Shown one piece after another: positions 1 through 55,077 of a stretch of 55,077 nucleotides of DNA. Origin of the DNA: a virus (lineage: Duplodnaviria > Caudoviricetes). The DNA is taken from IMG/VR virus record IMGVR_UViG_3300027676_000003, positions 1-55,077 of that record; one strand, 5' to 3'. Both the position numbers and the translations under genes were made by a program. The notes beneath the pieces were generated by a model. The model saw only the letters and a list, made by a program, of their open reading frames with translations. It had not been told where the DNA came from and ran no database searches. Position 1 is the first letter of the stretch. The number at the start of each line of letters is the position of its first letter.

Positions 1-452
1 AAGCCTTTCATGACAGGCACCAGCGGAATCTCGATATCGCATTCGTCAAGAATCTCCTTGAGTACGACGGCGGTCTTGTCCCCGGAGGCGACCGCAGCGT
101 GGAAGGCAGCAAGGGTGTTCAACTTCACCCGCTTCGTATTGATGGCGACAAAGCTTTGAGCCTGCTGCTCGAAATCGAGCCCGCTGACGATGAGGCACGG
201 CAGCTCGGGAACATCCTTGCGAGACCGCGCGACGACGAGACGGTGATGTCCATCCAGAACGGCGTATTTCTTTTCCGCCGGCACTAAACAGACGATCAGC
301 GCACCACACAAAGACCACGAGAAGTTTTTCTTAAGATAATCGAGATTCGTCTCGCTCGCGCGCGATTTCGTATTCCGCTGATAGCGGCTGTCCACGTAGA
401 GCTTTTCCACGCTAACCCACTTCAGTTCCGGTTTCGGGCCAGGATCGCTCAC
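1..452 (-). CDS. ParB/Srx-like N-terminal domain protein, runs off the left edge (not in ORF track)
   Basis: Hand translation from GTG at 452: VSDPGPKPELKWVSVEKLYVDSRYQRN...YAVLDGHHRLVVA..., open to position 1; VD-x-x-YQR and DGxHR are ParB-like motifs. Confidence 0.75.
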   Translation of the reverse strand, partial: MSDPGPKPELKWVSVEKLYVDSRYQRNTKSRASETNLDYLKKNFSWSLCGALIVCLVPAEKKYAVLDGHHRLVVARSRKDVPELPCLIVSGLDFEQQAQSFVAINTKRVKLNTLAAFHAAVASGDKTAVVLKEILDECDIEIPLVPVMKG

Positions 453-504
453 AGGCTGCCCCCCCCCGCGTGTTTCATGGTCATACTTTTCTCCTGTTGA
501 TCGT

Positions 505-789
505 TCATTCGCTGTCCATGCTTTCCACCCGCGCGCGCAGGGTCTGAAGATCCCTCCGCATCCGGTTGAATTCCTTAAGGAACGAGTTCAATCCGCTGCC
601 GCAGTTGTGCCCCATTGAGTGCGTCTCGCGCAGCTCCGCGTCGCTCACACGGTGAATATGCTCAAGCGATTCGACGCGAACCCCCAGCGCCTGGATTGCC
701 GCTTCCATGGTTTGCGTCTGCGTCAGATGCATGCCTTTCGTGCGCGCGGCGATCGTTCCCAGCTTCTTTTTCTTCATGACGATATTCAT
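505..789 (-). CDS. phage hypothetical coiled-coil protein
   Basis: ATGA overlap with the upstream ORF stop at 786-789; same strand as operon. Confidence 0.6.
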   Translation of the reverse strand: MNIVMKKKKLGTIAARTKGMHLTQTQTMEAAIQALGVRVESLEHIHRVSDAELRETHSMGHNCGSGLNSFLKEFNRMRRDLQTLRARVESMDSE

Positions 790-1016
790 GTGACTACCCA
801 TTCACGCTTCCCCGTGAACTGCGACTGTCCCAGCATCTTCCTGCGTTGGTTCGCGCGGCGCATAATGTCGTCCACATTCGCGTGAACGTACTGTCCGTTT
901 GTCCACAGAAAATAGGCGTGCCACTCCACACGCAGCACGTCACGCACGATGCGGAGGGCCAGATCGAAGTCGGCGGGGCGTTCGGGGGCTTCGCATGTCG
1001 CGGCCAGGTGCATCAT
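786..1016 (-). CDS. phage hypothetical protein
   Basis: Coupled by ATGA overlaps on both sides. Confidence 0.55.
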   Translation of the reverse strand: MMHLAATCEAPERPADFDLALRIVRDVLRVEWHAYFLWTNGQYVHANVDDIMRRANQRRKMLGQSQFTGKREWVVT

Positions 1017-2671
1017 GCGGCCCTCGCCTTCAGGTATTGCTGCGCGAGCAGCTTGATTCTCGATTCGTCCGAGTAGACCTGTTTCACGCCTGCGAGCGGG
1101 TCAGTAATACCCCGTGACTGACTGGCCTTGAGTCCGAGAACACCGATTATCAGAGGGTCGGAGCCGCCATTTGTCGGAAGATAGATCGCCGTGACTTCGC
1201 TCTCCTGTCCCGGCCGGTCAAGCCGTCCGATGAGTTGCTCATGGACCTTCGGGCTCCAGTCCAGCTCTCCAAGCACGGCGGTGTAGCACCGCTTCTGCAG
1301 GCCATCCAAACCGGCGCCAGACCGGAGGGAAATAATCAACAGGTTCGTCTCTCCTGCTGTGAATGCAGCCTTCGCGCGGTCCTTTGCCGCAGGACTTTCC
1401 GTGCCGGTATACATAACAGGGTTGAACTGCCCTAGCTCCTTCAGCCAGATGTCGTACACCTCGCGGTGCCAACCGGCGAGCAGGACCGGGATGCCGGATT
1501 CCAGCAGGATTCTGACGTAGGCCGCTACATGGCGGGCCTTCGCGACGCCGGTAATCTGCCGGGCGAGCATGTCCAATTCGCGTGCCGCCTGCCCGCGCTC
1601 AACAAAGCTTCCGGTCATTACCTTAAGAGCGAGTGTATTTGCAAGATCAGCGGCGCTATCGGCCACCTCCTGATCGAACGGAACCTCGTGAACGATGGTG
1701 TTTATCGGCCTCCCGGACCTCACCCTGCGCAGGACCAGATGTTGCTCACGCAGGTAGGTTCCAAGAGCGTCCGGATCTTTGACAACGTACTTTCCATTTC
1801 CGCTTCCGCTGCACCATTCCCGGATGAATTCATCACGGGCTCCAAGGGCACCGGGCTCGATCAGCTCGATGATGGGAAATATCTCGTCGCCGTAGTTGAA
1901 AATGGGCGTCGCGGAAAGCCCCATGCGCAACGTCCCCGCATGGTGCGCAAGTATTTGCGCCGCCGCCCCCTTGGCAGTGGACGGCCCGTGCCGGAGCTGT
2001 TGAATCTCATCGAAGATCACCGACCTGAATATGCCTTGGGCGAAGATATCCACCCATCCAGCGATATTGGAATAGCGGAAGATGTATACGTCTGCCGACG
2101 GCAGTGAATACGGTTTCATCCCTTTTATGACGTGGCATTTGAGTGTGGTGAACTTCGCCACGAAATCATCGCGCCATTGTGTCGCCAGATGCGGCTCGAC
2201 CACGATTGCCGCAGGAAGATAACGGCCTTCATTGATCGCCCCGAGCGCCGTCACGGTTTTCCCAAGACCAACATCATCCATCAGCAATAGCCGACCCCGC
2301 GCACGGGAAACCTCGATCGCCTGCAGTTGGTTGGGATAGGGCGCAAGGCCGTCCCGGAAGCCGCTGAACGCCGGCGGCTGGTAATCCGGCAACAGAATGC
2401 GCTCGACATGATCCCGCATCGCCTCGAAGCTGCGCTTGCCATTCGTGAGTCGTTTCATGTCTGGCACGGAAATCTCCACCGGATAGCGCTGGATGAACCA
2501 GTGAAGATCGGCGCAGATATCCGGCGTATCCGTAAGGGAATATGGCGCCGTGGATGTCTTCGGGATGCGCTGAAAATTGCTCTTTAGCCGGATCGCAACG
2601 TGGGGCGGAACGGCAGCCAGCTCCCATTTGCCTTTACTGTAGATCAATTGCCCGTAGGTGGTTTGCGTCAT
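1013..2671 (-). CDS. SNF2-family helicase
   Basis: DDVGLGKT (motif I), IFDEIQ (II), LSATP (III), GAGLDGLQ, EQLIGRLDRPGQ (VI); start moved to the ATGA overlap at 2668-2671. Confidence 0.9.
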   Translation of the reverse strand: MTQTTYGQLIYSKGKWELAAVPPHVAIRLKSNFQRIPKTSTAPYSLTDTPDICADLHWFIQRYPVEISVPDMKRLTNGKRSFEAMRDHVERILLPDYQPPAFSGFRDGLAPYPNQLQAIEVSRARGRLLLMDDVGLGKTVTALGAINEGRYLPAAIVVEPHLATQWRDDFVAKFTTLKCHVIKGMKPYSLPSADVYIFRYSNIAGWVDIFAQGIFRSVIFDEIQQLRHGPSTAKGAAAQILAHHAGTLRMGLSATPIFNYGDEIFPIIELIEPGALGARDEFIREWCSGSGNGKYVVKDPDALGTYLREQHLVLRRVRSGRPINTIVHEVPFDQEVADSAADLANTLALKVMTGSFVERGQAARELDMLARQITGVAKARHVAAYVRILLESGIPVLLAGWHREVYDIWLKELGQFNPVMYTGTESPAAKDRAKAAFTAGETNLLIISLRSGAGLDGLQKRCYTAVLGELDWSPKVHEQLIGRLDRPGQESEVTAIYLPTNGGSDPLIIGVLGLKASQSRGITDPLAGVKQVYSDESRIKLLAQQYLKARAA

Positions 2672-3018
2672 AGCCACCCCCTGCCAAGCTGGAGAAGCCA
2701 GAGACTCTTTCCGTTCACCGTGGCGGGCAGCCCGATGGCGATATTGCTGGCGAGAATCAGGTCCGTCACTTCCTCGTAGCGGCAATATCGCTTACATTGA
2801 CGGAAAATGGCGCTCTTGGAGCCGCCGACCTTGACCTCGATGAAGGCCGACCCAATTCGGAAGTCGGGTATGTCGTCTTCGCCAAGTCGGTATTCGCGGT
2901 CGAAGGCGGTTCCCGCATCCTCAAGGGCCTTCGCAATGGCCGCCTGGCACTGCTTCTCTGAAGTCAGAGGAAAACGGTGTAGTTGAAGAATGGCAATGAT
3001 TTCCTGAGGAGTGCTCAT
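2668..3018 (-). CDS. PD-(D/E)XK-like nuclease-fold protein
   Basis: IPDF-x6-IEVK pattern; coupled to the helicase. Confidence 0.6.
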   Translation of the reverse strand: MSTPQEIIAILQLHRFPLTSEKQCQAAIAKALEDAGTAFDREYRLGEDDIPDFRIGSAFIEVKVGGSKSAIFRQCKRYCRYEEVTDLILASNIAIGLPATVNGKSLWLLQLGRGWL

Positions 3019-3371
3019 GCCAAATCCCTCAAAATGATTCGGGTTGCCTTCCGCTCCGCGCGCTCGAATTTCACGGGCAGCAGCTCCACGCCCTGACGGT
3101 TGTCATCGATGAGCATTCCGCAGCAAACCAAGGCGTCATTCAGGCTTTTGAAATACGAGTCAGGGTCACAAGCCCGCTGCCTTTTGGCGAGCGTGATGAC
3201 CACCTGGAGGGACCGTTTGCCGGTTGCCTTGGGAACCTGGGCGGAAACAGCATAGGCCCACACAATGCGGGCATCCGACTTCTTTTTCCGTGCGGCTTTG
3301 GCCCAATGCCCCAGCAGCTTATTGAGCGGGGTCGGATTCCAATCCGGAATCGTGATGACGTACTCGGCCAT
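3015..3371 (-). CDS. RusA-like Holliday junction resolvase
   Basis: RACDPDSYFKSLNDALV..GMLIDDN matches RusA D-x-D-N..K..D pattern; GGGGAG RBS before ATG 3371. Confidence 0.7.
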   Translation of the reverse strand: MAEYVITIPDWNPTPLNKLLGHWAKAARKKKSDARIVWAYAVSAQVPKATGKRSLQVVITLAKRQRACDPDSYFKSLNDALVCCGMLIDDNRQGVELLPVKFERAERKATRIILRDLA

Positions 3372-3502
3372 TAGGCACGGCTCCCCTGTTTTGTCTTTTG
3401 CACAGCCGTTTCTGGCGAGACTGTGTTGTCCGGTGCCCGTTGAGGGCTTTTTGTTAGGCACGGCCCGGCTTTTGCCGGTGGTTTTTGTTGGGCACGTTTA
3501 GG

Positions 3503-3703
3503 CTATTTTCTGCGAGGCTTCGGCTTTGCTTTCAGCGCCATCTGTGATGTTTTCGGCGTCAGATTGCCCTTCAGGAAGGTAAAGTAAGCGTTCGCCCGCT
3601 CTACTACCTGATCAGGCGTAAGGGTGATCGTGATGCTTGTCGAAGAAACCGCCAGGCGCAACGCCTCAAGCCGATTCTCATCGTCACTACAATGGATTGC
3701 CAC
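3503..3703 (-). CDS. small phage protein with basic tail
   Basis: Strong AAGGAGG RBS before GTG. Confidence 0.65.
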   Translation of the reverse strand: MAIHCSDDENRLEALRLAVSSTSITITLTPDQVVERANAYFTFLKGNLTPKTSQMALKAKPKPRRK

Positions 3704-3808
3704 GCTATGTCCTCCTTTGGTTGATTGTTCGTAGGCACGGCACTCTGCCCGATATTTACTTACGCGTCGGGTGCCGCGCGTTGCCCCTTAGCCTGGGCGG
3801 GGCTTTCA

Positions 3809-4480
3809 TTAGGCGGCTTTCTTCTCCGCTGAATCATCCTTGAAAAGCAGCGCCCGCACCGCACAATCCTTAGCCTCAAGCGCTCGCTCGATAGGCCATC
3901 CGTCCATGATTCTTCTCCTGAACTTCAAATAGGAAACACCGCTACGGCGGGACCACCCTGCCATCGTGTCGGTTATTCCGTTAAATTCTATGAATCTGAC
4001 AGTCGATCTATTTGCCGCCTGCGCACCAGGAAGCGCCCAGCAACAATTGGCGGGATTGTATCCCTCCTCGCCCTTTTTTCGCTCAACGGAGTGGCGCGGG
4101 CTTGGCCTCGGCCCCATATCTCGGTAGAATACTTCAAAAGAATCAATCCACTCCTGGCATATGGTAATGCCCCTTCCCCCGTACCGATGATAAAAGCGGC
4201 TCTTCGGGTTTAGGCACCTCGTCTTCATGTGGCACCAAGCTCGGTATTCAGCGGTTCTTCTCATTCCATGAGTCTTGAACACCCGCGATGGCATCTCCAC
4301 GCGCCAGCAACCGCAGGACTTCGTCAGACCGCGAAGTAACGCGCTGCTATAAACCACGCTTTGTGTGCCGCAATCACAGAGGCAATTGAACCGCGTCTTG
4401 CTTCCGCAGCCGTTCTGGGCGCGAGAGAGCACTACAAGCCGACTGAAGCGCTGCCCAATAAGGTCCGATGGGTTGGTCAT
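3809..4480 (-). CDS. phage HNH homing-endonuclease-like protein
   Basis: DLIGQRFSRLVVL, CLCDCG, KSCGC, YGGRGITIC, NCCWA motifs of this family. Confidence 0.85.
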   Translation of the reverse strand: MTNPSDLIGQRFSRLVVLSRAQNGCGSKTRFNCLCDCGTQSVVYSSALLRGLTKSCGCWRVEMPSRVFKTHGMRRTAEYRAWCHMKTRCLNPKSRFYHRYGGRGITICQEWIDSFEVFYRDMGPRPSPRHSVERKKGEEGYNPANCCWALPGAQAANRSTVRFIEFNGITDTMAGWSRRSGVSYLKFRRRIMDGWPIERALEAKDCAVRALLFKDDSAEKKAA

Positions 4481-4674
4481 TCTTTGAAAATCACGGCCCT
4501 TACGGCTGCGTCCTTTCCCTCCAAGAGTTTTCTCAGCGCCGTCGATTTCTCAGGATTGTTCGGCAGTGAAGCTTCAAGGGTCTGCGCCAACTCGCGGAAG
4601 GGGGCGCTTACCTCCTGAAGGTGAGGTGGCAGGTGACCATAGGCAAAGAACTGCATCAGGTAGGATTTCGACAT
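4477..4674 (-). CDS. small helical-hairpin phage protein (65 aa)
   Basis: GAGGAG RBS; FFAYGHLPPHLQ...EKSTALRKLLEGKDAAVRA. Confidence 0.8.
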   Translation of the reverse strand: MSKSYLMQFFAYGHLPPHLQEVSAPFRELAQTLEASLPNNPEKSTALRKLLEGKDAAVRAVIFKE

Positions 4675-4779
4675 GGGCACTTCTCCTCTTGGTAGTCGGT
4701 TAATACGGTGATCGCCCCGCTGCCTTAGGAATTCCGACGTTTCGCGGCTGGTGAAACGGGAATTGCGGGGCGATCTTGG

Positions 4780-4856
4780 TGGTAGCGGGGGCTGGATTCG
4801 CACCAGCGACCTCTTGGTTATGAGCCAAGCGAGCTACTAGGCTGCTCTACCCCGCG
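4780..4856 (-). tRNA. tRNA-Met(CAT), initiator-like variant, 77 nt with encoded CCA
   Basis: Cloverleaf: CGCGGGG/CCCCGCT acceptor, GAGC/GCTC D stem, CTTGG-CTCATAA-CCAAG, GCTGG-TGCGAAT-CCAGC, ACCA end. Confidence 0.92.
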
Positions 4857-4863
4857 ATAATCG

Positions 4864-5124
4864 TTATTCCTCCTCCTGTTTCACCGGCTCGATCTCGCAG
4901 AGCGAAACCGAAACACGGTATTGCTTTCCTGTTTCCTTGTTCCTGAAGGCTTTCTGCCAGCGCAAGCCGTCCTGATCCGCGAGCCCCGAATACTGCCGCA
5001 TCAGGGCAAGCATGAAGGCCTTGATGTCCAGGATCGGTTTTTCAACGACCTCGCGCTCCGGCTCAGCAGGGCGTCCATTCACCAGCACGTCGAGCATTTT
5101 GGCGAAGCTTTCAGTTCCGATCAT
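4864..5124 (-). CDS. phage hypothetical protein
   Basis: ATGA-coupled to upstream gene, GGAGG RBS. Confidence 0.65.
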
Positions 5125-5468
5125 GCTTCGTCCCCTCCAAAGTTGAAACTGCTTTGCATGCCAAGCGCGGCGCAGTACGTCGCCAGCATATGCTCGGTCT
5201 CATCGCGCTCGGCAGGGTCGAGCTTACGGAGGGCGATTATTTTGCGGAGGGTCTTTACGTCGAAGCCTCCAGATTTCGCCTCGGCATATACCTCAGTGAT
5301 ATCGCTGGCGAGTTCGGCCTTTTCCTCATGCAGGCGCTCGATGCGTTCCACGATGGCGCGGAGCTGATCGGCGGCGATACCGCCAGTCCTCACCGGCTGT
5401 TTGCCTTCAGGGGAAACACGGTGGGGGGTATGGGGAGAGGTTTGGGGCGATGGAGAGGGTGTGCTCAT
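5121..5468 (-). CDS. gapR: GapR-like DUF2312 nucleoid-associated protein
   Basis: [16 protein letters not shown]...[26 protein letters not shown]...YCAALGM signature. Confidence 0.9.
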
Positions 5469-6283
5469 GCGGCGGCCTTTCTTGCGTGCGAAAGCCAGCT
5501 CTCCCAACGCCTGCAGTCCATGACCACGAGTTTTTCTGCCGTATCCAAGAGCGGCAGGTAGTCCCGGCCGTCGCTGTCAAATCGGGCCATATAACTTTCG
5601 ATATAGTCATAAACCTTATTTGCAAGGCGCAACGATACGCCGGCGGCGCCCGGTGCTCGAATGGCATCTACAAAGCCGGCATCGCCTACCGCAGCTAGGC
5701 CGAACTCCTCCCGCTGGACGCGCGCGCATTCCAAAAACCGCTCAACAATGACTAGCAGCCCTTTATCATCGTTACGCATGCGGACCTTACAGATGAGATC
5801 GGATCGCCATTCCTCGATGAGAACTCGCTTCATTTGCTCGACCCTGGCGGCAACCGCACGCTGTTTCTCTTCCGCCTGAGCTGCAGCGGATGCCTCTTCA
5901 CGTTTCCGACGCTCCTTGCGCCCTCTGAGCGATTCGGTAACATTTGCCGGGACGATTCCGTTGTACGAGCGGTCCGCTTTGAAGGCATCTGAGATCAGCG
6001 TCGCCTCATGCATCTGCGCTTCTTCCTCGCTCCCGTACGTGGATATCACCGTGAATGTGAAGCTCGTTGCCCCATGGCGATTAAAGTCTTCCTGCATCTG
6101 CAGCCGAGGATGCTTGCCGGTGCGCAGCATCGAGCGGTGGGTGGAGAGGCGTGAGCGAACGTTGCGTGACCAGCCGGTATACGATTTTCCAGTCTCCGCA
6201 CAGATGATGGAATAGACGCCGATTGTAGAAGCAGGCGATGACGTCTCATTCTGGAAGCCTTCTAAATTACTGACAGCAATCAC
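5465..6283 (-). CDS. GIY-YIG nuclease domain fused through a coiled coil to a probable Cro-like HTH
   Basis: GVY...SYTG.S.NVRSRL..H; C-terminal [16 protein letters not shown]. Confidence 0.75.
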
Positions 6284-6370
6284 AACTTCATCCCCGTTTA
6301 TGCTTTTTTCTATTGACTTCGCCGCGTTGCGGCATATTTGTTAACGCCACCTCGTCACTTTAATGATTTC

Positions 6371-6592
6371 TTAAGGAGAATGCTCAATGCCTTCAGTCAC
6401 GACAAAATCGGGCGGTATCACTCTTTCAAGTTTGTTCAGGGTATCCAAAGTCGGATTCCACCTCTCGCAATCCATGCCACGTAGGATGCCCTCTGATACC
6501 TTCGCCTGCTTCGCCAAACGCGATTTCGGGATATTTCGGCTTATCCGGTATTGCCGGATTCGCTCAATGCTCACTGCGATGCTCTGGTTCAT
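6371..6592 (-). CDS. cro: Cro-like HTH regulator
   Basis: KSRLAKQAKVSEGIL...WNPTLDTLNKL; divergent from cI. Confidence 0.8.
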   Translation of the reverse strand: MNQSIAVSIERIRQYRISRNIPKSRLAKQAKVSEGILRGMDCERWNPTLDTLNKLERVIPPDFVVTEGIEHSP

Positions 6593-6602
6593 ATAGCGGC
6601 GC

Positions 6603-6672
6603 ATCATAATCGTAATGTATTGCGACTGTCAACTGGATTTTCGCAATATATTGCGCTCGTAATTTGCTACGA
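6603..6672. promoter_or_regulatory. OR-like region: three 16-bp operators and leftward promoter
   Basis: tcgtaatgtattgcga 6610-6625, tcgcaatatattgcgc 6641-6656, tcgtaatttgctacga 6657-6672; minus-strand TTGACA-18-TATGAT flanks the first. Confidence 0.85.
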
Positions 6673-6691
6673 AGACATTACCTTGCCGCTC

Positions 6692-7363
6692 ATGTCATTA
6701 ACTACCCTTGACCTTCCCTCAAACCCAGCCGAGCGCTGGCGCGTTTTGATTCGCGGCGTCATGCAACAGAAAAACATAAAACTGACCCCTTGGGCTCGAT
6801 CAGCTGGAATAAGCGAAGGAACCTTGAGAGCTTTTCTAAAAGGTGATACAAGAACTATGCAGATCGAGACAGTAGAGCGCCTATTAAGCGCCGCCGGTTC
6901 CTCACTTGAAGAGGCGCTGGGACACTCGCCAGGGAGGAGAAAAGTGCCGATTATTGGAACCGTCGGGGCTGGGGCTCAGGTCGTCCCTGTAGATGACCTC
7001 CCGCTTATTCCGAAACTCATAGCGGACACCGAGCGCGAGTACATCAACTGCGAGTGGGTTGATGCGCCGCCAGGTGTCGCTGATGAAGGAATCGTCGCGT
7101 TAAAGATAAAGGGCGATTCGATGATGCCGTATATGCGGGACGGCTCCATTGTCTATTACTCCGACCGGTTTTTAGGGGGCGCACCCGACCAGTGCCTTGA
7201 CCGGTTGTGCGTAGTCCAGATTGGAGACGGAGCCACCTTTGTCAAGATTGTTGAAAGGTCTCAACTGCACGGGAAGTTCGATCTGAAGAGCTACAATTTC
7301 CATACTATGCGCGATGTGACACTTGCATGGTGTGCTCCGGTAATCTTCATCAAGCCAGCTTGA
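6692..7363 (+). CDS. cI: CI-like repressor (HTH + S24 peptidase)
   Basis: N-terminal HTH, VGAG cleavage site, IKGDSM and FVK catalytic dyad motifs. Confidence 0.92.
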   Translation: MSLTTLDLPSNPAERWRVLIRGVMQQKNIKLTPWARSAGISEGTLRAFLKGDTRTMQIETVERLLSAAGSSLEEALGHSPGRRKVPIIGTVGAGAQVVPVDDLPLIPKLIADTEREYINCEWVDAPPGVADEGIVALKIKGDSMMPYMRDGSIVYYSDRFLGGAPDQCLDRLCVVQIGDGATFVKIVERSQLHGKFDLKSYNFHTMRDVTLAWCAPVIFIKPA

Positions 7364-7371
7364 GTGAGTAT

Positions 7372-7512
7372 ATGAATGACAATGAACCATTGATATTCGA
7401 CTGCATGGACCTGCTGGCCGTGGTTATCGTCTGCGTAATCGACCTACTTCTCTGCGTAGCTGTACTAAGTCTACCAGTCTGGATAGTTTGTAAGATCATA
7501 ACCCTGTTTTAA
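7372..7512 (+). CDS. small membrane protein downstream of cI (exclusion-like position)
   Basis: Long hydrophobic stretch; 8 bp after the cI stop. Confidence 0.45.
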   Translation: MNDNEPLIFDCMDLLAVVIVCVIDLLLCVAVLSLPVWIVCKIITLF

Positions 7513-7581
7513 GAGCATAAGCTTCAACCGCAGCCAGATGTTGCTTCGTAACCATCTGAGCGTGCTTAATATGTCTCCAAA

Positions 7582-7634
7582 TCGTAATGTATTGCGATTT
7601 TTCCCTTGCGAATCGTAATAGATTGCGATAGGGT
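7582..7634 (+). promoter_or_regulatory. OL-like region: two operators and rightward promoter
   Basis: tcgtaatgtattgcga 7582-7597 (identical to 6610), tcgtaatagattgcga 7613-7628 inside TTGCGA-17-TAGGGT. Confidence 0.85.
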
Positions 7635-7665
7635 GGCCTCGCTTGATTCAACCCGTGAGGTCCCA

Positions 7666-7899
7666 ATGTCTAACATCACCCCCGCCGAGTCTGCGAGTCG
7701 CGACGTTCTCGTGCGCGGCATCTATGAGGAGGCACGCAGGCGCCAGGCACCTCATATCGCCTACGCGCTTTTCCATGACCTGGGCGTGACGAGAGAGGAG
7801 GTGCATTCGCATCTCGGGTACGCCATCAGCGATTATTACCAGATTTACGTCACGGACAAGCGTCGTGCCGCCGCAACCCCCAAAGTCGAAGGAGCTTAA
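7666..7899 (+). CDS. first gene of rightward early operon, hypothetical
   Basis: GAGG RBS before ATG 7666. Confidence 0.65.
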   Translation: MSNITPAESASRDVLVRGIYEEARRRQAPHIAYALFHDLGVTREEVHSHLGYAISDYYQIYVTDKRRAAATPKVEGA

Positions 7900-7901
7900 T
7901 C

Positions 7902-9140
7902 ATGACCGCGCTTGCATACACCCAACAGACAGAGAAGCCGGCGCATCCGATTTCCGCGCTTGCGCTGGTCGAAACCGTGACCGCCGTTGACGTATTCACG
8001 GAGAACGGCCTTGACCCCATCCTCGACCGCATCGAGCTGGAAGTGCGCTCCATCGCGCTCGACATATCAAGCAAGAAGGGCCGCGAGCAGGTAGCCTCCC
8101 TCGCGCATAAGGTTGCGAAGTCCAAAACCACCCTGGACAAGCTCGGCAAGGATCTCGTTTCTGGCTGGAAGGAGAAGGCAAAAAAGGTTGACGCCGAACG
8201 CTCCCGTGCGTGGGATCGCCTCGAAGCCCTGCAGAAAGAAGTCCGGCAACCCCTCACCGAATTGGAGAACCGGGATAAGCAGCGCATTGCAGACCATGAA
8301 GCGCGGCTGGTGACTATAGCCCTCATTGGTAGTCACGCCGCCGCCAACTGGCAAACCATGCCGCTTGCCGACATGAACGCCCGGCTTAAGGCGCTTATGG
8401 ACGACAAAACCAATTGGGAAGAATTCGCAACCAGAGCGAAGGAGGCGCGTGACACCGCTGCTGATGCCGTTGCTGGCGCCATCATCAAACGCGAGAAACA
8501 CGACGCGGACCAAGCTGAGCTTGCCCGACTCCGCAAGGAAGAAGAGGAACGGAAGCAGCGCGAGCATGAAGAGCGTATCGCCGCGCAAGCTGCCGAGAAA
8601 GCCCGCTTAGCTGCCGAGGAAAAGGCGCGCAAGGCAGCCGAGGAGGAAGCCGCCCGTGTACGGGCCGAGCAGGAGAAGGCGGAAAATGAACGCAAGCGGA
8701 TACAGAGGGAGAAAGAAGCAGCCGAGGCCAAGGCAAAGCGCGATGCCGAAGAGGCCGCCGCTCGTCAGGCGAAAATCGAACGCGAAAGAGCTGAGGCGGA
8801 AGCGCGCGCGGCACAGGCCGAGAAGGATCGGATTGCCGCTGATAAGAAGGCCAAGGAAGACGCCCGCATTGCCGCGGAGAAAGCCGCAGCAGACCGGAAG
8901 GCAGCGGAAGAGGCCGCGGCGAAGCATGAGCGTGACCGGATTGAGGTTGAGAACAAGGCCGTGGCGGAAGCAACCGCAAAGCGCGAGGCGGACAAGAAAC
9001 ACCGCGCCAAGATTGATGGCGAAGTGATGTCGGCGCTGGTAGTTGCCATCAATACAGCCATATCGCCGACAGACCAAGCCAAGGCCATCATCAGGGCCAT
9101 CGCAGAAGGCCACATTCCCCACATCAAGATCCAGTATTAG
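7902..9140 (+). CDS. phage Ala/Glu/Lys-rich coiled-coil protein (often labelled TolA-like)
   Basis: KGREQVASLAHKVAKSKT..D..GK and IAEGHIPHIKIQY ends typical of this phage family. Confidence 0.8.
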   Translation: MTALAYTQQTEKPAHPISALALVETVTAVDVFTENGLDPILDRIELEVRSIALDISSKKGREQVASLAHKVAKSKTTLDKLGKDLVSGWKEKAKKVDAERSRAWDRLEALQKEVRQPLTELENRDKQRIADHEARLVTIALIGSHAAANWQTMPLADMNARLKALMDDKTNWEEFATRAKEARDTAADAVAGAIIKREKHDADQAELARLRKEEEERKQREHEERIAAQAAEKARLAAEEKARKAAEEEAARVRAEQEKAENERKRIQREKEAAEAKAKRDAEEAAARQAKIERERAEAEARAAQAEKDRIAADKKAKEDARIAAEKAAADRKAAEEAAAKHERDRIEVENKAVAEATAKREADKKHRAKIDGEVMSALVVAINTAISPTDQAKAIIRAIAEGHIPHIKIQY

Positions 9141-9142
9141 CC

Positions 9143-9322
9143 ATGCAACACCTCCTCACCCTCCTTCAGCAACACACCCGCGACGTAGTCAACCGCAGCG
9201 CCGTGGCCTTACAAAACTGGCAGGCCGCCGAGGCGGACGCCGACGCCATCGCCCAGGCGGTCGAGCGCCGGGAGACGCATAGGGAGTGGAGTTGTTTCAC
9301 CGGCGAAGCGGGGAGGGCTTGA
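9143..9322 (+). CDS. small hypothetical protein (59 aa, below ORF-track cutoff)
   Basis: MQHLLTLLQQHTRD...GRA* fills the gap between neighbours exactly. Confidence 0.45.
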   Translation: MQHLLTLLQQHTRDVVNRSAVALQNWQAAEADADAIAQAVERRETHREWSCFTGEAGRA

Positions 9323-9324
9323 CG

Positions 9325-9582
9325 ATGGCCAAAGTAGCCCACTCCTCAGACGACGCCGACATGGACGCCATCGAGCGCGATGCCCGCGCCCGCGAGGATG
9401 CTGAGTCCGCGGCGATGAATGAGGCGGAGCTTCGGGAGGAATACGCCCAATTCTGCGAGAACATCAAGCGCGATCTTTCGTCCGTCGAGGCAGAATACGG
9501 TGGCGTTCCGACCTTCAAGGAATGGCTGGCCGAGTATCGGAGCAATGAAACGGGATTCGAGGAGGTCCAGAAATATGCGTAA
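9325..9582 (+). CDS. acidic hypothetical protein
   Basis: GGAGG RBS; D/E rich. Confidence 0.6.
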   Translation: MAKVAHSSDDADMDAIERDARAREDAESAAMNEAELREEYAQFCENIKRDLSSVEAEYGGVPTFKEWLAEYRSNETGFEEVQKYA

Positions 9583-9829
9583 ACCCACCGAAACCCGCCT
9601 TTACCTGAGCGCCGCTGCCATCGTCCTTGCCGTGACCTGCATGACCTGCGCGTGGCAGGAAGGCCGCGTGTATGAGGCCGCGCATCGGCAGCGGGAGCAT
9701 GATGCCCTGCTTACGGCGTGCCGTGAAAACAACACGATTCTGCAAGAGAGATATGACTCGCTGGCGAGGGAGTCGGATTGGCTGACGACCGTGAGCGCAG
9801 AAGCCAAGTATCAGGGAGCAAACCCATGA
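9575..9829 (+). CDS. membrane-anchored small protein
   Basis: GGAGG RBS, N-terminal hydrophobic helix then coiled coil. Confidence 0.6.
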   Translation: MRKPTETRLYLSAAAIVLAVTCMTCAWQEGRVYEAAHRQREHDALLTACRENNTILQERYDSLARESDWLTTVSAEAKYQGANP

Positions 9830-10206
9830 ACGACGCCCTCCTCGCAGAAATCAGCTTCGCCGAACACCGCTGGCTTGATCATGCCCATGATTCCGGCGAG
9901 ATCCGCGACGCCCTCAAGACCGTCCTCACCGCCCTTGCAGCCTTCATTGTGGCTATCGGCACGTTCGTCTGGCTGCTCAACCTTTGTAGGGCGTCTGATT
10001 TCTCGCTGTGGTGGGCCGGGGTTCCCTACATCGCCCTCTATGCCGTTTCGCTGTGGCGGGAGTGCGTGCTGGCCATTCCCTTTCTGCTTATGCTTTCCGG
10101 ACCCGTTCATGCGGATGGCGCGGTAAGCGCGGTTGTAGGCTTCGTCGTGGAAGCCATGCAGGACCCGGACAACACCAGCTATGGGGATGACGATGACGGA
10201 GATTAA
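9826..10206 (+). CDS. membrane protein
   Basis: ATGA overlap, 2-3 hydrophobic segments. Confidence 0.55.
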   Translation: MNDALLAEISFAEHRWLDHAHDSGEIRDALKTVLTALAAFIVAIGTFVWLLNLCRASDFSLWWAGVPYIALYAVSLWRECVLAIPFLLMLSGPVHADGAVSAVVGFVVEAMQDPDNTSYGDDDDGD

Positions 10207-10582
10207 GCCAATGAGCGCCAAGCAATTCAACCGTGCCATGGGTGCAGCAATCAAGCGTCTTCGCAAGAAACGGGGGCTTTCGCTTCAGCAAGTGGGCGCG
10301 GCCCTCGGAGTCACCTACCAGCAGGCCGGGAAGTACACTGACGGCGCAAATGGTTTGTCGGCTTATTACCTTCCGAAGCTTGCGGCACTGTTCGGAATAT
10401 CCATTGAGCAGCTTTACGAGCAGGCCCGCATTAATGTCGCCGTTGAGCCAGCAGAGCCGACCCCCGCCGACAATGACGCCTTCCTCGCCGCCCGGTACGT
10501 GGCGCGCATCGAAGACGAGAAAGTGCGCGGGGCGTTCGTGGATTTCGCACGGAAGCTTGCATTTCAGGGAGGCGGGGCATGA
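10181..10582 (+). CDS. XRE-family HTH regulator
   Basis: GAAIKRLRKKRGLSLQQVGAALGVTYQQAGKY..G.N. Confidence 0.85.
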   Translation: MGMTMTEIKPMSAKQFNRAMGAAIKRLRKKRGLSLQQVGAALGVTYQQAGKYTDGANGLSAYYLPKLAALFGISIEQLYEQARINVAVEPAEPTPADNDAFLAARYVARIEDEKVRGAFVDFARKLAFQGGGA

Positions 10583-10821
10583 GCGACGTCACCATCATGC
10601 GCCCCACCCTCAACGCCGGCGACCGCGCCTTTGCGGCAATGCGGACGTTTTTAAATACCCTCGACGAGCTGAAGGCGCTGGCGGAATCCGACCCGACCGA
10701 GCTTCAGTTTTACCTGATGGAGATCGACAGGGCTGATACGGACATAAAGCTTCTGCTTACGCGGTTACGCACGAAGCCGACCACGTCGCAGCTTTGCGGC
10801 CAGTTTGGGAGGGGAACTTGA
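10579..10821 (+). CDS. phage hypothetical protein
   Basis: ATGA-coupled, GGAGG RBS. Confidence 0.6.
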   Translation: MSDVTIMRPTLNAGDRAFAAMRTFLNTLDELKALAESDPTELQFYLMEIDRADTDIKLLLTRLRTKPTTSQLCGQFGRGT

Positions 10822-11264
10822 CTGTCACCTGCCCATATTGCAGCTCCCCCGCCGTGCTAACGGACAGCGTCGAGGTTTACCACGGGAATTCCTTCGGGAT
10901 GATCTGGCTGTGCCGCCCGTGCCAGGCGTGGGTTGGCGTCCACAAAGGCACCGACAAGCCCCTCGGGCGTCTCGCCAATAAGGAGCTGCGCGACTGGAAG
11001 ATCAAGGCGCATGCAGCCTTCGATCCAATATGGGAAGCAAAGCTACGTCACCGCCGCGCCGGCGGAAAAGGGAAAAGCGGCAAGGACAGCGGCGGTCCCG
11101 GTTACAAGAAAGAGTATGCACGGGGAGCTGGTTACAAGTGGCTGGCCGTGCAATTGGGAATCCCCAAAGCAGACTGCCACATCGGCATGTTCGACGTGGA
11201 AACCTGCAAGCGCGTCGTAGAGATATGCAAGCCCTATGCAGATAGATTGCGGAGGGCGGCATGA
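10818..11264 (+). CDS. zinc-finger protein, DUF3268-like
   Basis: CPYC, CRPC.AWVGVH, PLGRLAN..LR, AHAAFDPIW, CHIGMFD. Confidence 0.85.
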   Translation: MTVTCPYCSSPAVLTDSVEVYHGNSFGMIWLCRPCQAWVGVHKGTDKPLGRLANKELRDWKIKAHAAFDPIWEAKLRHRRAGGKGKSGKDSGGPGYKKEYARGAGYKWLAVQLGIPKADCHIGMFDVETCKRVVEICKPYADRLRRAA

Positions 11265-11530
11265 CCGAAGAAGAACCCCGCACACCGAAGCGCACCATCA
11301 CCATTGAAATTTACGATGGCATTGACTTCAACGTGAAGGAGGACGACCGCTATTCCGACCGGCTTTGTTGGGATGAAATGCTCGGCACGCTCGCGGAACT
11401 GACCCACCCGAGAATTGAAAAACCGCGCTATCAGATGCTTACCGAACAGGGATGGCGGCTGCAGCGCGAGAGGTGGAAATCAAGTGCCGCAAGTTCCCAT
11501 AACCCTATTGCCCAGGAGTCCAAACCATGA
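11261..11530 (+). CDS. phage hypothetical protein
   Basis: ATGA-coupled both sides. Confidence 0.6.
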   Translation: MTEEEPRTPKRTITIEIYDGIDFNVKEDDRYSDRLCWDEMLGTLAELTHPRIEKPRYQMLTEQGWRLQRERWKSSAASSHNPIAQESKP

Positions 11531-12426
11531 CCTCCATTCCCGTCTCCACTCATAAACAGCCCACAGGCTTCGCACCCGGTATCTACCTTGGAATCAGCAA
11601 TGATGATTACCATGCCGATCCGGCTATCGGAAGCACAGGCTGCAAGCGCCTGATTCAATCCCCGCTTGATTACTGGTGGAATTCCTCGCTAAACCCCGAT
11701 CGCGAGGAGCAGGAAGTCACGGCCGCTATGCGTTTAGGGACCGCCTATCACTATAAGGTCCTCGAACCCCACAAGTTTACATACGAGGTAAAGAAAGGCG
11801 TCAAAACCAGCACTGTCGGTAACACTCTTGGCGAAGGCGACTACAAACGCCTCATAGCCATGTACGACCGGCTACAGAAGGTTCCCGAGCACGCCCAACT
11901 CTTCAAGAATGGCTTCGCGGAAGTGAGTATCTTCTGGCGCGACGAGCAAACCGGACTAATGTGCAAGTGCCGTTTCGACTATATGCGTCTGAAGTGGATT
12001 ACTGATCTTAAGACCTGCGATGACAGCAGCCGCAGGTCTATCTATTATGATTTCCCGAAGCTTGGATATGACATCTCCGCCGCGATGTACATGGAAGGCT
12101 CCGCCCAAGCCAAACGTATGATAAGGTCCGGCGAGTTCAAGCTATTAATCGATTCTCGGTTCGGTGAATTTCTCAATCAGTACAAGGACATCGAGGGAGA
12201 GCAGTTCGTCTTCTTCTTCCAATGCAAGAAAGCCCCCTATATCGCGCGCGCCCTTCCCATGGGGGCAGACATCGCGGTGGTCGGGCATGAAAAATTCCGT
12301 AACGCCCTGAACATCTATCTTGATAATCTCCAGCGCCACGGAACAAAGGAGGAATGGGATTTGGGGTTCCCGGCCTTTGAAGACCTCACCCTGAACGACG
12401 TAAGCAACTCAATCAACTACTTCTAA
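11527..12426 (+). CDS. recE: RecE/exonuclease VIII-like PD-(D/E)XK exonuclease
   Basis: ISNDDYHA, GTAYH, EVSIFWRD..TGLMCKCRFD, DLKT. Confidence 0.88.
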   Translation: MTSIPVSTHKQPTGFAPGIYLGISNDDYHADPAIGSTGCKRLIQSPLDYWWNSSLNPDREEQEVTAAMRLGTAYHYKVLEPHKFTYEVKKGVKTSTVGNTLGEGDYKRLIAMYDRLQKVPEHAQLFKNGFAEVSIFWRDEQTGLMCKCRFDYMRLKWITDLKTCDDSSRRSIYYDFPKLGYDISAAMYMEGSAQAKRMIRSGEFKLLIDSRFGEFLNQYKDIEGEQFVFFFQCKKAPYIARALPMGADIAVVGHEKFRNALNIYLDNLQRHGTKEEWDLGFPAFEDLTLNDVSNSINYF

Positions 12427-12442
12427 TGAAAAGGAAAATGCC

Positions 12443-13396
12443 ATGAACGACCAGACAAATGCAATCTCTACCGCCGTGGACGCGCCCGCCATGAGCAAAT
12501 CCAGCTTCAGCGGCGTGCAGTTTGCCACCGCCGAAAGCAACGGAGGACTTCGTCTCGCGCTCACCAGCTTCGCCGAAGCGGAGAAATTCGCGAACCTGAT
12601 GTCAATCTCCAACGCGGTGCCGAAGCATCTCCGTGGGAAACCAGCGGATTGCCTTGCGGTGTTGCTTCAATCTCTCAGGTGGGAGATGGACCCGTTCGCA
12701 GTTGCGCAGAAGACGTACTTCGTCAATGACGGGATGGCTTATGAAGCGCAGCTCGTCAACGCCATCATTATATCGCGGGCGCCGTTGGTGGCGCGTCCGG
12801 ATATCAAATGGACCGGGGAAGGCGATAATCTCTGCTGCATCGCCTCCGGCCTGTTTAAGGGTGAGAGCGAGGCGAAGGTCCGCACCGCGCATTTCAAGAC
12901 CATCACCACGAAGAATTCACCGCTTTGGAAGCAGGACCCGCAGCAGCAGCTTGCGTATTTCACGCTTCGGGCATGGGCTCGTCTTTACTGCCCGGACATT
13001 CTTCTTGGCGTTTACACCAAAGAGGAGATGGAAAACAGCATGATCGACGTGACCAACTCCGCCGCGGCAACCATAGAGAACGAGCTGAAGCAGGAGATCG
13101 CCAAATCAAACGGCCACAACCCCGAAACCGGGGAAGTGATCGATCAGGCGGCCACCGACTCCTCGCCCCCTTCCCTCAGGGACTGGCTGGATGACATCGC
13201 CGCCGCACCCACACCGGAAGGCGTTGACCAAAAATATGGGCATGCATCCGAGCAGTTTCTCGCAGACCACAACGCCATGGCGCAGCTCACGCTTGCAAGG
13301 ACGCAGCGGAAGCAGGTGCTTGCCAAGCCGGAGGTAGGTAGCAAGACGAGGAAACTCTTCGAGGGCGCCAAGCCGGCCGAGGGAGCAGCGGCATGA
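12443..13396 (+). CDS. recT: RecT-family ssDNA annealing protein
   Basis: VPKHLRGKPADCLAV..Q..RW.MDPFAVAQKTY, WARLYCPDILLGVY. Confidence 0.9.
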   Translation: MNDQTNAISTAVDAPAMSKSSFSGVQFATAESNGGLRLALTSFAEAEKFANLMSISNAVPKHLRGKPADCLAVLLQSLRWEMDPFAVAQKTYFVNDGMAYEAQLVNAIIISRAPLVARPDIKWTGEGDNLCCIASGLFKGESEAKVRTAHFKTITTKNSPLWKQDPQQQLAYFTLRAWARLYCPDILLGVYTKEEMENSMIDVTNSAAATIENELKQEIAKSNGHNPETGEVIDQAATDSSPPSLRDWLDDIAAAPTPEGVDQKYGHASEQFLADHNAMAQLTLARTQRKQVLAKPEVGSKTRKLFEGAKPAEGAAA

Positions 13397-14061
13397 CCGG
13401 GCTCATATTCGATACCGAGAGCACGGGGATTGATGATCCTCACGTGATCGAGGCAGCGTGGCTCAAAATCCCTTCGCCCACCGACCTCGCACCGACCGAG
13501 CGCTTCCTGCAGCGTTATAATCCGGGCAAACCCATCGCCCTGGGAGCGCTCGCGACGCATCACATCATGGACGAGGATCTGGTGGATTGCCCGCCTTCGT
13601 CGGACTTCCGCCTTCCGCCCGATACCCAATACCTAATCGGTTACAACATCGACTATGACTGGAAAGTCGTCGGCCAGCCGGATGTGCGGCGGATCTGCGT
13701 TCTGGCGCTCTCGCGGTCAATATTCCCAGGACTCGACAGCTATTCCCAATCGGCGGTCCTCTATCACCTTGAACGCCACCGCGCCCGGGAGCTGCTGAAA
13801 AACGCTCATTCCGCAATGCAGGACGTGGAGAACTGCTGGCTGATTCTTCAGCGCCTCCTCTTCCGCATGGGGGAGGATTCTGCAAGCTGGGAAGCAGTAT
13901 GGCGCCGGAGCGAACACGCCCGAATCCCAACAGTCATGACCTTCGGCAAGCACAAGGGTATCCCAATCAAGGACGTGCCTGCCGATTACAAGCGCTGGCT
14001 TCTCGGGCAGCCGGACGTTGACCCGTATCTCATGAAGGCGTTGCGGGGAGAGGCGGCATGA
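13393..14061 (+). CDS. exoX: DEDDh 3'-5' exonuclease, ExoX-like
   Basis: FDTESTG, YNIDYD, AHSAMQDV, MTFGKHKG...VPADY..WL. Confidence 0.88.
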   Translation: MTGLIFDTESTGIDDPHVIEAAWLKIPSPTDLAPTERFLQRYNPGKPIALGALATHHIMDEDLVDCPPSSDFRLPPDTQYLIGYNIDYDWKVVGQPDVRRICVLALSRSIFPGLDSYSQSAVLYHLERHRARELLKNAHSAMQDVENCWLILQRLLFRMGEDSASWEAVWRRSEHARIPTVMTFGKHKGIPIKDVPADYKRWLLGQPDVDPYLMKALRGEAA

Positions 14062-14777
14062 AGGTCACGCCAATTATCATGTCGTCGCCCATGGTGGGGG
14101 CATTACTCGAAGGCCGAAAAACGATGACGCGTCGCATCATCAAGCCGCAGCCGTCGATAGTGCCTGACTGGTCCTGTCCTGGAAAAGATGGCATCCGATT
14201 CAAATGGGCAACGTATGCCCTCGATATGCTCGGGCAATTCATGGCCCAGATTGTCGAAAAGTGTCCCTATGGAAAGCCGGGCGAGTCGCTTCTGTGGGTG
14301 CGTGAGAACGGATGGCAACGACCGGAACGCACCGAGAGGATGATGCGCGATGGTGCCGACACGTGGCCTCCATTTGAGTATGACGCCAACGACTGCATGT
14401 CGGACGAAAGCCTTAAGGAATGGGGTTGGAAACGTCGCCCGTCAATCTATATGCCGCGCTGGGCATCGAGGCTGACGCTGGAATTGAGCGGCGTGCGAGT
14501 CGAGCGGTTACAGGACATCACCGAGGAAGATGCGATTGCTGAGGGCATCGAGCCGGTGTTCACAGGAGCCAAGGAGCGGTGCGGCTGGCTCGACTATCAG
14601 CACGCCGGAGCCGGTGTAGGCTATTTCCCGAACCCCATCGACTCTTACCACAGCCTCTTCAGATCGCTGCATGGCGACGACATAGTCGCGAAAAACCCTT
14701 GGCTCTGGGCGCTCAATTTTGTTCCCCATAGGCAAAATATCGACACCTTCCTCAAGACTCGGGAGGTGGCGGCATGA
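14058..14777 (+). CDS. ASCH-like phage protein
   Basis: MV.ALLEGRKTMTRR, CPYG, LWVRE, PSIYMPRWASRLTL..VRVERLQDITEEDAIAEG. Confidence 0.85.
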   Translation: MKVTPIIMSSPMVGALLEGRKTMTRRIIKPQPSIVPDWSCPGKDGIRFKWATYALDMLGQFMAQIVEKCPYGKPGESLLWVRENGWQRPERTERMMRDGADTWPPFEYDANDCMSDESLKEWGWKRRPSIYMPRWASRLTLELSGVRVERLQDITEEDAIAEGIEPVFTGAKERCGWLDYQHAGAGVGYFPNPIDSYHSLFRSLHGDDIVAKNPWLWALNFVPHRQNIDTFLKTREVAA

Positions 14778-14986
14778 TTGTTCCCGCAAGCTATCCATCT
14801 GAAGCAATTGCAGCCTGCATAACCACACTCATCATGTCCGTCGTGATCATGCCCGTCTTTATTTTGGCTACCAGAAAGATCTTTGGCAAGAATGCTTGGT
14901 ATGAGGGCTTCCTATGGGGTTCTGCTATCGCCGGCCCGTGGGCCGTGCGCGTAATTTATCCCCTCGTTGATGTGTGGCTCAAATGA
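14774..14986 (+). CDS. small 2-TM protein
   Basis: ATGA-coupled, hydrophobic. Confidence 0.6.
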   Translation: MIVPASYPSEAIAACITTLIMSVVIMPVFILATRKIFGKNAWYEGFLWGSAIAGPWAVRVIYPLVDVWLK

Positions 14987-15020
14987 ACAAATCCGCGACA
15001 TATACAAGGAGGCCTCCTGC

Positions 15021-15278
15021 ATGAACCCACCCCGCCGCCGCGCCATCGTTGACGGACTTCATGTGAAATTTGAGAGCCGTGACCCCAAGCTCGCTTCCGT
15101 CCGCTGGCATCCCCGGTTCAAGATGCGCTACCGCACGAAAGCGGACGCCATCGCGGCAAAGGCAGCGTGGGAGGAGCGGGGGAAGATATTGTGGCCAGCG
15201 GATCTGGTGAAAGCGCCGAAGGCAGAGAGGTCGTTGCGGCGGTATAGGGAAACGGGTCAGGGGGAGATGCGGCTATGA
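15021..15278 (+). CDS. basic hypothetical protein
   Basis: AAGGAGG RBS before ATG 15021. Confidence 0.55.
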   Translation: MNPPRRRAIVDGLHVKFESRDPKLASVRWHPRFKMRYRTKADAIAAKAAWEERGKILWPADLVKAPKAERSLRRYRETGQGEMRL

Positions 15279-15295
15279 GCGCAAAAACTCTAACC

Positions 15296-15883
15296 TCATC
15301 GACCCGGGCGAATGTAAACCGTCACGCTTGGAGACAGAAAAAGATTTGGAGAAATCGCTTTGATCTCGTCGAGACCACCATAGTGAGAGCCGATCTGAGA
15401 ACGATCATCAATTGCGAACGCCCATATATTTACGCTTTTCTTGGCGTCTCCGCTAATCGGAGCAGACGCCCAAGTGTCTTCACGGAATATAGTACGCGTT
15501 GGGTTCACGCTAAACGAAGGAAAGATTACATTGTAGTTGCCGTTCAACTCAGCAACAACCAATCCAACGGATTCGGACTCTGGGAGCGGCCGGGACGAAC
15601 GTACGACCACATCAGTCAGGAGCGAGCCGTGGTCGTATTCAATCATCGCATTCGAGCCAGGGCTAGTTATGTCGAGGACCACAGGCAGGGCAGGACATTC
15701 ATTGTTCGGCATCCAGCCGCTTCCTCTTGCGACCATCTGCCAGTCCACCTTCGGAGCGCTTCCAAACAGCGGGCTGGTCGAGAGCGCGGAATGTACTCCG
15801 TAGCCTGCGACAAAGCCCACCACAAGAACGCTTCCAAATATCACGACCGGGTGGTTCTCGATTCGTTCCTTCAGCGTGGGCAT
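15296..15883 (-). CDS. single-pass membrane protein (moron)
   Basis: N-terminal TM; opposite to operon; TATCAT 8 nt upstream of ATG. Confidence 0.7.
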   Translation of the reverse strand: MPTLKERIENHPVVIFGSVLVVGFVAGYGVHSALSTSPLFGSAPKVDWQMVARGSGWMPNNECPALPVVLDITSPGSNAMIEYDHGSLLTDVVVRSSRPLPESESVGLVVAELNGNYNVIFPSFSVNPTRTIFREDTWASAPISGDAKKSVNIWAFAIDDRSQIGSHYGGLDEIKAISPNLFLSPSVTVYIRPGR

Positions 15884-15996
15884 AGCAGTTTATGATACTC
15901 CGGCACCGCATTGAATGTCCTCCTCGGTGTTGCCTTCATTCGCCCGGCGCTCCGTCCCGATCCACCCTTCCGCCGCGAGCGCTAAAATGATCTGCC

Positions 15997-16275
15997 ATGA
16001 CCTTCCATCAGGCTTACGCATCCCTGGGCCGGGAGGAGTTCGATGCGTGGTTCGAGCGCAGGCTCCGGCGGAGAAGTATGATCTGGGGCGCTGTGGGGTG
16101 GGGTTGTCTCGGTATCGCCGCGGCCACCATCGTGTACTGGACGGTGCAGCTCGTGGCGCTCGTCTGCGGCGACGATTCCTGGCCGAGCGGGGTCTTCATC
16201 GGGCTTCTGGTTCTGTATTCCATATCAGTCTACTGGCGTTACCGGCACCCGAGCGAGCCGGAAGACTGGGATTAG
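15997..16275 (+). CDS. 2-TM protein (moron)
   Basis: Two hydrophobic helices; TAAAAT 8 nt upstream of ATG. Confidence 0.6.
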   Translation: MTFHQAYASLGREEFDAWFERRLRRRSMIWGAVGWGCLGIAAATIVYWTVQLVALVCGDDSWPSGVFIGLLVLYSISVYWRYRHPSEPEDWD

Positions 16276-16450
16276 TTCCTTCCGTTGTTGCCGCTTTGCC
16301 CCCTAGCAGAACCGTCGCCCTGCGCAAGCACGCCTCCCCATCTTCGGCGGCGATAGTGGCCGCCTTGCAGACGGGTCCCGTCCGGCGAGGCTTGCTGGTG
16401 CGCCGTTTTCCGCTGCGGGGAGCGGTCAACAACTTCAGGAGTGAATATGC

Positions 16451-17629
16451 ATGACCGCCTATTACAACGAAATCGATCCATTCGCTGCCGCATGGCTCCG
16501 TCAACTCATAGCCGCCGAGCATATTGCTCCCGGCGATGTGGATGAAAGGAGCATTGAAGATGTCAAGCCAGATGAACTTCGACCTTACACCCAATGCCAC
16601 TTCTTCGCCGGCATCGGAATCTGGAGTTACGCGCTTCGCCTTGCGCGCTGGGACGATAGCCGTCCTGTGTGGACTGGTAGCTGCCCATGCCAGCCTTTCA
16701 GCGCGGCAGGCAAAGGTGACGGGTTCGATGACGAGCGGCACCTCTGGCCCGCATGGTTCCATCTCATCGAACACGCAAAACCGAGAGGCGTACCGATCTT
16801 TGGAGAACAGGTTGCGAGCCCAGACGGACTCGCTTGGCTCGACCTTGTTCAAGCTGACTTGGAAAACGCGTACCACACCCTCTGGCCGTTCGATCTCTGC
16901 GCTGCGGGCTTCGGCGCGCCCCATATCCGTCAGCGACTTTACTTCGTGGCAGAGCCCGAAGGTCAGCGATATCGCGCAAGAAACATACGAGGCCAAGATG
17001 GCGCGCAACGAACGTTTGAAGTCGGCGGGACAAACCAAGGGATGCGGATCTCCGAGCCTAGCGACCCAAGCAAGCTTGGCGAGTTGGCCGACACCGGATG
17101 CTTATCCGAGAGGGGGAGCGCAGGATGCGGAGAGCGCGGGAATGCGGCATTCAAGGGGAAAAGCGGATACTCTTACGGCCCAGGTAACGCATCTGGCATC
17201 ATGGCCGACTCCGATGGCCGGAACGCCAGCGCAGCACGGATACAATCAAGCGGGCAACACAGACAGCAGCAGGAAAACAGCGGCTCTATGCGGGGCCGAT
17301 CTTTCGGGATCGGGCATAACGGTGGACCAGAAGTGGAAGGGGCCGGCCCGGTTAACAGTCACTGGCGAGATTCTGATTGGCTCTTCTGCCGAGATGGAAA
17401 GTTCAGGCCAGTTAAATCCGGCACATTCCCGTTGGCTCATGGCACTCCCGCCTCAATGGGAGCACTCAGCCCCGCACTTCAGCGATTGGCAGAAGTGGCA
17501 GGACTTTCTAAAGACTCACTCAAAAGAGCCAAGTCCTACCGAGTCGGCAGCCTGCGCGGATTCGGGAACGGAATAGTTGCCGAACAAGCGGCAGCGTTCA
17601 TCACCGCCTATGACGGAGTGACAGCATGA
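16451..17629 (+). CDS. C5-cytosine DNA methyltransferase, alpha chain
   Basis: FFAGIG (I), GSCPCQPFS (IV), GEQV (VI), PHIRQR (VIII), LRGFGNGIV (X). Confidence 0.9.
16560..17576 (+). CDS. C5-methyltransferase beta chain, nested in +1 frame
   Basis: Own AGGAG RBS (16547-16551); W-(P/Q)-(T/S)-P repeats; [16 protein letters not shown] motif IX-like. Confidence 0.75.
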
Positions 17630-18351
17630 ACACCAACGCACAGGACAAAGCGAATCCGCCGCCTACCAGGCCACTACATGACTTTGCTGCCACCGAAGAA
17701 ATTTGTACACGGAGAGCCCTCCGAGTCCTTGTCGCCTGCGAATTCTCCGGAATTGTGCGGGATGCGTTTCTTGAAAAAGGCCATGATGCGTGGTCATGCG
17801 ATCTCCTGCCGGCCGAGCACAACAGCAATCGCCATATTCAGTGCGATGTGCGCGACATCCTGAATGACGGCTGGGATTTCCTGATCGTCGCTCACCCGCC
17901 CTGTACCCGCCTATGCAATAGCGGCGTGCGATGGCTACACAAGGCGCCGCCCGGCAAAACCATCGACCAGATGTGGCAGGAACTCCGCGAAGGCGCCGAA
18001 CTGTTTTCCGACCTCTGGAATGCGCCTATCCCTCATATCTGTGTGGAAAATCCAGTCATGCATTCGCACGCCAAGAAGTTGATACGGAATTACGTCGAGT
18101 TTTCGCAGAGCGTGCAACCGTGGCAATTCGGGCATCCCGAGACCAAGCGCACCTGCTTCTGGCTCAAAAACCTTCCACCGCTCCGTCCGACGAATATCGT
18201 CGAGGGCCGCCAACCGCGCGTTCACCGAATGCCGCCGTCACCGGACAGGTGGCGTGAACGGTCGCGGTTTTTTCCGGGAATCGCGAAAGCGATGGCGGAC
18301 CAGTGGGTCGATCCTGCGAGTTGCACAGACACCCAGATGAGGCTGATATGA
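17626..18351 (+). CDS. short phage C5-methyltransferase-like protein
   Basis: RVLVACEFSG, WSCDL, AHPPCT, VENP, GIAKAMADQW. Confidence 0.8.
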   Translation: MNTNAQDKANPPPTRPLHDFAATEEICTRRALRVLVACEFSGIVRDAFLEKGHDAWSCDLLPAEHNSNRHIQCDVRDILNDGWDFLIVAHPPCTRLCNSGVRWLHKAPPGKTIDQMWQELREGAELFSDLWNAPIPHICVENPVMHSHAKKLIRNYVEFSQSVQPWQFGHPETKRTCFWLKNLPPLRPTNIVEGRQPRVHRMPPSPDRWRERSRFFPGIAKAMADQWVDPASCTDTQMRLI

Positions 18352-18538
18352 CATCCTTCGCAGATCAGGCAAAGCCGCCCCCTCGCAAAATAATTTGCAA
18401 GTTGTTTGGCTTCACCCTTTGTCACCACTCATCCCCAGCTATCACGCTATCTCATTCTGTTTCATCTACTTACATCAGTTCGGCAGGAAACCGCTTAACC
18501 GCAGAACCCGTCACAGACCGCAGATGGAGCGCATTCAT

Positions 18539-19333
18539 ATGACGAAGGGTGATGCGCTTCCATATAGGCGGAAAGAGGTCATCGGATCGTGCGAACTTTA
18601 CCTTGCCAACTGTGTCGATTTGCTGCCCCATATCGGACCCGTTGATCACTGCATTACCGATCCGCCGTATGAAGAAGAGGCGCACACGAAAGGCCGCAGA
18701 CTTCTTGGCAAGCAACGCAACGGGAATCGCACGGTCGAGTACGGCGCACTCGATTTCGAGCCGATCGCCGAGAACTTGCGCAAGACGTTCGCAAGCCAGG
18801 TGAAAGTCATATGCTCCGGATGGGTGCTTGCGTTTTGCCAGGCCGAGGCAATTGGAGAGTGGCGAGCGGTACTCACCGAAGCAGGATGCAAGTGGAAGCG
18901 CGCGATGATCTGGACGAAGCCGGACGGGGCTCCTCAATTTACCGGGGACAGGCCGGGCATGGGCTATGAAAGCATTGCCGCGGCGTGGGCTGGCGAAGGC
19001 CGCTCTTCGTGGAATGGCGGCGGTCGACATGGTGTTTTCGTTCATGCGCAACGGGACGATAATCTCCCAAAACAACACATGACGCAAAAGCCCATCCGGC
19101 TCATGCTGGAGTTGGTGAACCTGTTTACCGACCCCGGCGAAACCGTCCTCGACCCGTTCATGGGCAGTGGCACGACACTAGTTGCCTGCTCCAAGCTGGG
19201 CCGCAGGGGTATCGGAGTCGAAATTTCCGAGCAGTATTTCGATATCGCCGTGAAACGTGTCAGGGATGGATACGCACAACCGAGCTTGTTTTCCCCGCCG
19301 GCATCGCCCATGATGCAGGAGACGCTTATTTAG
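18539..19333 (+). CDS. N6-adenine/N4-cytosine DNA methyltransferase, beta class
   Basis: ITDPPY, H.TQKP, VLDPFMGSGTT. Confidence 0.92.
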   Translation: MTKGDALPYRRKEVIGSCELYLANCVDLLPHIGPVDHCITDPPYEEEAHTKGRRLLGKQRNGNRTVEYGALDFEPIAENLRKTFASQVKVICSGWVLAFCQAEAIGEWRAVLTEAGCKWKRAMIWTKPDGAPQFTGDRPGMGYESIAAAWAGEGRSSWNGGGRHGVFVHAQRDDNLPKQHMTQKPIRLMLELVNLFTDPGETVLDPFMGSGTTLVACSKLGRRGIGVEISEQYFDIAVKRVRDGYAQPSLFSPPASPMMQETLI

Positions 19334-20088
19334 CTACTGGCTGGAGACTGCTTGTCCTTGCCAGAATCGAGGCCGGATATCTTTGGCGAATTCAGTCTGA
19401 CATCTCTCGTGTCACCAATTGACTCTCTTGAGCGGCGCAATTGCCTTTGAAGAGTGTATCCCACCATAGCTGCTGCCAACGTCGAAAGCGCGACGAGCGC
19501 AGGTAAGAAGACATCAAAGTGATCGCCAATCTTCGCCTCTGCACTGGGCAGTTTCCGCGAATTAAGGTATGCGAAAACCGTCATTGAGGCCGTCAACAGT
19601 CCGGCCATCACGCTCAACATTGACACATAGCGTTGGCGTAGCTCTGCCGATCTGCCCCTCTCCACAATTTCCATCGTGGCCTTCTCGGCGATCCGAACCA
19701 GAGTCTCACGTGGCGGCTCGACCATTGTGGACAGCTGCTCGCAAAACTCTGACTTCTTTCCCGAGGAGATGAAGCTGGAATCCATTACTTCTTTTATAAG
19801 CTCTTCGGACAACTGCTGTATCGTATAGATGTCACCGACATCGATACTGTAACGTCTCGCCGTAGAATGCCGCAACGCCTCGATTACTTGGCCTGACGGT
19901 ATTTGGCCTTCGGAGATACCGGGACGAATAGCATATATTACGTCTCGGTTTGCCCCAGCGACCTTCTGAAGGTACTCTCTGTCCTCTTTCTTGCTCAGAA
20001 AAAGGCGGGAAAGCCACGTAACGACGAGACCGCTAAGAATTCCGCCGCCAATCCCGATGAACCACGGATTGTTAAGCATTTGCCACAT
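19330..20088 (-). CDS. membrane protein (1 N-terminal and 2 C-terminal TM), last gene of defence cassette
   Basis: Three hydrophobic segments; 12 bp downstream of the CD-NTase. Confidence 0.75.
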   Translation of the reverse strand: MWQMLNNPWFIGIGGGILSGLVVTWLSRLFLSKKEDREYLQKVAGANRDVIYAIRPGISEGQIPSGQVIEALRHSTARRYSIDVGDIYTIQQLSEELIKEVMDSSFISSGKKSEFCEQLSTMVEPPRETLVRIAEKATMEIVERGRSAELRQRYVSMLSVMAGLLTASMTVFAYLNSRKLPSAEAKIGDHFDVFLPALVALSTLAAAMVGYTLQRQLRRSRESIGDTRDVRLNSPKISGLDSGKDKQSPASS

Positions 20089-20100
20089 TGTCGTGTCCGA

Positions 20101-21639
20101 CTAAGCGATATTCACCAGAAACGGATCGCTCCACCCAACGCAGTATCCATCTTTCACTATGAAGCACTGAATACTGTGAGTCCCTTTGAATCGAGTAGGC
20201 TCCCTCCTTACCAGCCTTCCTTCTTCGATGGCCGTCTCCTCAAATCTCCCGCGCAGTTGGTTGGCATTCCTCGCCTCAACTCCAGTGTTTACGACCTGCC
20301 AATAAACCTTGAATGGCCGCAGCACGTCTGTCTCGGCGACAAACTTAAGCTTAACATTCTTAGGAACAGCAGGTCCGTTGCTTTCAAAAGGTGTCGGTCG
20401 GAATCCATCACGCTCTACTAACGCAGAAACAATATTCACAGCCCCGTAGGGCACCTTCGGCCAAATAATGGGTTTCCTGTGCGGCGCATCGAGAATTCTC
20501 TGGAGCGCGCCGGCGGATTTACGAACCAAGGACTTTTCGAGCAGCGCACGGTGTCGTCTTCGTGCAGCTTTTTCAAGAATGTCGCGCCCTATGCGTGGTG
20601 ACAACGCCTCGATAAAGCCCTCAATATCATTTTGCTCCGCTGCCGTATTAAAGTCAGCGCGAACGGTTTCGAGCCAGTCATAGAAGGCATCTTTTCGCTT
20701 TGGCTCATCTTTCCACGCATCGGCGAAGTTCTCTCGTGGATCAGAAGGATTCGGAATCCAATACTGCCCGTTCCGAACCTTGATGTAGTCTTCCATCCTC
20801 GTCAGGATGCTCAACAATGCACCCGTTATATTCGCTTCTTGTTGATAGGCTGCCGCCGCAAGAGTGCTTATAACTATCGATGTCGGACGCCCATCGGCGT
20901 CTTCGGAAAATCGTACGTTCCTGTGGTGCTTTAATATCTGGATGGCTGCCTGTAAAGGAGTCTTTACCCGAAATGCCGGGATTTCCGCTACGGATGCCCG
21001 CTTTTCCATGAGCATCATAGCTCGCCGTTTGGCCTCGAAAGTGGTCTTCATTCGCTCGTAGAACCACTCTGCATAGCCATTCGGATTGCTAACTGGCCAG
21101 TCATCGGTGAGCCGAACATAATTCGGGTGCTGTTTGTCCGTTATCGATACTGATTTCTCGACGAACGCTTGAGATAGCGAAGCTTCTACCCGAAGGCGCC
21201 GCTGCCGCTGCCCATCCGGTACGCAGGGCAGTAGATCCATATGGAATTGCGCCTCGTCAGCATAATTCAATGTCCAGCACCTGTCCCACCCCGCCGGAGT
21301 TTCCATGCTGTGGGCATCCGAATACAGCCCTAACTCATAACCCAGATCATCGAACAGTTTCTTTTGAGTGGTCAAAAGCTTGTTCTTGGAAAATTCGCAC
21401 ACAATATCCAGGTCATAGTCTTCTCTGCCGTCAAAGGGCCTGATGGCTGTACCCAGCCTGAACGACCCTTGTATGTACACATTGAAAGTGGTGCTAGCGA
21501 AGCGCGAGCCAGGTCGATCTAGCCAATCGCTGACGGACTTATAGCTGCGCTCCGCGGATTCGTATCGGCTTGGTGGAACATCGAGAGTGTCGGCAAGATC
21601 TGAGATTAGGTCTTCAGCCGTCTTTGTCAGGTTTGCCAT
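20101..21639 (-). CDS. CD-NTase (SMODS) with C-terminal AGS-C domain
   Basis: QGSFRLGTAIRP...DYDLD; NPSDPRENFADAW; VYWQVVNTG.EA...LRG.F, GTHSIQCFIVKDG. Confidence 0.9.
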   Translation of the reverse strand: MANLTKTAEDLISDLADTLDVPPSRYESAERSYKSVSDWLDRPGSRFASTTFNVYIQGSFRLGTAIRPFDGREDYDLDIVCEFSKNKLLTTQKKLFDDLGYELGLYSDAHSMETPAGWDRCWTLNYADEAQFHMDLLPCVPDGQRQRRLRVEASLSQAFVEKSVSITDKQHPNYVRLTDDWPVSNPNGYAEWFYERMKTTFEAKRRAMMLMEKRASVAEIPAFRVKTPLQAAIQILKHHRNVRFSEDADGRPTSIVISTLAAAAYQQEANITGALLSILTRMEDYIKVRNGQYWIPNPSDPRENFADAWKDEPKRKDAFYDWLETVRADFNTAAEQNDIEGFIEALSPRIGRDILEKAARRRHRALLEKSLVRKSAGALQRILDAPHRKPIIWPKVPYGAVNIVSALVERDGFRPTPFESNGPAVPKNVKLKFVAETDVLRPFKVYWQVVNTGVEARNANQLRGRFEETAIEEGRLVRREPTRFKGTHSIQCFIVKDGYCVGWSDPFLVNIA

Positions 21640-22192
21640 TGTTTGTTTTTCGGAGCGCTTCCGGAACGAACTTGTCGATCTCTTCCGCCGAAAAAGTATA
21701 CTCTTCACAGTCTTTCAGCGCTTTCTGCGCCGCGCTGTATGCTTTTCCGTTCGTTTGAGGCGCGCCCTTGTAAATCGCGGCTAGCCGAGTTTGAAGAGCA
21801 TCGCGACGTTTGATCGCGTCCTTATCGTCTAACGATTTCATCCGAAGCTCTGCCAATAATGACAAATAGGATTCGCGTATATCCCACAGGCTTGCAGCGG
21901 CATCACGATGCTTTTGCGCCGTGGCCCCTGGGTCGAAATTCTTCACGTAGCCGGCCAGCCAGGCGCTAAAAATTGAAATTATCGCCGTTACGATTCGCAT
22001 CCAAAACTTATCGGCCAGAAGCGTCGATAGGGCACCAGCCGCTGTGACTGACGATGCGAAAATCTGCCCGTACTTGTACCATTTGAGCGTTCCAGCGCAC
22101 TGATCCGCCATTTTCTCGTGCGTCTTATGGGTGTATACGACACGACCGAAACATTCTCGGACCTGCTCTTCAAGTGGTGTAAACGGAGCCAT
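21614..22192 (-). CDS. SLATT-family 2-TM CBASS effector
   Basis: RECFGRVVYTHKTHEK, two TM helices, HRDAA..LW.IRESY.SLL; extended -10 TGATATAAT upstream. Confidence 0.85.
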   Translation of the reverse strand: MAPFTPLEEQVRECFGRVVYTHKTHEKMADQCAGTLKWYKYGQIFASSVTAAGALSTLLADKFWMRIVTAIISIFSAWLAGYVKNFDPGATAQKHRDAAASLWDIRESYLSLLAELRMKSLDDKDAIKRRDALQTRLAAIYKGAPQTNGKAYSAAQKALKDCEEYTFSAEEIDKFVPEALRKTNNGKPDKDG

Positions 22193-22444
22193 CGAAAGTG
22201 TTAATTATATCACTGTTCGAAGCGCCTTTCTTCCGGGAACACAGCTAACTGTTGGCCAAGCAGCAGCTTACGGGCTCTTGCCTCACGCGCGCGCGTCATT
22301 ATACGGCTAGCTTTCCTTCGTTCAACATCCAGCGCCGATTTTCTCGCCGCCGTACTTCTCCAAACCACCGTTTGGGCTTGCGAATTGCCCCAGCTGGGGC
22401 ATATTTCCCTTTGACAATTCGCGTGCAGTTGACCTCGGATGCCA

Positions 22445-24211
22445 ATGGATACCAACGCCTACATAGCGTATTTTCGCGTCTCCACTCCCCGCCAAGGCGT
22501 CAGCGGCCTCGGGCTGGAAGCACAACGCGCGGCAGCGCTACGCCATATCGGCGGCAGCCAGCTCATCGCGGAATACACGGACGTGGAAAGCGGCAAGCGG
22601 CATGAGAACCGGCCCCAGCTCAAAGCCGCGCTGGAGCACTGCCGGCGAATACGGGCCACGCTCCTGATAGCCACGCTCGACCGCCTGGCTCGTAAGGTCC
22701 ACTTCATCTCTGGCCTCATGGAAAGCGGCGTCCCGTTCGTCATGGCCGACTTGCCAAACGCCACACCGTTCGAAATCCACATCCGGGCGGCTATGGCGGA
22801 AGAGGAAGGCCGCAAAATCAGCGAGAGGACAAAAGCGGCTCTGGCCGCCGCAAAGGCCCGAGGCGTGAAGCTCGGTAATCCAAGGCTCGATGAAGCCCGT
22901 GCGCGTGCCGCGGAGGCGTTGAAGAAGAACCGCGTGTCAGATTCCACCCTCCGGCTGATGCTGGATCTCCGTGCCAACATGACCCTGCGTCAGGTCGCCG
23001 CGCAGCTCAATGCGTACCAATTCAAGGGCCCGCGCGGCGGAAGATGGCACGCCAGCACCGTTCATCGCACGCTATTGCGCGTAACCACCGAAGCGCTGAA
23101 TGACGGATTGACGCAAAAGCGCTTTGACGCAACCGTCAATCCACGCAATAACGCAACGGCGCTTGAGTGTAGCCACGGAACCACGCAAGAGCGAAACCGC
23201 GCATGCGCTCAAACGTCACACTTGCAGGATCGGGAAATGGCGACTATTCCTCCAGTTTTTAGCCCCAGCGCAGGGCGAGGGCCAAAAACAGGAGGAATGC
23301 CTATGCCGTCAGAGATCCGTGAAGCCGAGCGCATGCTCGATTTGTTCACCAGCGTCGGCGCGCGTGATTTCGTCGTGACGAAGACCGACGTCGAGCAGAA
23401 GCTCAAGTGGGGCAAGACGTATTCGGCGCCAGAACTGCGACGCCTCCTGCCGGCGATGGTTCGCACGGCGGAAATCAGGCATCCGCACCAGCTTGCTACA
23501 GGGGAGACGGTCATGGCCGGCGAGAATCTGATTATCCGGCCGACTGGTCCCGATGCCGTATTTGTACAGCTCGATGACCTGAGCGCCGAGCAGCTTGACC
23601 GCGTCCGGCCGGCGGCATTCATCATCCATGCCACATCACCGGGAAACCATCAATGCTGGATTGCGGTTTCCGGCGTCTCGAAGCTGGAGAGCAAGGATTT
23701 CATTCGGCGCGTGCGGAAGGCTGTAGGAGGAGTTGACGGAGCCGCATCAGGGGCAACGAGAATAGCCGGATCGGAGAATTTTAAGCTGAAGTACGGCCCG
23801 GACTATCCGATGGTCCAGATCGTTTCAGGAGTGCCAGGCCGGGTGATGACGCCGGAGCGCCTGCAGGATATGGGATTGCTTGCGGAGCCGGAGCCGATAA
23901 AGGAAGTGCATTTCGCCCCCCCGCGTGTTTCCACAATTTCAGGACGACAATGGCCCAGCTATGAAAAGGCCCTTGCCGGAGCGCCGCCGAATTCAGAAGG
24001 TACAGGTCCAAGCCGAAGTCATGCGGACTATTGGTTTTGCTTTTTGGCGCAACAGCGGGGCCACGGACTGCAGGAGACAGCCGAGAAGCTGCTGGAATTC
24101 AGCCCGAATGCCAGAGAACGCGCCGCGCGGGGCGATACCGGATATGCTCTAATAACGGCGCAGAACGCCGCTTCGGCTGTGGAGAGAGGGCGAAACCGAG
24201 CGCGTGCTTAG
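22445..24211 (+). CDS. serine recombinase reading in frame into a RepB-type primase
   Basis: [27 protein letters not shown]; no stop before the primase part. Confidence 0.85.
23103..23188 (+). repeat. 8-bp-phased ACGCAA repeat array
   Basis: ACGCAA at 23111, 23127, 23143, 23151, 23183; ACGGA(A/T) at 23103, 23175. Confidence 0.7.
23303..24211 (+). CDS. RepB-like primase domain protein (internal start)
   Basis: GGAGG RBS 23291-23295; [30 protein letters not shown]. Confidence 0.75.
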
Positions 24212-24218
24212 ACCATTT

Positions 24219-24734
24219 TTACTGGCGCACTAGAATCAAATCCTGGTCGGGAAAGCAGGATTTCTTAAAGTGCGTTTTGATTCTCATTGTTTTTTGATCA
24301 TGGTCAACCATACCAGTCCACGAAACGTCCGAGTCGCATGTACCCCACGTGCCCGACCCACTTCCTGAGAAGACGTTGCCTGATAAGTGAAAGCTAAAAC
24401 CATACGGTGTGCCAACACCATCGCACTTTCCTTCGTCTTGGGAAAATGTGAAGACAGTTCCGCTCCAATTGCCGTTTGCGTCCTTCTGATCTTTCCCATC
24501 GATAGTCCTGACCTGCCAGTTCCCAGCTATTTGCGCGCAACCCCCGCGTCCGCCAAGAATGCATGTAAGTATCAAGACAACGCCCAGAGCAGCCAGCAGG
24601 GCCTGACGCGGCCGAGAGCTTATTACAGGCACTTTCACGCCCAATATTTCCAAGCCGCCACCGATTATCGCTACGATGACGCACGCTAACCCGACCCAGC
24701 ACAACGGCGGCATTGCCGACAGGAAGTCCGACAT
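24219..24734 (-). CDS. 2-TM protein with extracytoplasmic beta domain
   Basis: GGAGG RBS; AIIGGGLEILGVKVP TM hairpin. Confidence 0.7.
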   Translation of the reverse strand: MSDFLSAMPPLCWVGLACVIVAIIGGGLEILGVKVPVISSRPRQALLAALGVVLILTCILGGRGGCAQIAGNWQVRTIDGKDQKDANGNWSGTVFTFSQDEGKCDGVGTPYGFSFHLSGNVFSGSGSGTWGTCDSDVSWTGMVDHDQKTMRIKTHFKKSCFPDQDLILVRQ

Positions 24735-24828
24735 TGTTCCCTCCGACATTAGATTGTTACATTTTTCACATAACAATAGGCTGCCCGCGCAATGCCCAAG
24801 GGGGAGCAAGCATCGCCCAATAACACGC

Positions 24829-24856
24829 TTGACGGTTGCGCTCGCGCCTTTATACT
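24829..24856 (+). promoter_or_regulatory. sigma70-like promoter
   Basis: TTGACG-16-TATACT upstream of 24889. Confidence 0.65.
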
Positions 24857-24888
24857 CGCGCGGCCAAAACAACCAATGGAGGAAAATC

Positions 24889-25176
24889 ATGGCACAATCC
24901 AACGCGGCCCGAACGGCCGACGACGAACCGCAGGGCGGCACCCGTCCGGTGGCGAAGTTCAGGCATGGCGGCATCGAGCTGGCGGTCTGGTCGAATCCAG
25001 GCGAAAGCGGCGCGATGTACAACACCACGATCCGAAACAGCTACAAGGACGAGAAGAGTGGGGAATGGAAGGAGGCGACCAGCTTCAGCCCTACCGATCT
25101 ACTCGTGGTCGGGGAACTCGCCCGCGAGGCATTCGCGGAAATCACCCGCCTGAAGCAGCAGGGCCGCGCTCGCTAA
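24889..25176 (+). CDS. small putative ssDNA-binding protein
   Basis: GGAGG RBS; I..AVW.N...RNSYKD..GEWK...SF...DL pattern. Confidence 0.65.
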   Translation: MAQSNAARTADDEPQGGTRPVAKFRHGGIELAVWSNPGESGAMYNTTIRNSYKDEKSGEWKEATSFSPTDLLVVGELAREAFAEITRLKQQGRAR

Positions 25177-25201
25177 ATTCACGAAGGGGAGGGCCGCTGA
25201 C

Positions 25202-25444
25202 TCAGTGGCCCGTTCTCTTGAGTCGCACGCCGGGCTGGCCGTCATCCAGGAACTCGACTCCGACCTTTTCGAGCGTCCCGGTGATTTTGGCAAGCGTATC
25301 GGTCCTCGCCACGACCGGGCCATCAAATCCTTCCATTCGCTTCACAGTTCCCAAGGCTACCCGTGATTTCTTGGAAAGCTCGATTTGCGTCCAGCCAACG
25401 AGGGCGCGCGCGGCGCGTATGTGCCTGCCAGTTATGGAGATCAA
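25202..25444 (-). CDS. XRE-family HTH regulator
   Basis: ITGRHIRAARALVGWTQ.EL...LEKVGVEF. Confidence 0.85.
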   Translation of the reverse strand: MISITGRHIRAARALVGWTQIELSKKSRVALGTVKRMEGFDGPVVARTDTLAKITGTLEKVGVEFLDDGQPGVRLKRTGH

Positions 25445-25540
25445 AGCCCGACGCTACCACGAACGGCACCGCAAGCCCAAACAAATGAACTAGATAGCCA
25501 ACGTATTGTACTTTTTGGACATTCATGCGATCCTGATCGC

Positions 25541-26902
25541 ATGCCAAGACCACATCCAGCGCCTGCCCTGCTGGCAGTCATTTTCTGTTTCTGCGCGACT
25601 TCGCTTTACGCGCAGCCGACAATCGCAAACGGCTCCTTTGAAACCCCAAATCTCGGCGCGTGCCCCAACCTTGTCGTCGCTCCGCCCGGATCGTCATGGA
25701 CCTTCGTAAACAGCGCCGGGATCACCTCCACCGGATGCAACCTCCTGTTCGCAATCGTTCCCCCTCCGCCCGGAGGCGGGCAGCAGGAGGCGTTTCTCCA
25801 AGCCGGCTCCGAGAGCGCAGGCGTGATTTCCAGCGTTAACACCGCCGCCGTCACTCAAACGGTTACCGGCTTTGAGGCCGGGCACTCCTACACCATCTCT
25901 TTCTATGCCGCCGGCCATGCCGAGGGCGTCAATTGCAACGACAACTGCACCGAACTCAACTTTTCGGTGATGGTCGGATCGACGGACGTGCTCGACGTAT
26001 CCAATCCGCCGACCGCTGCCTTTCAGCAATACACCACCGGCTCGTTCACGGCATCCGGCAGCGCCGAAATCGGCTTCTTTGGGAGCGCTCCCACCGGCGT
26101 CAATGCCATTTCATTCATCGATCTCGTAAGCATCCAGGATCTTGGACTGTCGTCGTTGCCCTCCATTGGCTCGGGCGGCGTTGTGAGCGCGAGCGCTTTC
26201 GGCGAGTTCACTTCCGCCGCTCCGGGGACGTGGATTGAGATTTACGGCACCAACCTCGCGACCGAAACGGCCAGCTGGACCGGAGCTGACTTCAACGGCA
26301 TCAACGCCCCGACCTCGCTCGACGGCACCTATGTCACCATCGCTGGAATACAGGCTTTCGTTGACTTCATCAGCCCCGGCCAGGTCAACGCCCTCATTCC
26401 GTCCAATGTTCCAACCGGCCAGCAACAGCTCACCGTCACCACGCCTGCCGGAACCAGCGCGCCCTACAACCTCACCATCAATGCCGTAGAACCCGGACTC
26501 CTCGCTCCCCCGAATTTTAACGTGGGCGGCACGCAGTACGTCGTGGCGCAGTTTGCCAATGGCACTTATGCACTGCCTACCGGCGCCATTGCCGGGCTTA
26601 CCTCGCGGCCCGCCGAGGCGGGCGACATCCTCGTTATTTACGGCGTAGGCTTCGGGCCGGTAACACCGGATATCCCCGCAGGCCAGCTCGTTCAGGAGGC
26701 GAACACCCTGGCCTCCGATTTCAGCATTTCCATCGGCGGAGTGCAGTGTCAGGTCGAGTACGATGGCCTCGCCCCCGGATACACCGGCCTGTATCAGCTA
26801 AATGTCGTCGTTCCGTCCGGAATTCCGAGCGGGCCAGCGCCTCTTACCCTGACCGTTGACGGGGTTTCAGGAACGCAGACGCTCCTTGTCGCTATCGAGT
26901 GA
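25541..26902 (+). CDS. secreted IPT/TIG protein with Solibacter-type (TIGR03437-like) C-terminal domain
   Basis: Signal peptide; APGTWIEIYGTNL, ISPGQVNALIP, GLAPGYTGLYQLNVVVP. Confidence 0.85.
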   Translation: MPRPHPAPALLAVIFCFCATSLYAQPTIANGSFETPNLGACPNLVVAPPGSSWTFVNSAGITSTGCNLLFAIVPPPPGGGQQEAFLQAGSESAGVISSVNTAAVTQTVTGFEAGHSYTISFYAAGHAEGVNCNDNCTELNFSVMVGSTDVLDVSNPPTAAFQQYTTGSFTASGSAEIGFFGSAPTGVNAISFIDLVSIQDLGLSSLPSIGSGGVVSASAFGEFTSAAPGTWIEIYGTNLATETASWTGADFNGINAPTSLDGTYVTIAGIQAFVDFISPGQVNALIPSNVPTGQQQLTVTTPAGTSAPYNLTINAVEPGLLAPPNFNVGGTQYVVAQFANGTYALPTGAIAGLTSRPAEAGDILVIYGVGFGPVTPDIPAGQLVQEANTLASDFSISIGGVQCQVEYDGLAPGYTGLYQLNVVVPSGIPSGPAPLTLTVDGVSGTQTLLVAIE

Positions 26903-26911
26903 GGAGGAACC

Positions 26912-27112
26912 ATGGAAAAGCAACCAGAAGAGAAACCTTGGGGGCCGGTCGAATACGGCCTGACAGGAGCAGGCATCGGCGCTGCCGGAGTAGGAAGCTC
27001 CATCGGGCTCATCGGACTTTCGACCGGACTCGCTGCGCTACCCGTGTCAGTCGTCGTGGGTGTCGTTGGCGGACTCGCGTGGTGGGCCGTCAAAACGATT
27101 GCCAGCGAATGA
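26912..27112 (+). CDS. small glycine-zipper membrane protein
   Basis: GAGGAGG RBS; GxxxG repeats. Confidence 0.7.
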   Translation: MEKQPEEKPWGPVEYGLTGAGIGAAGVGSSIGLIGLSTGLAALPVSVVVGVVGGLAWWAVKTIASE

Positions 27113-27142
27113 AGGATCGTGTTCGAACTTAATCCGTTGAAG

Positions 27143-27297
27143 GCAAGCCCTCGCTTCCCCGGCGCGATAGCAGGCCGTGCTCCCGCGTCAATGACGGTTC
27201 TCGACTTCCGCACCAGCGACCGGGAAGTCTGCGAGCCTATGACGCGCTGCACTCGGCCCGCTAAAAGTGCGCCGAAGCGAGGCCATCCCGGCCTTGC
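27143..27297. other. long imperfect inverted repeat (about 150-nt hairpin)
   Basis: Nested pairs cctcgctt/aagcgagg, cggcgc/gcgccg, tagc/gcta, ggccg/cggcc, cgcgtca/tgacgcg, acttcc/ggaagt. Confidence 0.8.
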
Positions 27298-27314
27298 ACG
27301 ACACAGAGGCCTGC

Positions 27315-30300
27315 ATGAAAAAACACCCGCTTGCAATCGACGCGAACATTATTACACTGCCTCGCGCAACCAACGCGAGAGAAGTCATGGCCCTTCCCCA
27401 ACGCGCGCGCCGCTGGATTCCCAAAACCGTGATCACGCCGGATTTCACTAACCAGCTTGATCTTTTCTCCGAAGCGGTTACAGATACTCCCGCACCGGTT
27501 GAAACCGCTCCGGCGCGCACATCCGGTATATCTCATGCCCGACCACGACCGCCTCAGCAGCTTGATTTTGGAACACTGGACGCGCTACCACCCCTCGATG
27601 CTGGTCCAGCTCCAGATGGAGAGGCGGCTCGCGCAGGAACTGGAGAGAACTGCGGAGATGTTCGCAGAGATGATGTACCAGCTGGTATCGGTTCAGGGGA
27701 TGGAATACAGCCAGGCGTGGGAGCTGGCGATCCAGGAATTCCTGTTACCGGCAGAGTCTTCGTCGACGAACCCGACGAAAAGCCCTCCCGAGACTTCCGA
27801 ATCACCGACGCCCATTCTATCGGGATGGGAGGCGCGCATGAGAAAGCGCGCGCGAACATCGAAGCCATCCGGCTCCTGAAGAAACTCGAAGGGGAAAACC
27901 GGGACGCAACTGACGAAGAGAAGGCGATCCTGTCCAGATACGTCGGCTGGGGAGCGCTAGCTAACTCGCTCTTCGACTACTACGTCGCGCCTGAATGGAA
28001 GAGTACCGCGGCAGAGGTGCGGGACGTGCTCACTCCCGAAGAATACGCATCCGCGCGCGCATCAACGCCCAACGCACATTTCACCTCCCCGATGGTCATA
28101 AAGGCCATCTGGGACGGCCTGGGCCGTATGGGGCTGGGCAAGGGGCAGGTTCTCGAACCCGCCATGGGAGTCGGGCATTTCTTCGGGCTGCAACCGGAAT
28201 CCATGGTGGGCCGGAGGACGGGCATCGAACTCGATTCCATCACGGCCCGCATCGCCCAGAAGCTTTATCCCGATTCCACAATATTCGCCAAAGGCTTTGA
28301 GGAAACGCCGCTTCCGGATAATTACTTCGATGCCGTCGTCGGAAATGTTCCTTTCGGGGATTATGCGGTCCACGACCCCAAAATGAAGCACCAGCTCACG
28401 CGCTCCATCCACGACTATTTCTTCGCCAAATCGCTTGAGAAGGTCAGGCCCGGGGGGGGCATGGCGCTCATCACCAGCCGGTACACCATGGACAAACAGG
28501 ATGAAACGGTGAGGAAGTACCTTTCGGAGAAAGCCGATCTCCTGGGCGCCATCCGCCTTCCCAATACTGCTTTCAAAGGTAATGCCGGAACGGAAGTCAC
28601 GACCGATATTCTCTTCCTCAAAAAGCGCGCGCCCGGCGAACCCTCAGGTGAATCGTGGCTGCACCTGGAGCCGGTCGATACTCCCGACGGGGTCATCCAT
28701 GTCAATGAATATTTCGCCCGCCATCCCGAGATGATGCTGGGAAAAATGAAACTCGAAGGGACGATGTACCGCGGGGCCGAGCCCACACTGGAGGGCCAGC
28801 TTACCCCGGAATTGCTCGCGCAGGCCGTAAGCCGGTTGCCCAAAGGCGCATTCGTCCCGCGAGACCTGCAGCGGCCACCACCCAAGCCGATCCTCGACGC
28901 GGAAGCCTTTAAGGGTATCAAGGACGGGGCTTATGCCATCAGGGATGGTGCGATAGTCATCCGAAACGGCAGCAGCTTCGAGCCCGCCAGCCTTTCGGAG
29001 ACCACCACCGGCAGGGTCCGCGGCATGATGGCGATCCGCGATGCGGTAAGACTTGTGTTTCAAACCCAGTTGGAGGACGCCCCGGAAAGCCAAATTACCC
29101 AAGCCAGGCAGATTCTCAACAGCATCTACGACAGCTACGCAAGGAAGTACGGACCCCTCTCTTCGCGTGAGAATATCCGGGCATTTGCAGGAGACCCCGA
29201 CGCGCCACTTCTTCTCTCCCTTGAACATTACGATCCCGACAGCAAGAGAGCCGTGAAGATGCCCATCTTCACCCGCCGCACTCTTGACAAGCGAAGACCG
29301 GCGGAGCATGTCGAGACTGCCGCCGAGGCGCTCGCGATTTCCCTGAATGAAACAGGTGGAATCCACTGGCCAACACTGGTGCGGCTTACCGGACGGCAAA
29401 ACACGCAACTCCAGCAGGAACTCGACGGGCTGGTTTATCGCAATCCCGAAGGCGAGTGGGAAACGGCGGATCGCTACTTAAGCGGCGACGTCCGCGCGAA
29501 ACTCAAAGCCGCCGAGGCCGCGGTTGCCATCGATCCTTGCTACAAGCGCAACCTTGAGGCGCTGAAGGCGGTCCAGCCGGCGGATCTCCTCCCGGGAGAT
29601 ATCAGCGCAAGGCTTGGCTCTTCCTGGATTCCGGCCAGCGACGTTAGGCGCTTCATCGCGGAATTGCTCGATACCCCGGAAAGCGGTATCAACATCAGCC
29701 ATTCCGGCGCAATAGCCTCATGGGCGGTGACGCTCGACTATACTGCCAAGACCGCCGTGGCAAACACGACCACGTGGGGAACCCCGCGCATTACCGCTGC
29801 CGAACTGATAGACGACGCCCTGAACGGTCGCACACCCACCATCTACGACCAGGTCGACAAGGATACTCGTGTCGTCAACCAGCAGGAAACCATCGCCGCA
29901 AGGGAAGCGCAGCAGAAGATCAAGGACAGATTCTCAGAGTGGATATGGCAGGACGAGGAACGCGCTCAGAGACTTTCCCGCCTCTACAACGACCGCTTCA
30001 ACAATATCCGGCTCAGAACCTATGACGGGTCGCACCTGACCTTCCCCGGAATGAACCGTTCCATGCTCCGGAAGGCTGATCTCGATAAGCACCAGAAGGA
30101 CGCAATATGGCGCACGTTGCAGAGCGACAATACGATGCTCGCACATTGCGTTGGAGCGGGAAAGACCTGGGAAATGGTGGCCGCCGCCATGGAAATGAAA
30201 CGCCTGGGCCTTGCGCATAAGCCCATGATCGTCGTCCCGAACCACCTGGTCGAGCAATGGGGCGCGGCCTTCTTACAGCTCTACCCCCACGCCAACATCC

Positions 30301-32585
30301 TCGTCGCCGGTAAGGATTTCTTCGCCTCAGGCAACCGGCAGAAAGCCATGGCGCGCATCGCCACTGGAAATTACGACGCGGTGATCGTCTCTCATAAATC
30401 GTTTGAGTTTCTGCCGGTATCAGATGAGACCTTCGAGAGATTCGTCGGAAAACAGATCGACCAGTTGGAAGATGCCATCCGGGAGGTGAAAGCTGAAAAG
30501 GGCGACAACCGCAGGATCGTCAAGGAACTGGAGAAGGCGAAGAAGCGACTCACGGCAAAACTGAAGGAGCGTGCCGACCGCGAGCGGAAGGATGACGGCA
30601 TCACCTTCGAGCAGATGGGGATAGACCGGATTTTCGTTGACGAAAGTGATCTTTTCAAGAATCTCGGGGTGCAATCCAAGATGACGCGCGTGGCGGGGAT
30701 CTCGAATACCGAAAGCAACCGCGCGCTCGATATGTACATGAAGACCCGCTATATCGCGGAGCGGGGAGGCGGTATCGTGTTCGCCACCGGGACGCCGATT
30801 TCAAACACCATGGCCGAGATGTATATCCTACAGCGCTACCTCGCGCCAGAACTCTTGCAGGCGGCGGGTGTTGAACACTTCGACGCATGGGCTGCCAACT
30901 TCGGCGAAGCGGTCACGGCACTGGAACTGGCACCCGACGGCTCCGGATACCGGATGCATACCCGGTTCTCCAAATTCGTCAACCTGCCCGAGCTGCTCTC
31001 GATGTTCCGCACCTTCGCTGACGTGCAGACGGCGGACATGCTGCACCTTCCGAGACCCGAAATCGACGGCGGCAAGCCGCATATTACGGCCGCCCCGGCA
31101 TCACCAGCGCTTAAGGATTTTGTCGCAAGTCTCGTGGAGCGCGCCCAGAAACTTAAGACCGTCAAAGACCCGCGCGCCGACAACATGCTGAAAATCACAG
31201 GAGACGGACGCAAGGCCGCGCTCGACATGCGCCTGGTCGGCGGTGTTGTGGATGAAGGCGTGGATACGAAGGTTTCCCGCGCCATCACGAAAATCTACGA
31301 CACCTGGGCGGCCACCCACGGCAAGAAATCGACCCAGCTCGTCTTCTGTGACTTATCCACCCCGAACGCCGACAAGTTCAATGTCTATGACGAAATCCGC
31401 GAGAAGCTTATCGCCAAAGGCGTTCCTGAGAAGGAAATCGCCTACATCCACGACGCCGATACGGATATCCAGAAGAAGAACCTCTTTGACGCGGTGAATG
31501 CCGGGAAGGTCCGCATCCTGCTTGGCTCGACGGAAAAAATGGGCGCCGGGACGAACGTGCAGAAGCGCCTCGTGGCACTGCATCATCTCGATGCGCCATG
31601 GAGACCTCGTGATATCGAACAACGGGAGGGCCGGATACTCCGGCAGGGCAATGAAAATCCGAGCATCCAGATTCATCGTTACGTTACAGAGGGTTCGTTC
31701 GATGCCTATATGTGGCAATGCTTGGAAACAAAAGCGAGATTTATCAATCAGGTGATGAACGGCAGCGTCACTGTGCGGCAGGCCGAAGACTTGGAAGGCG
31801 GCGCGCTTACCTACGCCGAAATCAAAGCCATCGCATCCGGCAATCCGGCGGTGATGGAGAAGGTCAAAGTCGATACCGAAGTCCGCAAGCTCGACCAGCT
31901 CCGGGCTTCCCATGTGAACCAGCAGTACAAAATCCGCAGGGAATTGGCGAGTCTGCCGGACCAGATTGACCGGCTGAAGAAGTACCACGCCGCCGTCAGT
32001 TCCGATATTGCTACACGCGATACGCACGCCGACGAAGACTTCGTGATGAAGGTCGGGAATCGGGAGTTCTCGGGCAAGGGCGCGCGTGAGGAGGCTGGGA
32101 ATGCACTCAACACCGTGGTCATGTCATGGCGAGACGACAAGACGCTCAGAGTTCGCGGGCACTACCGGGGATTCGAGATACTGAGCCGGGGCAGCGACTT
32201 CAAGGACGGCAGACCTGACATCTACGTCCGAGGCAAGGCCACTTATGAGGCAAACCTGAATCCGGAAAGCCCGCTCGGCACGATCGCCAGTATCGATCAT
32301 GTCCTGCGCAGCCTGGATAAGCGCGCTGAGGATGAGCAGCACGACATTGAGCGCCACGAGAAGGCCCTGTCCGATTACAGGGCGCAGCTTGGGAAGCCCT
32401 TCGAGCATGAGCTGCGGTTGAAGGAACTGCTGGCGAAGCAGGCGCAGCTTAACGCGGTACTTGATCTCGACAAGCACGATGCCCAAGTCGTTGCCGAAAG
32501 CCCGGATGCCGACACCAGAGAGGTTCCCTCCACATTCGCCGGTCGGGTGTCCCAGGGCGCGACCGCCGCACTGGCGCCGCAGTAG
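27315..32585 (+). CDS. DarB-like N6-methyltransferase/SNF2 helicase fusion (start uncertain)
   Basis: [52 protein letters not shown]. Confidence 0.92.
27535..27879 (+). CDS. nested TnpV-like protein in +1 frame
   Basis: HW..YHPSM...L...L..EL...G.....AWEL....LLP.E pattern. Confidence 0.5.
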
Positions 32586-32606
32586 CTTCACGAAAGGAAA
32601 CAGCAT

Positions 32607-33560
32607 ATGAACCCGAACGACAAACCGCCGCCGCGCGACTACCGCCAGGAAGTCACCAACGACATCATACGGATGCTTCAGGAGGGCACGGCCCCCTGGC
32701 AGAAGCCATGGGAAGCCGGCGAGCTTGGCCGGTCACCGTACAACCCCACCACCAACAAGCCGTATCGCGGCGGCAACGTGCTCGGCCTGATGATCGCAAG
32801 CATCCGGAAGGGCTATACGGACCCGCGCTGGTGTACCTATAAACAGGCGGCGGATCAGGGCTGGCAGGTACGAAAGGGCGAGAAATCCACCGCCATTGAA
32901 TTCTGGGAAATCGGGCACGGCAAAGACGATGAGGGAGAATCCGACGCGGACAAACCCCGCTCCCGGATGATTCACCGCGTCTATTCCGTCTTCAATGCCC
33001 AGCAGATAGACGGCATCCCGCCCCTGCATGTCGAGCCGCGCAGAGCCTTCGAACTCATCGAAGCCGGAGAGAACATGCTCCGGAACTCCGGGGCCGACAT
33101 CCGGCACGGCGGCGCGAAGGCATACTACAACCCCGGCACCGACCATATCCAGCTGCCCCCGAAAGACTGCTTCACGGACGAGCCCCGGTACTACAGCACC
33201 GCCCTCCACGAGCTGGCGCACTGGACGGGCGCGAAGCACCGGCTTAACCGGCTCACGGACAACCAGCCGTTCGGCAGCCCCGAGTATGCCAAGGAGGAAA
33301 TCCGGGCCGACCTGTCGAGCCTCTTCCTTGCCGCCGAGCTGGGTATCCCCTACGATCCGAAGGACCAGGCCGCCTACATCCAGAGCTGGATAAAGGTGCT
33401 GAAGAACGACAAGAATGAAGTGTTCAGGGCCGCTGCCGACGCATCAAAGGCGTGCGATTATCTGCATTCGCTGGAAAACGGGCAGGTGAAGACCGCGGAG
33501 CCTGGCCCGCACACCGAGCGCATCAGCGCGGAGGCACAGGAGCGGCGGAGATATCGGTGA
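32607..33560 (+). CDS. ardC: ArdC-family antirestriction ssDNA-binding/zincin protein
   Basis: PWQKPW, YRGGN, W.TYKQA...VRKGEK, VFNAQQ, HELAHWTG, YAKEE. Confidence 0.93.
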   Translation: MNPNDKPPPRDYRQEVTNDIIRMLQEGTAPWQKPWEAGELGRSPYNPTTNKPYRGGNVLGLMIASIRKGYTDPRWCTYKQAADQGWQVRKGEKSTAIEFWEIGHGKDDEGESDADKPRSRMIHRVYSVFNAQQIDGIPPLHVEPRRAFELIEAGENMLRNSGADIRHGGAKAYYNPGTDHIQLPPKDCFTDEPRYYSTALHELAHWTGAKHRLNRLTDNQPFGSPEYAKEEIRADLSSLFLAAELGIPYDPKDQAAYIQSWIKVLKNDKNEVFRAAADASKACDYLHSLENGQVKTAEPGPHTERISAEAQERRRYR

Positions 33561-33569
33561 CGATTTTCC

Positions 33570-33597
33570 TTGACTAGGGCCAGCGGCCCTCTATCAT
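33570..33597 (+). promoter_or_regulatory. promoter with palindromic spacer, probably leaderless
   Basis: TTGACT-16-TATCAT; spacer AGGGCC-agc-GGCCCT; ATG 7 nt after the -10. Confidence 0.7.
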
Positions 33598-33604
33598 CCC
33601 TCGC

Positions 33605-34105
33605 ATGAGCGAAGTATTTTTCATAGCCGATACCCACTTCGGGCATCGCGGGATCATCGAATTCAGCGAGACGAAGTCGCATCGCCCGTTCGACTGCATC
33701 GAAGACCACGACGAGGAATTAGTACGCCGCTGGAACGCCACCGTCGCGCCCAAGGATACTGTATGGCACCTTGGCGATTTCTGCTTCGGCAAACGGAATC
33801 TCGAAATAGCGGGGCGATTGAACGGCAACAAAAAACTCGTCATGGGCAATCACGATATGTACGCAACGGAGGATTACCTTCGCTATTTCACGCGCCTGGC
33901 TGGCGTCGTGGAATACAAGGGGCTTTCGCTCTCCCATGCACCACTCCATGAAAACCAGTTCCCGCGCTGGTACATGAATGTGCATGGGCATCTCCATACA
34001 AAGACGGTGCCGGACCCGCGCTATGTCTGCGTCTCATGCGAACAGACTGACCTTACACCGGTTCCCTTCGACTGGATTCTCAACAAATGGGCGGAGCGCA
34101 ACTAA
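33605..34105 (+). CDS. calcineurin-like metallophosphoesterase
   Basis: DTH, GD, GNHD, SH.P, HGHLH. Confidence 0.92.
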   Translation: MSEVFFIADTHFGHRGIIEFSETKSHRPFDCIEDHDEELVRRWNATVAPKDTVWHLGDFCFGKRNLEIAGRLNGNKKLVMGNHDMYATEDYLRYFTRLAGVVEYKGLSLSHAPLHENQFPRWYMNVHGHLHTKTVPDPRYVCVSCEQTDLTPVPFDWILNKWAERN

Positions 34106-35091
34106 TGACCAGAACCATCGTGAAAATGCAGTTTGGCAGCCACATCTACGGCACAAACCTGCCTACCAGCGACCTCGACTACAAGGCGGTGCATATTCCG
34201 GTCGCGGGCGACATTCTCCTTCAGCGCGTCAAGCCCGCCATTTCCATAAAGACGAAGCAGGATGACACCAAGAAAAATACTGCATCTGATATCGACTTTG
34301 AATCGTTCGCCTTGCAGAAATATATGGCGATGCTCATGGAAGGGCAGACCGTTGCCCTCTCGATGCTCTATACGCCCGAGCAATGGATCATCGAGCGCAC
34401 AGAAGTCTGGGACGGCATAATTGCACAGAAAGAAAAGTGGCTTCATCGCGGCGTCAGCGCGTTTGCCGGTTACTGCCGTCAACAGGCCAACAAGTATGGG
34501 ATCAAGGGAAGCCGCGTGGCTGCTGCACGGGCCGCTGTCGCGCTATTCGAGGGCCTTGTGGCCCAGCACACCGCCCAAACCAAGATTATCGATGTCTGGA
34601 ACGAAATCGAAGCCTTCGTAAAACAAGGTCATGAACACGTCGCCATAGTCGTTGAGGCCCAATTCGATGACCGGCCACCGGCCACAATGCTTGAGGTTTG
34701 CAACCGAAAAGTCCAGCAGCATGCCAACCTGAAAATGGGCTTGAGTATTTACAAGAAAGTCTTTGAGGAGTACGGCGCCCGCGCACTTCAGGCCGAAAAC
34801 AACGAGAACGTGGACTGGAAGGCGATGATGCACGCCCTCCGCGTCTGCCGCGAGGCCGAGGAGTTATTGCTCCGCCACAGCATCACGTACCCACGACCGG
34901 AGGCGGAATTGCTCTTGAAAGTACGCACGGGCGAACTGCCCTATAAAGAGGTCGCGGAGATGCTTGAGCACGGCCTGGTGCGACTGGAGGAGTGCCAGCG
35001 CCTTTCGACACTGCCGGAAAAGGCTGACGCCCTGGAGGCCGAGAGGCTTGTCACGGCAGCCTATACCCAGGAAATCCTGAAGGCCACATGA
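34105..35091 (+). CDS. Pol-beta superfamily nucleotidyltransferase, phage type
   Basis: FGSHIYGTNLPTSDLD; GYC..QA.KYG; DWKAMMHALR; LLKVRTG. Confidence 0.88.
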   Translation: MTRTIVKMQFGSHIYGTNLPTSDLDYKAVHIPVAGDILLQRVKPAISIKTKQDDTKKNTASDIDFESFALQKYMAMLMEGQTVALSMLYTPEQWIIERTEVWDGIIAQKEKWLHRGVSAFAGYCRQQANKYGIKGSRVAAARAAVALFEGLVAQHTAQTKIIDVWNEIEAFVKQGHEHVAIVVEAQFDDRPPATMLEVCNRKVQQHANLKMGLSIYKKVFEEYGARALQAENNENVDWKAMMHALRVCREAEELLLRHSITYPRPEAELLLKVRTGELPYKEVAEMLEHGLVRLEECQRLSTLPEKADALEAERLVTAAYTQEILKAT

Positions 35092-35261
35092 CGCCCGACG
35101 AGTTGGCCGAAATTGGGCAACGGCTTTACGGTAAGCGCTGGCAGACTGCTTTGGCCAGAAGGATAAAAGTGGATGCCAGAACGGTACGCCGCTGGCTAAA
35201 AGGCGACCGGGAGATCAGGCCACAGGTAGCAGAGCATCTCCGGAGCTTGCGCCCGCAGTGA
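35088..35261 (+). CDS. small HTH protein (57 aa, not in ORF track)
   Basis: MTPDELAEIGQRLYGKRWQTALARRIKVDARTVRRWLKG...; ATGA overlap. Confidence 0.8.
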   Translation: MTPDELAEIGQRLYGKRWQTALARRIKVDARTVRRWLKGDREIRPQVAEHLRSLRPQ

Positions 35262-35482
35262 ATTCCGGGTCGGGCGTTTCATCCTCGAAGCCGGAGCCCG
35301 CGAGGGGTTCAGCGCCTAAATCGTCAAGCACGCCCTGCATCTGCTTAGTCATCGGTATCTTCGGCTGTCGTGGCTGCATGCCCAAACCTACTATTTTGTT
35401 TCCCGAATAGGCAAGCCTTTTCCTGCATAAGTCCGCTTGCGTCACATGGGTCACGAATTATGGCATGATGGCGTTAATCGCC

Positions 35483-35848
35483 ATGGCCAAAACAAAAATA
35501 ACGCCAGATCTCCTTCAGGCTGCGTTGGTAGGTTTTGAGGTTGAGAAGCAACGGATCGAGGCCAAGATTGCCGAACTACGGGCCATATTGGGTTCCGCTC
35601 CAGTACCCGCCACAAGATCCGCCAAGCCCAAGCGTACACTTAGCGCCGCCGCGAGAAAGAGAATCGCCGAAGCCCAGAAGCAAAGATGGGCAAAGTTCCG
35701 GTCGGAAGCTCACGCTGCCGGACCAACCAAGCGCGTTTTAAGCGCAGCTGGCCGAAAGGCGATTGTCGCCGCCACCAAGAAGCGATGGGCTGAAAAAAGG
35801 GCGGTAAGGAGTGGCACAGACGGCACCGGCCCCAGAGAAACCGAATGA
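35483..35848 (+). CDS. basic histone-like protein
   Basis: N-terminal coiled coil plus two LSAA.RK.I....K.RWA repeats. Confidence 0.75.
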   Translation: MAKTKITPDLLQAALVGFEVEKQRIEAKIAELRAILGSAPVPATRSAKPKRTLSAAARKRIAEAQKQRWAKFRSEAHAAGPTKRVLSAAGRKAIVAATKKRWAEKRAVRSGTDGTGPRETE

Positions 35849-35861
35849 GGTTCGTACATCC

Positions 35862-36257
35862 ATGACAAAAGCGGATGCAAAGAAGGCATACGAAGACCTC
35901 TCGGCCAAGGCAAGTGACATCGTGCGGCAGCTTTCGTTTGGCGGAATAGCGTTGATCTGGCTCTTTCGGCTCGGCACAGATAAGGTCTTTACTTTGGATC
36001 AAACGATGCTGAATGCCGCTCTCTTCATCTTCCTGGCGCTCTTTTTCGACTTCTTGCAGTATCTTTGCAGTACTCTGATCTGGTTTATATACTTCAGATA
36101 TAAAGAGAAGAAGAATATTCCGGCGGCCGAAGACTTCAAAGCTCCGGAACAACTGAACTGGCCAGGCTGGGTGTTCTTCGGCGCGAAAGCGGTAATGATT
36201 CTTGTTGCCTATCTGGGATTCATCATCCCATTCCTGTTCCGAAAATTCGTCGGATAA
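35862..36257 (+). CDS. membrane protein (about 3 TM)
   Basis: Three hydrophobic segments, GAGG RBS. Confidence 0.75.
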   Translation: MTKADAKKAYEDLSAKASDIVRQLSFGGIALIWLFRLGTDKVFTLDQTMLNAALFIFLALFFDFLQYLCSTLIWFIYFRYKEKKNIPAAEDFKAPEQLNWPGWVFFGAKAVMILVAYLGFIIPFLFRKFVG

Positions 36258-36315
36258 AATGAGACTCTCGCCGCTTCCCCATATGCCAAAATGGTCCAGG
36301 GGAATCAAAGGAACC

Positions 36316-36684
36316 ATGGCTAAACTCACGAACACCATCATCGAAGCCGCCATTGCGGGTTTCGAGGCACAGAAGAAAAGCATCGACGGCCAGATCGCGC
36401 AACTGCGCGGGATGCTGATCGGCGCAGCGGTACCCGCCGAGGAGGCACCGGCAAAAGGAACGCGTAGGAAATTCAGCGCGGCAGCCCGCAAGAGGATGCG
36501 GGAGGCTCAGCAGGCCAGGTGGGCGAAGATCCGGGGTGAATCATCTCAACCCAGCAAGAACGCCGATCCCGCGAAAACCGCTCCGGCAGCCAAGCCCAAG
36601 CGCAAACTGTCTGCCGCGGGTCGGAAGGCGATCAGCGCAGCAATGAAGAAGCGCTGGGCTGCTAAAAGAGTTGGCCGTGTTTAG
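36316..36684 (+). CDS. basic histone-like protein, paralog of 35483-35848
   Basis: Same GFE..K..I...IA.LR N-terminus and SAA.RK...RWA repeats. Confidence 0.75.
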   Translation: MAKLTNTIIEAAIAGFEAQKKSIDGQIAQLRGMLIGAAVPAEEAPAKGTRRKFSAAARKRMREAQQARWAKIRGESSQPSKNADPAKTAPAAKPKRKLSAAGRKAISAAMKKRWAAKRVGRV

Positions 36685-36708
36685 CGCTGCGAATGAGTTG
36701 CGATGAAT

Positions 36709-37614
36709 CTATTTACTCCGGCGACTTCCAAAGTCCCCATCGCAAACTAGAGCCAGAGGGCTCTGGTCAAACCACCATTCGTCATATTCGGACTTCGCGG
36801 CAATGATGGCAGCATCACCCTGTGGGTCGCCAATCTTACTCCAGAAGAATTCCTTCGAGATACCGCGACGAAGACACATCTCTGTGACCATCTCGTCACG
36901 CTCGGCGTCCGTAGTCACGAGAGCCTGTGGGATCACTAAGTCAGTAACTGGAGGCTCGCCCGGCTTCAGAAACACCTTATGTATGAGGTCAAAATACGAC
37001 GGCTTCGACCAATATTCATACAACTCAAAGGTCAAATCTCCATTGTCGATCTTGATGAAGTCTAGTCCACTTTCGTCCTCAAAAAAGTGAACGGTGACGG
37101 CACGTGGGGCGAAGTATTCTGCAAGCTTCCGTTTGAAATCCCCTGCCTTTATCATTTTGCGTCCCGACCACCGTTCTGAATTCTCCGGATCTACGCCGAC
37201 CGCCTTAACCACCTGCTTAATTGACCGATCGAAAATCTCATGGCTGTTTTTTCTCCTTTTCGCTTTGCTCCAATCCGTGAAGTCTATGTATTTCTTTCCC
37301 TTCAAAAAACTCGGGATTTTACAATCGCGAAATAAGATCGAAATTACCCTGAGTCGTGCCTGCTTGATTTGGTTCCCGAGCGCAAGCTCCAGTTCTTCCT
37401 GAACCCACCGTGAGTTTACAGAATTTGGTGTGAGGATAATTGCCAAAAAGGCCATCTCCTCGATGGCCGCCGATATCGTTCGTATCAGACTCGAACCGGC
37501 CTTAATTTCATCTTCATCCACCCACACGCGAATATCAAACCGCTCAAGGCGGCTCTTTAGCATACGAACAAACGGCTTGTCGATGGAGCTGTGGCAAATG
37601 AATATCGATGACAT
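36709..37614 (-). CDS. TIR-domain protein with unknown C-terminal domain
   Basis: IFICHSSIDK, VWVD..EI..G, SVNSRWVQEEL. Confidence 0.88.
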   Translation of the reverse strand: MSSIFICHSSIDKPFVRMLKSRLERFDIRVWVDEDEIKAGSSLIRTISAAIEEMAFLAIILTPNSVNSRWVQEELELALGNQIKQARLRVISILFRDCKIPSFLKGKKYIDFTDWSKAKRRKNSHEIFDRSIKQVVKAVGVDPENSERWSGRKMIKAGDFKRKLAEYFAPRAVTVHFFEDESGLDFIKIDNGDLTFELYEYWSKPSYFDLIHKVFLKPGEPPVTDLVIPQALVTTDAERDEMVTEMCLRRGISKEFFWSKIGDPQGDAAIIAAKSEYDEWWFDQSPLALVCDGDFGSRRSK

Positions 37615-37945
37615 TGGCCTTCCAATACGCACATTCTATCAACCAGCCGGCCACGAGGAACAGTGCTTATTTGCCCCCCCGTGTTTCCGGGTGTTGAACG
37701 CCGGTTCAAAGCGCTGATTTCTTCAAGCCCCTTCCTTTCACCTTCATCAGGCCAGCCACATCAATTCCGATCCTTTGCTCGAAACCTGCCACAAATCGGC
37801 CTTAGGGACGTCAAGCCGCGGCCCGCTCCATTCGCCGCGCCGGTAGTCGCACGTCTCCCGTGTAACGCCTTGACGTCAGTCCGATCCATGACCGGTTCTT
37901 CGCAAGGTCGGCAATGATGCCGGCCTGAAATCGAAAGGAAAGTTT

Positions 37946-38272
37946 ATGAAGAAGTCAGCTCTACCGATCGGCCAGTTCACCAAGACGGAACACGGCTACA
38001 CCGGGAAACTCGAAACCCTCGCGGTTAAGGCGAACATCACGCTCCAGCCGAACGACGACAAGGAGAAGGATTCGCACCCGGATTTCATCGTCCTTCACGG
38101 ACAGACCGAGATCGGCGTGGCGTGGAACCAGGAGGACGACCGCGGATTCTATGTGTCCATCGTCTTCGAGGAGCCTAGCCTCGCGCCCGGTTCATACAAG
38201 CTCATCAAGACCGGCGTGGAAAAGGGTTACGAGCTGCGGTATCGCAAGCCTTACAACAAGAAGGACAAATAG
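37946..38272 (+). CDS. DUF736-family protein
   Basis: IGQF...YTG.L.TL, HPDF.V, EIGVAW, YVSI. Confidence 0.8.
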   Translation: MKKSALPIGQFTKTEHGYTGKLETLAVKANITLQPNDDKEKDSHPDFIVLHGQTEIGVAWNQEDDRGFYVSIVFEEPSLAPGSYKLIKTGVEKGYELRYRKPYNKKDK

Positions 38273-38280
38273 GCCTCGGG

Positions 38281-38308
38281 AGGGGCGGCTCCGGTCGCCC
38301 CTTTTTTT
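38281..38308 (+). terminator. rho-independent terminator
   Basis: aggggcggc-tccg-gtcgcccct followed by a T run. Confidence 0.85.
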
Positions 38309-38312
38309 CCTC

Positions 38313-38341
38313 TTGACGTATACGCATACACACTGTATGCA
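38313..38341 (+). promoter_or_regulatory. promoter with operator-like palindrome
   Basis: TTGACG at 38313; GCATACA-cac-TGTATGC at 38324-38340. Confidence 0.6.
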
Positions 38342-38364
38342 TATCGAAACAAAAGGAGCCATCC

Positions 38365-38547
38365 ATGCCGCGCAAAACGATTTATCTCTCGGAAGATGAA
38401 GCAAAGATATGGGCACAGGCCAGCCGCGTAATCCGCTACAACCACAGTGTCGGACTCGGCAAGTTTCTGACGCCCCATCTGAAGCAGGTCTTGCTATGGG
38501 AGCCCAAACCGACAAAATGCGGAAAGCCGACCACAAAGAAACATTAA
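38365..38547 (+). CDS. small ribbon-helix-helix-like regulator
   Basis: AAGGAG RBS; MPRKTIYLSEDE beta-strand-helix start. Confidence 0.55.
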   Translation: MPRKTIYLSEDEAKIWAQASRVIRYNHSVGLGKFLTPHLKQVLLWEPKPTKCGKPTTKKH

Positions 38548-38569
38548 CCGACTGCCACGGAGAAAAACC

Positions 38570-40786
38570 ATGACCGAAGAAATCACACTGGATGCCGAAA
38601 GCGTCGCCCACATGAAGGCCGTCAGCGATTCGGGCCGCGCTTTTGGCAAAGCCATAGACGAAGGCCGGTTGAGCGATGACGAAGACGCGCCGAATTACGC
38701 TGGGAACTTCATGTTCATGGGTTACCAGGGCGTCACCGGGAAGGCGTTGTTCAAGCACATCGACTCCCGGCAGTACCTCGACTGAATCAACCAGCATCAC
38801 GCGATGCAGCGCGCCTCGGCTTGCAGGGGTGGAGAACGAACGTGAGAATCCTACTCAACCTAATCGTCTGGCCGTCCATGTTAATCGGCATTCTCTATGC
38901 GTATGTGCGTATGGGGTTCACTGCCGGATTGCTGTGTGCTGCGGACATGATAAAGAAGGACTTGCCCGACGAATCAGACACCGGACGCGCATCATGACCC
39001 AGCCACTCCCCTCAGAAACCATCGACTACGAGCGGTATGTGGATGGCCTGCGCTGGAGCAATGCCAAGATGCTCATGGCCATGAAGGACATCATCCTCTG
39101 GACCGAACGCCACGGACTGACGAAAGCCGACCTCATTACCGGCGGCCACGCGGAAGTACCGGTGATAACGCACGCGCGGGCGGCGATTGCGCTGGCGGAA
39201 GGGCGTGCGTCATGAGCAAGCCAATCCACACGGCAGGACCCATCGCAGTAGATGAATTCTCGAATCTCTACCTCGCGAGGCACATCGCAAACGGCTCGGC
39301 AATCTCTGGCGCACCATCGTTGGCCGTGACCACAAACGGTAGTGATTCATGGCCAGAGGATGAGAAGTTCAAATGCAAGGCCAACGCCCGCCTCCTCGCC
39401 GCCGCCTACAATGCGTTTGACTCCGCCGGGAAAAAGCTTGGCCTGAATGCCGTATTACTCGCAGAAGGACTCCAGCACGGCGCTATCGCAGACCTGATCG
39501 GAGCCTTGGAGCAAGCCCGCGAGCACATCGACGGCGAAATCGACGTAGTGGACGGCGACTACGGTGTTCCTGCTCCCAACAAGGCGATGAGTCTGGCGCA
39601 CGAGATAGACGTGGCGCTGGCGAAGGTGAAGGGCGGTGCAGCATGAGGAAAACAGCAATAAAACTGGGGGCTGGCAGGAATCAGAAAACAACCGAATGCC
39701 CTCCCGCACTGTTTGAGATGGCGGACAGGCTTGCCCGAGAGTATGTGCAACGAGCTTTCTATAGCGATAGGCCCATGTCGGAAGTGTTCGGAACTATATA
39801 TCTCATGGGCTTCATGCACGCCTTCCAGGGTATGGATGAGGTGGAGAAGCGTGCCAAAGCGAAGGAGGCCGCCAATGGCTAAACGCACCGCCAAAGTCCT
39901 CGCCGCCAACGCCAGGCGCCACCTGAACACCATCAGAACCGCATCGCTGAAGCTCGCGGCGGAGTTCGGGGATGTTGACGCGTTCTTTGAGAAGCGGGCG
40001 GAGGACATCATTACGCTTGCCAACGATATCGAAGCCGAGATTAACGAGTGGCTGCCGGAGCAGGCGGAGGGGAGTGTGTTATGAGCGATATGAGGGTAAG
40101 CAAACGATATGCCGAGTTACAAGCAATTTTCAAGAGCGGCGGCACAAGTACATTGCGAGATTATCTGTTTGGCCCCGCCGATGCGCTTATTTCCATAGAC
40201 CTGCTGCGAACATCCGCAGAACAATGGGCGGAGCAGATCAAAGATTCTCGCCACAGGGCCACTTGGGATGCCGTTGCAAATGCATACAGAACTGCTCACG
40301 ACCTTCTGCAACAAGCGATGGCAGGGGAGGAAACGTCATCATGACCGACAAACACCCCGAAGCCTTCGAGAAGTGGTTTCCTGCTGGCCGGAAACTCTTG
40401 GAATATCCCAATTCCGGCGATGCGCCTACGGGATTCAAAGCGGGCTGGCAAGCCTGCGCTGCCCACTACGCGCCGAAGCTGACGGAGAAGGACGCCGTGA
40501 AAATTGCCTTCAACGCCTCCGTGGGTAAATGGACGCCCTTCGGCAAAGATACGGCGGAAGGATGGGGGGCCTATATGAGCGAGATAATTGCCGCCCTCCG
40601 CGCCGCAGGCGTGCGGTTCAAGGAGGAAGCATGAGCGACATCCTGATTGCGATTGTGCCTGTTTACGTTGGTTTTGCTCTTATAGCATTCACGAGAGCGC
40701 CCGTTTGGATCGTTATGCCAATTAGTATGTCCGGAATACTCTACGCGGGGTATAAGACGTTTATCGAGACCGGAGTGATTCGATGA
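38570..40786 (+). other. run of small phage-like ORFs: 38570-38785, 38842-38997, 38994-39215, 39212-39646, 39643-39882, 39875-40084, 40081-40344, 40341-40634, 40631-40786
   Basis: Same strand, mostly ATGA overlaps with RBS inside the previous gene. Confidence 0.7.
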
Positions 40787-41262
40787 CCGACCTCCTCACC
40801 AAGCTCGCGGCGCTCACGCAGCCCGACAAGCACGGTCTTCTTCCGTGTCCGATTTGCGGCGGCAAAGCTGCGCCTGACTATAAAGCAACATTTGGATACG
40901 CGTTTATCTTCAAGTGTTTGCTGGGCCATGTAACAGTAACGGCAAACAGCGAAGACCGCTCCAAGCAGTTCTGGAACAACCGCCCCCGCGAAGCCGCCCT
41001 AATCGCGCTGGTGCAGGAAGCCGCTGCGGAGATTGAGCGCTATAGGGAGGTATTAAGCAAATCCATCGTGCCGGTGGACGAGGATCAGTGCAATTGGCTG
41101 ATTTTCTACGACGACCATGACCGCCGCCCGGAAATATTCCAGAACGAGCAGATCGCTCTGCATGTTTACGAGCAGCGGCAGATCAGTTGGAATTGTTATC
41201 TGTTCAAGCAGCTTACGAAGGCGAACGGAAAACCACTCAACCCCCAGGAGTCCGCCACATGA
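40783..41262 (+). CDS. Lar-like (restriction alleviation) zinc-ribbon protein
   Basis: LLPCPICGGKA...WNNR. Confidence 0.65.
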   Translation: MTDLLTKLAALTQPDKHGLLPCPICGGKAAPDYKATFGYAFIFKCLLGHVTVTANSEDRSKQFWNNRPREAALIALVQEAAAEIERYREVLSKSIVPVDEDQCNWLIFYDDHDRRPEIFQNEQIALHVYEQRQISWNCYLFKQLTKANGKPLNPQESAT

Positions 41263-41639
41263 CCAAGCGCTTCTTTTATACCGATCCTCTGGCAGCTGCG
41301 TGGATGATGAAACACCACAAAATGCACATCGTTGATAAATATGGCGATGAAATCGAGGAGGCATACCGTCGCGATCCTCAGGTATGGCTAGATCCGCCGT
41401 ACTACATCCACCCCGACTCGCTGCACCTGCTGGAGCCGCAGATCGGGGATCTGGTCGCGACGAGAAGGGGCAACGAATCCACCACCTTATATCAGCCGAT
41501 TGAACTCGGCGGCCCCAAGTTCTTTATAGAAGAGTTCATACTTTTCGGAAAGACATTTAAATGGGAAGAGATTGTCAGGGTCGTTCTACGCAATGGCATC
41601 GCCTTTATGTGGCCGGAAAGCGAAGAAGCCCATGGGTGA
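41259..41639 (+). CDS. phage hypothetical protein
   Basis: AGGAG RBS, ATGA overlap. Confidence 0.6.
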   Translation: MTKRFFYTDPLAAAWMMKHHKMHIVDKYGDEIEEAYRRDPQVWLDPPYYIHPDSLHLLEPQIGDLVATRRGNESTTLYQPIELGGPKFFIEEFILFGKTFKWEEIVRVVLRNGIAFMWPESEEAHG

Positions 41640-41937
41640 CATTGGCGACTACTGGCGCGAGCACCGCGAATATGCCCGCGACCGCAAGGTGGCTGAATCG
41701 CTCGGCATGAGCCTCGGCCAGTACCGTCGGAGGATGCGGAAGATGGAAGCCGATGACCGCGCCGCCACCAAAGCTGCCAATCTGGCGAAATGCACTATCC
41801 AGTGCGAATGCGGCCGCTGGCTGCTCGGCCCGAACGACCACGCCAATCACGTCCAAAGCCAAGGCAAAAAGGGGCACGCCATTGCGCTCACCCGCGAGGT
41901 GCCGAAGGCAGAACCGGCGGATTGGGCGATTTTCTGA
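41632..41937 (+). CDS. small protein with C2H2-like motif
   Basis: MGDIGDYWRE; CECG...H..H. Confidence 0.6.
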   Translation: MGDIGDYWREHREYARDRKVAESLGMSLGQYRRRMRKMEADDRAATKAANLAKCTIQCECGRWLLGPNDHANHVQSQGKKGHAIALTREVPKAEPADWAIF

Positions 41938-42005
41938 TAACCAAAGAAGACGGCATCAATTCTGGACAGAAGCGGGTTTCGCGATAGAATAGAGGTTTCA
42001 CGAGC

Positions 42006-42299
42006 TTGGGTAAGGCAACAGTTGTGCTGGGCTTGGTGATTAGCTTGATTGGGGGCATTCCTCCTCGATTGATCAAAGCTGACGGAAACATCGATATAAC
42101 GGTCAAGGGTCAAGCCAATGTGGCTTTAGGCTTCGGCGAGGCGAAAGCCAAACCGAAGGCCAAGGCAAAATCAGTGGCGGGTTCTAAGGCGGATATTCGG
42201 AAGAGTACGAAGGCGGTCAAAAAAGGAGACAAAACAATGACAACAATCGGTTCCATTTTGAATGGCGTTGGGAAAGCATCGTCGCTTCCGGGAGAGTAA
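42006..42299 (+). CDS. hydrophobic N-terminus, Lys-rich protein
   Basis: ORF track, TTG start; composition only. Confidence 0.35.
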   Translation: MGKATVVLGLVISLIGGIPPRLIKADGNIDITVKGQANVALGFGEAKAKPKAKAKSVAGSKADIRKSTKAVKKGDKTMTTIGSILNGVGKASSLPGE

Positions 42300-42438
42300 T
42301 GCCCCCAATCGAGGCTGATCATCGGGTCCGTTCAGCATAATTCGCGCCTCCAGGGAGAAGCGAGGGGGTGAAATTACCCCCTCTCCCGCCATCCTTCTTC
42401 TTGACCAAACCTTCCCTGCGGCATAACCTACGCGCGAA

Positions 42439-42711
42439 ATGAACCCGCGCGCAGCACAACCATATTCCTCCGATGTGGACGCCCAACCCCGCCAGGCGTT
42501 CCACAATCCCCACACCTTCATGGGCGCCGGGCACTGGATTCGCACCGCCGGGATTCTGGCCCCCCTGCTTATAGGGGAGCTAATCAAGGAGCCGGACAAG
42601 CGGTGGCGATGGATCAGAATTGCCTCCGTCGCCACGGCGCTTGTGTCCGAGGGGATGTACACCCATCGAATAAACCGGGAGCGTCAGGATCAGGCCCAGC
42701 GCTGCCGTTAG
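42439..42711 (+). CDS. small helical protein with own promoter
   Basis: TTGACC-17-TAACCT at 42401-42429, ATG 9 nt later. Confidence 0.65.
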   Translation: MNPRAAQPYSSDVDAQPRQAFHNPHTFMGAGHWIRTAGILAPLLIGELIKEPDKRWRWIRIASVATALVSEGMYTHRINRERQDQAQRCR

Positions 42712-43341
42712 TCACTTCCTGACGATGGTAAGGGTCTCAACTTCGAGCGTGCCTGCCGTGGCGTGCCAGTAGTCTCCCACCCGGCTGAAGCCGAATCCGT
42801 TTGTGTTAACGTTACCCGCTACATTGGTCGTAGGTACCGGCTTTCGCCAGTCGGGGTCGGTTGTTATGGGACGTTTCGGATCCTTCGGGACCACGGCGAT
42901 GTTGATACCGTACGTATCCGATGGGATCACCCTGTCATAGACGTTCATGATGACGACACTCTCGGAACATGCCGTGGCGATATGCCGAAGGACATCAGAA
43001 GATCTGAACGTTGTTGCGCCAAAAGCAAGTGTCTTTCCCCCAATTGTGATGGTGGCCTTTCCCGGCGAATCAGTTCCCCCTCCCTCGATGCCGGTGCCTG
43101 CGTCCGGACAGGTGTTACCGGGAGGTTGCGGCTTGCCCTTCGTGTCATCGAAAGTAAATACGGCAACGAAAGGCTGCCCATGGAGGTTCGGCCCGACGCC
43201 GAAGATACCGAAGGTATCCTGGCCGTTGTTTACGGTTCCGGTAACCGTCGCCACCACTTCTGCGGCGGAGAGTGATAGGGTCATTGCCAAAAACATGCCG
43301 GACCTTCGCCCGGCGCTTTTAAGCACACGTGTAGTAAGCAT
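42712..43341 (-). CDS. secreted beta-rich protein
   Basis: GAGGTG RBS, signal-like segment, Thr/Gly rich. Confidence 0.7.
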   Translation of the reverse strand: MLTTRVLKSAGRRSGMFLAMTLSLSAAEVVATVTGTVNNGQDTFGIFGVGPNLHGQPFVAVFTFDDTKGKPQPPGNTCPDAGTGIEGGGTDSPGKATITIGGKTLAFGATTFRSSDVLRHIATACSESVVIMNVYDRVIPSDTYGINIAVVPKDPKRPITTDPDWRKPVPTTNVAGNVNTNGFGFSRVGDYWHATAGTLEVETLTIVRK

Positions 43342-43491
43342 TGTTTTCACCTCGGTTGATTGCCGCTTGGTGCGGCTTTTATTGGGAAGGAGCCCCTTCC
43401 CTGACTTCAGGCCTTTGGCCTTACGTCACCCATCCCAACGGGCCTGCCGCCCGTAACGCCCGCTATGAGCGCTGGCTTGGCCAGTGCGATT

Positions 43492-44049
43492 CTAGGGGCA
43501 GTTTCCGTAATAGAACGAACTGATCAAGGCTCGCTGTTCTTTCGAGGCGCTTCGGAATACATCGTGCAGACCACCAATCGTAAATCCCGCAGATTTGAGT
43601 CTTACTACCACCTCTCTCAGAACATCCGCTTCAGTATGGATTAATATCTGCCGATTTTCGTATTTTGAAAGCCGAGACGAGCGTTGCTTAGTTCGTGGCC
43701 GACACTTAATCTTCATTGGGCTGCTTCCTTTTGGCGTAACATCGCAGCGGTCCTCTTTCACACGGCGCCCCCGTTTATCCCATCCCTTTTTGGATTTCTC
43801 ATGCGGATTTCCCGCTTTGTTTGAGCAGTCCCTACTGCAAAACCGGCGTTCTCCATAGCCAGTGAATTCCTTTTTGCATGACGGGTTTGCGCAGACATAT
43901 CGCACCTTCTTCTGTCTGACGCTCGCAAAGTATTCTGCCGACTTCCGCCGATGATCATCGCAATGGACCTGATTTGCAAAGGCCTTCACTCCGCAGATCA
44001 CGCAGTGACCACGTGCTTTTCTGTCAAGATACTGGCGGTTCGTTGGCAA
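43492..44049 (-). CDS. basic zinc-finger protein
   Basis: CVIC...C..H and C....C...FCSRDC; GGAGAGG RBS. Confidence 0.65.
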   Translation of the reverse strand: MPTNRQYLDRKARGHCVICGVKAFANQVHCDDHRRKSAEYFASVRQKKVRYVCANPSCKKEFTGYGERRFCSRDCSNKAGNPHEKSKKGWDKRGRRVKEDRCDVTPKGSSPMKIKCRPRTKQRSSRLSKYENRQILIHTEADVLREVVVRLKSAGFTIGGLHDVFRSASKEQRALISSFYYGNCP

Positions 44050-44113
44050 TCAATGCCTCTCCTTGGGTGTGCGAGAACTATAGCCGAACGGTGTAGCGAA
44101 ATCCAAAAACAAT

Positions 44114-44443
44114 TCATGTGACCTCCACCGCCTTCCCGCCCTCCGCTTCCAATGCTGTCAGCCAGCCCGGCTTTTTGCCTTTGCCGTTATACGTCAGGGT
44201 CTTATTGGCGGGATGCTGATATTGCGTCCCGCCATGGTAAACGCTCTTGCCGTTTCCCTTATGGGCTTTTCCGGCGACGTCTTTCAGGCTCAGGCCCACC
44301 GATGCAAGAAGAGTCCGGGCCTGTTCCAGTGCTTTTGCCTTCCGGTCGTCGTCCCTTTGCTTCAGCAGGGCTTGAGAATGCTCGATGACGGCCTGCAGTT
44401 CGCTATCGCTCAAACCGTCGAGCGTGTCCAGTTTCATGTTCAT
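44114..44443 (-). CDS. hns: H-NS family protein
   Basis: Helical N-terminus; YQHP...TYNGKGKKPGWL variant of the H-NS DNA-binding motif. Confidence 0.8.
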   Translation of the reverse strand: MNMKLDTLDGLSDSELQAVIEHSQALLKQRDDDRKAKALEQARTLLASVGLSLKDVAGKAHKGNGKSVYHGGTQYQHPANKTLTYNGKGKKPGWLTALEAEGGKAVEVT

Positions 44444-44858
44444 CCCCCTTGATCTCTTTCAAAATGTCGCCAAAATCCGGGTACGACTTCACGCTGCTGA
44501 TAATGGGTTCCTTTTCCGCGTTGGCTTCTTTCAGCGTTGCCTGCGCCGTGGTCATTTCCTTAATGCCGTTTAACTGCCCCTCCCGGATCTCGCCCACCAG
44601 CACGCCGAGATTATGGCCTTCAATCTCAACGGCGCGCGTCCCGAACAAAACCACCAGCGTTTCGTGGGCGCCGTCATCAGTCCACTGGTAGCCGCTGTAA
44701 TGCGACCACGGGAAGCCTTCGGAATGCCTGCCGTCCCTTCTCTCCACGTGCAGACTGAACGCCTGCGCCGTAAGCTGGCGCTCGCTGGTAAAGGCCTTTG
44801 CTTCGTCGGCCTTCCCGTCGAGAATCCGCTCTACAATCCTGCTGCGCGCCTCAGGCAT
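44403..44858 (-). CDS. hypothetical protein coupled to relaxase
   Basis: GAGGTG RBS overlapping the relaxase end. Confidence 0.7.
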   Translation of the reverse strand: MPEARSRIVERILDGKADEAKAFTSERQLTAQAFSLHVERRDGRHSEGFPWSHYSGYQWTDDGAHETLVVLFGTRAVEIEGHNLGVLVGEIREGQLNGIKEMTTAQATLKEANAEKEPIISSVKSYPDFGDILKEIKGDEHETGHARRFER

Positions 44859-47619
44859 AACCCACCTCGCGCCCGCGCCAGCGATCGGCAATCGCCGCCG
44901 CACGCTGTTTCAGAAAGCGCCCCACCCTATTGCGCTCCAGCGTTTGATGGAACCGCTCGCGCCAGGCGGGCCGGAGTTTCGTTTTCGTCAGCTCCACCGC
45001 CGACAACCGCTCGGCGGTCCGGGAAATAGCGTTTCGGACATTGTCCTTGGAAGCGATGTAAATCTTGGCCTGTTCCCGTCCACGGGACGCCGCCACATAC
45101 CAGCCCTGCCGATTTACGGCCGGTAACGATTCATCGCCCACAGAAATAAATACCCGGTCTGCGGTTTTACCCTGTGCGGCGTAACTGGTATCGGTGTAGC
45201 CGAGACTCAGATGGCCCCAGTTCTTCGGTAGCAGCCTGCCCTTTTCCAGCCGGATATCGCCCTCTTTCGTAAAGCCCTCGACAGTGAAGATGTCGCCGTT
45301 GTTGAGGCGCGTTCCTTTCGCTTGTCCCTCGACTTTGGCCTCGCCGTTTTTGGTGATTCGCAGGAGATCACCCTTTGCAATCGCAACCTCCCGTGTCCGG
45401 AAGACATCGAAGCGGTTCACCTGACTCAGGGGTAAAGACGTTTGCGTGCCGTCCTGTTTCTGCAAGGTTAAGACGCCGGATTGTAAGGTTTCGCTGGAGT
45501 ATTTTAATAGCGCAGCCTTCTCACCGCGCCTAAAGCCCTTGGCATTCTGATGGAATTCCAGCACCATGCCCGGCTCGTAATTCCTGGAATCTGATTTTTG
45601 GGCATCCGTCCAGCCGGTCGATTTCCGGGCGATGAATTGCCGCTCCTCACCAAGGGCGCCGCGTTCTTTCAATGCCCCGCGCAGCTCATCCGTTACCTTC
45701 GCGGCTTCCGCATGCGTGGGAACGACGATTAACGCGCGGCGGCCTTCGTCACGGGCATTCAGGTAATCAGCAACCAGCATCCCATGGCGTTCATCTCCGG
45801 AGGCCTCGATAACGCAGCCGAGGCGGTCGAGGTAGTCGAAGCCCTTTTGCGCCGACTTCCCGGTGCCTTCAGCAATCTCCTCGACGGCCTTTTTATACCC
45901 CGGAGTCGTCTGCCGGCGGATCTCTGTCAGTTTTGCAAACTTCACGCCGCCTTCTTTTTCCAGAAGGCGGAATGCATCACCGGCGGAAACACTATTGTGT
46001 TGAGCATAGTCGCCCGACAGGATAAGCCGGTTCCCATTACGTTTCGCCAAATCAGTGAGGCGCCGCATGTCCTTTGCGGAAACGAGACCGGCTTCGTCAA
46101 CCCAGAGAATCTGGCCTTTCGTTTTCTCCTGAAGCTTTTCGTTTTTCAGGAGCATTTCGAGTGTCTCGGCGTCCTTGAATCCCTCCTTCGCCAGTACATT
46201 TCGAGAGGCCTGTGACGATGGCGCAAATGCGAATACGTGTTGCCCGGTGCCTTCGATTGCATCGCGAGTTGCGCGCATCATGGTGGTTTTACCGGTTCCC
46301 GCTTTGCCGGAGATTGCGCTGATGGCGTCACGGCTGGTGAGAATATGGACGGCAGCTTTCTTTTGCTCGGCGGAAAGTCCGTTCAACGATACAAACTCGC
46401 CGGGTTTGTTTGCATGCAACTCCGAGATCGATACAAACCCCCTGAACTTCCGCTGCCCGTCTTTCCCGAACTGGAGAAACGCCACTTCGTTATTGAGCAC
46501 CGTCTTCGTGGTCATCATCAGCTGGCCTTCGTGCTTTACCGGAATGGCTTCCGGGTGCTGTGCCAAATCGGCAACATCTTCGGGTAGGATGGAGCCGACG
46601 CCATGCATCAGGGCTTCGGCTTTGACCTTGGGTTCCGAGACGGCACTGGCGCGTTCGAATGAATGCTCCAGCGCGTATGTTTTCGCCTGCTCGGGCGTAA
46701 TGGCGTTATCGCCCTTCGTCCAGCCGTCGCCCGCCGTTTGAATCGCAAGACGCTCTTCACGGGTAAGGCGGCTGTCCCATTCCTTTCGCAGCTCCGCCAT
46801 GGATTGCGGCTCTTTCGATTTCTTCTCGCGAGTCTTCCGGCCAAGATCCGCTTTTGCAGCCGGGTCGCTAATTCCCAGCCGTTCCGCTTCAGCCTCGATA
46901 ATGGCAGTCCGGCGGGAGAATTTCGCCGTCGTCTCTTTCGATATCCCGGCGATTCGGAAGCCCGAGCCTTCCTTTTCTATGCCGTAGCCGATAGCTTTCA
47001 GCTTCGACGCCAGACGCGCATGAAACGCCGATTGATGCCATGCCTTGTCCCGCACGATGTTTCCCCACTGGCAGGCCTTAAGGATGTTTTCTTTCGGGTC
47101 TAGCGAAACGTTCAGACAGGTTACGTGCCGATGTTTCTGAGGATCGACCGTTCCATCTTCCAAAGGGCGGGTGGTTTCGTGCGGCCACATCACATAAATG
47201 ATGTTGCCGCTCTTGCGGTCCTCATCCTTTCCGCCTTTCCTGACCCGCACGGCCATTTCCGATTCGATATCGGCCATCGTTTCGCGGATAGAATCATCCA
47301 CCAGGCCGTTAATTCGTTTGTCGTAGAGCGCCGCCAGCGTTACCGATTTGCCCACATCGAAGGTAACGTCCGTCATGATTCTGCGGTCATCCCGTGTCCG
47401 TGAGGTAAGCCTCTCGGATGTCAAAGGATTTCGGTTTTCACAGAGGGAATAGAAGCTTTCCTTCGTGGCCTCCATTCCCCCAATTCCAAGCTGCGTTGCC
47501 GTCTTGCCCTCGTACACCGGAATCTCCCTTGCATCCTTCCCGAAATAGTCGTCCCGACTCAGGTGGGCGTGGTAGTCCTTCGCTTCTTTCGTATTCGTGA
47601 AATGCGTGATCGAAATCAT
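44851..47619 (-). CDS. MobF (TrwC/TraI-like) relaxase-helicase
   Basis: N-terminal Tyr pair, DVTFDVGKSVT, HETTRP...DPQKHRH, FSRRT; helicase GKAGTGKT, DEAG, YVAASRGR. Confidence 0.93.
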   Translation of the reverse strand: MISITHFTNTKEAKDYHAHLSRDDYFGKDAREIPVYEGKTATQLGIGGMEATKESFYSLCENRNPLTSERLTSRTRDDRRIMTDVTFDVGKSVTLAALYDKRINGLVDDSIRETMADIESEMAVRVRKGGKDEDRKSGNIIYVMWPHETTRPLEDGTVDPQKHRHVTCLNVSLDPKENILKACQWGNIVRDKAWHQSAFHARLASKLKAIGYGIEKEGSGFRIAGISKETTAKFSRRTAIIEAEAERLGISDPAAKADLGRKTREKKSKEPQSMAELRKEWDSRLTREERLAIQTAGDGWTKGDNAITPEQAKTYALEHSFERASAVSEPKVKAEALMHGVGSILPEDVADLAQHPEAIPVKHEGQLMMTTKTVLNNEVAFLQFGKDGQRKFRGFVSISELHANKPGEFVSLNGLSAEQKKAAVHILTSRDAISAISGKAGTGKTTMMRATRDAIEGTGQHVFAFAPSSQASRNVLAKEGFKDAETLEMLLKNEKLQEKTKGQILWVDEAGLVSAKDMRRLTDLAKRNGNRLILSGDYAQHNSVSAGDAFRLLEKEGGVKFAKLTEIRRQTTPGYKKAVEEIAEGTGKSAQKGFDYLDRLGCVIEASGDERHGMLVADYLNARDEGRRALIVVPTHAEAAKVTDELRGALKERGALGEERQFIARKSTGWTDAQKSDSRNYEPGMVLEFHQNAKGFRRGEKAALLKYSSETLQSGVLTLQKQDGTQTSLPLSQVNRFDVFRTREVAIAKGDLLRITKNGEAKVEGQAKGTRLNNGDIFTVEGFTKEGDIRLEKGRLLPKNWGHLSLGYTDTSYAAQGKTADRVFISVGDESLPAVNRQGWYVAASRGREQAKIYIASKDNVRNAISRTAERLSAVELTKTKLRPAWRERFHQTLERNRVGRFLKQRAAAIADRWRGREVGYA

Positions 47620-47732
47620 CGACGCCGCCTGTAGGGGGAAGCCGATCCGATACAACCAAAACGTGAGCGCTGCAACATGAAAAAGCAACCCATGGAAGCG
47701 TATAGACTCGTCCCCGATCAGAGCTCGGAACA

Positions 47733-48086
47733 TCAGCGCTCCCATGACGGCGCGGGCCTGCGGATCTTATCCGGAGCAGCCCCCGGTTGCTGTTTGTCCT
47801 TCAGATGGGCCTGGTGTTCCCCAACCCATTTATTAAACGCGCTGTAGCTTTCCTGCATTGCGTGATCGCGTCGTTGCATCGGCCTGTGCCACGTCGTTTT
47901 CGCCTCACCCCCAGCAGGGGTGAATGTGAGCCCGGCGTGATACCCTTTTTCGCTCATCCCCAGACACGCCTGAACCGAATAGCCTGATGCCTGATCTGCG
48001 TAAGCCCCGCCTCTCCAGACGGTCCTTATCGCGTGATCCGCCTGATAGGCGTGCTCCGGCCCTTTCATCCAATCGAGGAATGACAT
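47733..48086 (-). CDS. hypothetical protein upstream of relaxase
   Basis: GGAG RBS before MSFLDW; co-directional with the relaxase. Confidence 0.65.
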   Translation of the reverse strand: MSFLDWMKGPEHAYQADHAIRTVWRGGAYADQASGYSVQACLGMSEKGYHAGLTFTPAGGEAKTTWHRPMQRRDHAMQESYSAFNKWVGEHQAHLKDKQQPGAAPDKIRRPAPSWER

Positions 48087-48087
48087 A

Positions 48088-48282
48088 TCACCGCTCCAAT
48101 CCCAACGACCGGCCACGTGCCGGGCTTGGTGTTGATTGCGGTTGAACCGGCGCGTCTTGGGGGACGGCTCCGTTTCCAGCCATCTCCGCTATCGGTTTGG
48201 CGGCCTCAACGGCCTGCGCCTTTACGTTTTCTGGAAGGTTTTGAACGGACTGTGCGTATTCTTTGATGAAATCGAGAAACAT
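48088..48282 (-). CDS. small hypothetical protein
   Basis: GAGGAG RBS; first gene of the relaxase operon. Confidence 0.65.
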   Translation of the reverse strand: MFLDFIKEYAQSVQNLPENVKAQAVEAAKPIAEMAGNGAVPQDAPVQPQSTPSPARGRSLGLER

Positions 48283-48364
48283 TGCAAAAGCTCCTCGTAA
48301 TTATTATTTACGAGGAGCCTCGCTTTGCCCTAATAGTCCACTGTGACCTATCGTGACTTAAGGT

Positions 48365-49588
48365 TTATTCCATGAACCGCTGAAACTGCCGGTAGCAACG
48401 AAGCACAGGGCGGCCGGGTTTATCGTCCTGACCAGTAGCACCGAGGCGCACGCTGAAGAGTCCCTGGAAATAGCGCGGGAATCCGTTCTTCATATCCAGA
48501 TCCACTTCCGCGAATGTCTCAGCGAATAGCTCCCTGCTTGTAAGAGTTTGGGCTAGGGTTTCCAACGCCTTCGAATAACCGGCGTTCAATATGGTGATGG
48601 CACTCTTCTTGTCATAAGGATTCGGCATGCGGGTGACCACGCAGAACACGATTTTGTCGGGCCTTGGGTCATAGCGAATTGTCAGATTGCCATCAGAGAC
48701 AGTGGCACCATACCTGTCCGCCAGGACGGCCCTTTCCTTCTCCGTGTATCCGATCACTTCCAAGGTGCGGAAGTCCTGCTTATCGACAAAATATCCGAAT
48801 CGGCCATACTGATGCAGCATAGTAAGCTCCGCCAGTATCTTGCTGGTCCGGACACTGCCCAGCACAATCGGTGAACACCCGGAGAGGTCCGAGAAGTCGC
48901 GCATTAGCCGGCTGACTAAAGAATTCACTTTCATTCCGTATTCATCGGCAAACCAACCTGCAATCCGATCCCGCGCCGCTATTTCCCCGCTCAACGTGTA
49001 AAGGTGACAAGGATGAAGGTTCTCCGCCGCTTCATTCCGGAACAGTCGTTGCAGCTCATCGCTTGCGCCTTTGAACGACTTCTCGCCCTCACCCGTTTCA
49101 ACTTGTGGCACCCGCAGTACCGTTCCGCGAACGTCATCGCGGTAAAACATAGGCTCGTCGTATACGATAGTGACGGGTCTAGCGGGTTCGAGATGGCCAT
49201 ACCAGAAGTGATGATCTGCTCCCCTCATTGCGCGAATATTGACCACGCGCAACTGATATCCTGATCTATCCGCCGGTGGCAGGAAGAAGCGCCAGTCACC
49301 CTTCACAACGTCGTTGTCTGCATATTCGATTAGAGACTGTCGTACGTGGCCGCACAGCTTTCTCACCTTACTGTTGTCTACCTTTGTGCCGTCTTCGATA
49401 CCGAAATGCTCAATGGCTATGTCAACCTCCGTTAGCCGCGTGGACCGATGTTCATACAGGTAGCGCAGTAACTCCATGCGTTGCGGAGCACCGCTAAAGA
49501 ACCGCGACCCTCCAATATTCTCCAGCACCTGCCTTTGTTCCAGCTCTTCACCGGACACTATGTCCCTTGGGGCGTCAGACATAAACAT
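48365..49588 (-). CDS. probable regulator with N-terminal winged-helix domain of a type common in Acidobacteria
   Basis: S..F....LLRYL.EH...E..IAIE.FG...VR.....VR..L.EY pattern; GAGGAGG RBS. Confidence 0.65.
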   Translation of the reverse strand: MFMSDAPRDIVSGEELEQRQVLENIGGSRFFSGAPQRMELLRYLYEHRSTRLTEVDIAIEHFGIEDGTKVDNSKVRKLCGHVRQSLIEYADNDVVKGDWRFFLPPADRSGYQLRVVNIRAMRGADHHFWYGHLEPARPVTIVYDEPMFYRDDVRGTVLRVPQVETGEGEKSFKGASDELQRLFRNEAAENLHPCHLYTLSGEIAARDRIAGWFADEYGMKVNSLVSRLMRDFSDLSGCSPIVLGSVRTSKILAELTMLHQYGRFGYFVDKQDFRTLEVIGYTEKERAVLADRYGATVSDGNLTIRYDPRPDKIVFCVVTRMPNPYDKKSAITILNAGYSKALETLAQTLTSRELFAETFAEVDLDMKNGFPRYFQGLFSVRLGATGQDDKPGRPVLRCYRQFQRFME

Positions 49589-49858
49589 CCTCCTCTCTGG
49601 AGATATTATCCATCAGTAGTCCACCGAAAATAACCCCAGATCACTCAACGCCACGGTATTCGGTTTGCTTTTCCCCCGCCAGAGGATTCACAATTCATTT
49701 CAAGGATGCTGTTCCTAGTAAATGACGAATCGTGATTACTAATACACAACCTCGTCAAGTGCGGCTTCCGCTGGGACAGACCTCGAACAAATAGGACGAA
49801 GCAACAGGGCGTTACGTTTCATGCGCTGGAGCTGCGCCCAAATGCAAAGGAGCGTTTT

Positions 49859-50272
49859 ATGAACGCATTCTGGAAGACGAATCTCATCACGGCCACCCTG
49901 CTTACTTCCGCAGTCGGCCAAACCGCTCAACCCCAAGAGCCCGCTCCACGGGCCTCTCCTGTTCAGACGACGGCACAGCCCCAACCGCTTCCGGACTGCC
50001 CACCAGGAACGAAGCCTAAAGCTGCCGGGATCGTTCCGCCATGGGTTCAGAGAAGGCTTAACCAACTAGCCGCCCAGAAGTGTTTGAAATACGGCATCTG
50101 TGTAGACCCCACCGCACCGCCCCCCGTGGTCATTGGAAAGGACCCGCAGACGGGAAAGGCGTGCCGGATCATGGTGGCGAAACCCCCGGCTACGCCGTCA
50201 TGTGTCACCGTAGTTCCGCAGCCCGGTCAGCCCCCCGTGACCGTCTGCGGCACGCCGCAATCAAGCAAATGA
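49859..50272 (+). CDS. secreted Pro/Cys-rich protein
   Basis: AAGGAG RBS, signal peptide. Confidence 0.7.
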   Translation: MNAFWKTNLITATLLTSAVGQTAQPQEPAPRASPVQTTAQPQPLPDCPPGTKPKAAGIVPPWVQRRLNQLAAQKCLKYGICVDPTAPPPVVIGKDPQTGKACRIMVAKPPATPSCVTVVPQPGQPPVTVCGTPQSSK

Positions 50273-50333
50273 ACTTGGTTCTTAGGGGCGCATGCCGGTA
50301 TGGATGCGCCCACTTTTCAGAAAAGGAGATCAC

Positions 50334-50894
50334 ATGAAGTCACTCATTATTTTCTCGATACTGGCCTGTAGTGGATTCGCACAGCGCTACGACTTTACGA
50401 CTTTGGTGCAGCCAGGCGACTCGATTGACGGCCACACCTTTACGTCCGATACCCGGATTGAAGCCGTCGCCCTGAACGACGACGGTGAAATAGCCTTTTT
50501 GGCCAGATGGTCGAATCCCCTGTTTGCCGAGAGAGCCCTGTTTACGGCCAAGCGTTTGGTTACTGGCGAGCAATTCGGCGAGCACGATTGCCGGACGATT
50601 CTTTTCATCCTGCCCGACTCAATTACGATACGCGGGGATCATGTTGCCTATCGCGCCTGGTACGAATCCTGCGACAGCCCTACCCGAAAGATCGGGCTGT
50701 TCCTTGATGACCACCTGATGACGAATGGGAACGACTCGCCTTTAGCCGCTCTCACAAACAATTTCATAATCCCGCTTTACGATCCCCCGAAACCGCCGAG
50801 CCCATTCGTGCGGAACTCCAAGGGCCAAATCTTGATCCCCGTAAACCTTGAGCGCGGCTTTCTGCTTCTACTGGGGACGCCGGTAACGCATTAA
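50334..50894 (+). CDS. secreted protein
   Basis: AAGGAG RBS; MKSLIIFSILACSGFA signal. Confidence 0.7.
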   Translation: MKSLIIFSILACSGFAQRYDFTTLVQPGDSIDGHTFTSDTRIEAVALNDDGEIAFLARWSNPLFAERALFTAKRLVTGEQFGEHDCRTILFILPDSITIRGDHVAYRAWYESCDSPTRKIGLFLDDHLMTNGNDSPLAALTNNFIIPLYDPPKPPSPFVRNSKGQILIPVNLERGFLLLLGTPVTH

Positions 50895-50948
50895 CGATTA
50901 ACCGGGCGCGCTGGCTCCCTTTATGGCCGCGCGCCCTTAAGGAGCTAT

Positions 50949-52397
50949 ATGGCAAAACCAGATCCCGTGCTAGACCGGCCCATTCTTTGGCTCTCCGACC
51001 GCGATGTTCTCACATTTAGATCGCTCATTGAGGGTGGGTGCCTAATAACTGGCGGGTTAGGTAGCGGTAAGTCTAGTACTAGCGGTAGGGCCTTAGCTCT
51101 TGGATTTCTCAGGGCGGGCCTTGGCGGGCTCGTGCTAACCGTGAAATCGGACGAAACACAGCACTGGAAAGAGTACGCCAAAATTTGTGGACGAGAACGC
51201 GATCTAATCATCTTCAACGCAGAAAGCGGCCTGATGTTTGATCCATTGGCTTATTGTTGGAATCAGCTCGGCAGGGCGGGCGGACTAATCGAATCGATAA
51301 TCGAGTTGTTCCTTACGCTTCTTGGTATCGGAAAGCAGCAGGTAAAAGACAGCAGCGAGGGGCGCTATTTCGAATTGGCGGTCGAAGAGTTGATGCGCTC
51401 GGCCCTCGTAATGCAATCGGCCACGAAGAAGCCGCCGTCCATCTTGAAACTCCACCAGATTATCTCATCGCTACCCAGCGAACCGGCGCAACTGGAAGAT
51501 CCGGATTGGCAACACAAGTCGGAGTGCGGGCAGCTCATATGCTTCATCCGCGATAACAAGGACTCTTTTACAGAGTCGCAATGGAAGGATATCGTTACAG
51601 CTCTCTCTTTCGTAGAGATGTGGTCATGGCTAGATCCAAGGACAAAGGGGAACATCCTCTCCACTTGGTCGGGAATGGCAAGTAAGTTCACGTACTCACC
51701 CTTAAGAGAACTGTTCTGCAGCGGAAGCTATAGCTTCACACCCGAGCAGATAACCCACGAACGCAAAATCATTATTCTCGATATTCCCGTACTCGAATTC
51801 AGCAGGGCCGTGGCGATTCTCTGCCAGGTCATGATCAAGATCGTCTTCCAGCGCGCATGGTTGAAACACCAGTATGCTTCCGGTTGCTGCAACGGCGCGT
51901 TTCTGTTTCAAGACGAGTTTTCCATGCTGATCCACCGATTGGAGAACCATTTCCATCAGGTCGTTCGCGGGAGCGCAATTGCGCCGGTGTGCCTTACACC
52001 CAATATCAACAACATCGCTGCCGACGAATTCGGCGAGCATTCCCCTGGATCGCGGACACTTGGATTCCTCGGGAATCTTTCCGTAAAAATCTTTCACTCT
52101 CAAACGGATATATCGACCTGTAAGTATGCTGCGGATTTGATCGGAAGTGAATATCGATACCTGGACTCCTTCAACGCCAGTTCGGCCGAAGGCGCTCGTG
52201 CAAGCGTCGGAGGCACGCAACACCTCGCGCATATCATCGAACCGATCGAATTAACAAGGCTTCTAAAACCCGACGGCGAGAACCCATGCGCCGAAGCAAT
52301 AGTTCATATGGCGGGCCGAACGTTCGAGGCCACTAAAACAGCAGCCAATCCGAAAGGGCTTAATTACCTGCGCGTGCTCTTCTCACGCGACATCTGA
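50949..52397 (+). CDS. type IV coupling protein-like ATPase (TraD/VirD4 family) without TM anchor
   Basis: GGLGSGKS Walker A, GGLVLTVK, IIILD.P, FLFQDEF Walker B, LGNL..KIFH, AADLIG. Confidence 0.85.
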   Translation: MAKPDPVLDRPILWLSDRDVLTFRSLIEGGCLITGGLGSGKSSTSGRALALGFLRAGLGGLVLTVKSDETQHWKEYAKICGRERDLIIFNAESGLMFDPLAYCWNQLGRAGGLIESIIELFLTLLGIGKQQVKDSSEGRYFELAVEELMRSALVMQSATKKPPSILKLHQIISSLPSEPAQLEDPDWQHKSECGQLICFIRDNKDSFTESQWKDIVTALSFVEMWSWLDPRTKGNILSTWSGMASKFTYSPLRELFCSGSYSFTPEQITHERKIIILDIPVLEFSRAVAILCQVMIKIVFQRAWLKHQYASGCCNGAFLFQDEFSMLIHRLENHFHQVVRGSAIAPVCLTPNINNIAADEFGEHSPGSRTLGFLGNLSVKIFHSQTDISTCKYAADLIGSEYRYLDSFNASSAEGARASVGGTQHLAHIIEPIELTRLLKPDGENPCAEAIVHMAGRTFEATKTAANPKGLNYLRVLFSRDI

Positions 52398-52412
52398 AAG
52401 GAGAACAACACT

Positions 52413-53213
52413 ATGATGCCGTCTCAAGCTAAATCGCAACCATCTGCTGGCGTTGATCACTGGCACGACCAGTATATCTACCTCGTCTATAACTTCTGCT
52501 CGATTGTCACGACGCCTCTGGAGCTGGCGATTCGCCCGTTCCAAGGAACTCGGTATGTGCCGCCACTAATTTTGCTGATGAGCGCGGCCCTGATGATCGT
52601 GCTTCCCGTCTTCGTGAGTTTTATCGGAGTCGTCGAGAATTTCATCCCATTCGTTCGACTCCATGCGTCTGCCGGGATGATCGGAATGTGGGGCCTCTCG
52701 AAGCTGTTCTTCCTCGGCTGCGTGGTTCAAAACGTCCGCAAATGGGGCTTGATGAACCATCCCGAAAGAGAACGCTACAGCTATTACGAAGGGCCGCCGC
52801 TCTTCATCTTCAACTGGCTGCCCAACCCCTCGTACGTCCGCGTGCGAATCGTTTACGAGCCGCTGTTTCTGCTCGCGCTCGCGATCATACTGCCCAACTT
52901 CCTTGTGATCGAACCAAGCGTCGCCAATTACCTCGTCTTCGCCTCGATGTTTCTGGCGATGAAAGGTTACGCGGAATGGTACATCGGCTGGGCATATTTG
53001 CGTGACGTTATGGATGCCCAGGCAATCGGCCCGGTGATAGCGGCCATCATCCAGAACCGCGCCACAGACGAACAACGCGCCGAGATCCACATGGCGGCGT
53101 TTCCCAAGGATACATCTCCGGACATCTGCCAGCGCGCATTATCCCATTTGGCGCGGTTATATCCGGTGGACAACAAATTCTCTCAAGGAGAAGAAGATGG
53201 AAAACACGACTAA
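52413..53213 (+). CDS. multi-pass membrane protein next to the coupling protein
   Basis: About 4 hydrophobic segments; AAGGAG RBS. Confidence 0.75.
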   Translation: MMPSQAKSQPSAGVDHWHDQYIYLVYNFCSIVTTPLELAIRPFQGTRYVPPLILLMSAALMIVLPVFVSFIGVVENFIPFVRLHASAGMIGMWGLSKLFFLGCVVQNVRKWGLMNHPERERYSYYEGPPLFIFNWLPNPSYVRVRIVYEPLFLLALAIILPNFLVIEPSVANYLVFASMFLAMKGYAEWYIGWAYLRDVMDAQAIGPVIAAIIQNRATDEQRAEIHMAAFPKDTSPDICQRALSHLARLYPVDNKFSQGEEDGKHD

Positions 53214-53826
53214 CAACCGCAAGAAAATATGGGTATGCGTAGGCATAGCCCTGGCACTCTATGTCGGCCGTAATTACTTCATGATGCAGTCGATGCAGCA
53301 AGAAAGGGCCGTGCGGATCATACACGCCCTACAGGGCCAGCTGCAACAGGCGAAGGCTGCTTCCTCGAATCCAGCCGCTCCCGCTGCCCTTAAACCCGCG
53401 CCGCCCGAGCTTACGGCGCTCGCGGGTAAATGGCAAGGCGGCTTAATGGTCCCCAAGCGCGGGATGTGCACGCTCAGCCTCGAAGTCGATCCCATCCGCG
53501 ACAAGGAGGGTCAGTTTTCCGGGTATTCGACGCTCGGATGTATCTTCAACACGACGCTGGATATGTTAACCCACAAGCCCGACCCTCAGGCCATGGTGGA
53601 GCGCATGGGGAAGGCCAACAGCCCCACCTCCGCGATTCTGAGCGGCCAGGTGAATGGCGGCGTCATCGCCTTCACGGCGGATAAGAACGTGGGAGTCTCC
53701 GAGGTTCCGGGAGCCTGCGACATGAAGTCCATCACGATCAGGCCCTTCGGTGTAAACCAGGTCGCCGTTGATTTTCAAAACCCGCCCTGCTCGGACGGAC
53801 AACTCGTCATGAGGAGGATGTGGTGA
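53197..53826 (+). CDS. single-pass membrane protein
   Basis: N-terminal TM, Cys-containing beta domain. Confidence 0.75.
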   Translation: MENTTNNRKKIWVCVGIALALYVGRNYFMMQSMQQERAVRIIHALQGQLQQAKAASSNPAAPAALKPAPPELTALAGKWQGGLMVPKRGMCTLSLEVDPIRDKEGQFSGYSTLGCIFNTTLDMLTHKPDPQAMVERMGKANSPTSAILSGQVNGGVIAFTADKNVGVSEVPGACDMKSITIRPFGVNQVAVDFQNPPCSDGQLVMRRMW

Positions 53827-54032
53827 ACGCCCTTCGCGCGCACGACTTCGTCATTCCCAAAGCCCCTGAGCCGGATCTCCGGGGCCTCAGGCGAATTCTC
53901 GCCATTTTCATCATCGGCGTTGTCGCCAGCGCCGTCGTCTGCGCCATTCTCCTGGTACGGGAAGCACGGCGGGGGCACACGCAGAGCGTACAGATCCCCT
54001 GCACCTGCATGGGCAGATGCCTGCGGCACTAA
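53820..54032 (+). CDS. small membrane protein
   Basis: One TM; GAGGAGG RBS. Confidence 0.5.
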   Translation: MVNALRAHDFVIPKAPEPDLRGLRRILAIFIIGVVASAVVCAILLVREARRGHTQSVQIPCTCMGRCLRH

Positions 54033-54041
54033 GGAGGAGCG

Positions 54042-54242
54042 ATGGACAAGCTCATCGACATCAACGAGCTTTCAAACCGGCTCAGCGTTCCCAAGGGTAC
54101 CCTTTACAACTGGGTCTATCTGCGCCGTATTCCGTTCATCAAGGCCGGCAGGTCCTTGCGGTTCGACCCAGACGAGGTGATCCAGTCGCTGCCCCACTGC
54201 GCTATGATCGGAGCGGCTGGCCAGAGGTGGAAAGGTCATTAA
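54042..54242 (+). CDS. xis: excisionase-like HTH protein
   Basis: LIDINELS..L.V..GTLYNWV....IPF.K.G..LRF; directly before the integrase. Confidence 0.85.
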   Translation: MDKLIDINELSNRLSVPKGTLYNWVYLRRIPFIKAGRSLRFDPDEVIQSLPHCAMIGAAGQRWKGH

Positions 54243-54243
54243 C

Positions 54244-55077
54244 ATGGCACTCTACCGACGAGGCCAATTCTGGTATGCAAGCTACAGCGCGGACGGACGA
54301 CGTATTCAGGAATCGACCGGAACCGCAAACCGGCGTGAGGCGGAGAAATTTCTTGCCTTGCGCGTTTCAGAAGTGCAGCGGGGCGTCTATGTCAAACCTG
54401 TCAACGTTCCGCTGCTCGAACTCTGGGAACGTTACATCGCCTATTCCAAGGCCCATAAACGTTCCTGGAAGCGTGACGAACAAATGTACGCGAAGCTGCA
54501 AGGATTCTTCGGGCCGGTGAATCTGGATTCCATCACGCCATTGCGGGTCGAGGACTTCCAGCAGCACCGCGTCCGGGAAGTCTCGCCGGCAACCGTAAAC
54601 CGCGAATGCGCCCTCCTTAAGCACATGTTCAACATCGCCGAGCGCTGGGGCATGCACCGCGGCTCGAATCCGGTCCGACTGGTAAAATTCCTGCCCGAGA
54701 ACAACCTTCAGTTTCAAACCATCAGCGAGGAAGACCAGCAGCGTCTTCTTGAAGCCTCGCCCCCGTATCTTCGGGAGCTGCTTCTATTCGCGGTAAACAC
54801 AGGCCTGAGGTGCGGCGACATTTTCGACCTGATGTGGGAGGAGGTGGATTTAGAGAAACAACGACTATCGATCATCATGGGGAAGACGCGCCGCAGGCTC
54901 GACGTACCGCTCAATGAGACCGCCTTTGCCGTGCTCGAAGCGAAGGCGGCGGCCAAGCACGGGCCATACGTCTTCTACAACCCGGTGACGGGTGATCGCT
55001 TCTACGATCTCAAGGCCGGATGGAAGGCGGCGATCCGGCGGGCAGGCCTCGCCAACCTGACCTGGCACACCCTACGG
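54244..55077 (+). CDS. int: tyrosine integrase, truncated by window end (not in ORF track)
   Basis: Hand translation MALYRRGQFWY...ESTGT...SPATVNR...NTGLRCGD...WHTLR, open to the end. Confidence 0.93.
   Translation, partial: MALYRRGQFWYASYSADGRRIQESTGTANRREAEKFLALRVSEVQRGVYVKPVNVPLLELWERYIAYSKAHKRSWKRDEQMYAKLQGFFGPVNLDSITPLRVEDFQQHRVREVSPATVNRECALLKHMFNIAERWGMHRGSNPVRLVKFLPENNLQFQTISEEDQQRLLEASPPYLRELLLFAVNTGLRCGDIFDLMWEEVDLEKQRLSIIMGKTRRRLDVPLNETAFAVLEAKAAAKHGPYVFYNPVTGDRFYDLKAGWKAAIRRAGLANLTWHTLR

Follow-up and report, generated by a model that had tools for sequence, protein, structure and literature searches.

Can a tRNA that carries neither G18 nor U55, the two bases of the canonical elbow contact, serve as an initiator, or is its gene a relic? 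The combination of G18 with pseudouridine-55 is taught as near-universal, reviews repeat this view, and pseudouridine-55 has been called 'universally conserved' in tRNA (PMC4810234). The window, which is the whole 55,077-nucleotide stretch of DNA analysed here, is labelled a virus record and contains a single tRNA gene, in which these positions are occupied by A18 and G55. The gene probably encodes a working accessory initiator-type tRNA-Met carried on a mobile element.

ARAGORN identified the sole tRNA gene of the window as tRNA-Met with the anticodon CAT at positions 4780–4856 of the minus strand; the strand was absent from the sequence-only reading that preceded this analysis. The gene is 77 nucleotides long including the encoded CCA. 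Positions 4783–4856 of the minus strand matched the complete Rfam model RF00005 (1–71) with 57.4 bits (E 2.8e-11), and the gathering score of 29 is thus exceeded, which places the gene in the tRNA family. The acceptor stem, CGCGGGG/CCCCGCU on the minus strand, is closed by a C1×U72 mismatch (C1 at 4856, U72 at 4784), continues with G2:C71 and C3:G70, and is followed by A73 and the CCA. The D stem GAGC/GCUC gives an A11:U24 pair (4846 and 4832). The anticodon arm CUUGG-CUCAUAA-CCAAG (4813–4829, anticodon 4822–4820) combines a canonical loop with a stem containing U29:A41 (4827 and 4815), G30:C40 and G31:C39. In the D loop AGCCUAGUA, A18 and G19 (4838 and 4837) are placed under the consensus G18 G19 by the Rfam alignment, and the T loop reads U54 G55 C56 G57 A58 A59 U60 (4796–4802, with G55 at 4801 and C56 at 4800). 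The contact of G18 with U55 is therefore missing and the 19:56 pair is the standard G:C, so the tRNA belongs to a class defined by G55, A18 and a retained 19:56 pair. All stems read as intact. Folded by itself, the sequence has a minimum-free-energy structure other than the cloverleaf, which is common among tRNA sequences. Each feature listed by the sequence-only reading (C1×U72, A11:U24, U29:A41, A18 and G55) is present in the sequence and in the Rfam alignment.

No identical copies of the tRNA were found in viral or metagenome contigs, in scans that may omit the window's own record, and its exact D arm with the anticodon loop occurred in 0 viral contigs. Plasmid matches were canonical initiators of the Streptomyces type. 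A search of sequencing runs returned one DNA run, from a soil metagenome that is possibly its source, and zero RNA runs containing the window sequence.

The tRNA is initiator-like in its build. The CAU anticodon together with A73 constitutes the identity of methionyl-tRNA synthetase substrates, and an unpaired 1:72 position with G2:C71 and C3:G70 provides the determinants of formylation; the window tRNA has both sets. It also has a purine11:pyrimidine24 pair, which is A:U in 16/23 and G:C in 7/23 of its relatives. The run of three G-C pairs at 29:41, 30:40 and 31:39 is reduced to two by U29:A41, as was recognised when the tRNA was called initiator-like. The middle G-C pair, described as the essential one in the Escherichia coli initiator, is present, and A29:U41 occurs naturally in initiators of the au/GC/GC type, found in all alpha-proteobacteria and some mycoplasmas (PMC5389676). 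An anticodon arm identical to that of the window was found in 87 viral contigs. Given these contigs and the natural variants, an initiator that lacks a G-C pair at 29:41 is nothing exceptional. The window pair is pyrimidine:purine, unlike that of the described natural au/GC/GC variants, which retain purine:pyrimidine at 29:41 (PMC5389676).

At the level of sequence, A18 and G55 covary strictly and repeatedly, in tRNAs from viruses, metagenomes and cells alike. The sequence-only reading had proposed a search for this covariation among phage tRNAs, and the main viral sample, comprising 247 U55 and 127 G55 CAU tRNAs from viral contigs, bears the expectation out. The samples were limited by pattern, either to a CAU anticodon loop with a GGUNCGAAUCC T arm or to one anticodon arm, and the calls at position 18, made by rule and inspection, depend on the alignment of D loops of variable length. 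Within the G55 class, A18 was present in 121/127 tRNAs and a clear G18-G19 in 0. Three of the remaining tRNAs were ambiguous, with AGUAGGAA loops in which A18 is assigned by homology with sister sequences, and three, each with AG in a short loop, were left unassigned by the rule. The U55 class had G18 in 240/247 tRNAs; seven were odd or unassigned, including one real A18/U55 candidate (L215). When the full viral scan was restricted to the anticodon arm of the window (87 loci), GG was found in 66/66 U55 copies and A18 in 21/21 G55 copies. Selection in the reverse direction, on the A18 D arm in metagenomes, gave 21 loci, of which 19 had G55, one U55 and one A55, and their T loops varied (UGCGAUU, UGCAAAU, UGCAAUU, UGCGAAU). 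The mutual information between positions 18 and 55 was 0.82 bits, compared with 0.56 bits for the known tertiary pair 15:48.

The association also holds between phylogenetically independent pairs. In a tree of 395 unique CAU tRNAs, calculated with positions 18 and 55 masked and eight ambiguous rows dropped, 14 independent pairs on supported branches differed at position 55; position 18 co-changed in 13.9 of them on average and changed in the opposite sense in 0 (sign test, p ~1.2e-4). The full tree, which has weak support, contains 58 changes, and the switch goes both ways. Two near-twins, L362 with A18/G55 and L355 with G18/U55, differ at six positions, including 18, 55 and one compensated stem pair, and the closest relative of the window tRNA (L265) differs from it by a compensated 51:63 swap. 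An alignment of 23 sequences including that of the window showed double compensatory changes at 7/19 pairs with the cloverleaf kept, an invariant AG at positions 18–19, and columns 1 and 74 unpaired in RNAalifold. The exceptions comprise one clear G18/G55 tRNA (L308), two A18/U55 candidates (L215 and L404) and one A18/A55 tRNA (L410); intermediates are therefore not absolutely forbidden. Because the same swap recurs across many tRNAs, A18/G55 looks like a selected variant and not like a decaying gene. The sequence-only reading had argued from the paired changes for selection over decay, and the recurrent covariation and the compensatory changes that keep the cloverleaf agree with it. No description of A18/G55 covariation in tRNA was found in the openly accessible literature searched.

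The class comprises 121 viral, 67 cellular-genome and 13 metagenome CAU tRNAs, and 309 non-CAU tRNAs (294 cellular-genome, 13 viral and two metagenome). The swap is thus present in hundreds of other tRNAs, and the idea that substitutions unique to this copy would mark a pseudogene, raised in the sequence-only reading, does not apply. A18/G55 accounts for ~6% of phage CAU tRNAs, whereas G55 occurred in 1/626 non-CAU tRNAs of unbiased viral loci, and in phage tRNA sets the swap is found almost only on initiator-like CAU tRNAs. Among CAU tRNAs with the same T-arm pattern, position 1:72 is unpaired in 99/115 with G55 and in 56/106 with U55. In cellular genomes, the pattern used detected 90 loci in 185,579 species genomes. 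The four CPR genomes examined in this respect (G002–G005) have A18/G55 in the sole initiator-like CAU tRNA found (4/4), and their remaining CAU tRNAs and neighbouring tRNAs are canonical. A18/G55 is also seen in CAU tRNAs of the elongator type, with examples from Opitutaceae arrays, from DPANN archaea and from genomes of Saccharibacteria and Kazan. Whole sets may also carry the swap. One Opitutaceae chromosome (G001) has G55 in 38/38 tRNAs of two arrays and the canonical elbow in 21/21 scattered tRNAs, taken from 18 scattered loci examined; one of its arrays contains a Ro60/TROVE-like gene and lies beside a gene for the RNA ligase RtcB. One phage locus (L096) has G55 in 10/11 tRNAs. The L-array of Anabaena was considered as another such set and was ruled out, having the swap in only 1/24 tRNAs.

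The window is regarded here as a mobile element, although tools label it a virus record; no virion genes were found among the ~60 window open reading frames scanned. The tRNA occupies a tight slot in a leftward operon. Upstream of it on the same strand are an 86-residue open reading frame without a family match (4864–5124), whose stop codon lies 7 nucleotides from the tRNA 5' end, a gene for a GapR-like DNA-binding protein (5121–5507; PF10073, E 2.8e-31) and a GIY-YIG homing-endonuclease-like gene (5465–6283; PF01541, phrog_7168, phrog_314). Downstream, also on the minus strand, are a phrog_1761 gene (4477–4674), matched at residues 38–105 of a 108-residue open reading frame, and an HNH endonuclease gene (3809–4480; phrog_374, E 5.9e-61). 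The phrog_1761 gene probably does not overlap the tRNA, since its likely start is the ATG at 4674, which a GAGGAG site precedes. A consensus scan placed a sigma-70-like promoter match (11/12, minus strand) at 6603–6632, at the head of the operon, and none directly at the tRNA. A gene for a CI-like repressor with helix-turn-helix and S24 peptidase domains (6551–7363, plus strand; PF13443, PF00717, phrog_4) diverges from the operon. The element also contains conflict genes, namely a CBASS cyclase with a 2TM effector, a TIR protein, and DarB-like and ArdC-like anti-restriction genes. Its affiliation is mixed: the GapR-like domain points toward phages of alpha-proteobacteria, the best plasmid relatives of the relaxase are from Runella and Planctomycetes (34–40%), and homologues of the GapR-like protein lie near canonical-elbow initiator-like tRNAs at eight viral loci. 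INPHARED phages gave only tRNA-length matches, to Caulobacter and Rhodobacter phages, so there is no close known phage.

A path from gene to ribosome can be proposed. The tRNA would be transcribed within the leftward early operon and excised by RNase P and 3' processing. It would be charged by methionyl-tRNA synthetase through the CAU anticodon and A73 and formylated through the unpaired 1:72, G2:C71, C3:G70 and A11:U24, and its G30:C40 and G31:C39 pairs would allow it to bind in the ribosomal P site. The elbow has probably been rebuilt and not damaged. In T-loops outside tRNAs, the consensus is YGNRA with G at position 2, and the intercalating base is almost always an adenosine bonded to that G (bioRxiv 10.1101/2022.12.26.521914). 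The UGCGA of the window T loop fits this consensus, and since this combination of G and A is the usual one in T-loops outside tRNA, A18/G55 is plausible as a structural swap. The canonical contact, in which G18 lies between bases 57 and 58 and is bonded to pseudouridine-55, would give way to an A18 inserted there and bonded to G55. The outer platform formed by G19:C56, on which elbow readers are stacked (PMC4810234), would be kept for RNase P, the L1 stalk and further readers. From their chemistry, neither pseudouridine-55 nor Gm18 should be able to form in this tRNA.

Several reasons for keeping the swap can be considered, and the tRNA is possibly a specialised initiator, given that phage sets and the four CPR genomes have the swap chiefly on the initiator-like tRNA. 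We rank first an initiator-specific effect on the elbow contact with the ribosome or IF3, which is a tentative proposal. R25, Q33 and R66 of IF3 contact G19, pseudouridine-55, C56 and A57 of the initiator (PMC9723500), and bases 55 and 57 met by the IF3 N-terminal domain would differ in the window tRNA from those of the E. coli initiator. The contact residues of the four CPR genomes whose initiators have G55 lend this proposal no support: the equivalents of R25, Q33 and R66 are R (kept in 4/4), N or Q, and R or K; a Kazan genome with a canonical initiator has F, A and K, and no consistent change accompanies G55 initiators in this very small set of five genomes. Ranked second, and held just as tentatively, is a tRNA fold that has become independent of the elbow modifications made by the host. 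We speculate, with somewhat greater reserve, that A18/G55 is a purposeful alternative elbow that marks tRNAs apart from the housekeeping pool. In the initiators that phages, mobile elements and some CPR bacteria carry, it may adjust how the tRNA meets the IF3 N-terminal domain or the P-site elbow readers, or free the tRNA from the host elbow-modifying enzymes. In spare sets, such as the verrucomicrobial arrays by Ro60-like and RtcB genes and the one phage array, it may provide a parallel pool that remains usable when the canonical elbow is disabled or marked.

Escape from a nuclease directed at the elbow or T loop is ranked third and is rather unlikely. The swap would hide accessory tRNAs from a host or competitor enzyme whose recognition or cutting depends on the canonical elbow or T loop, and the element would retain a usable initiator when the tRNA of the cell is attacked. 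A contact-dependent-inhibition toxin cuts between positions 54 and 55. In its favour are accessory sets that are swapped as a whole in a cell with unswapped housekeeping tRNAs, as in the Opitutaceae chromosome (38/38 array tRNAs against 0/21 scattered ones), where one array has the Ro60-like and RtcB genes, and also the nearly complete phage set and the abundance of conflict genes in the window element. Evasion of tRNA-targeting defences is known for phage tRNAs (PMC10264068, PMC11555353, PMC12409363), but the documented escapes are anticodon-loop changes, and the accessible text of PMC10264068 is silent on the T loop, D loop and elbow. The window loop, CUCAUAA, is canonical and has no change at a known cleavage site. 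The link to VapC-type toxins and nuclease resistance drawn by the sequence-only reading is thus unsupported so far, and no tRNA-targeting toxin gene was found among the ~60 window open reading frames scanned. Most phage sets swap the initiator-like tRNA only, which fits a general tRNA nuclease poorly, the four CPR genomes use the A18/G55 tRNA as their apparent own initiator, and no T-loop-directed nuclease was identified here.

Compensated near-neutral drift, ranked fourth, is comparably improbable. A18/G55 would then be a second fitness peak, a stable way to build an elbow without special function. Fast-evolving mobile tRNAs would arrive at it more often, as would initiators, which are spared the constraints of EF-Tu and the A site. 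In favour of drift, the switch is recurrent and goes in both directions (at least 14 supported independent pairs, and the 58 changes in the full tree, whose support is weak), its intermediates are rare, the change is structurally conservative, and both states exist within very similar tRNA families. Drift is hard to reconcile, however, with the division between array and scattered tRNAs within one genome, or with the enrichment in phage CAU over non-CAU tRNAs from similar loci, and it leaves the rarity in cellular genomes unexplained.

An elongator tRNA-Met, or a tRNA-Ile2 in which CAU is converted to lysidine, is a very unlikely identity for the window tRNA. The CAU anticodon by itself does not discriminate, A18/G55 elongator-type CAU tRNAs exist, and 1:72 is paired in 16/115 G55 pattern matches; an elongator would have a paired 1:72 and elongator-type stems, but the window tRNA has C1×U72, G2:C71, C3:G70, purine11:pyrimidine24 and, of the three G-C pairs, the third and the essential middle one (PMC5389676), and its nearest relatives are all built like initiators. 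A decaying pseudogene or an integration-site remnant, which could be suspected from the single copy, the two departures from 'universal' bases and the integrase of the element, is rejected on the full-length Rfam match well above the cut-off, the intact stems, the coupling of both departures in a pair known from hundreds of tRNAs, and the location within a closely packed operon, which lies ~50 kb away from the integrase gene on the contig and not at an element end.

The reading of the gene as a working accessory initiator matters beyond this element. The covariation of positions 18 and 55 would recreate, inside tRNAs, the solution used by non-tRNA T-loops, and it is concentrated in phage initiator-like tRNAs, apparent native CPR initiators and complete accessory arrays. 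Three questions arise: does a tRNA keep its function when its elbow contact is exchanged, does the fidelity of initiation depend on the bases touched by IF3, and are accessory tRNAs built so that they do not need host enzymes or escape their notice? Annotation is concerned as well, as A18/G55 genes score lower with standard tRNA models and may be dismissed as pseudogenes.

The E. coli initiator has a C:A mismatch at 1:72. The window tRNA, with C1×U72 at this position, shares with E. coli tRNA-fMet the CAU anticodon, the CUCAUAA loop, A73, an unpaired 1:72, G2:C71, C3:G70, A11:U24, G30:C40, G31:C39 and G19:C56. It differs in U29:A41 for G29:C41, in A18 and G55 for G18 and pseudouridine-55, and in G57 for A57 (PMC9723500 for position 57). 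The au/GC/GC initiators of alpha-proteobacteria and some mycoplasmas likewise have a first pair other than G-C and keep the middle and third G-C pairs; they have purine29:pyrimidine41 in place of U29:A41, and the accessible text of PMC5389676 describes no elbow change in them. With the T-loops of riboswitches, rRNA and RNase P, the window tRNA shares UGCGA and an adenosine that the partner loop supplies to the slot, following the same sequence logic as the FMN and cobalamin riboswitches (bioRxiv 10.1101/2022.12.26.521914), whereas here the motif lies inside a tRNA and the elbow is known from sequence alone. Like the window tRNA, defence-evading phage tRNAs are accessory, carried on mobile DNA and divergent at conserved positions, but they are changed in the anticodon loop at the cleavage site (PMC10264068), whereas the window tRNA has a canonical loop and a changed elbow. 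L-arrays and cassettes linked to homing endonucleases place supernumerary tRNAs on mobile DNA by homing endonucleases (PMC8421152). The window, with one tRNA in 55 kb, is not an L-array and shares with these cassettes only the neighbourhood, its tRNA lying between GIY-YIG-like and HNH-like genes. The verrucomicrobial arrays share with the window tRNA the A18/G55 elbow itself.

The window contains a single tRNA gene, a tRNA-Met(CAT) at 4780-4856 on the minus strand, with which the Rfam tRNA model aligns end to end (57.4 bits against a cut-off of 29 bits, E 2.8e-11). The acceptor stem (CGCGGGG/CCCCGCU) places C1 opposite U72, followed by G2:C71 and C3:G70, and the 3' end consists of A73 and a CCA encoded in the gene. 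The D stem (GAGC/GCUC) contains A11:U24. The anticodon stem (CUUGG/CCAAG) is formed by U29:A41, G30:C40 and G31:C39 beside other pairs, and holds the loop CUCAUAA. The T loop is UGCGAAU, and the A and G of the D loop, AGCCUAGUA, align beneath the consensus G18 and G19. All features listed in the sequence-only reading are confirmed by the sequence and the Rfam alignment; the gene is intact and bears initiator marks. The absence of the first G-C pair of the anticodon stem does not disqualify it, since PMC5389676 describes the au/GC/GC form as natural in all alpha-proteobacteria and the middle G-C pair as the only essential one of the three in E. coli. The U29:A41 pair is reversed in orientation relative to the alpha-proteobacterial variant.

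Substitutions unique to this copy would have suited a pseudogene, but A18/G55 is present in many other tRNAs, and its covariation recurs across viral CAU tRNAs. Scanning IMG/VR for a CAU loop with a G55 T arm downstream gave at least 119 loci, and AG replaces GG in nearly all of the tRNAs selected in this way. A second scan with position 55 unconstrained gave 118 loci, 111 of them new and all U55, and seven already in the G55 set; G55 occurs in about 6% of the phage CAU tRNAs matching this pattern, and A55 or C55 in none. The parsed viral CAU tRNAs comprise 127 with G55 and 247 with U55. A18 is present in 121/127 of the G55 tRNAs; three are ambiguous (AGUAGGAA loops) and have A18 by homology with sister tRNAs, three with short loops containing AG are unassigned by the rule, and a clear G18-G19 occurs in none of the 127. 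G18 is present in 240 of the 247 U55 tRNAs, which include one genuine A18/U55 candidate (locus L215). The complete scan with the anticodon arm of the window tRNA yielded 87 loci; every one of the 66 U55 copies has GG, and every one of the 21 G55 copies has A18. The reverse selection, in which the A18 D arm was fixed and the T loop left unconstrained, identified 21 metagenome loci: 19 G55, spanning four T-loop sequences, one U55 and one A55.

The mutual information between positions 18 and 55 is 0.82 bits, comparable with helix pairs and higher than for the 15:48 tertiary pair (0.56). A tree of 395 unique CAU tRNAs, calculated with positions 18 and 55 masked and eight ambiguous rows left out, yields 14 independent pairs with different bases at position 55, all on supported branches. 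Position 18 co-changes in 13.9 of the 14 pairs on average and changes in the opposite sense in none (p ~1.2e-4). The near-twin loci L362 (12668-12743, minus strand) and L355 diverge at six of 76 nt, among them positions 18 and 55 and a compensated 7:66 stem pair. The tree pairs, mutual information and near-twins together indicate that the 18/55 switch occurred many times, always pairwise. L362 and the near-identical phage initiator-like tRNAs of L355, L326 and L375, which differ from it by the 18/55 pair, represent natural "before and after" forms. Rare off-diagonal tRNAs, namely G18-G19 with G55 in L308 (a Saccharibacteria MAG), A18 with U55 in L215 and L404, and A18 with A55 in L410, may be intermediates or tolerated exceptions.

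In phages, A18/G55 is mainly a feature of initiator-like tRNAs, as judged from the rarity of G55 in non-CAU tRNAs (13/863 in the at least 119 G55-selected viral loci and 1/626 in the 111 unbiased ones) and the excess of unpaired 1:72 (99/115 G55 versus 56/106 U55 CAU tRNAs of equal T-arm pattern). Nine of the 13 belong to L096, a 14,977-nt IMG/VR contig with G55 in 10/11 tRNAs (Thr, Glu, four Leu, Arg, Gln, Val and the CAU tRNA); the rewired elbow extends through this whole phage-borne set. Among 185,579 species genomes, this same pattern, restricted to CAU tRNAs with a 5-nt variable loop, matched at only 90 loci, and all 80 matches listed are from MAGs, which may be incomplete. In four CPR genomes (L452 in G002, L444 in G003, L442 in G004 and L453 in G005), the sole initiator-like CAU tRNA found is A18/G55, and the remaining CAU tRNAs and neighbouring tRNAs are canonical. 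What look like native cellular initiators share the A18/G55 build. The Nomurabacteria copy has C1xU72 and the CUUGG/CCAAG stem in common with the window tRNA. The complete Kazan-group genome G006 (L441/L446) has a canonical initiator, and the swap is on an elongator-type CAU tRNA.

Many verrucomicrobial 8-kb loci contain 14-22 tRNAs each, every one G55. Long all-G55 arrays, with A18 in nearly all of the tRNAs, are present in chromosomes of Opitutaceae and related groups (L231, L243, L245, L246, L252-L254, L257, L283, L286, L290, L297, L300, L305, L310, L311, L316). The Opitutaceae chromosome G001 has 73 tRNA matches, with two arrays, at L417 (G001:C1:1664000-1677000) and L418 (G001:C1:5166500-5180500), one of 23 tRNAs and the other of 15. 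G55 is present in 38/38 array tRNAs and A18 in nearly all, and 21/21 scattered high-scoring tRNAs are canonical (18 loci examined). The verrucomicrobial arrays span most amino acids and encode CCA. A TROVE/Ro60-like gene lies inside the L418 array and an RtcB RNA ligase after it (7514-8953 and 11931-13532, plus strand); L417 is flanked by genes for a sigma-70 factor (3393-4115), a Mu-like transposase (779-2248) and a ClpB-like ATPase (9773-10816), all on the minus strand. These genes suggest that the arrays may be tied to RNA repair or quality control. Long tRNA arrays are described in PMC8421152 as supernumerary tRNA sets that spread horizontally and are sometimes induced by translational stress and co-regulated with rtcB; its main text does not mention tertiary contacts. 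In the long tRNA array of Anabaena, 23/24 tRNAs have canonical elbows and one has the swap, a tRNA-Glu(CUC) on plasmid delta of Nostoc sp. PCC 7120 (L440 c[2507,2584]; D loop AAAUAAGAUAA, T loop UGCAACU).

In an alignment of the window tRNA and 22 A18/G55 relatives, AG is invariant and 7/19 predicted pairs retain pairing through two-sided changes; the closest relative, L265, has a U:A to A:U swap at 51:63. The invariant AG and double compensatory changes argue that A18/G55 tRNAs are under constraint. In tRNA, according to the review PMC4810234, base 18 is inserted between bases 57 and 58, where it bonds with base 55, and the exposed G19:C56 face provides the stacking surface for RNase P, the L1 stalk and T-boxes; the review terms pseudouridine-55 "universally conserved". 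Because the window tRNA has A18 and G55, neither Gm18 nor pseudouridine-55 can form on it. In the verrucomicrobial arrays, the tertiary pair 19:56 covaries (G:C, C:G, U:A) with A18/G55 retained, as predicted for a formed elbow. C19:G56 and U19:A56 substitute for G19:C56 within G55 arrays, as in tRNA-Arg TCG of L417 (c[5565,5639]; D loop AAUUACCA, T loop UGGGAGU) and of L245, L246, L253 and L311 (T loop UGAGAGU or UGAGACU). The classic change from G19:C56 to A19:U56 is also present in viral loci (D loop ..UGA.., T loop UUU...). A second odd T loop, AGCGUUA, which combines A54 with G55, occurs in array tRNA-Ile(GAU/UAU), Lys(CUU) and Trp and in a few phage tRNAs (L417 c[5132,5205], c[5806,5898], c[6641,6715]; L418 [5751,5825], [9086,9159]; L041, L119, L052/L394).

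The window is a whole record labelled as virus by the database; open reading frames are interrupted at both ends, and a terminal repeat is absent. The only public sequencing run containing the stretch is a soil metagenome. The element encodes RecE/RecT-like proteins, several DNA methyltransferases, a serine recombinase and a tyrosine integrase truncated by the contig end. Further regions, at 20101-22192(-), 36709-37632(-), 27267-33560(+) and 44851-47745(-), encode a CBASS-type cyclase together with a 2TM effector, a protein with a TIR domain, a giant DarB-like and an ArdC-like anti-restriction protein and a MOBF (TrwC) relaxase. Defence and counter-defence cargo are thereby found together on one mobile element. 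Since virion genes were not found among the approximately 60 open reading frames scanned, the safest label is a mobile element with phage-like and conjugative-element-like modules.

The tRNA is part of a leftward operon diverging from a CI-like repressor gene (6551-7363, plus strand). In order of transcription, the operon comprises a GIY-YIG homing-endonuclease-like gene (5465-6283, minus strand), a GapR-like gene (5121-5507), an 86-residue open reading frame (4864-5124), the stop codon of which is 7 nt from the tRNA start, the tRNA, a phrog_1761 gene, an HNH endonuclease gene (3809-4480, minus strand), a RusA-like gene and a SNF2-type helicase gene. For the phrog_1761 gene, the most likely start codon is the ATG at 4674, which follows a GAGGAG site; the tRNA would then be free of any overlap. 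The single strong promoter-like match, to the consensus only (11/12), is at the operon head (6632-6603). The tRNA is thus flanked on either side by GIY-YIG-like and HNH-like genes. This layout, reported for the mobile tRNA clusters of phage T4 and for long tRNA arrays, fits the association of homing endonucleases with mobile tRNA genes described in PMC8421152 and suggests that the window tRNA may move as a homing cassette. In eight viral loci (L357, L395, L377, L333, L343, L384, L337, L345), GapR-like genes are also found a few kb or less from initiator-like tRNAs that have a canonical elbow and the CUUGG/CCAAG stem. This hints at a common phage lineage, within which the copy in the window would have changed elbow type.

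We read the gene as most likely a functional accessory initiator-type tRNA-Met, a member of the constrained, recurrent A18/G55 class rather than a one-off. It would be co-transcribed with the leftward operon, processed, charged and formylated, and would act in the P site. An initiator-specific cause of the swap is suggested by the initiator-like bias in phages, the CPR initiators and a report that IF3 residues R25, Q33 and R66 contact initiator G19, pseudouridine-55, C56 and A57, and that disrupting this contact reduces fidelity (PMC9723500). It remains an idea, because no matching change occurs in IF3 from the four CPR genomes. The all-G55 verrucomicrobial arrays and phage L096 suggest a more general cause, either freedom from elbow modification by the host or evasion of an enzyme directed at the elbow. 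Compensated drift, the null explanation, accounts for the scarcity of intermediates but does not easily explain the sharp split between accessory and housekeeping tRNAs within one cell. The link to VapC toxins proposed in the sequence-only reading finds no support, since the nuclease escapes of phage tRNAs described in PMC10264068 lie in the anticodon loop, which is canonical in the window tRNA.

No description of A18/G55 covariation in tRNAs was found in the openly accessible literature, and a review of T-loop modifications (PMC7912444) nowhere mentions G55 or A18. T-loops of non-tRNA molecules, according to bioRxiv 10.1101/2022.12.26.521914, have the consensus YGNRA with G in the second position, and the inserted base, nearly always adenosine, bonds this G. 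The UGCGA and A18 of the window tRNA correspond to this non-tRNA solution, with G19:C56 intact.

Follow-up and report, generated by a model that had tools for sequence, protein, structure and literature searches.

Gene content and proposed regulation of the cassette

When the window (the whole stretch of DNA analysed, 55,077 nt or 55 kb) was annotated, a cassette of three genes was located directly behind the genes for a DarB-like and an ArdC-type anti-restriction protein (Table 1). The products are a phosphoesterase (PE), a nucleotidyltransferase (NT) and a small HTH protein (HTH). The genes are translationally coupled, with the stop and start codons of PE and NT overlapping in TAATG and those of NT and HTH in ATGA. 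An in-frame ATG at 34087 is an alternative NT start. Elsewhere, the window also carries a TIR gene and a SMODS-SLATT pair. The first-pass annotation had described a promoter with a palindrome in its spacer, an ATG 7 nt after the -10 hexamer, three overlapping genes, their three domains and the position behind darB-ardC. All of these features were recovered exactly as placed, the HTH domain scoring just below its cut-off.

Table 1 Features of the cassette and neighbouring genes in the window
Feature	Position	Strand	Evidence
DarB-like methylase/helicase anti-restriction protein, 1772 aa	27267..32585	+	phrog_10089, E = 0; Pfam SNF2/Helicase_C/Eco57I
ArdC-type anti-restriction protein, 317 aa	32607..33560	+	ArdcN 1.1e-37, MPTase-PolyVal 1.6e-47
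Sigma-70-like promoter (predicted), TTGACT-16 nt-TATCAT	33570..33597	+	10/12 consensus matches
Palindrome AGGGCC-AGC-GGCCCT, candidate operator	33576..33590	.	perfect 6-3-6, read directly
PE, calcineurin-like binuclear metallophosphoesterase, 166 aa	33605..34105	+	PF00149, phrog_547
NT, RlaP-family (T4 NrdC.11-like) Pol-beta nucleotidyltransferase, 328 aa	34105..35091	+	PF10127, phrog_388
HTH, small HTH protein, 57 aa	35088..35261	+	HTH_3, phrog_3626
TrwC relaxase	44851-47742	-	

No RNA ligase, polynucleotide kinase or Hen1 methyltransferase was detected when the 54 ORFs of the window were searched with Pfam, and RtcB (PF01139) was absent from the record in a profile search, the record being estimated as only 75 % complete, which bears on the absence of ligase, kinase and RtcB. 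Because none of these three was found in the window, the cassette alone could not reseal internally cut RNA. Searches against plasmids gave no match to 33400-35400 (megablast) and only three records for NT (tblastn), none with useful context.

The -35 (33570-33575) and -10 (33592-33597) hexamers of the predicted promoter enclose a spacer that holds the palindrome, and the promoter occupies the 44-nt gap between the ArdC and PE genes. When the region 32000-38000 was scanned with the consensus, this promoter was the better of only two matches, a count not above that expected for 6 kb (shuffle mean 2.4). The palindrome is the sole exact copy in the window; with up to two mismatches, three copies were observed against 3.5 expected, which is not above chance. 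Since these statistics do not exceed chance, the case for the promoter is its position in the ArdC-PE gap together with partial conservation in the metagenome locus L141, where TTGAAC-17-TAACGT stands at the equivalent position; L141 also has an imperfect repeat related to the palindrome (GGACCA-C-TGGCCC). We infer the operator, its binding by HTH and the transcription start from the sequence. The PE start codon lies exactly 7 nt past the -10 hexamer with no Shine-Dalgarno-like run before it, and PE translation probably begins on a leaderless mRNA.

HTH scored 21.1 bits against HTH_3 (cut-off 23) and matched phrog_3626 at 1.6e-14. Its homologues (50-91 % identity) were found inside the NT-containing operons of L141, L142, L007, L012 and L016, and it is a candidate repressor of the cassette, for which autoregulation through the spacer palindrome is plausible. 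No operator motif common to the HTH-containing operons of L142, L007, L012 and L016 was recognisable upstream of them. HTH is optional. The cassette is co-directional with darB-ardC and read-through from upstream is therefore possible.

Identity of the two enzymes

PE exceeded the cut-off of Metallophos (PF00149; 26.5 bits against 21.5) and matched phrog_547 at 4e-52. When PE and its homologues were aligned (36 sequences, window included), the five metallophosphoesterase motifs (DxH, GD, GNHD/E, H and GHxH) were invariant, and the invariant residues of PE were D9, H11, G57, D58, G81, N82, H83, D84, H111, G128, H129 and H131. Judged by these motifs, PE is catalytically intact. The nearest solved structure, and the sole clear structural relative, is the uncharacterised protein 1xm7 (aq_1665). 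Profile matches to the phosphodiesterase GpdQ (E 4e-4) and to a solved MPE nuclease (E 2e-3) were weak, and the score against the model of the ligase-associated PdeM (TIGR04123), 25.5 bits, was far under its cut-off of 150. No specific kinship to the Pnkp phosphatase domain was demonstrable by profile comparison with solved structures.

NT matched RlaP (PF10127) with 42.3 bits (cut-off 23), residues 5-140 corresponding to profile positions 21-148 of 249, so that the match is confined to the N-terminal 140 aa. Its likeness to phrog_388 extends over residues 2-324 (8.5e-77) and that to T2 NrdC.11 over 90 % of the protein (33.8 % identity). A total of 1554 phage records matched NT, T2 nrdC.11 among them; in 1441 the match spans 80 % of the query or more. 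Among 58 sequences the catalytic residues S12, D23 and D25 were invariant and G11, D64 and E66 nearly so; the window protein has all six. These similarities place NT in the RlaP family, within its T4 NrdC.11 subfamily. PF10127 includes T4 NrdC.11 (PMC12776372). The first-pass annotation had recognised no named system, a view that has to be revised for NT: its family was defined as RlaP by Burroughs and Aravind 2016 (NAR 44:8525) and recently characterised biochemically (PMC12776372).

When canonical RlaP and NrdC.11-type profiles were compared, only 94 N-terminal columns aligned (probability 24 %, E 8e-4), and a full-length likeness of NT to canonical RlaP, C-terminal helical domain included, was not obtained. 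Because only these columns align, the C-terminal two thirds of NT are taken as a different domain and the activity of NT as extrapolated. The AF2 model of NT (pLDDT 90.9) had HalB (9dbh) as its best structural match (Z 9.8, rmsd 4.5, 172 residues, 19 % identity). Foldseek with this model returned nothing at E <= 1e-3, and a sequence search of the PDB with NT gave no match at E <= 1. Prediction of an NT-PE complex gave no answer (score 0.00), which speaks neither for nor against binding.

As described in the part of PMC12776372 available to us, two RlaP enzymes (PfRlaP and PaRlaP), which are cluster-1a enzymes and thus other than the NrdC.11 subfamily, add one or two NMP to RNA 3'-OH ends, use neither 3'-phosphorylated ends nor DNA, and in vitro accept many cellular RNAs as substrates for nucleotide addition. 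Restoring lost nucleotides is the role predicted for RlaP (PMC7824862). By analogy with the cluster-1a enzymes, NT would be expected to act on RNA 3'-OH ends, and a partner that removes 3' phosphates is exactly what an enzyme of this type would need on nuclease-cut RNA. A brief literature search found no function for NrdC.11 itself.

Recurrence of the cassette and its gene partners

The full trio was observed in one of 80 metagenome loci (L141) and in none of 29 genome or 26 viral loci. L141 has the order ArdC-PE-NT-HTH, with an ArdC 79 % identical to that of the window and in the same position. The PE-NT pair occurs in three further loci (L144, L145 and L175; L175 and L008 are apparently one locus). 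Among the best 80 genome loci with a PE relative, NT was adjacent in only one, and in the 26 viral loci PE was never adjacent to NT. The best phage matches to PE (DES1 and Lacusarx) have no adjoining NT; in Lacusarx, rtcB lies 2 kb from the PE relative. In Erythrobacter phage L02 and T2, the neighbours of the NT relative show no similarity to PE, and Pfam detected no phosphoesterase among them. The proposal of a self-contained three-gene operon holds only in a narrow sense, for the exact trio in L141 and the pair in three more loci. The trio is rare, HTH is optional and transcription may enter from upstream.

When a tree of NT relatives was drawn, the window protein fell in a clade of nine rows (SH-aLRT 98). 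The gene directly upstream of NT encodes PE in five of them (window, L141, L144, L145 and L175) and an HD-domain phosphohydrolase in two (L142 and L143), while in the remaining two (L005 and L006) NT directly follows the end-healing kinase-phosphatase Pnkp and the T4-type RNA ligase Rnl1. The sisters L144 and L143 (SH-aLRT 99) have different partners, PE and HD respectively. Throughout the clade, stop and start overlap or almost touch at the junction between the upstream partner and NT. Locus L007 (66 % identity), left out of the tree owing to an interrupted reading frame, has the order Pnkp-Rnl1-HTH-HD-NT. HD homologues also flank NT in at least seven loci outside the clade. The HD domain of the substitute is of the SpoT/small-alarmone-hydrolase type. 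The order phosphohydrolase-then-NT is therefore conserved while the phosphohydrolase is swapped between unrelated folds, which is a strong sign that both enzymes work in one pathway.

In four of the eight clade loci scanned, tRNA genes lie within ~1 kb of the operon. DarB-like homologues (43-44 % identity) adjoin NT in L006 and L144, and L007 and L144 carry integrases. At least three independent arrangements combine the two-enzyme, ligase-free core with DarB-like and ArdC genes.

A Pfam scan of the neighbours of the wider NT relatives detected RtcB, Ro60/TROVE, HAD-kinase Pnkp, T4-type Rnl1, Hen1, RtcA and HD. A canonical RlaP is directly downstream of the NT relative in 15/26 genome and 31/54 metagenome loci, these being the loci with enough flank. 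Most NT relatives have neither PE nor HD alongside and are found in repair operons or alone in T-even phages.

Proposed function and comparison with known systems

On balance we favour reading the cassette as a minimal, ligase-less module for healing and filling RNA 3' ends, used in counter-defence by a mobile element and possibly autoregulated by HTH; its substrates and its counter-defence role are what we infer. Ribonucleases of defence systems or competitors (anticodon nucleases etc.) would cut RNA so that it ends in a 2',3'-cyclic or 3' phosphate, some of the ends also being short of one or two nucleotides. PE would free the 3' end of this blocking phosphate, exposing a 3'-OH at which NT would restore one or a few nucleotides. 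Sealing would be performed by a host ligase, or would be unnecessary where the damaged end is a tRNA 3' tail. Expression would start from a probably leaderless first gene and would probably be repressed by HTH through the spacer palindrome.

A narrower proposal, speculative and in our judgement rather unlikely, is that a phosphohydrolase and an NrdC.11-like NT carry out stand-alone, ligase-independent repair of tRNA 3' tails, and that conjugative elements deploy the pair beside DarB/ArdC to counter, early on, immunity that targets tRNA ends, for example through effectors that pyrophosphorylate tRNA or trim its tail. Where tRNA ends are damaged or modified, PE or HD would then strip off a phosphate, cyclic phosphate or pyrophosphate, after which NT would rebuild the missing tail nucleotides.

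The first-pass annotation had offered RNA-end repair, toxin-antitoxin action and signal degradation as functions. Of these, only RNA-end repair gained support from the comparison, because relatives of NT occur in RNA-repair operons and an enzyme of the end-healing type is always upstream of NT in its own clade; nothing was found in favour of a toxin-antitoxin pair or of signal degradation. A toxin-antitoxin or writer-eraser pair, in which NT would add nucleotides to tRNA 3' ends (MenT-like), PE would be the antidote and HTH the autoregulator, seems decidedly improbable. The layout is like that of many type II operons (small enzyme first, NT second, overlaps, HTH and a palindromic promoter), such pairs typically sit on mobile elements, and the broad action of RlaP enzymes on cellular RNAs in vitro (PMC12776372) would fit. 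However, none of the three proteins matched a toxin-antitoxin or defence NT family, MNT-HEPN and AbiEii/MenT included (Pfam E <= 0.01; PADLOC), most NT relatives lack an adjoining PE or HD and are found in repair operons or alone in T-even phages, a full Pnkp-Rnl1 repair pair can serve as the partner of NT, and the accessible part of PMC12776372 reports no RlaP toxicity. Signal interference, by which PE would degrade CBASS, Thoeris, Pycsar or type III CRISPR messengers and NT would be unrelated or an accessory anti-defence protein, we judge improbable. The surrounding anti-restriction genes, the TIR gene and SMODS-SLATT pair and the weak GpdQ match agree with it, and members of other calcineurin-like phosphodiesterase families are predicted to degrade signals in phages (PMC7824862). 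It leaves unexplained both the tight translational coupling of phosphohydrolase and NT and the fact that in sister NTs HD or Pnkp-Rnl1 takes the place of PE, and no similarity to known anti-signal enzymes was found in the libraries searched.

If PE were instead a Mn-dependent nuclease or phosphatase for DNA ends, like MPE/PdeM, and NT a terminal transferase acting on transferred or broken DNA, the faint PdeM and MPE similarities and the proximity of DarB and ArdC, which work on DNA-level defence, would be accounted for. We hold this to be decidedly improbable, as those similarities are far under the family thresholds, RlaP enzymes leave DNA substrates unused (PMC12776372), and the genes associated with NT relatives are those for RNA ligases, Ro60 and tRNAs, not those for DNA repair. 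Very improbable, finally, is that NT makes a defence oligonucleotide signal like Hailong HalB, under the control of PE or HTH: HalB was the top structural match, but the alignment extends no further than helices and the generic NT core, and Foldseek gave no match at its threshold. The cassette itself contains no membrane effector, and both sequence family and neighbourhoods indicate RNA repair.

RNA repair is well known as a phage counter-defence (T4 against PrrC), but for conjugative or mobilisable elements few cases are, to our knowledge, on record. If RNA 3'-end repair by the cassette is true, the widespread T-even gene nrdC.11 would gain a function, the cassette would be the smallest known RNA-end repair kit, and repair of tRNA damage would join the establishment functions of plasmids and ICEs. 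It would also be a simple test system for the question, left open in PMC12776372, of which enzymes make ends ready for those of RlaP type. Should the tRNA-tail proposal hold, anti-defence islands would reach from DNA-level to translation-level protection. What is new is the minimal arrangement and its location; the parts were already known, and pairs of the phosphoesterase-NrdC.11 type may already be listed by Burroughs and Aravind 2016.

Compared with complete systems (T4 Pnkp-Rnl1, Pnkp/Hen1 and RtcAB), the cassette is distinguished by the lack of an RNA ligase among the 54 ORFs of the window. The bacterial CCA-adding enzyme, which rebuilds tRNA 3' ends without a ligase, combines a Pol-beta NT with a metal-dependent HD phosphohydrolase that clears 2',3'-cyclic or 3' phosphates; in the window the two predicted activities are divided between two proteins from unrelated families. 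In bacterial Pnkp/Hen1 repair the Pnkp phosphatase domain is calcineurin-like. As in this system (mentioned in PMC12776372), a binuclear metallophosphoesterase would heal the 3' end, but kinase, ligase and Hen1 methyltransferase are missing from the window. The T4 Pnkp-Rnl1 pathway of tRNA repair against PrrC is approached by L005-L007, in which NT relatives follow a T4-type Pnkp-Rnl1 pair (directly in L005 and L006). In contrast, the window has neither kinase nor ligase, and a calcineurin-like enzyme stands in place of the HAD phosphatase. In T2, nrdC.11 has no adjoining phosphoesterase or ligase, whereas the window NT has PE.

The RlaP of Pseudomonas Rtc operons (PfRlaP and PaRlaP) shares with NT the PF10127 domain, the Pol-beta core, relatives associated with RNA ligases and the proposed role of replacing nucleotides lost from damaged RNA 3'-OH ends (PMC12776372). 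The window NT differs in belonging to the longer NrdC.11-like subfamily, of which only the N-terminal ~100-140 residues align, and in being coupled to a phosphoesterase on a mobile element, with no ligase, RtcA or RtcR nearby. The main text of PMC11541004, on anti-defence islands in plasmid leading regions, contains none of the terms nucleotidyltransferase, phosphoesterase, tRNA and RNA ligase. A leading-region position of the cassette was weighed and not adopted; the TrwC relaxase gene of the window is at 44851-47742 on the minus strand. What the window shares with those islands is a cluster of accessory genes that adjoins anti-restriction genes of the darB type on an element of conjugative type.

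The three genes and their start region

The cassette is a real observation and consists of three genes, which are a calcineurin-like metallophosphoesterase (PE), a Pol-beta nucleotidyltransferase of the RlaP family (NT) and a small protein (HTH). The three genes overlap through TAATG and ATGA junctions and follow DarB-like and ArdC genes, both as proposed in the first-pass annotation. Feature positions are listed in the table.

PE scored above the Metallophos cut-off and matched phrog_547 (4e-52). Its five metallophosphoesterase motifs were invariant in an alignment of 36 homologues, the window protein among them. The only clear solved relative by profile was the uncharacterised Aquifex aq_1665 (1xm7; 1.3e-21), followed by weaker matches to GpdQ (E 4e-4) and an MPE nuclease (E 2e-3). 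NT exceeded the RlaP (PF10127) cut-off via its first 140 residues and was matched by phrog_388 along its whole length (8.5e-77). When tblastn was used, NT relatives were found in 1554 phage records, mostly of T-even-like phages, and the matching gene is annotated nrdC.11 in T2 (33.8 % identity to NT) and RB49. The catalytic residues are conserved across 58 aligned sequences. When the NT profile was compared with eight canonical RlaP proteins, the N-terminal NT core alone aligned. The AlphaFold model of NT was confident (pLDDT 90.9). A Foldseek search with it returned nothing at E <= 1e-3, and the top VIA-align matches included Hailong HalB (Z 9.8, rmsd 4.5, 172 residues aligned) and the uncharacterised NT-like protein 3c18 (Z 8.1), while HEPN-like helical bundles matched residues about 115-306 (Z 6-7). 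HTH fell slightly below the HTH_3 cut-off and matched phrog_3626 and phrog_12690. PADLOC gave no match for PE, NT or HTH.

The previously annotated promoter, with a palindrome in its 16-nt spacer and the ATG of PE seven bases past TATCAT, was confirmed at its positions. It scored 10/12 in a consensus scan, which found one further site within 32000-38000. Since shuffles give the same number (two observed vs a mean of 2.4), the promoter site alone is not significant. The palindrome AGGGCC-AGC-GGCCCT (6-3-6) is exact and occurs nowhere else in the window; when up to two mismatches were allowed, there was no excess of copies (3 observed vs 3.5 in shuffles). No operator common to the HTH-containing operons was found. 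Purine-rich stretches precede the starts of NT and HTH and none precedes that of PE, which, with a start this close to the -10 element, is as would be expected for a leaderless PE mRNA.

ArdC and PE are separated by 44 nt in the window and by 45 nt in the related metagenome locus L141. The sequence there is TTGAAC-17-TAACGT, 8 nt, ATG; an imperfect repeat, GGACCA-C-TGGCCC, takes the place of the palindrome. Upstream of the start in L175/L008, a terminator-like hairpin is followed by TAGTGT, 7 nt and ATG, without a ribosome-binding site. These layouts are consistent with, but do not prove, an internal promoter and a leaderless first gene.

Positions of features in the window and of tRNA genes in related loci
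Feature	Position	Strand	Remarks
Promoter -35, TTGACT	33570-33575	+	sequence read of 33300-35600
Promoter -10, TATCAT	33592-33597	+	16-nt spacer AGGGCCAGCGGCCCTC between -35 and -10
PE	33605-34105	+	ORF, 166 aa
NT	34105-35091	+	ORF, 328 aa; TAATG overlap with PE; alternative in-frame ATG at 34087
HTH	35088-35261	+	ORF, 57 aa; ATGA overlap with NT
Paralogous Lys/Arg-rich proteins	35465-35848, 36202-36684	+	repeated 'SAA-RKR...AQ..RWA' type motif
Hydrophobic ORF	35811-36257		between the two Lys/Arg-rich paralogues
TIR-domain protein	36709-37632	-	TIR_2 1.8e-26; PADLOC PDC-S66, ThsB-like, other TIR models
TrwC relaxase	44851-47742	-	
CBASS-like pair	20101-22189	-	SMODS/DncV-like nucleotidyltransferase + AGS-C sensor (534 aa), then SLATT_4 two-TM effector (191 aa)
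tRNA-Met (CAT)	4780-4856	-	only tRNA of the window; phage-like left part, 29 kb from cassette
L006 tRNAs Met, Trp, Pro	3512-3810		directly beside repair operon
L007 tRNA Glu	3114-3190		directly beside repair operon
L142 tRNA Gly	1937-2009		directly beside repair operon
L143 tRNAs Gly, Cys, Gly, Ile(tat)	5652-6024		directly beside repair operon

Recurrence of the cassette and the enzyme upstream of NT

Related loci were found via peptide words of the query, with at most 80 loci per scan, and the counts are those of samples. When one genome per species was scanned with NT (29 loci), PE was adjacent in one (L008) and an HTH homologue lay directly upstream in three (L007, L012 and L016); in L029 it was 4 kb from NT on the other strand. 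Among 26 viral loci, PE was within 5 kb of NT in three and adjacent in none, and no HTH homologue was present. In the metagenome scan (80 of 129 confirmed loci), PE was found in five, directly upstream in L141, L144, L145 and L175 and 2.3 kb away in L190. HTH was directly downstream in L141 and L142, with a weak distant match in L144, and ArdC occurred in one locus (L141). A genome scan with PE (80 of 209 confirmed loci, mostly Clostridia) gave one adjacent NT (L035, same contig as L008) and one weak NT match 4 kb off (E 0.006). L175 and L008 were counted as one locus because their identity values are the same.

As regards the neighbourhood conservation raised in the first-pass annotation, the three genes do co-occur elsewhere, but the exact trio recurs only once among the sampled loci. 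This is L141 (PE 89 %, NT 77 % and HTH 91 % identity to the window), with ArdC (79 %) directly upstream. The PE-NT pair recurs in three further sampled loci. HTH belongs to the NT gene set and is found in five other NT operons at varied positions: after NT (L141, L142), before an HD-domain phosphohydrolase (HD; L007) and between Ro60 and NT (L012, L016).

Neighbours were characterised by Pfam scans and a probe census. Most cellular NT relatives (38-46 % identity) have RtcB, Ro60/TROVE, Pnkp, Hen1 and RtcA close by. A flank of 600 nt or more was present in 26 genome loci and 54 metagenome loci (the latter from 80 of 129); the canonical 265-aa RlaP is directly downstream of NT in 15 and 31 of these, respectively, and in none of 25 viral loci. 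The NrdC.11-like NT and canonical RlaP are usually an adjacent pair (L009-L033, L146-L220). The closest relatives (59-77 % identity) are without canonical RlaP and carry an enzyme directly upstream of NT instead: PE in the window, L141, L144, L145 and L175, an HD_4-type HD protein in L142, L143 and L007, and Pnkp-Rnl1 (end-healing kinase-phosphatase and T4-type RNA ligase) in L005 and L006. L007 also encodes Pnkp-Rnl1, farther upstream than HD. The junctions between upstream enzyme and NT in these close relatives show stop/start overlap or near-abutment.

In a maximum-likelihood NT tree of 58 rows (the window and 57 of 104 distinct full-length matches), the closest relatives formed one clade of nine (SH-aLRT 98), in which the sisters L144 (PE) and L143 (HD) exchange partner (SH-aLRT 99). 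L007 was left out because its frame is broken by a stop; its NT homologue (5986-6972, 66 % identity) lies in two ORFs, 5986-6561 and 6574-6972, which may mean a pseudogene or an error in the assembly. Outside the clade, HD homologues flank NT in at least seven loci.

Genes for tRNAs were present no more than about 1 kb from the operon in L006 (3), L007 (1), L142 (1) and L143 (4), and none were near it in L141, L144, L005 and L175. The tRNA-like element of L142 immediately precedes a Ro60/TROVE gene and may represent a Y-RNA-type module.

The carrying element

Despite its IMG/VR filing, the window reads as a mosaic mobile element, possibly a conjugative or mobilisable one or a hybrid. At 3-19 kb it carries recombination and regulation genes of phage type (CI-like repressor, RecT, exonuclease, methylases); the other genes include those for a serine recombinase, the DarB-like and ArdC proteins and the cassette, together with genes for TIR, DUF736 and H-NS-like proteins. 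No virion gene was recognised among 47 window proteins scanned against PHROGs, and this linear record, which is 75 % complete by estimate, yielded no RNA ligase, kinase or RtcB.

Full-length DarB-like homologues (43-44 % identity) lie convergent to NT in L006 and L144 and were absent from all other loci examined; integrases occur in L007 and L144. Upstream of ArdC, L141 has an R2K-clade ATP-grasp protein (1549-2514), not a DarB-like one. With the SMODS-SLATT pair, the element that bears the anti-restriction genes also bears a defence system. The TIR gene is encoded on the other strand, 1.4 kb past the downstream end of the cassette. Neither the Lys/Arg-rich paralogues nor the hydrophobic ORF matched Pfam or PHROG. 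At 5935-6255, L141 encodes a 46 %-identical relative of the window's ORF downstream of the cassette; block and cassette are thus syntenic.

Predicted role and comparison with known RNA-end repair

According to PMC12776372, PF10127 was called RlaP after its linkage to RNA ligases, and T4 NrdC.11 was placed in cluster 5 of the family network. Two cluster 1a Pseudomonas RlaP enzymes put one or two NMPs on RNA 3'-OH ends and favour a cut-tRNA mimic and Mn2+; as described there, neither 3'-phosphorylated ends nor DNA were used. RlaP was proposed as an antidote to the nucleotide-excising ribotoxins RloC and PaOrf2, and the authors named making ends ligase-compatible as an open problem (PMC12776372). 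It had been predicted that RlaP restores lost nucleotides ahead of ligation (PMC7824862).

That one metal-dependent phosphohydrolase fold (PE) can give way to another (HD) at the same position, tightly coupled to NT, is most readily understood if the two serve NT alike. As RlaP cannot use 3'-phosphorylated ends, the shared job is predicted to be the removal of a blocking 3' phosphate. Because the long NT and canonical RlaP have only the NT core in common, there are also hints that the two have different, complementary activities. On balance, and with some reserve, we read the cassette as a minimal module of the RlaP/NrdC.11 kind that would heal and fill RNA 3' ends, a probable counter-defence carried by a mobile element.

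Both the parts and the idea have already appeared in print. Our literature searches, whose coverage did not include the founding RlaP paper (Burroughs and Aravind 2016), returned no description of four points, which are apparently new: the ligase-less PE/HD-NT core, the recurrent DarB-like/ArdC linkage, the small HTH partner and the leaderless promoter layout.
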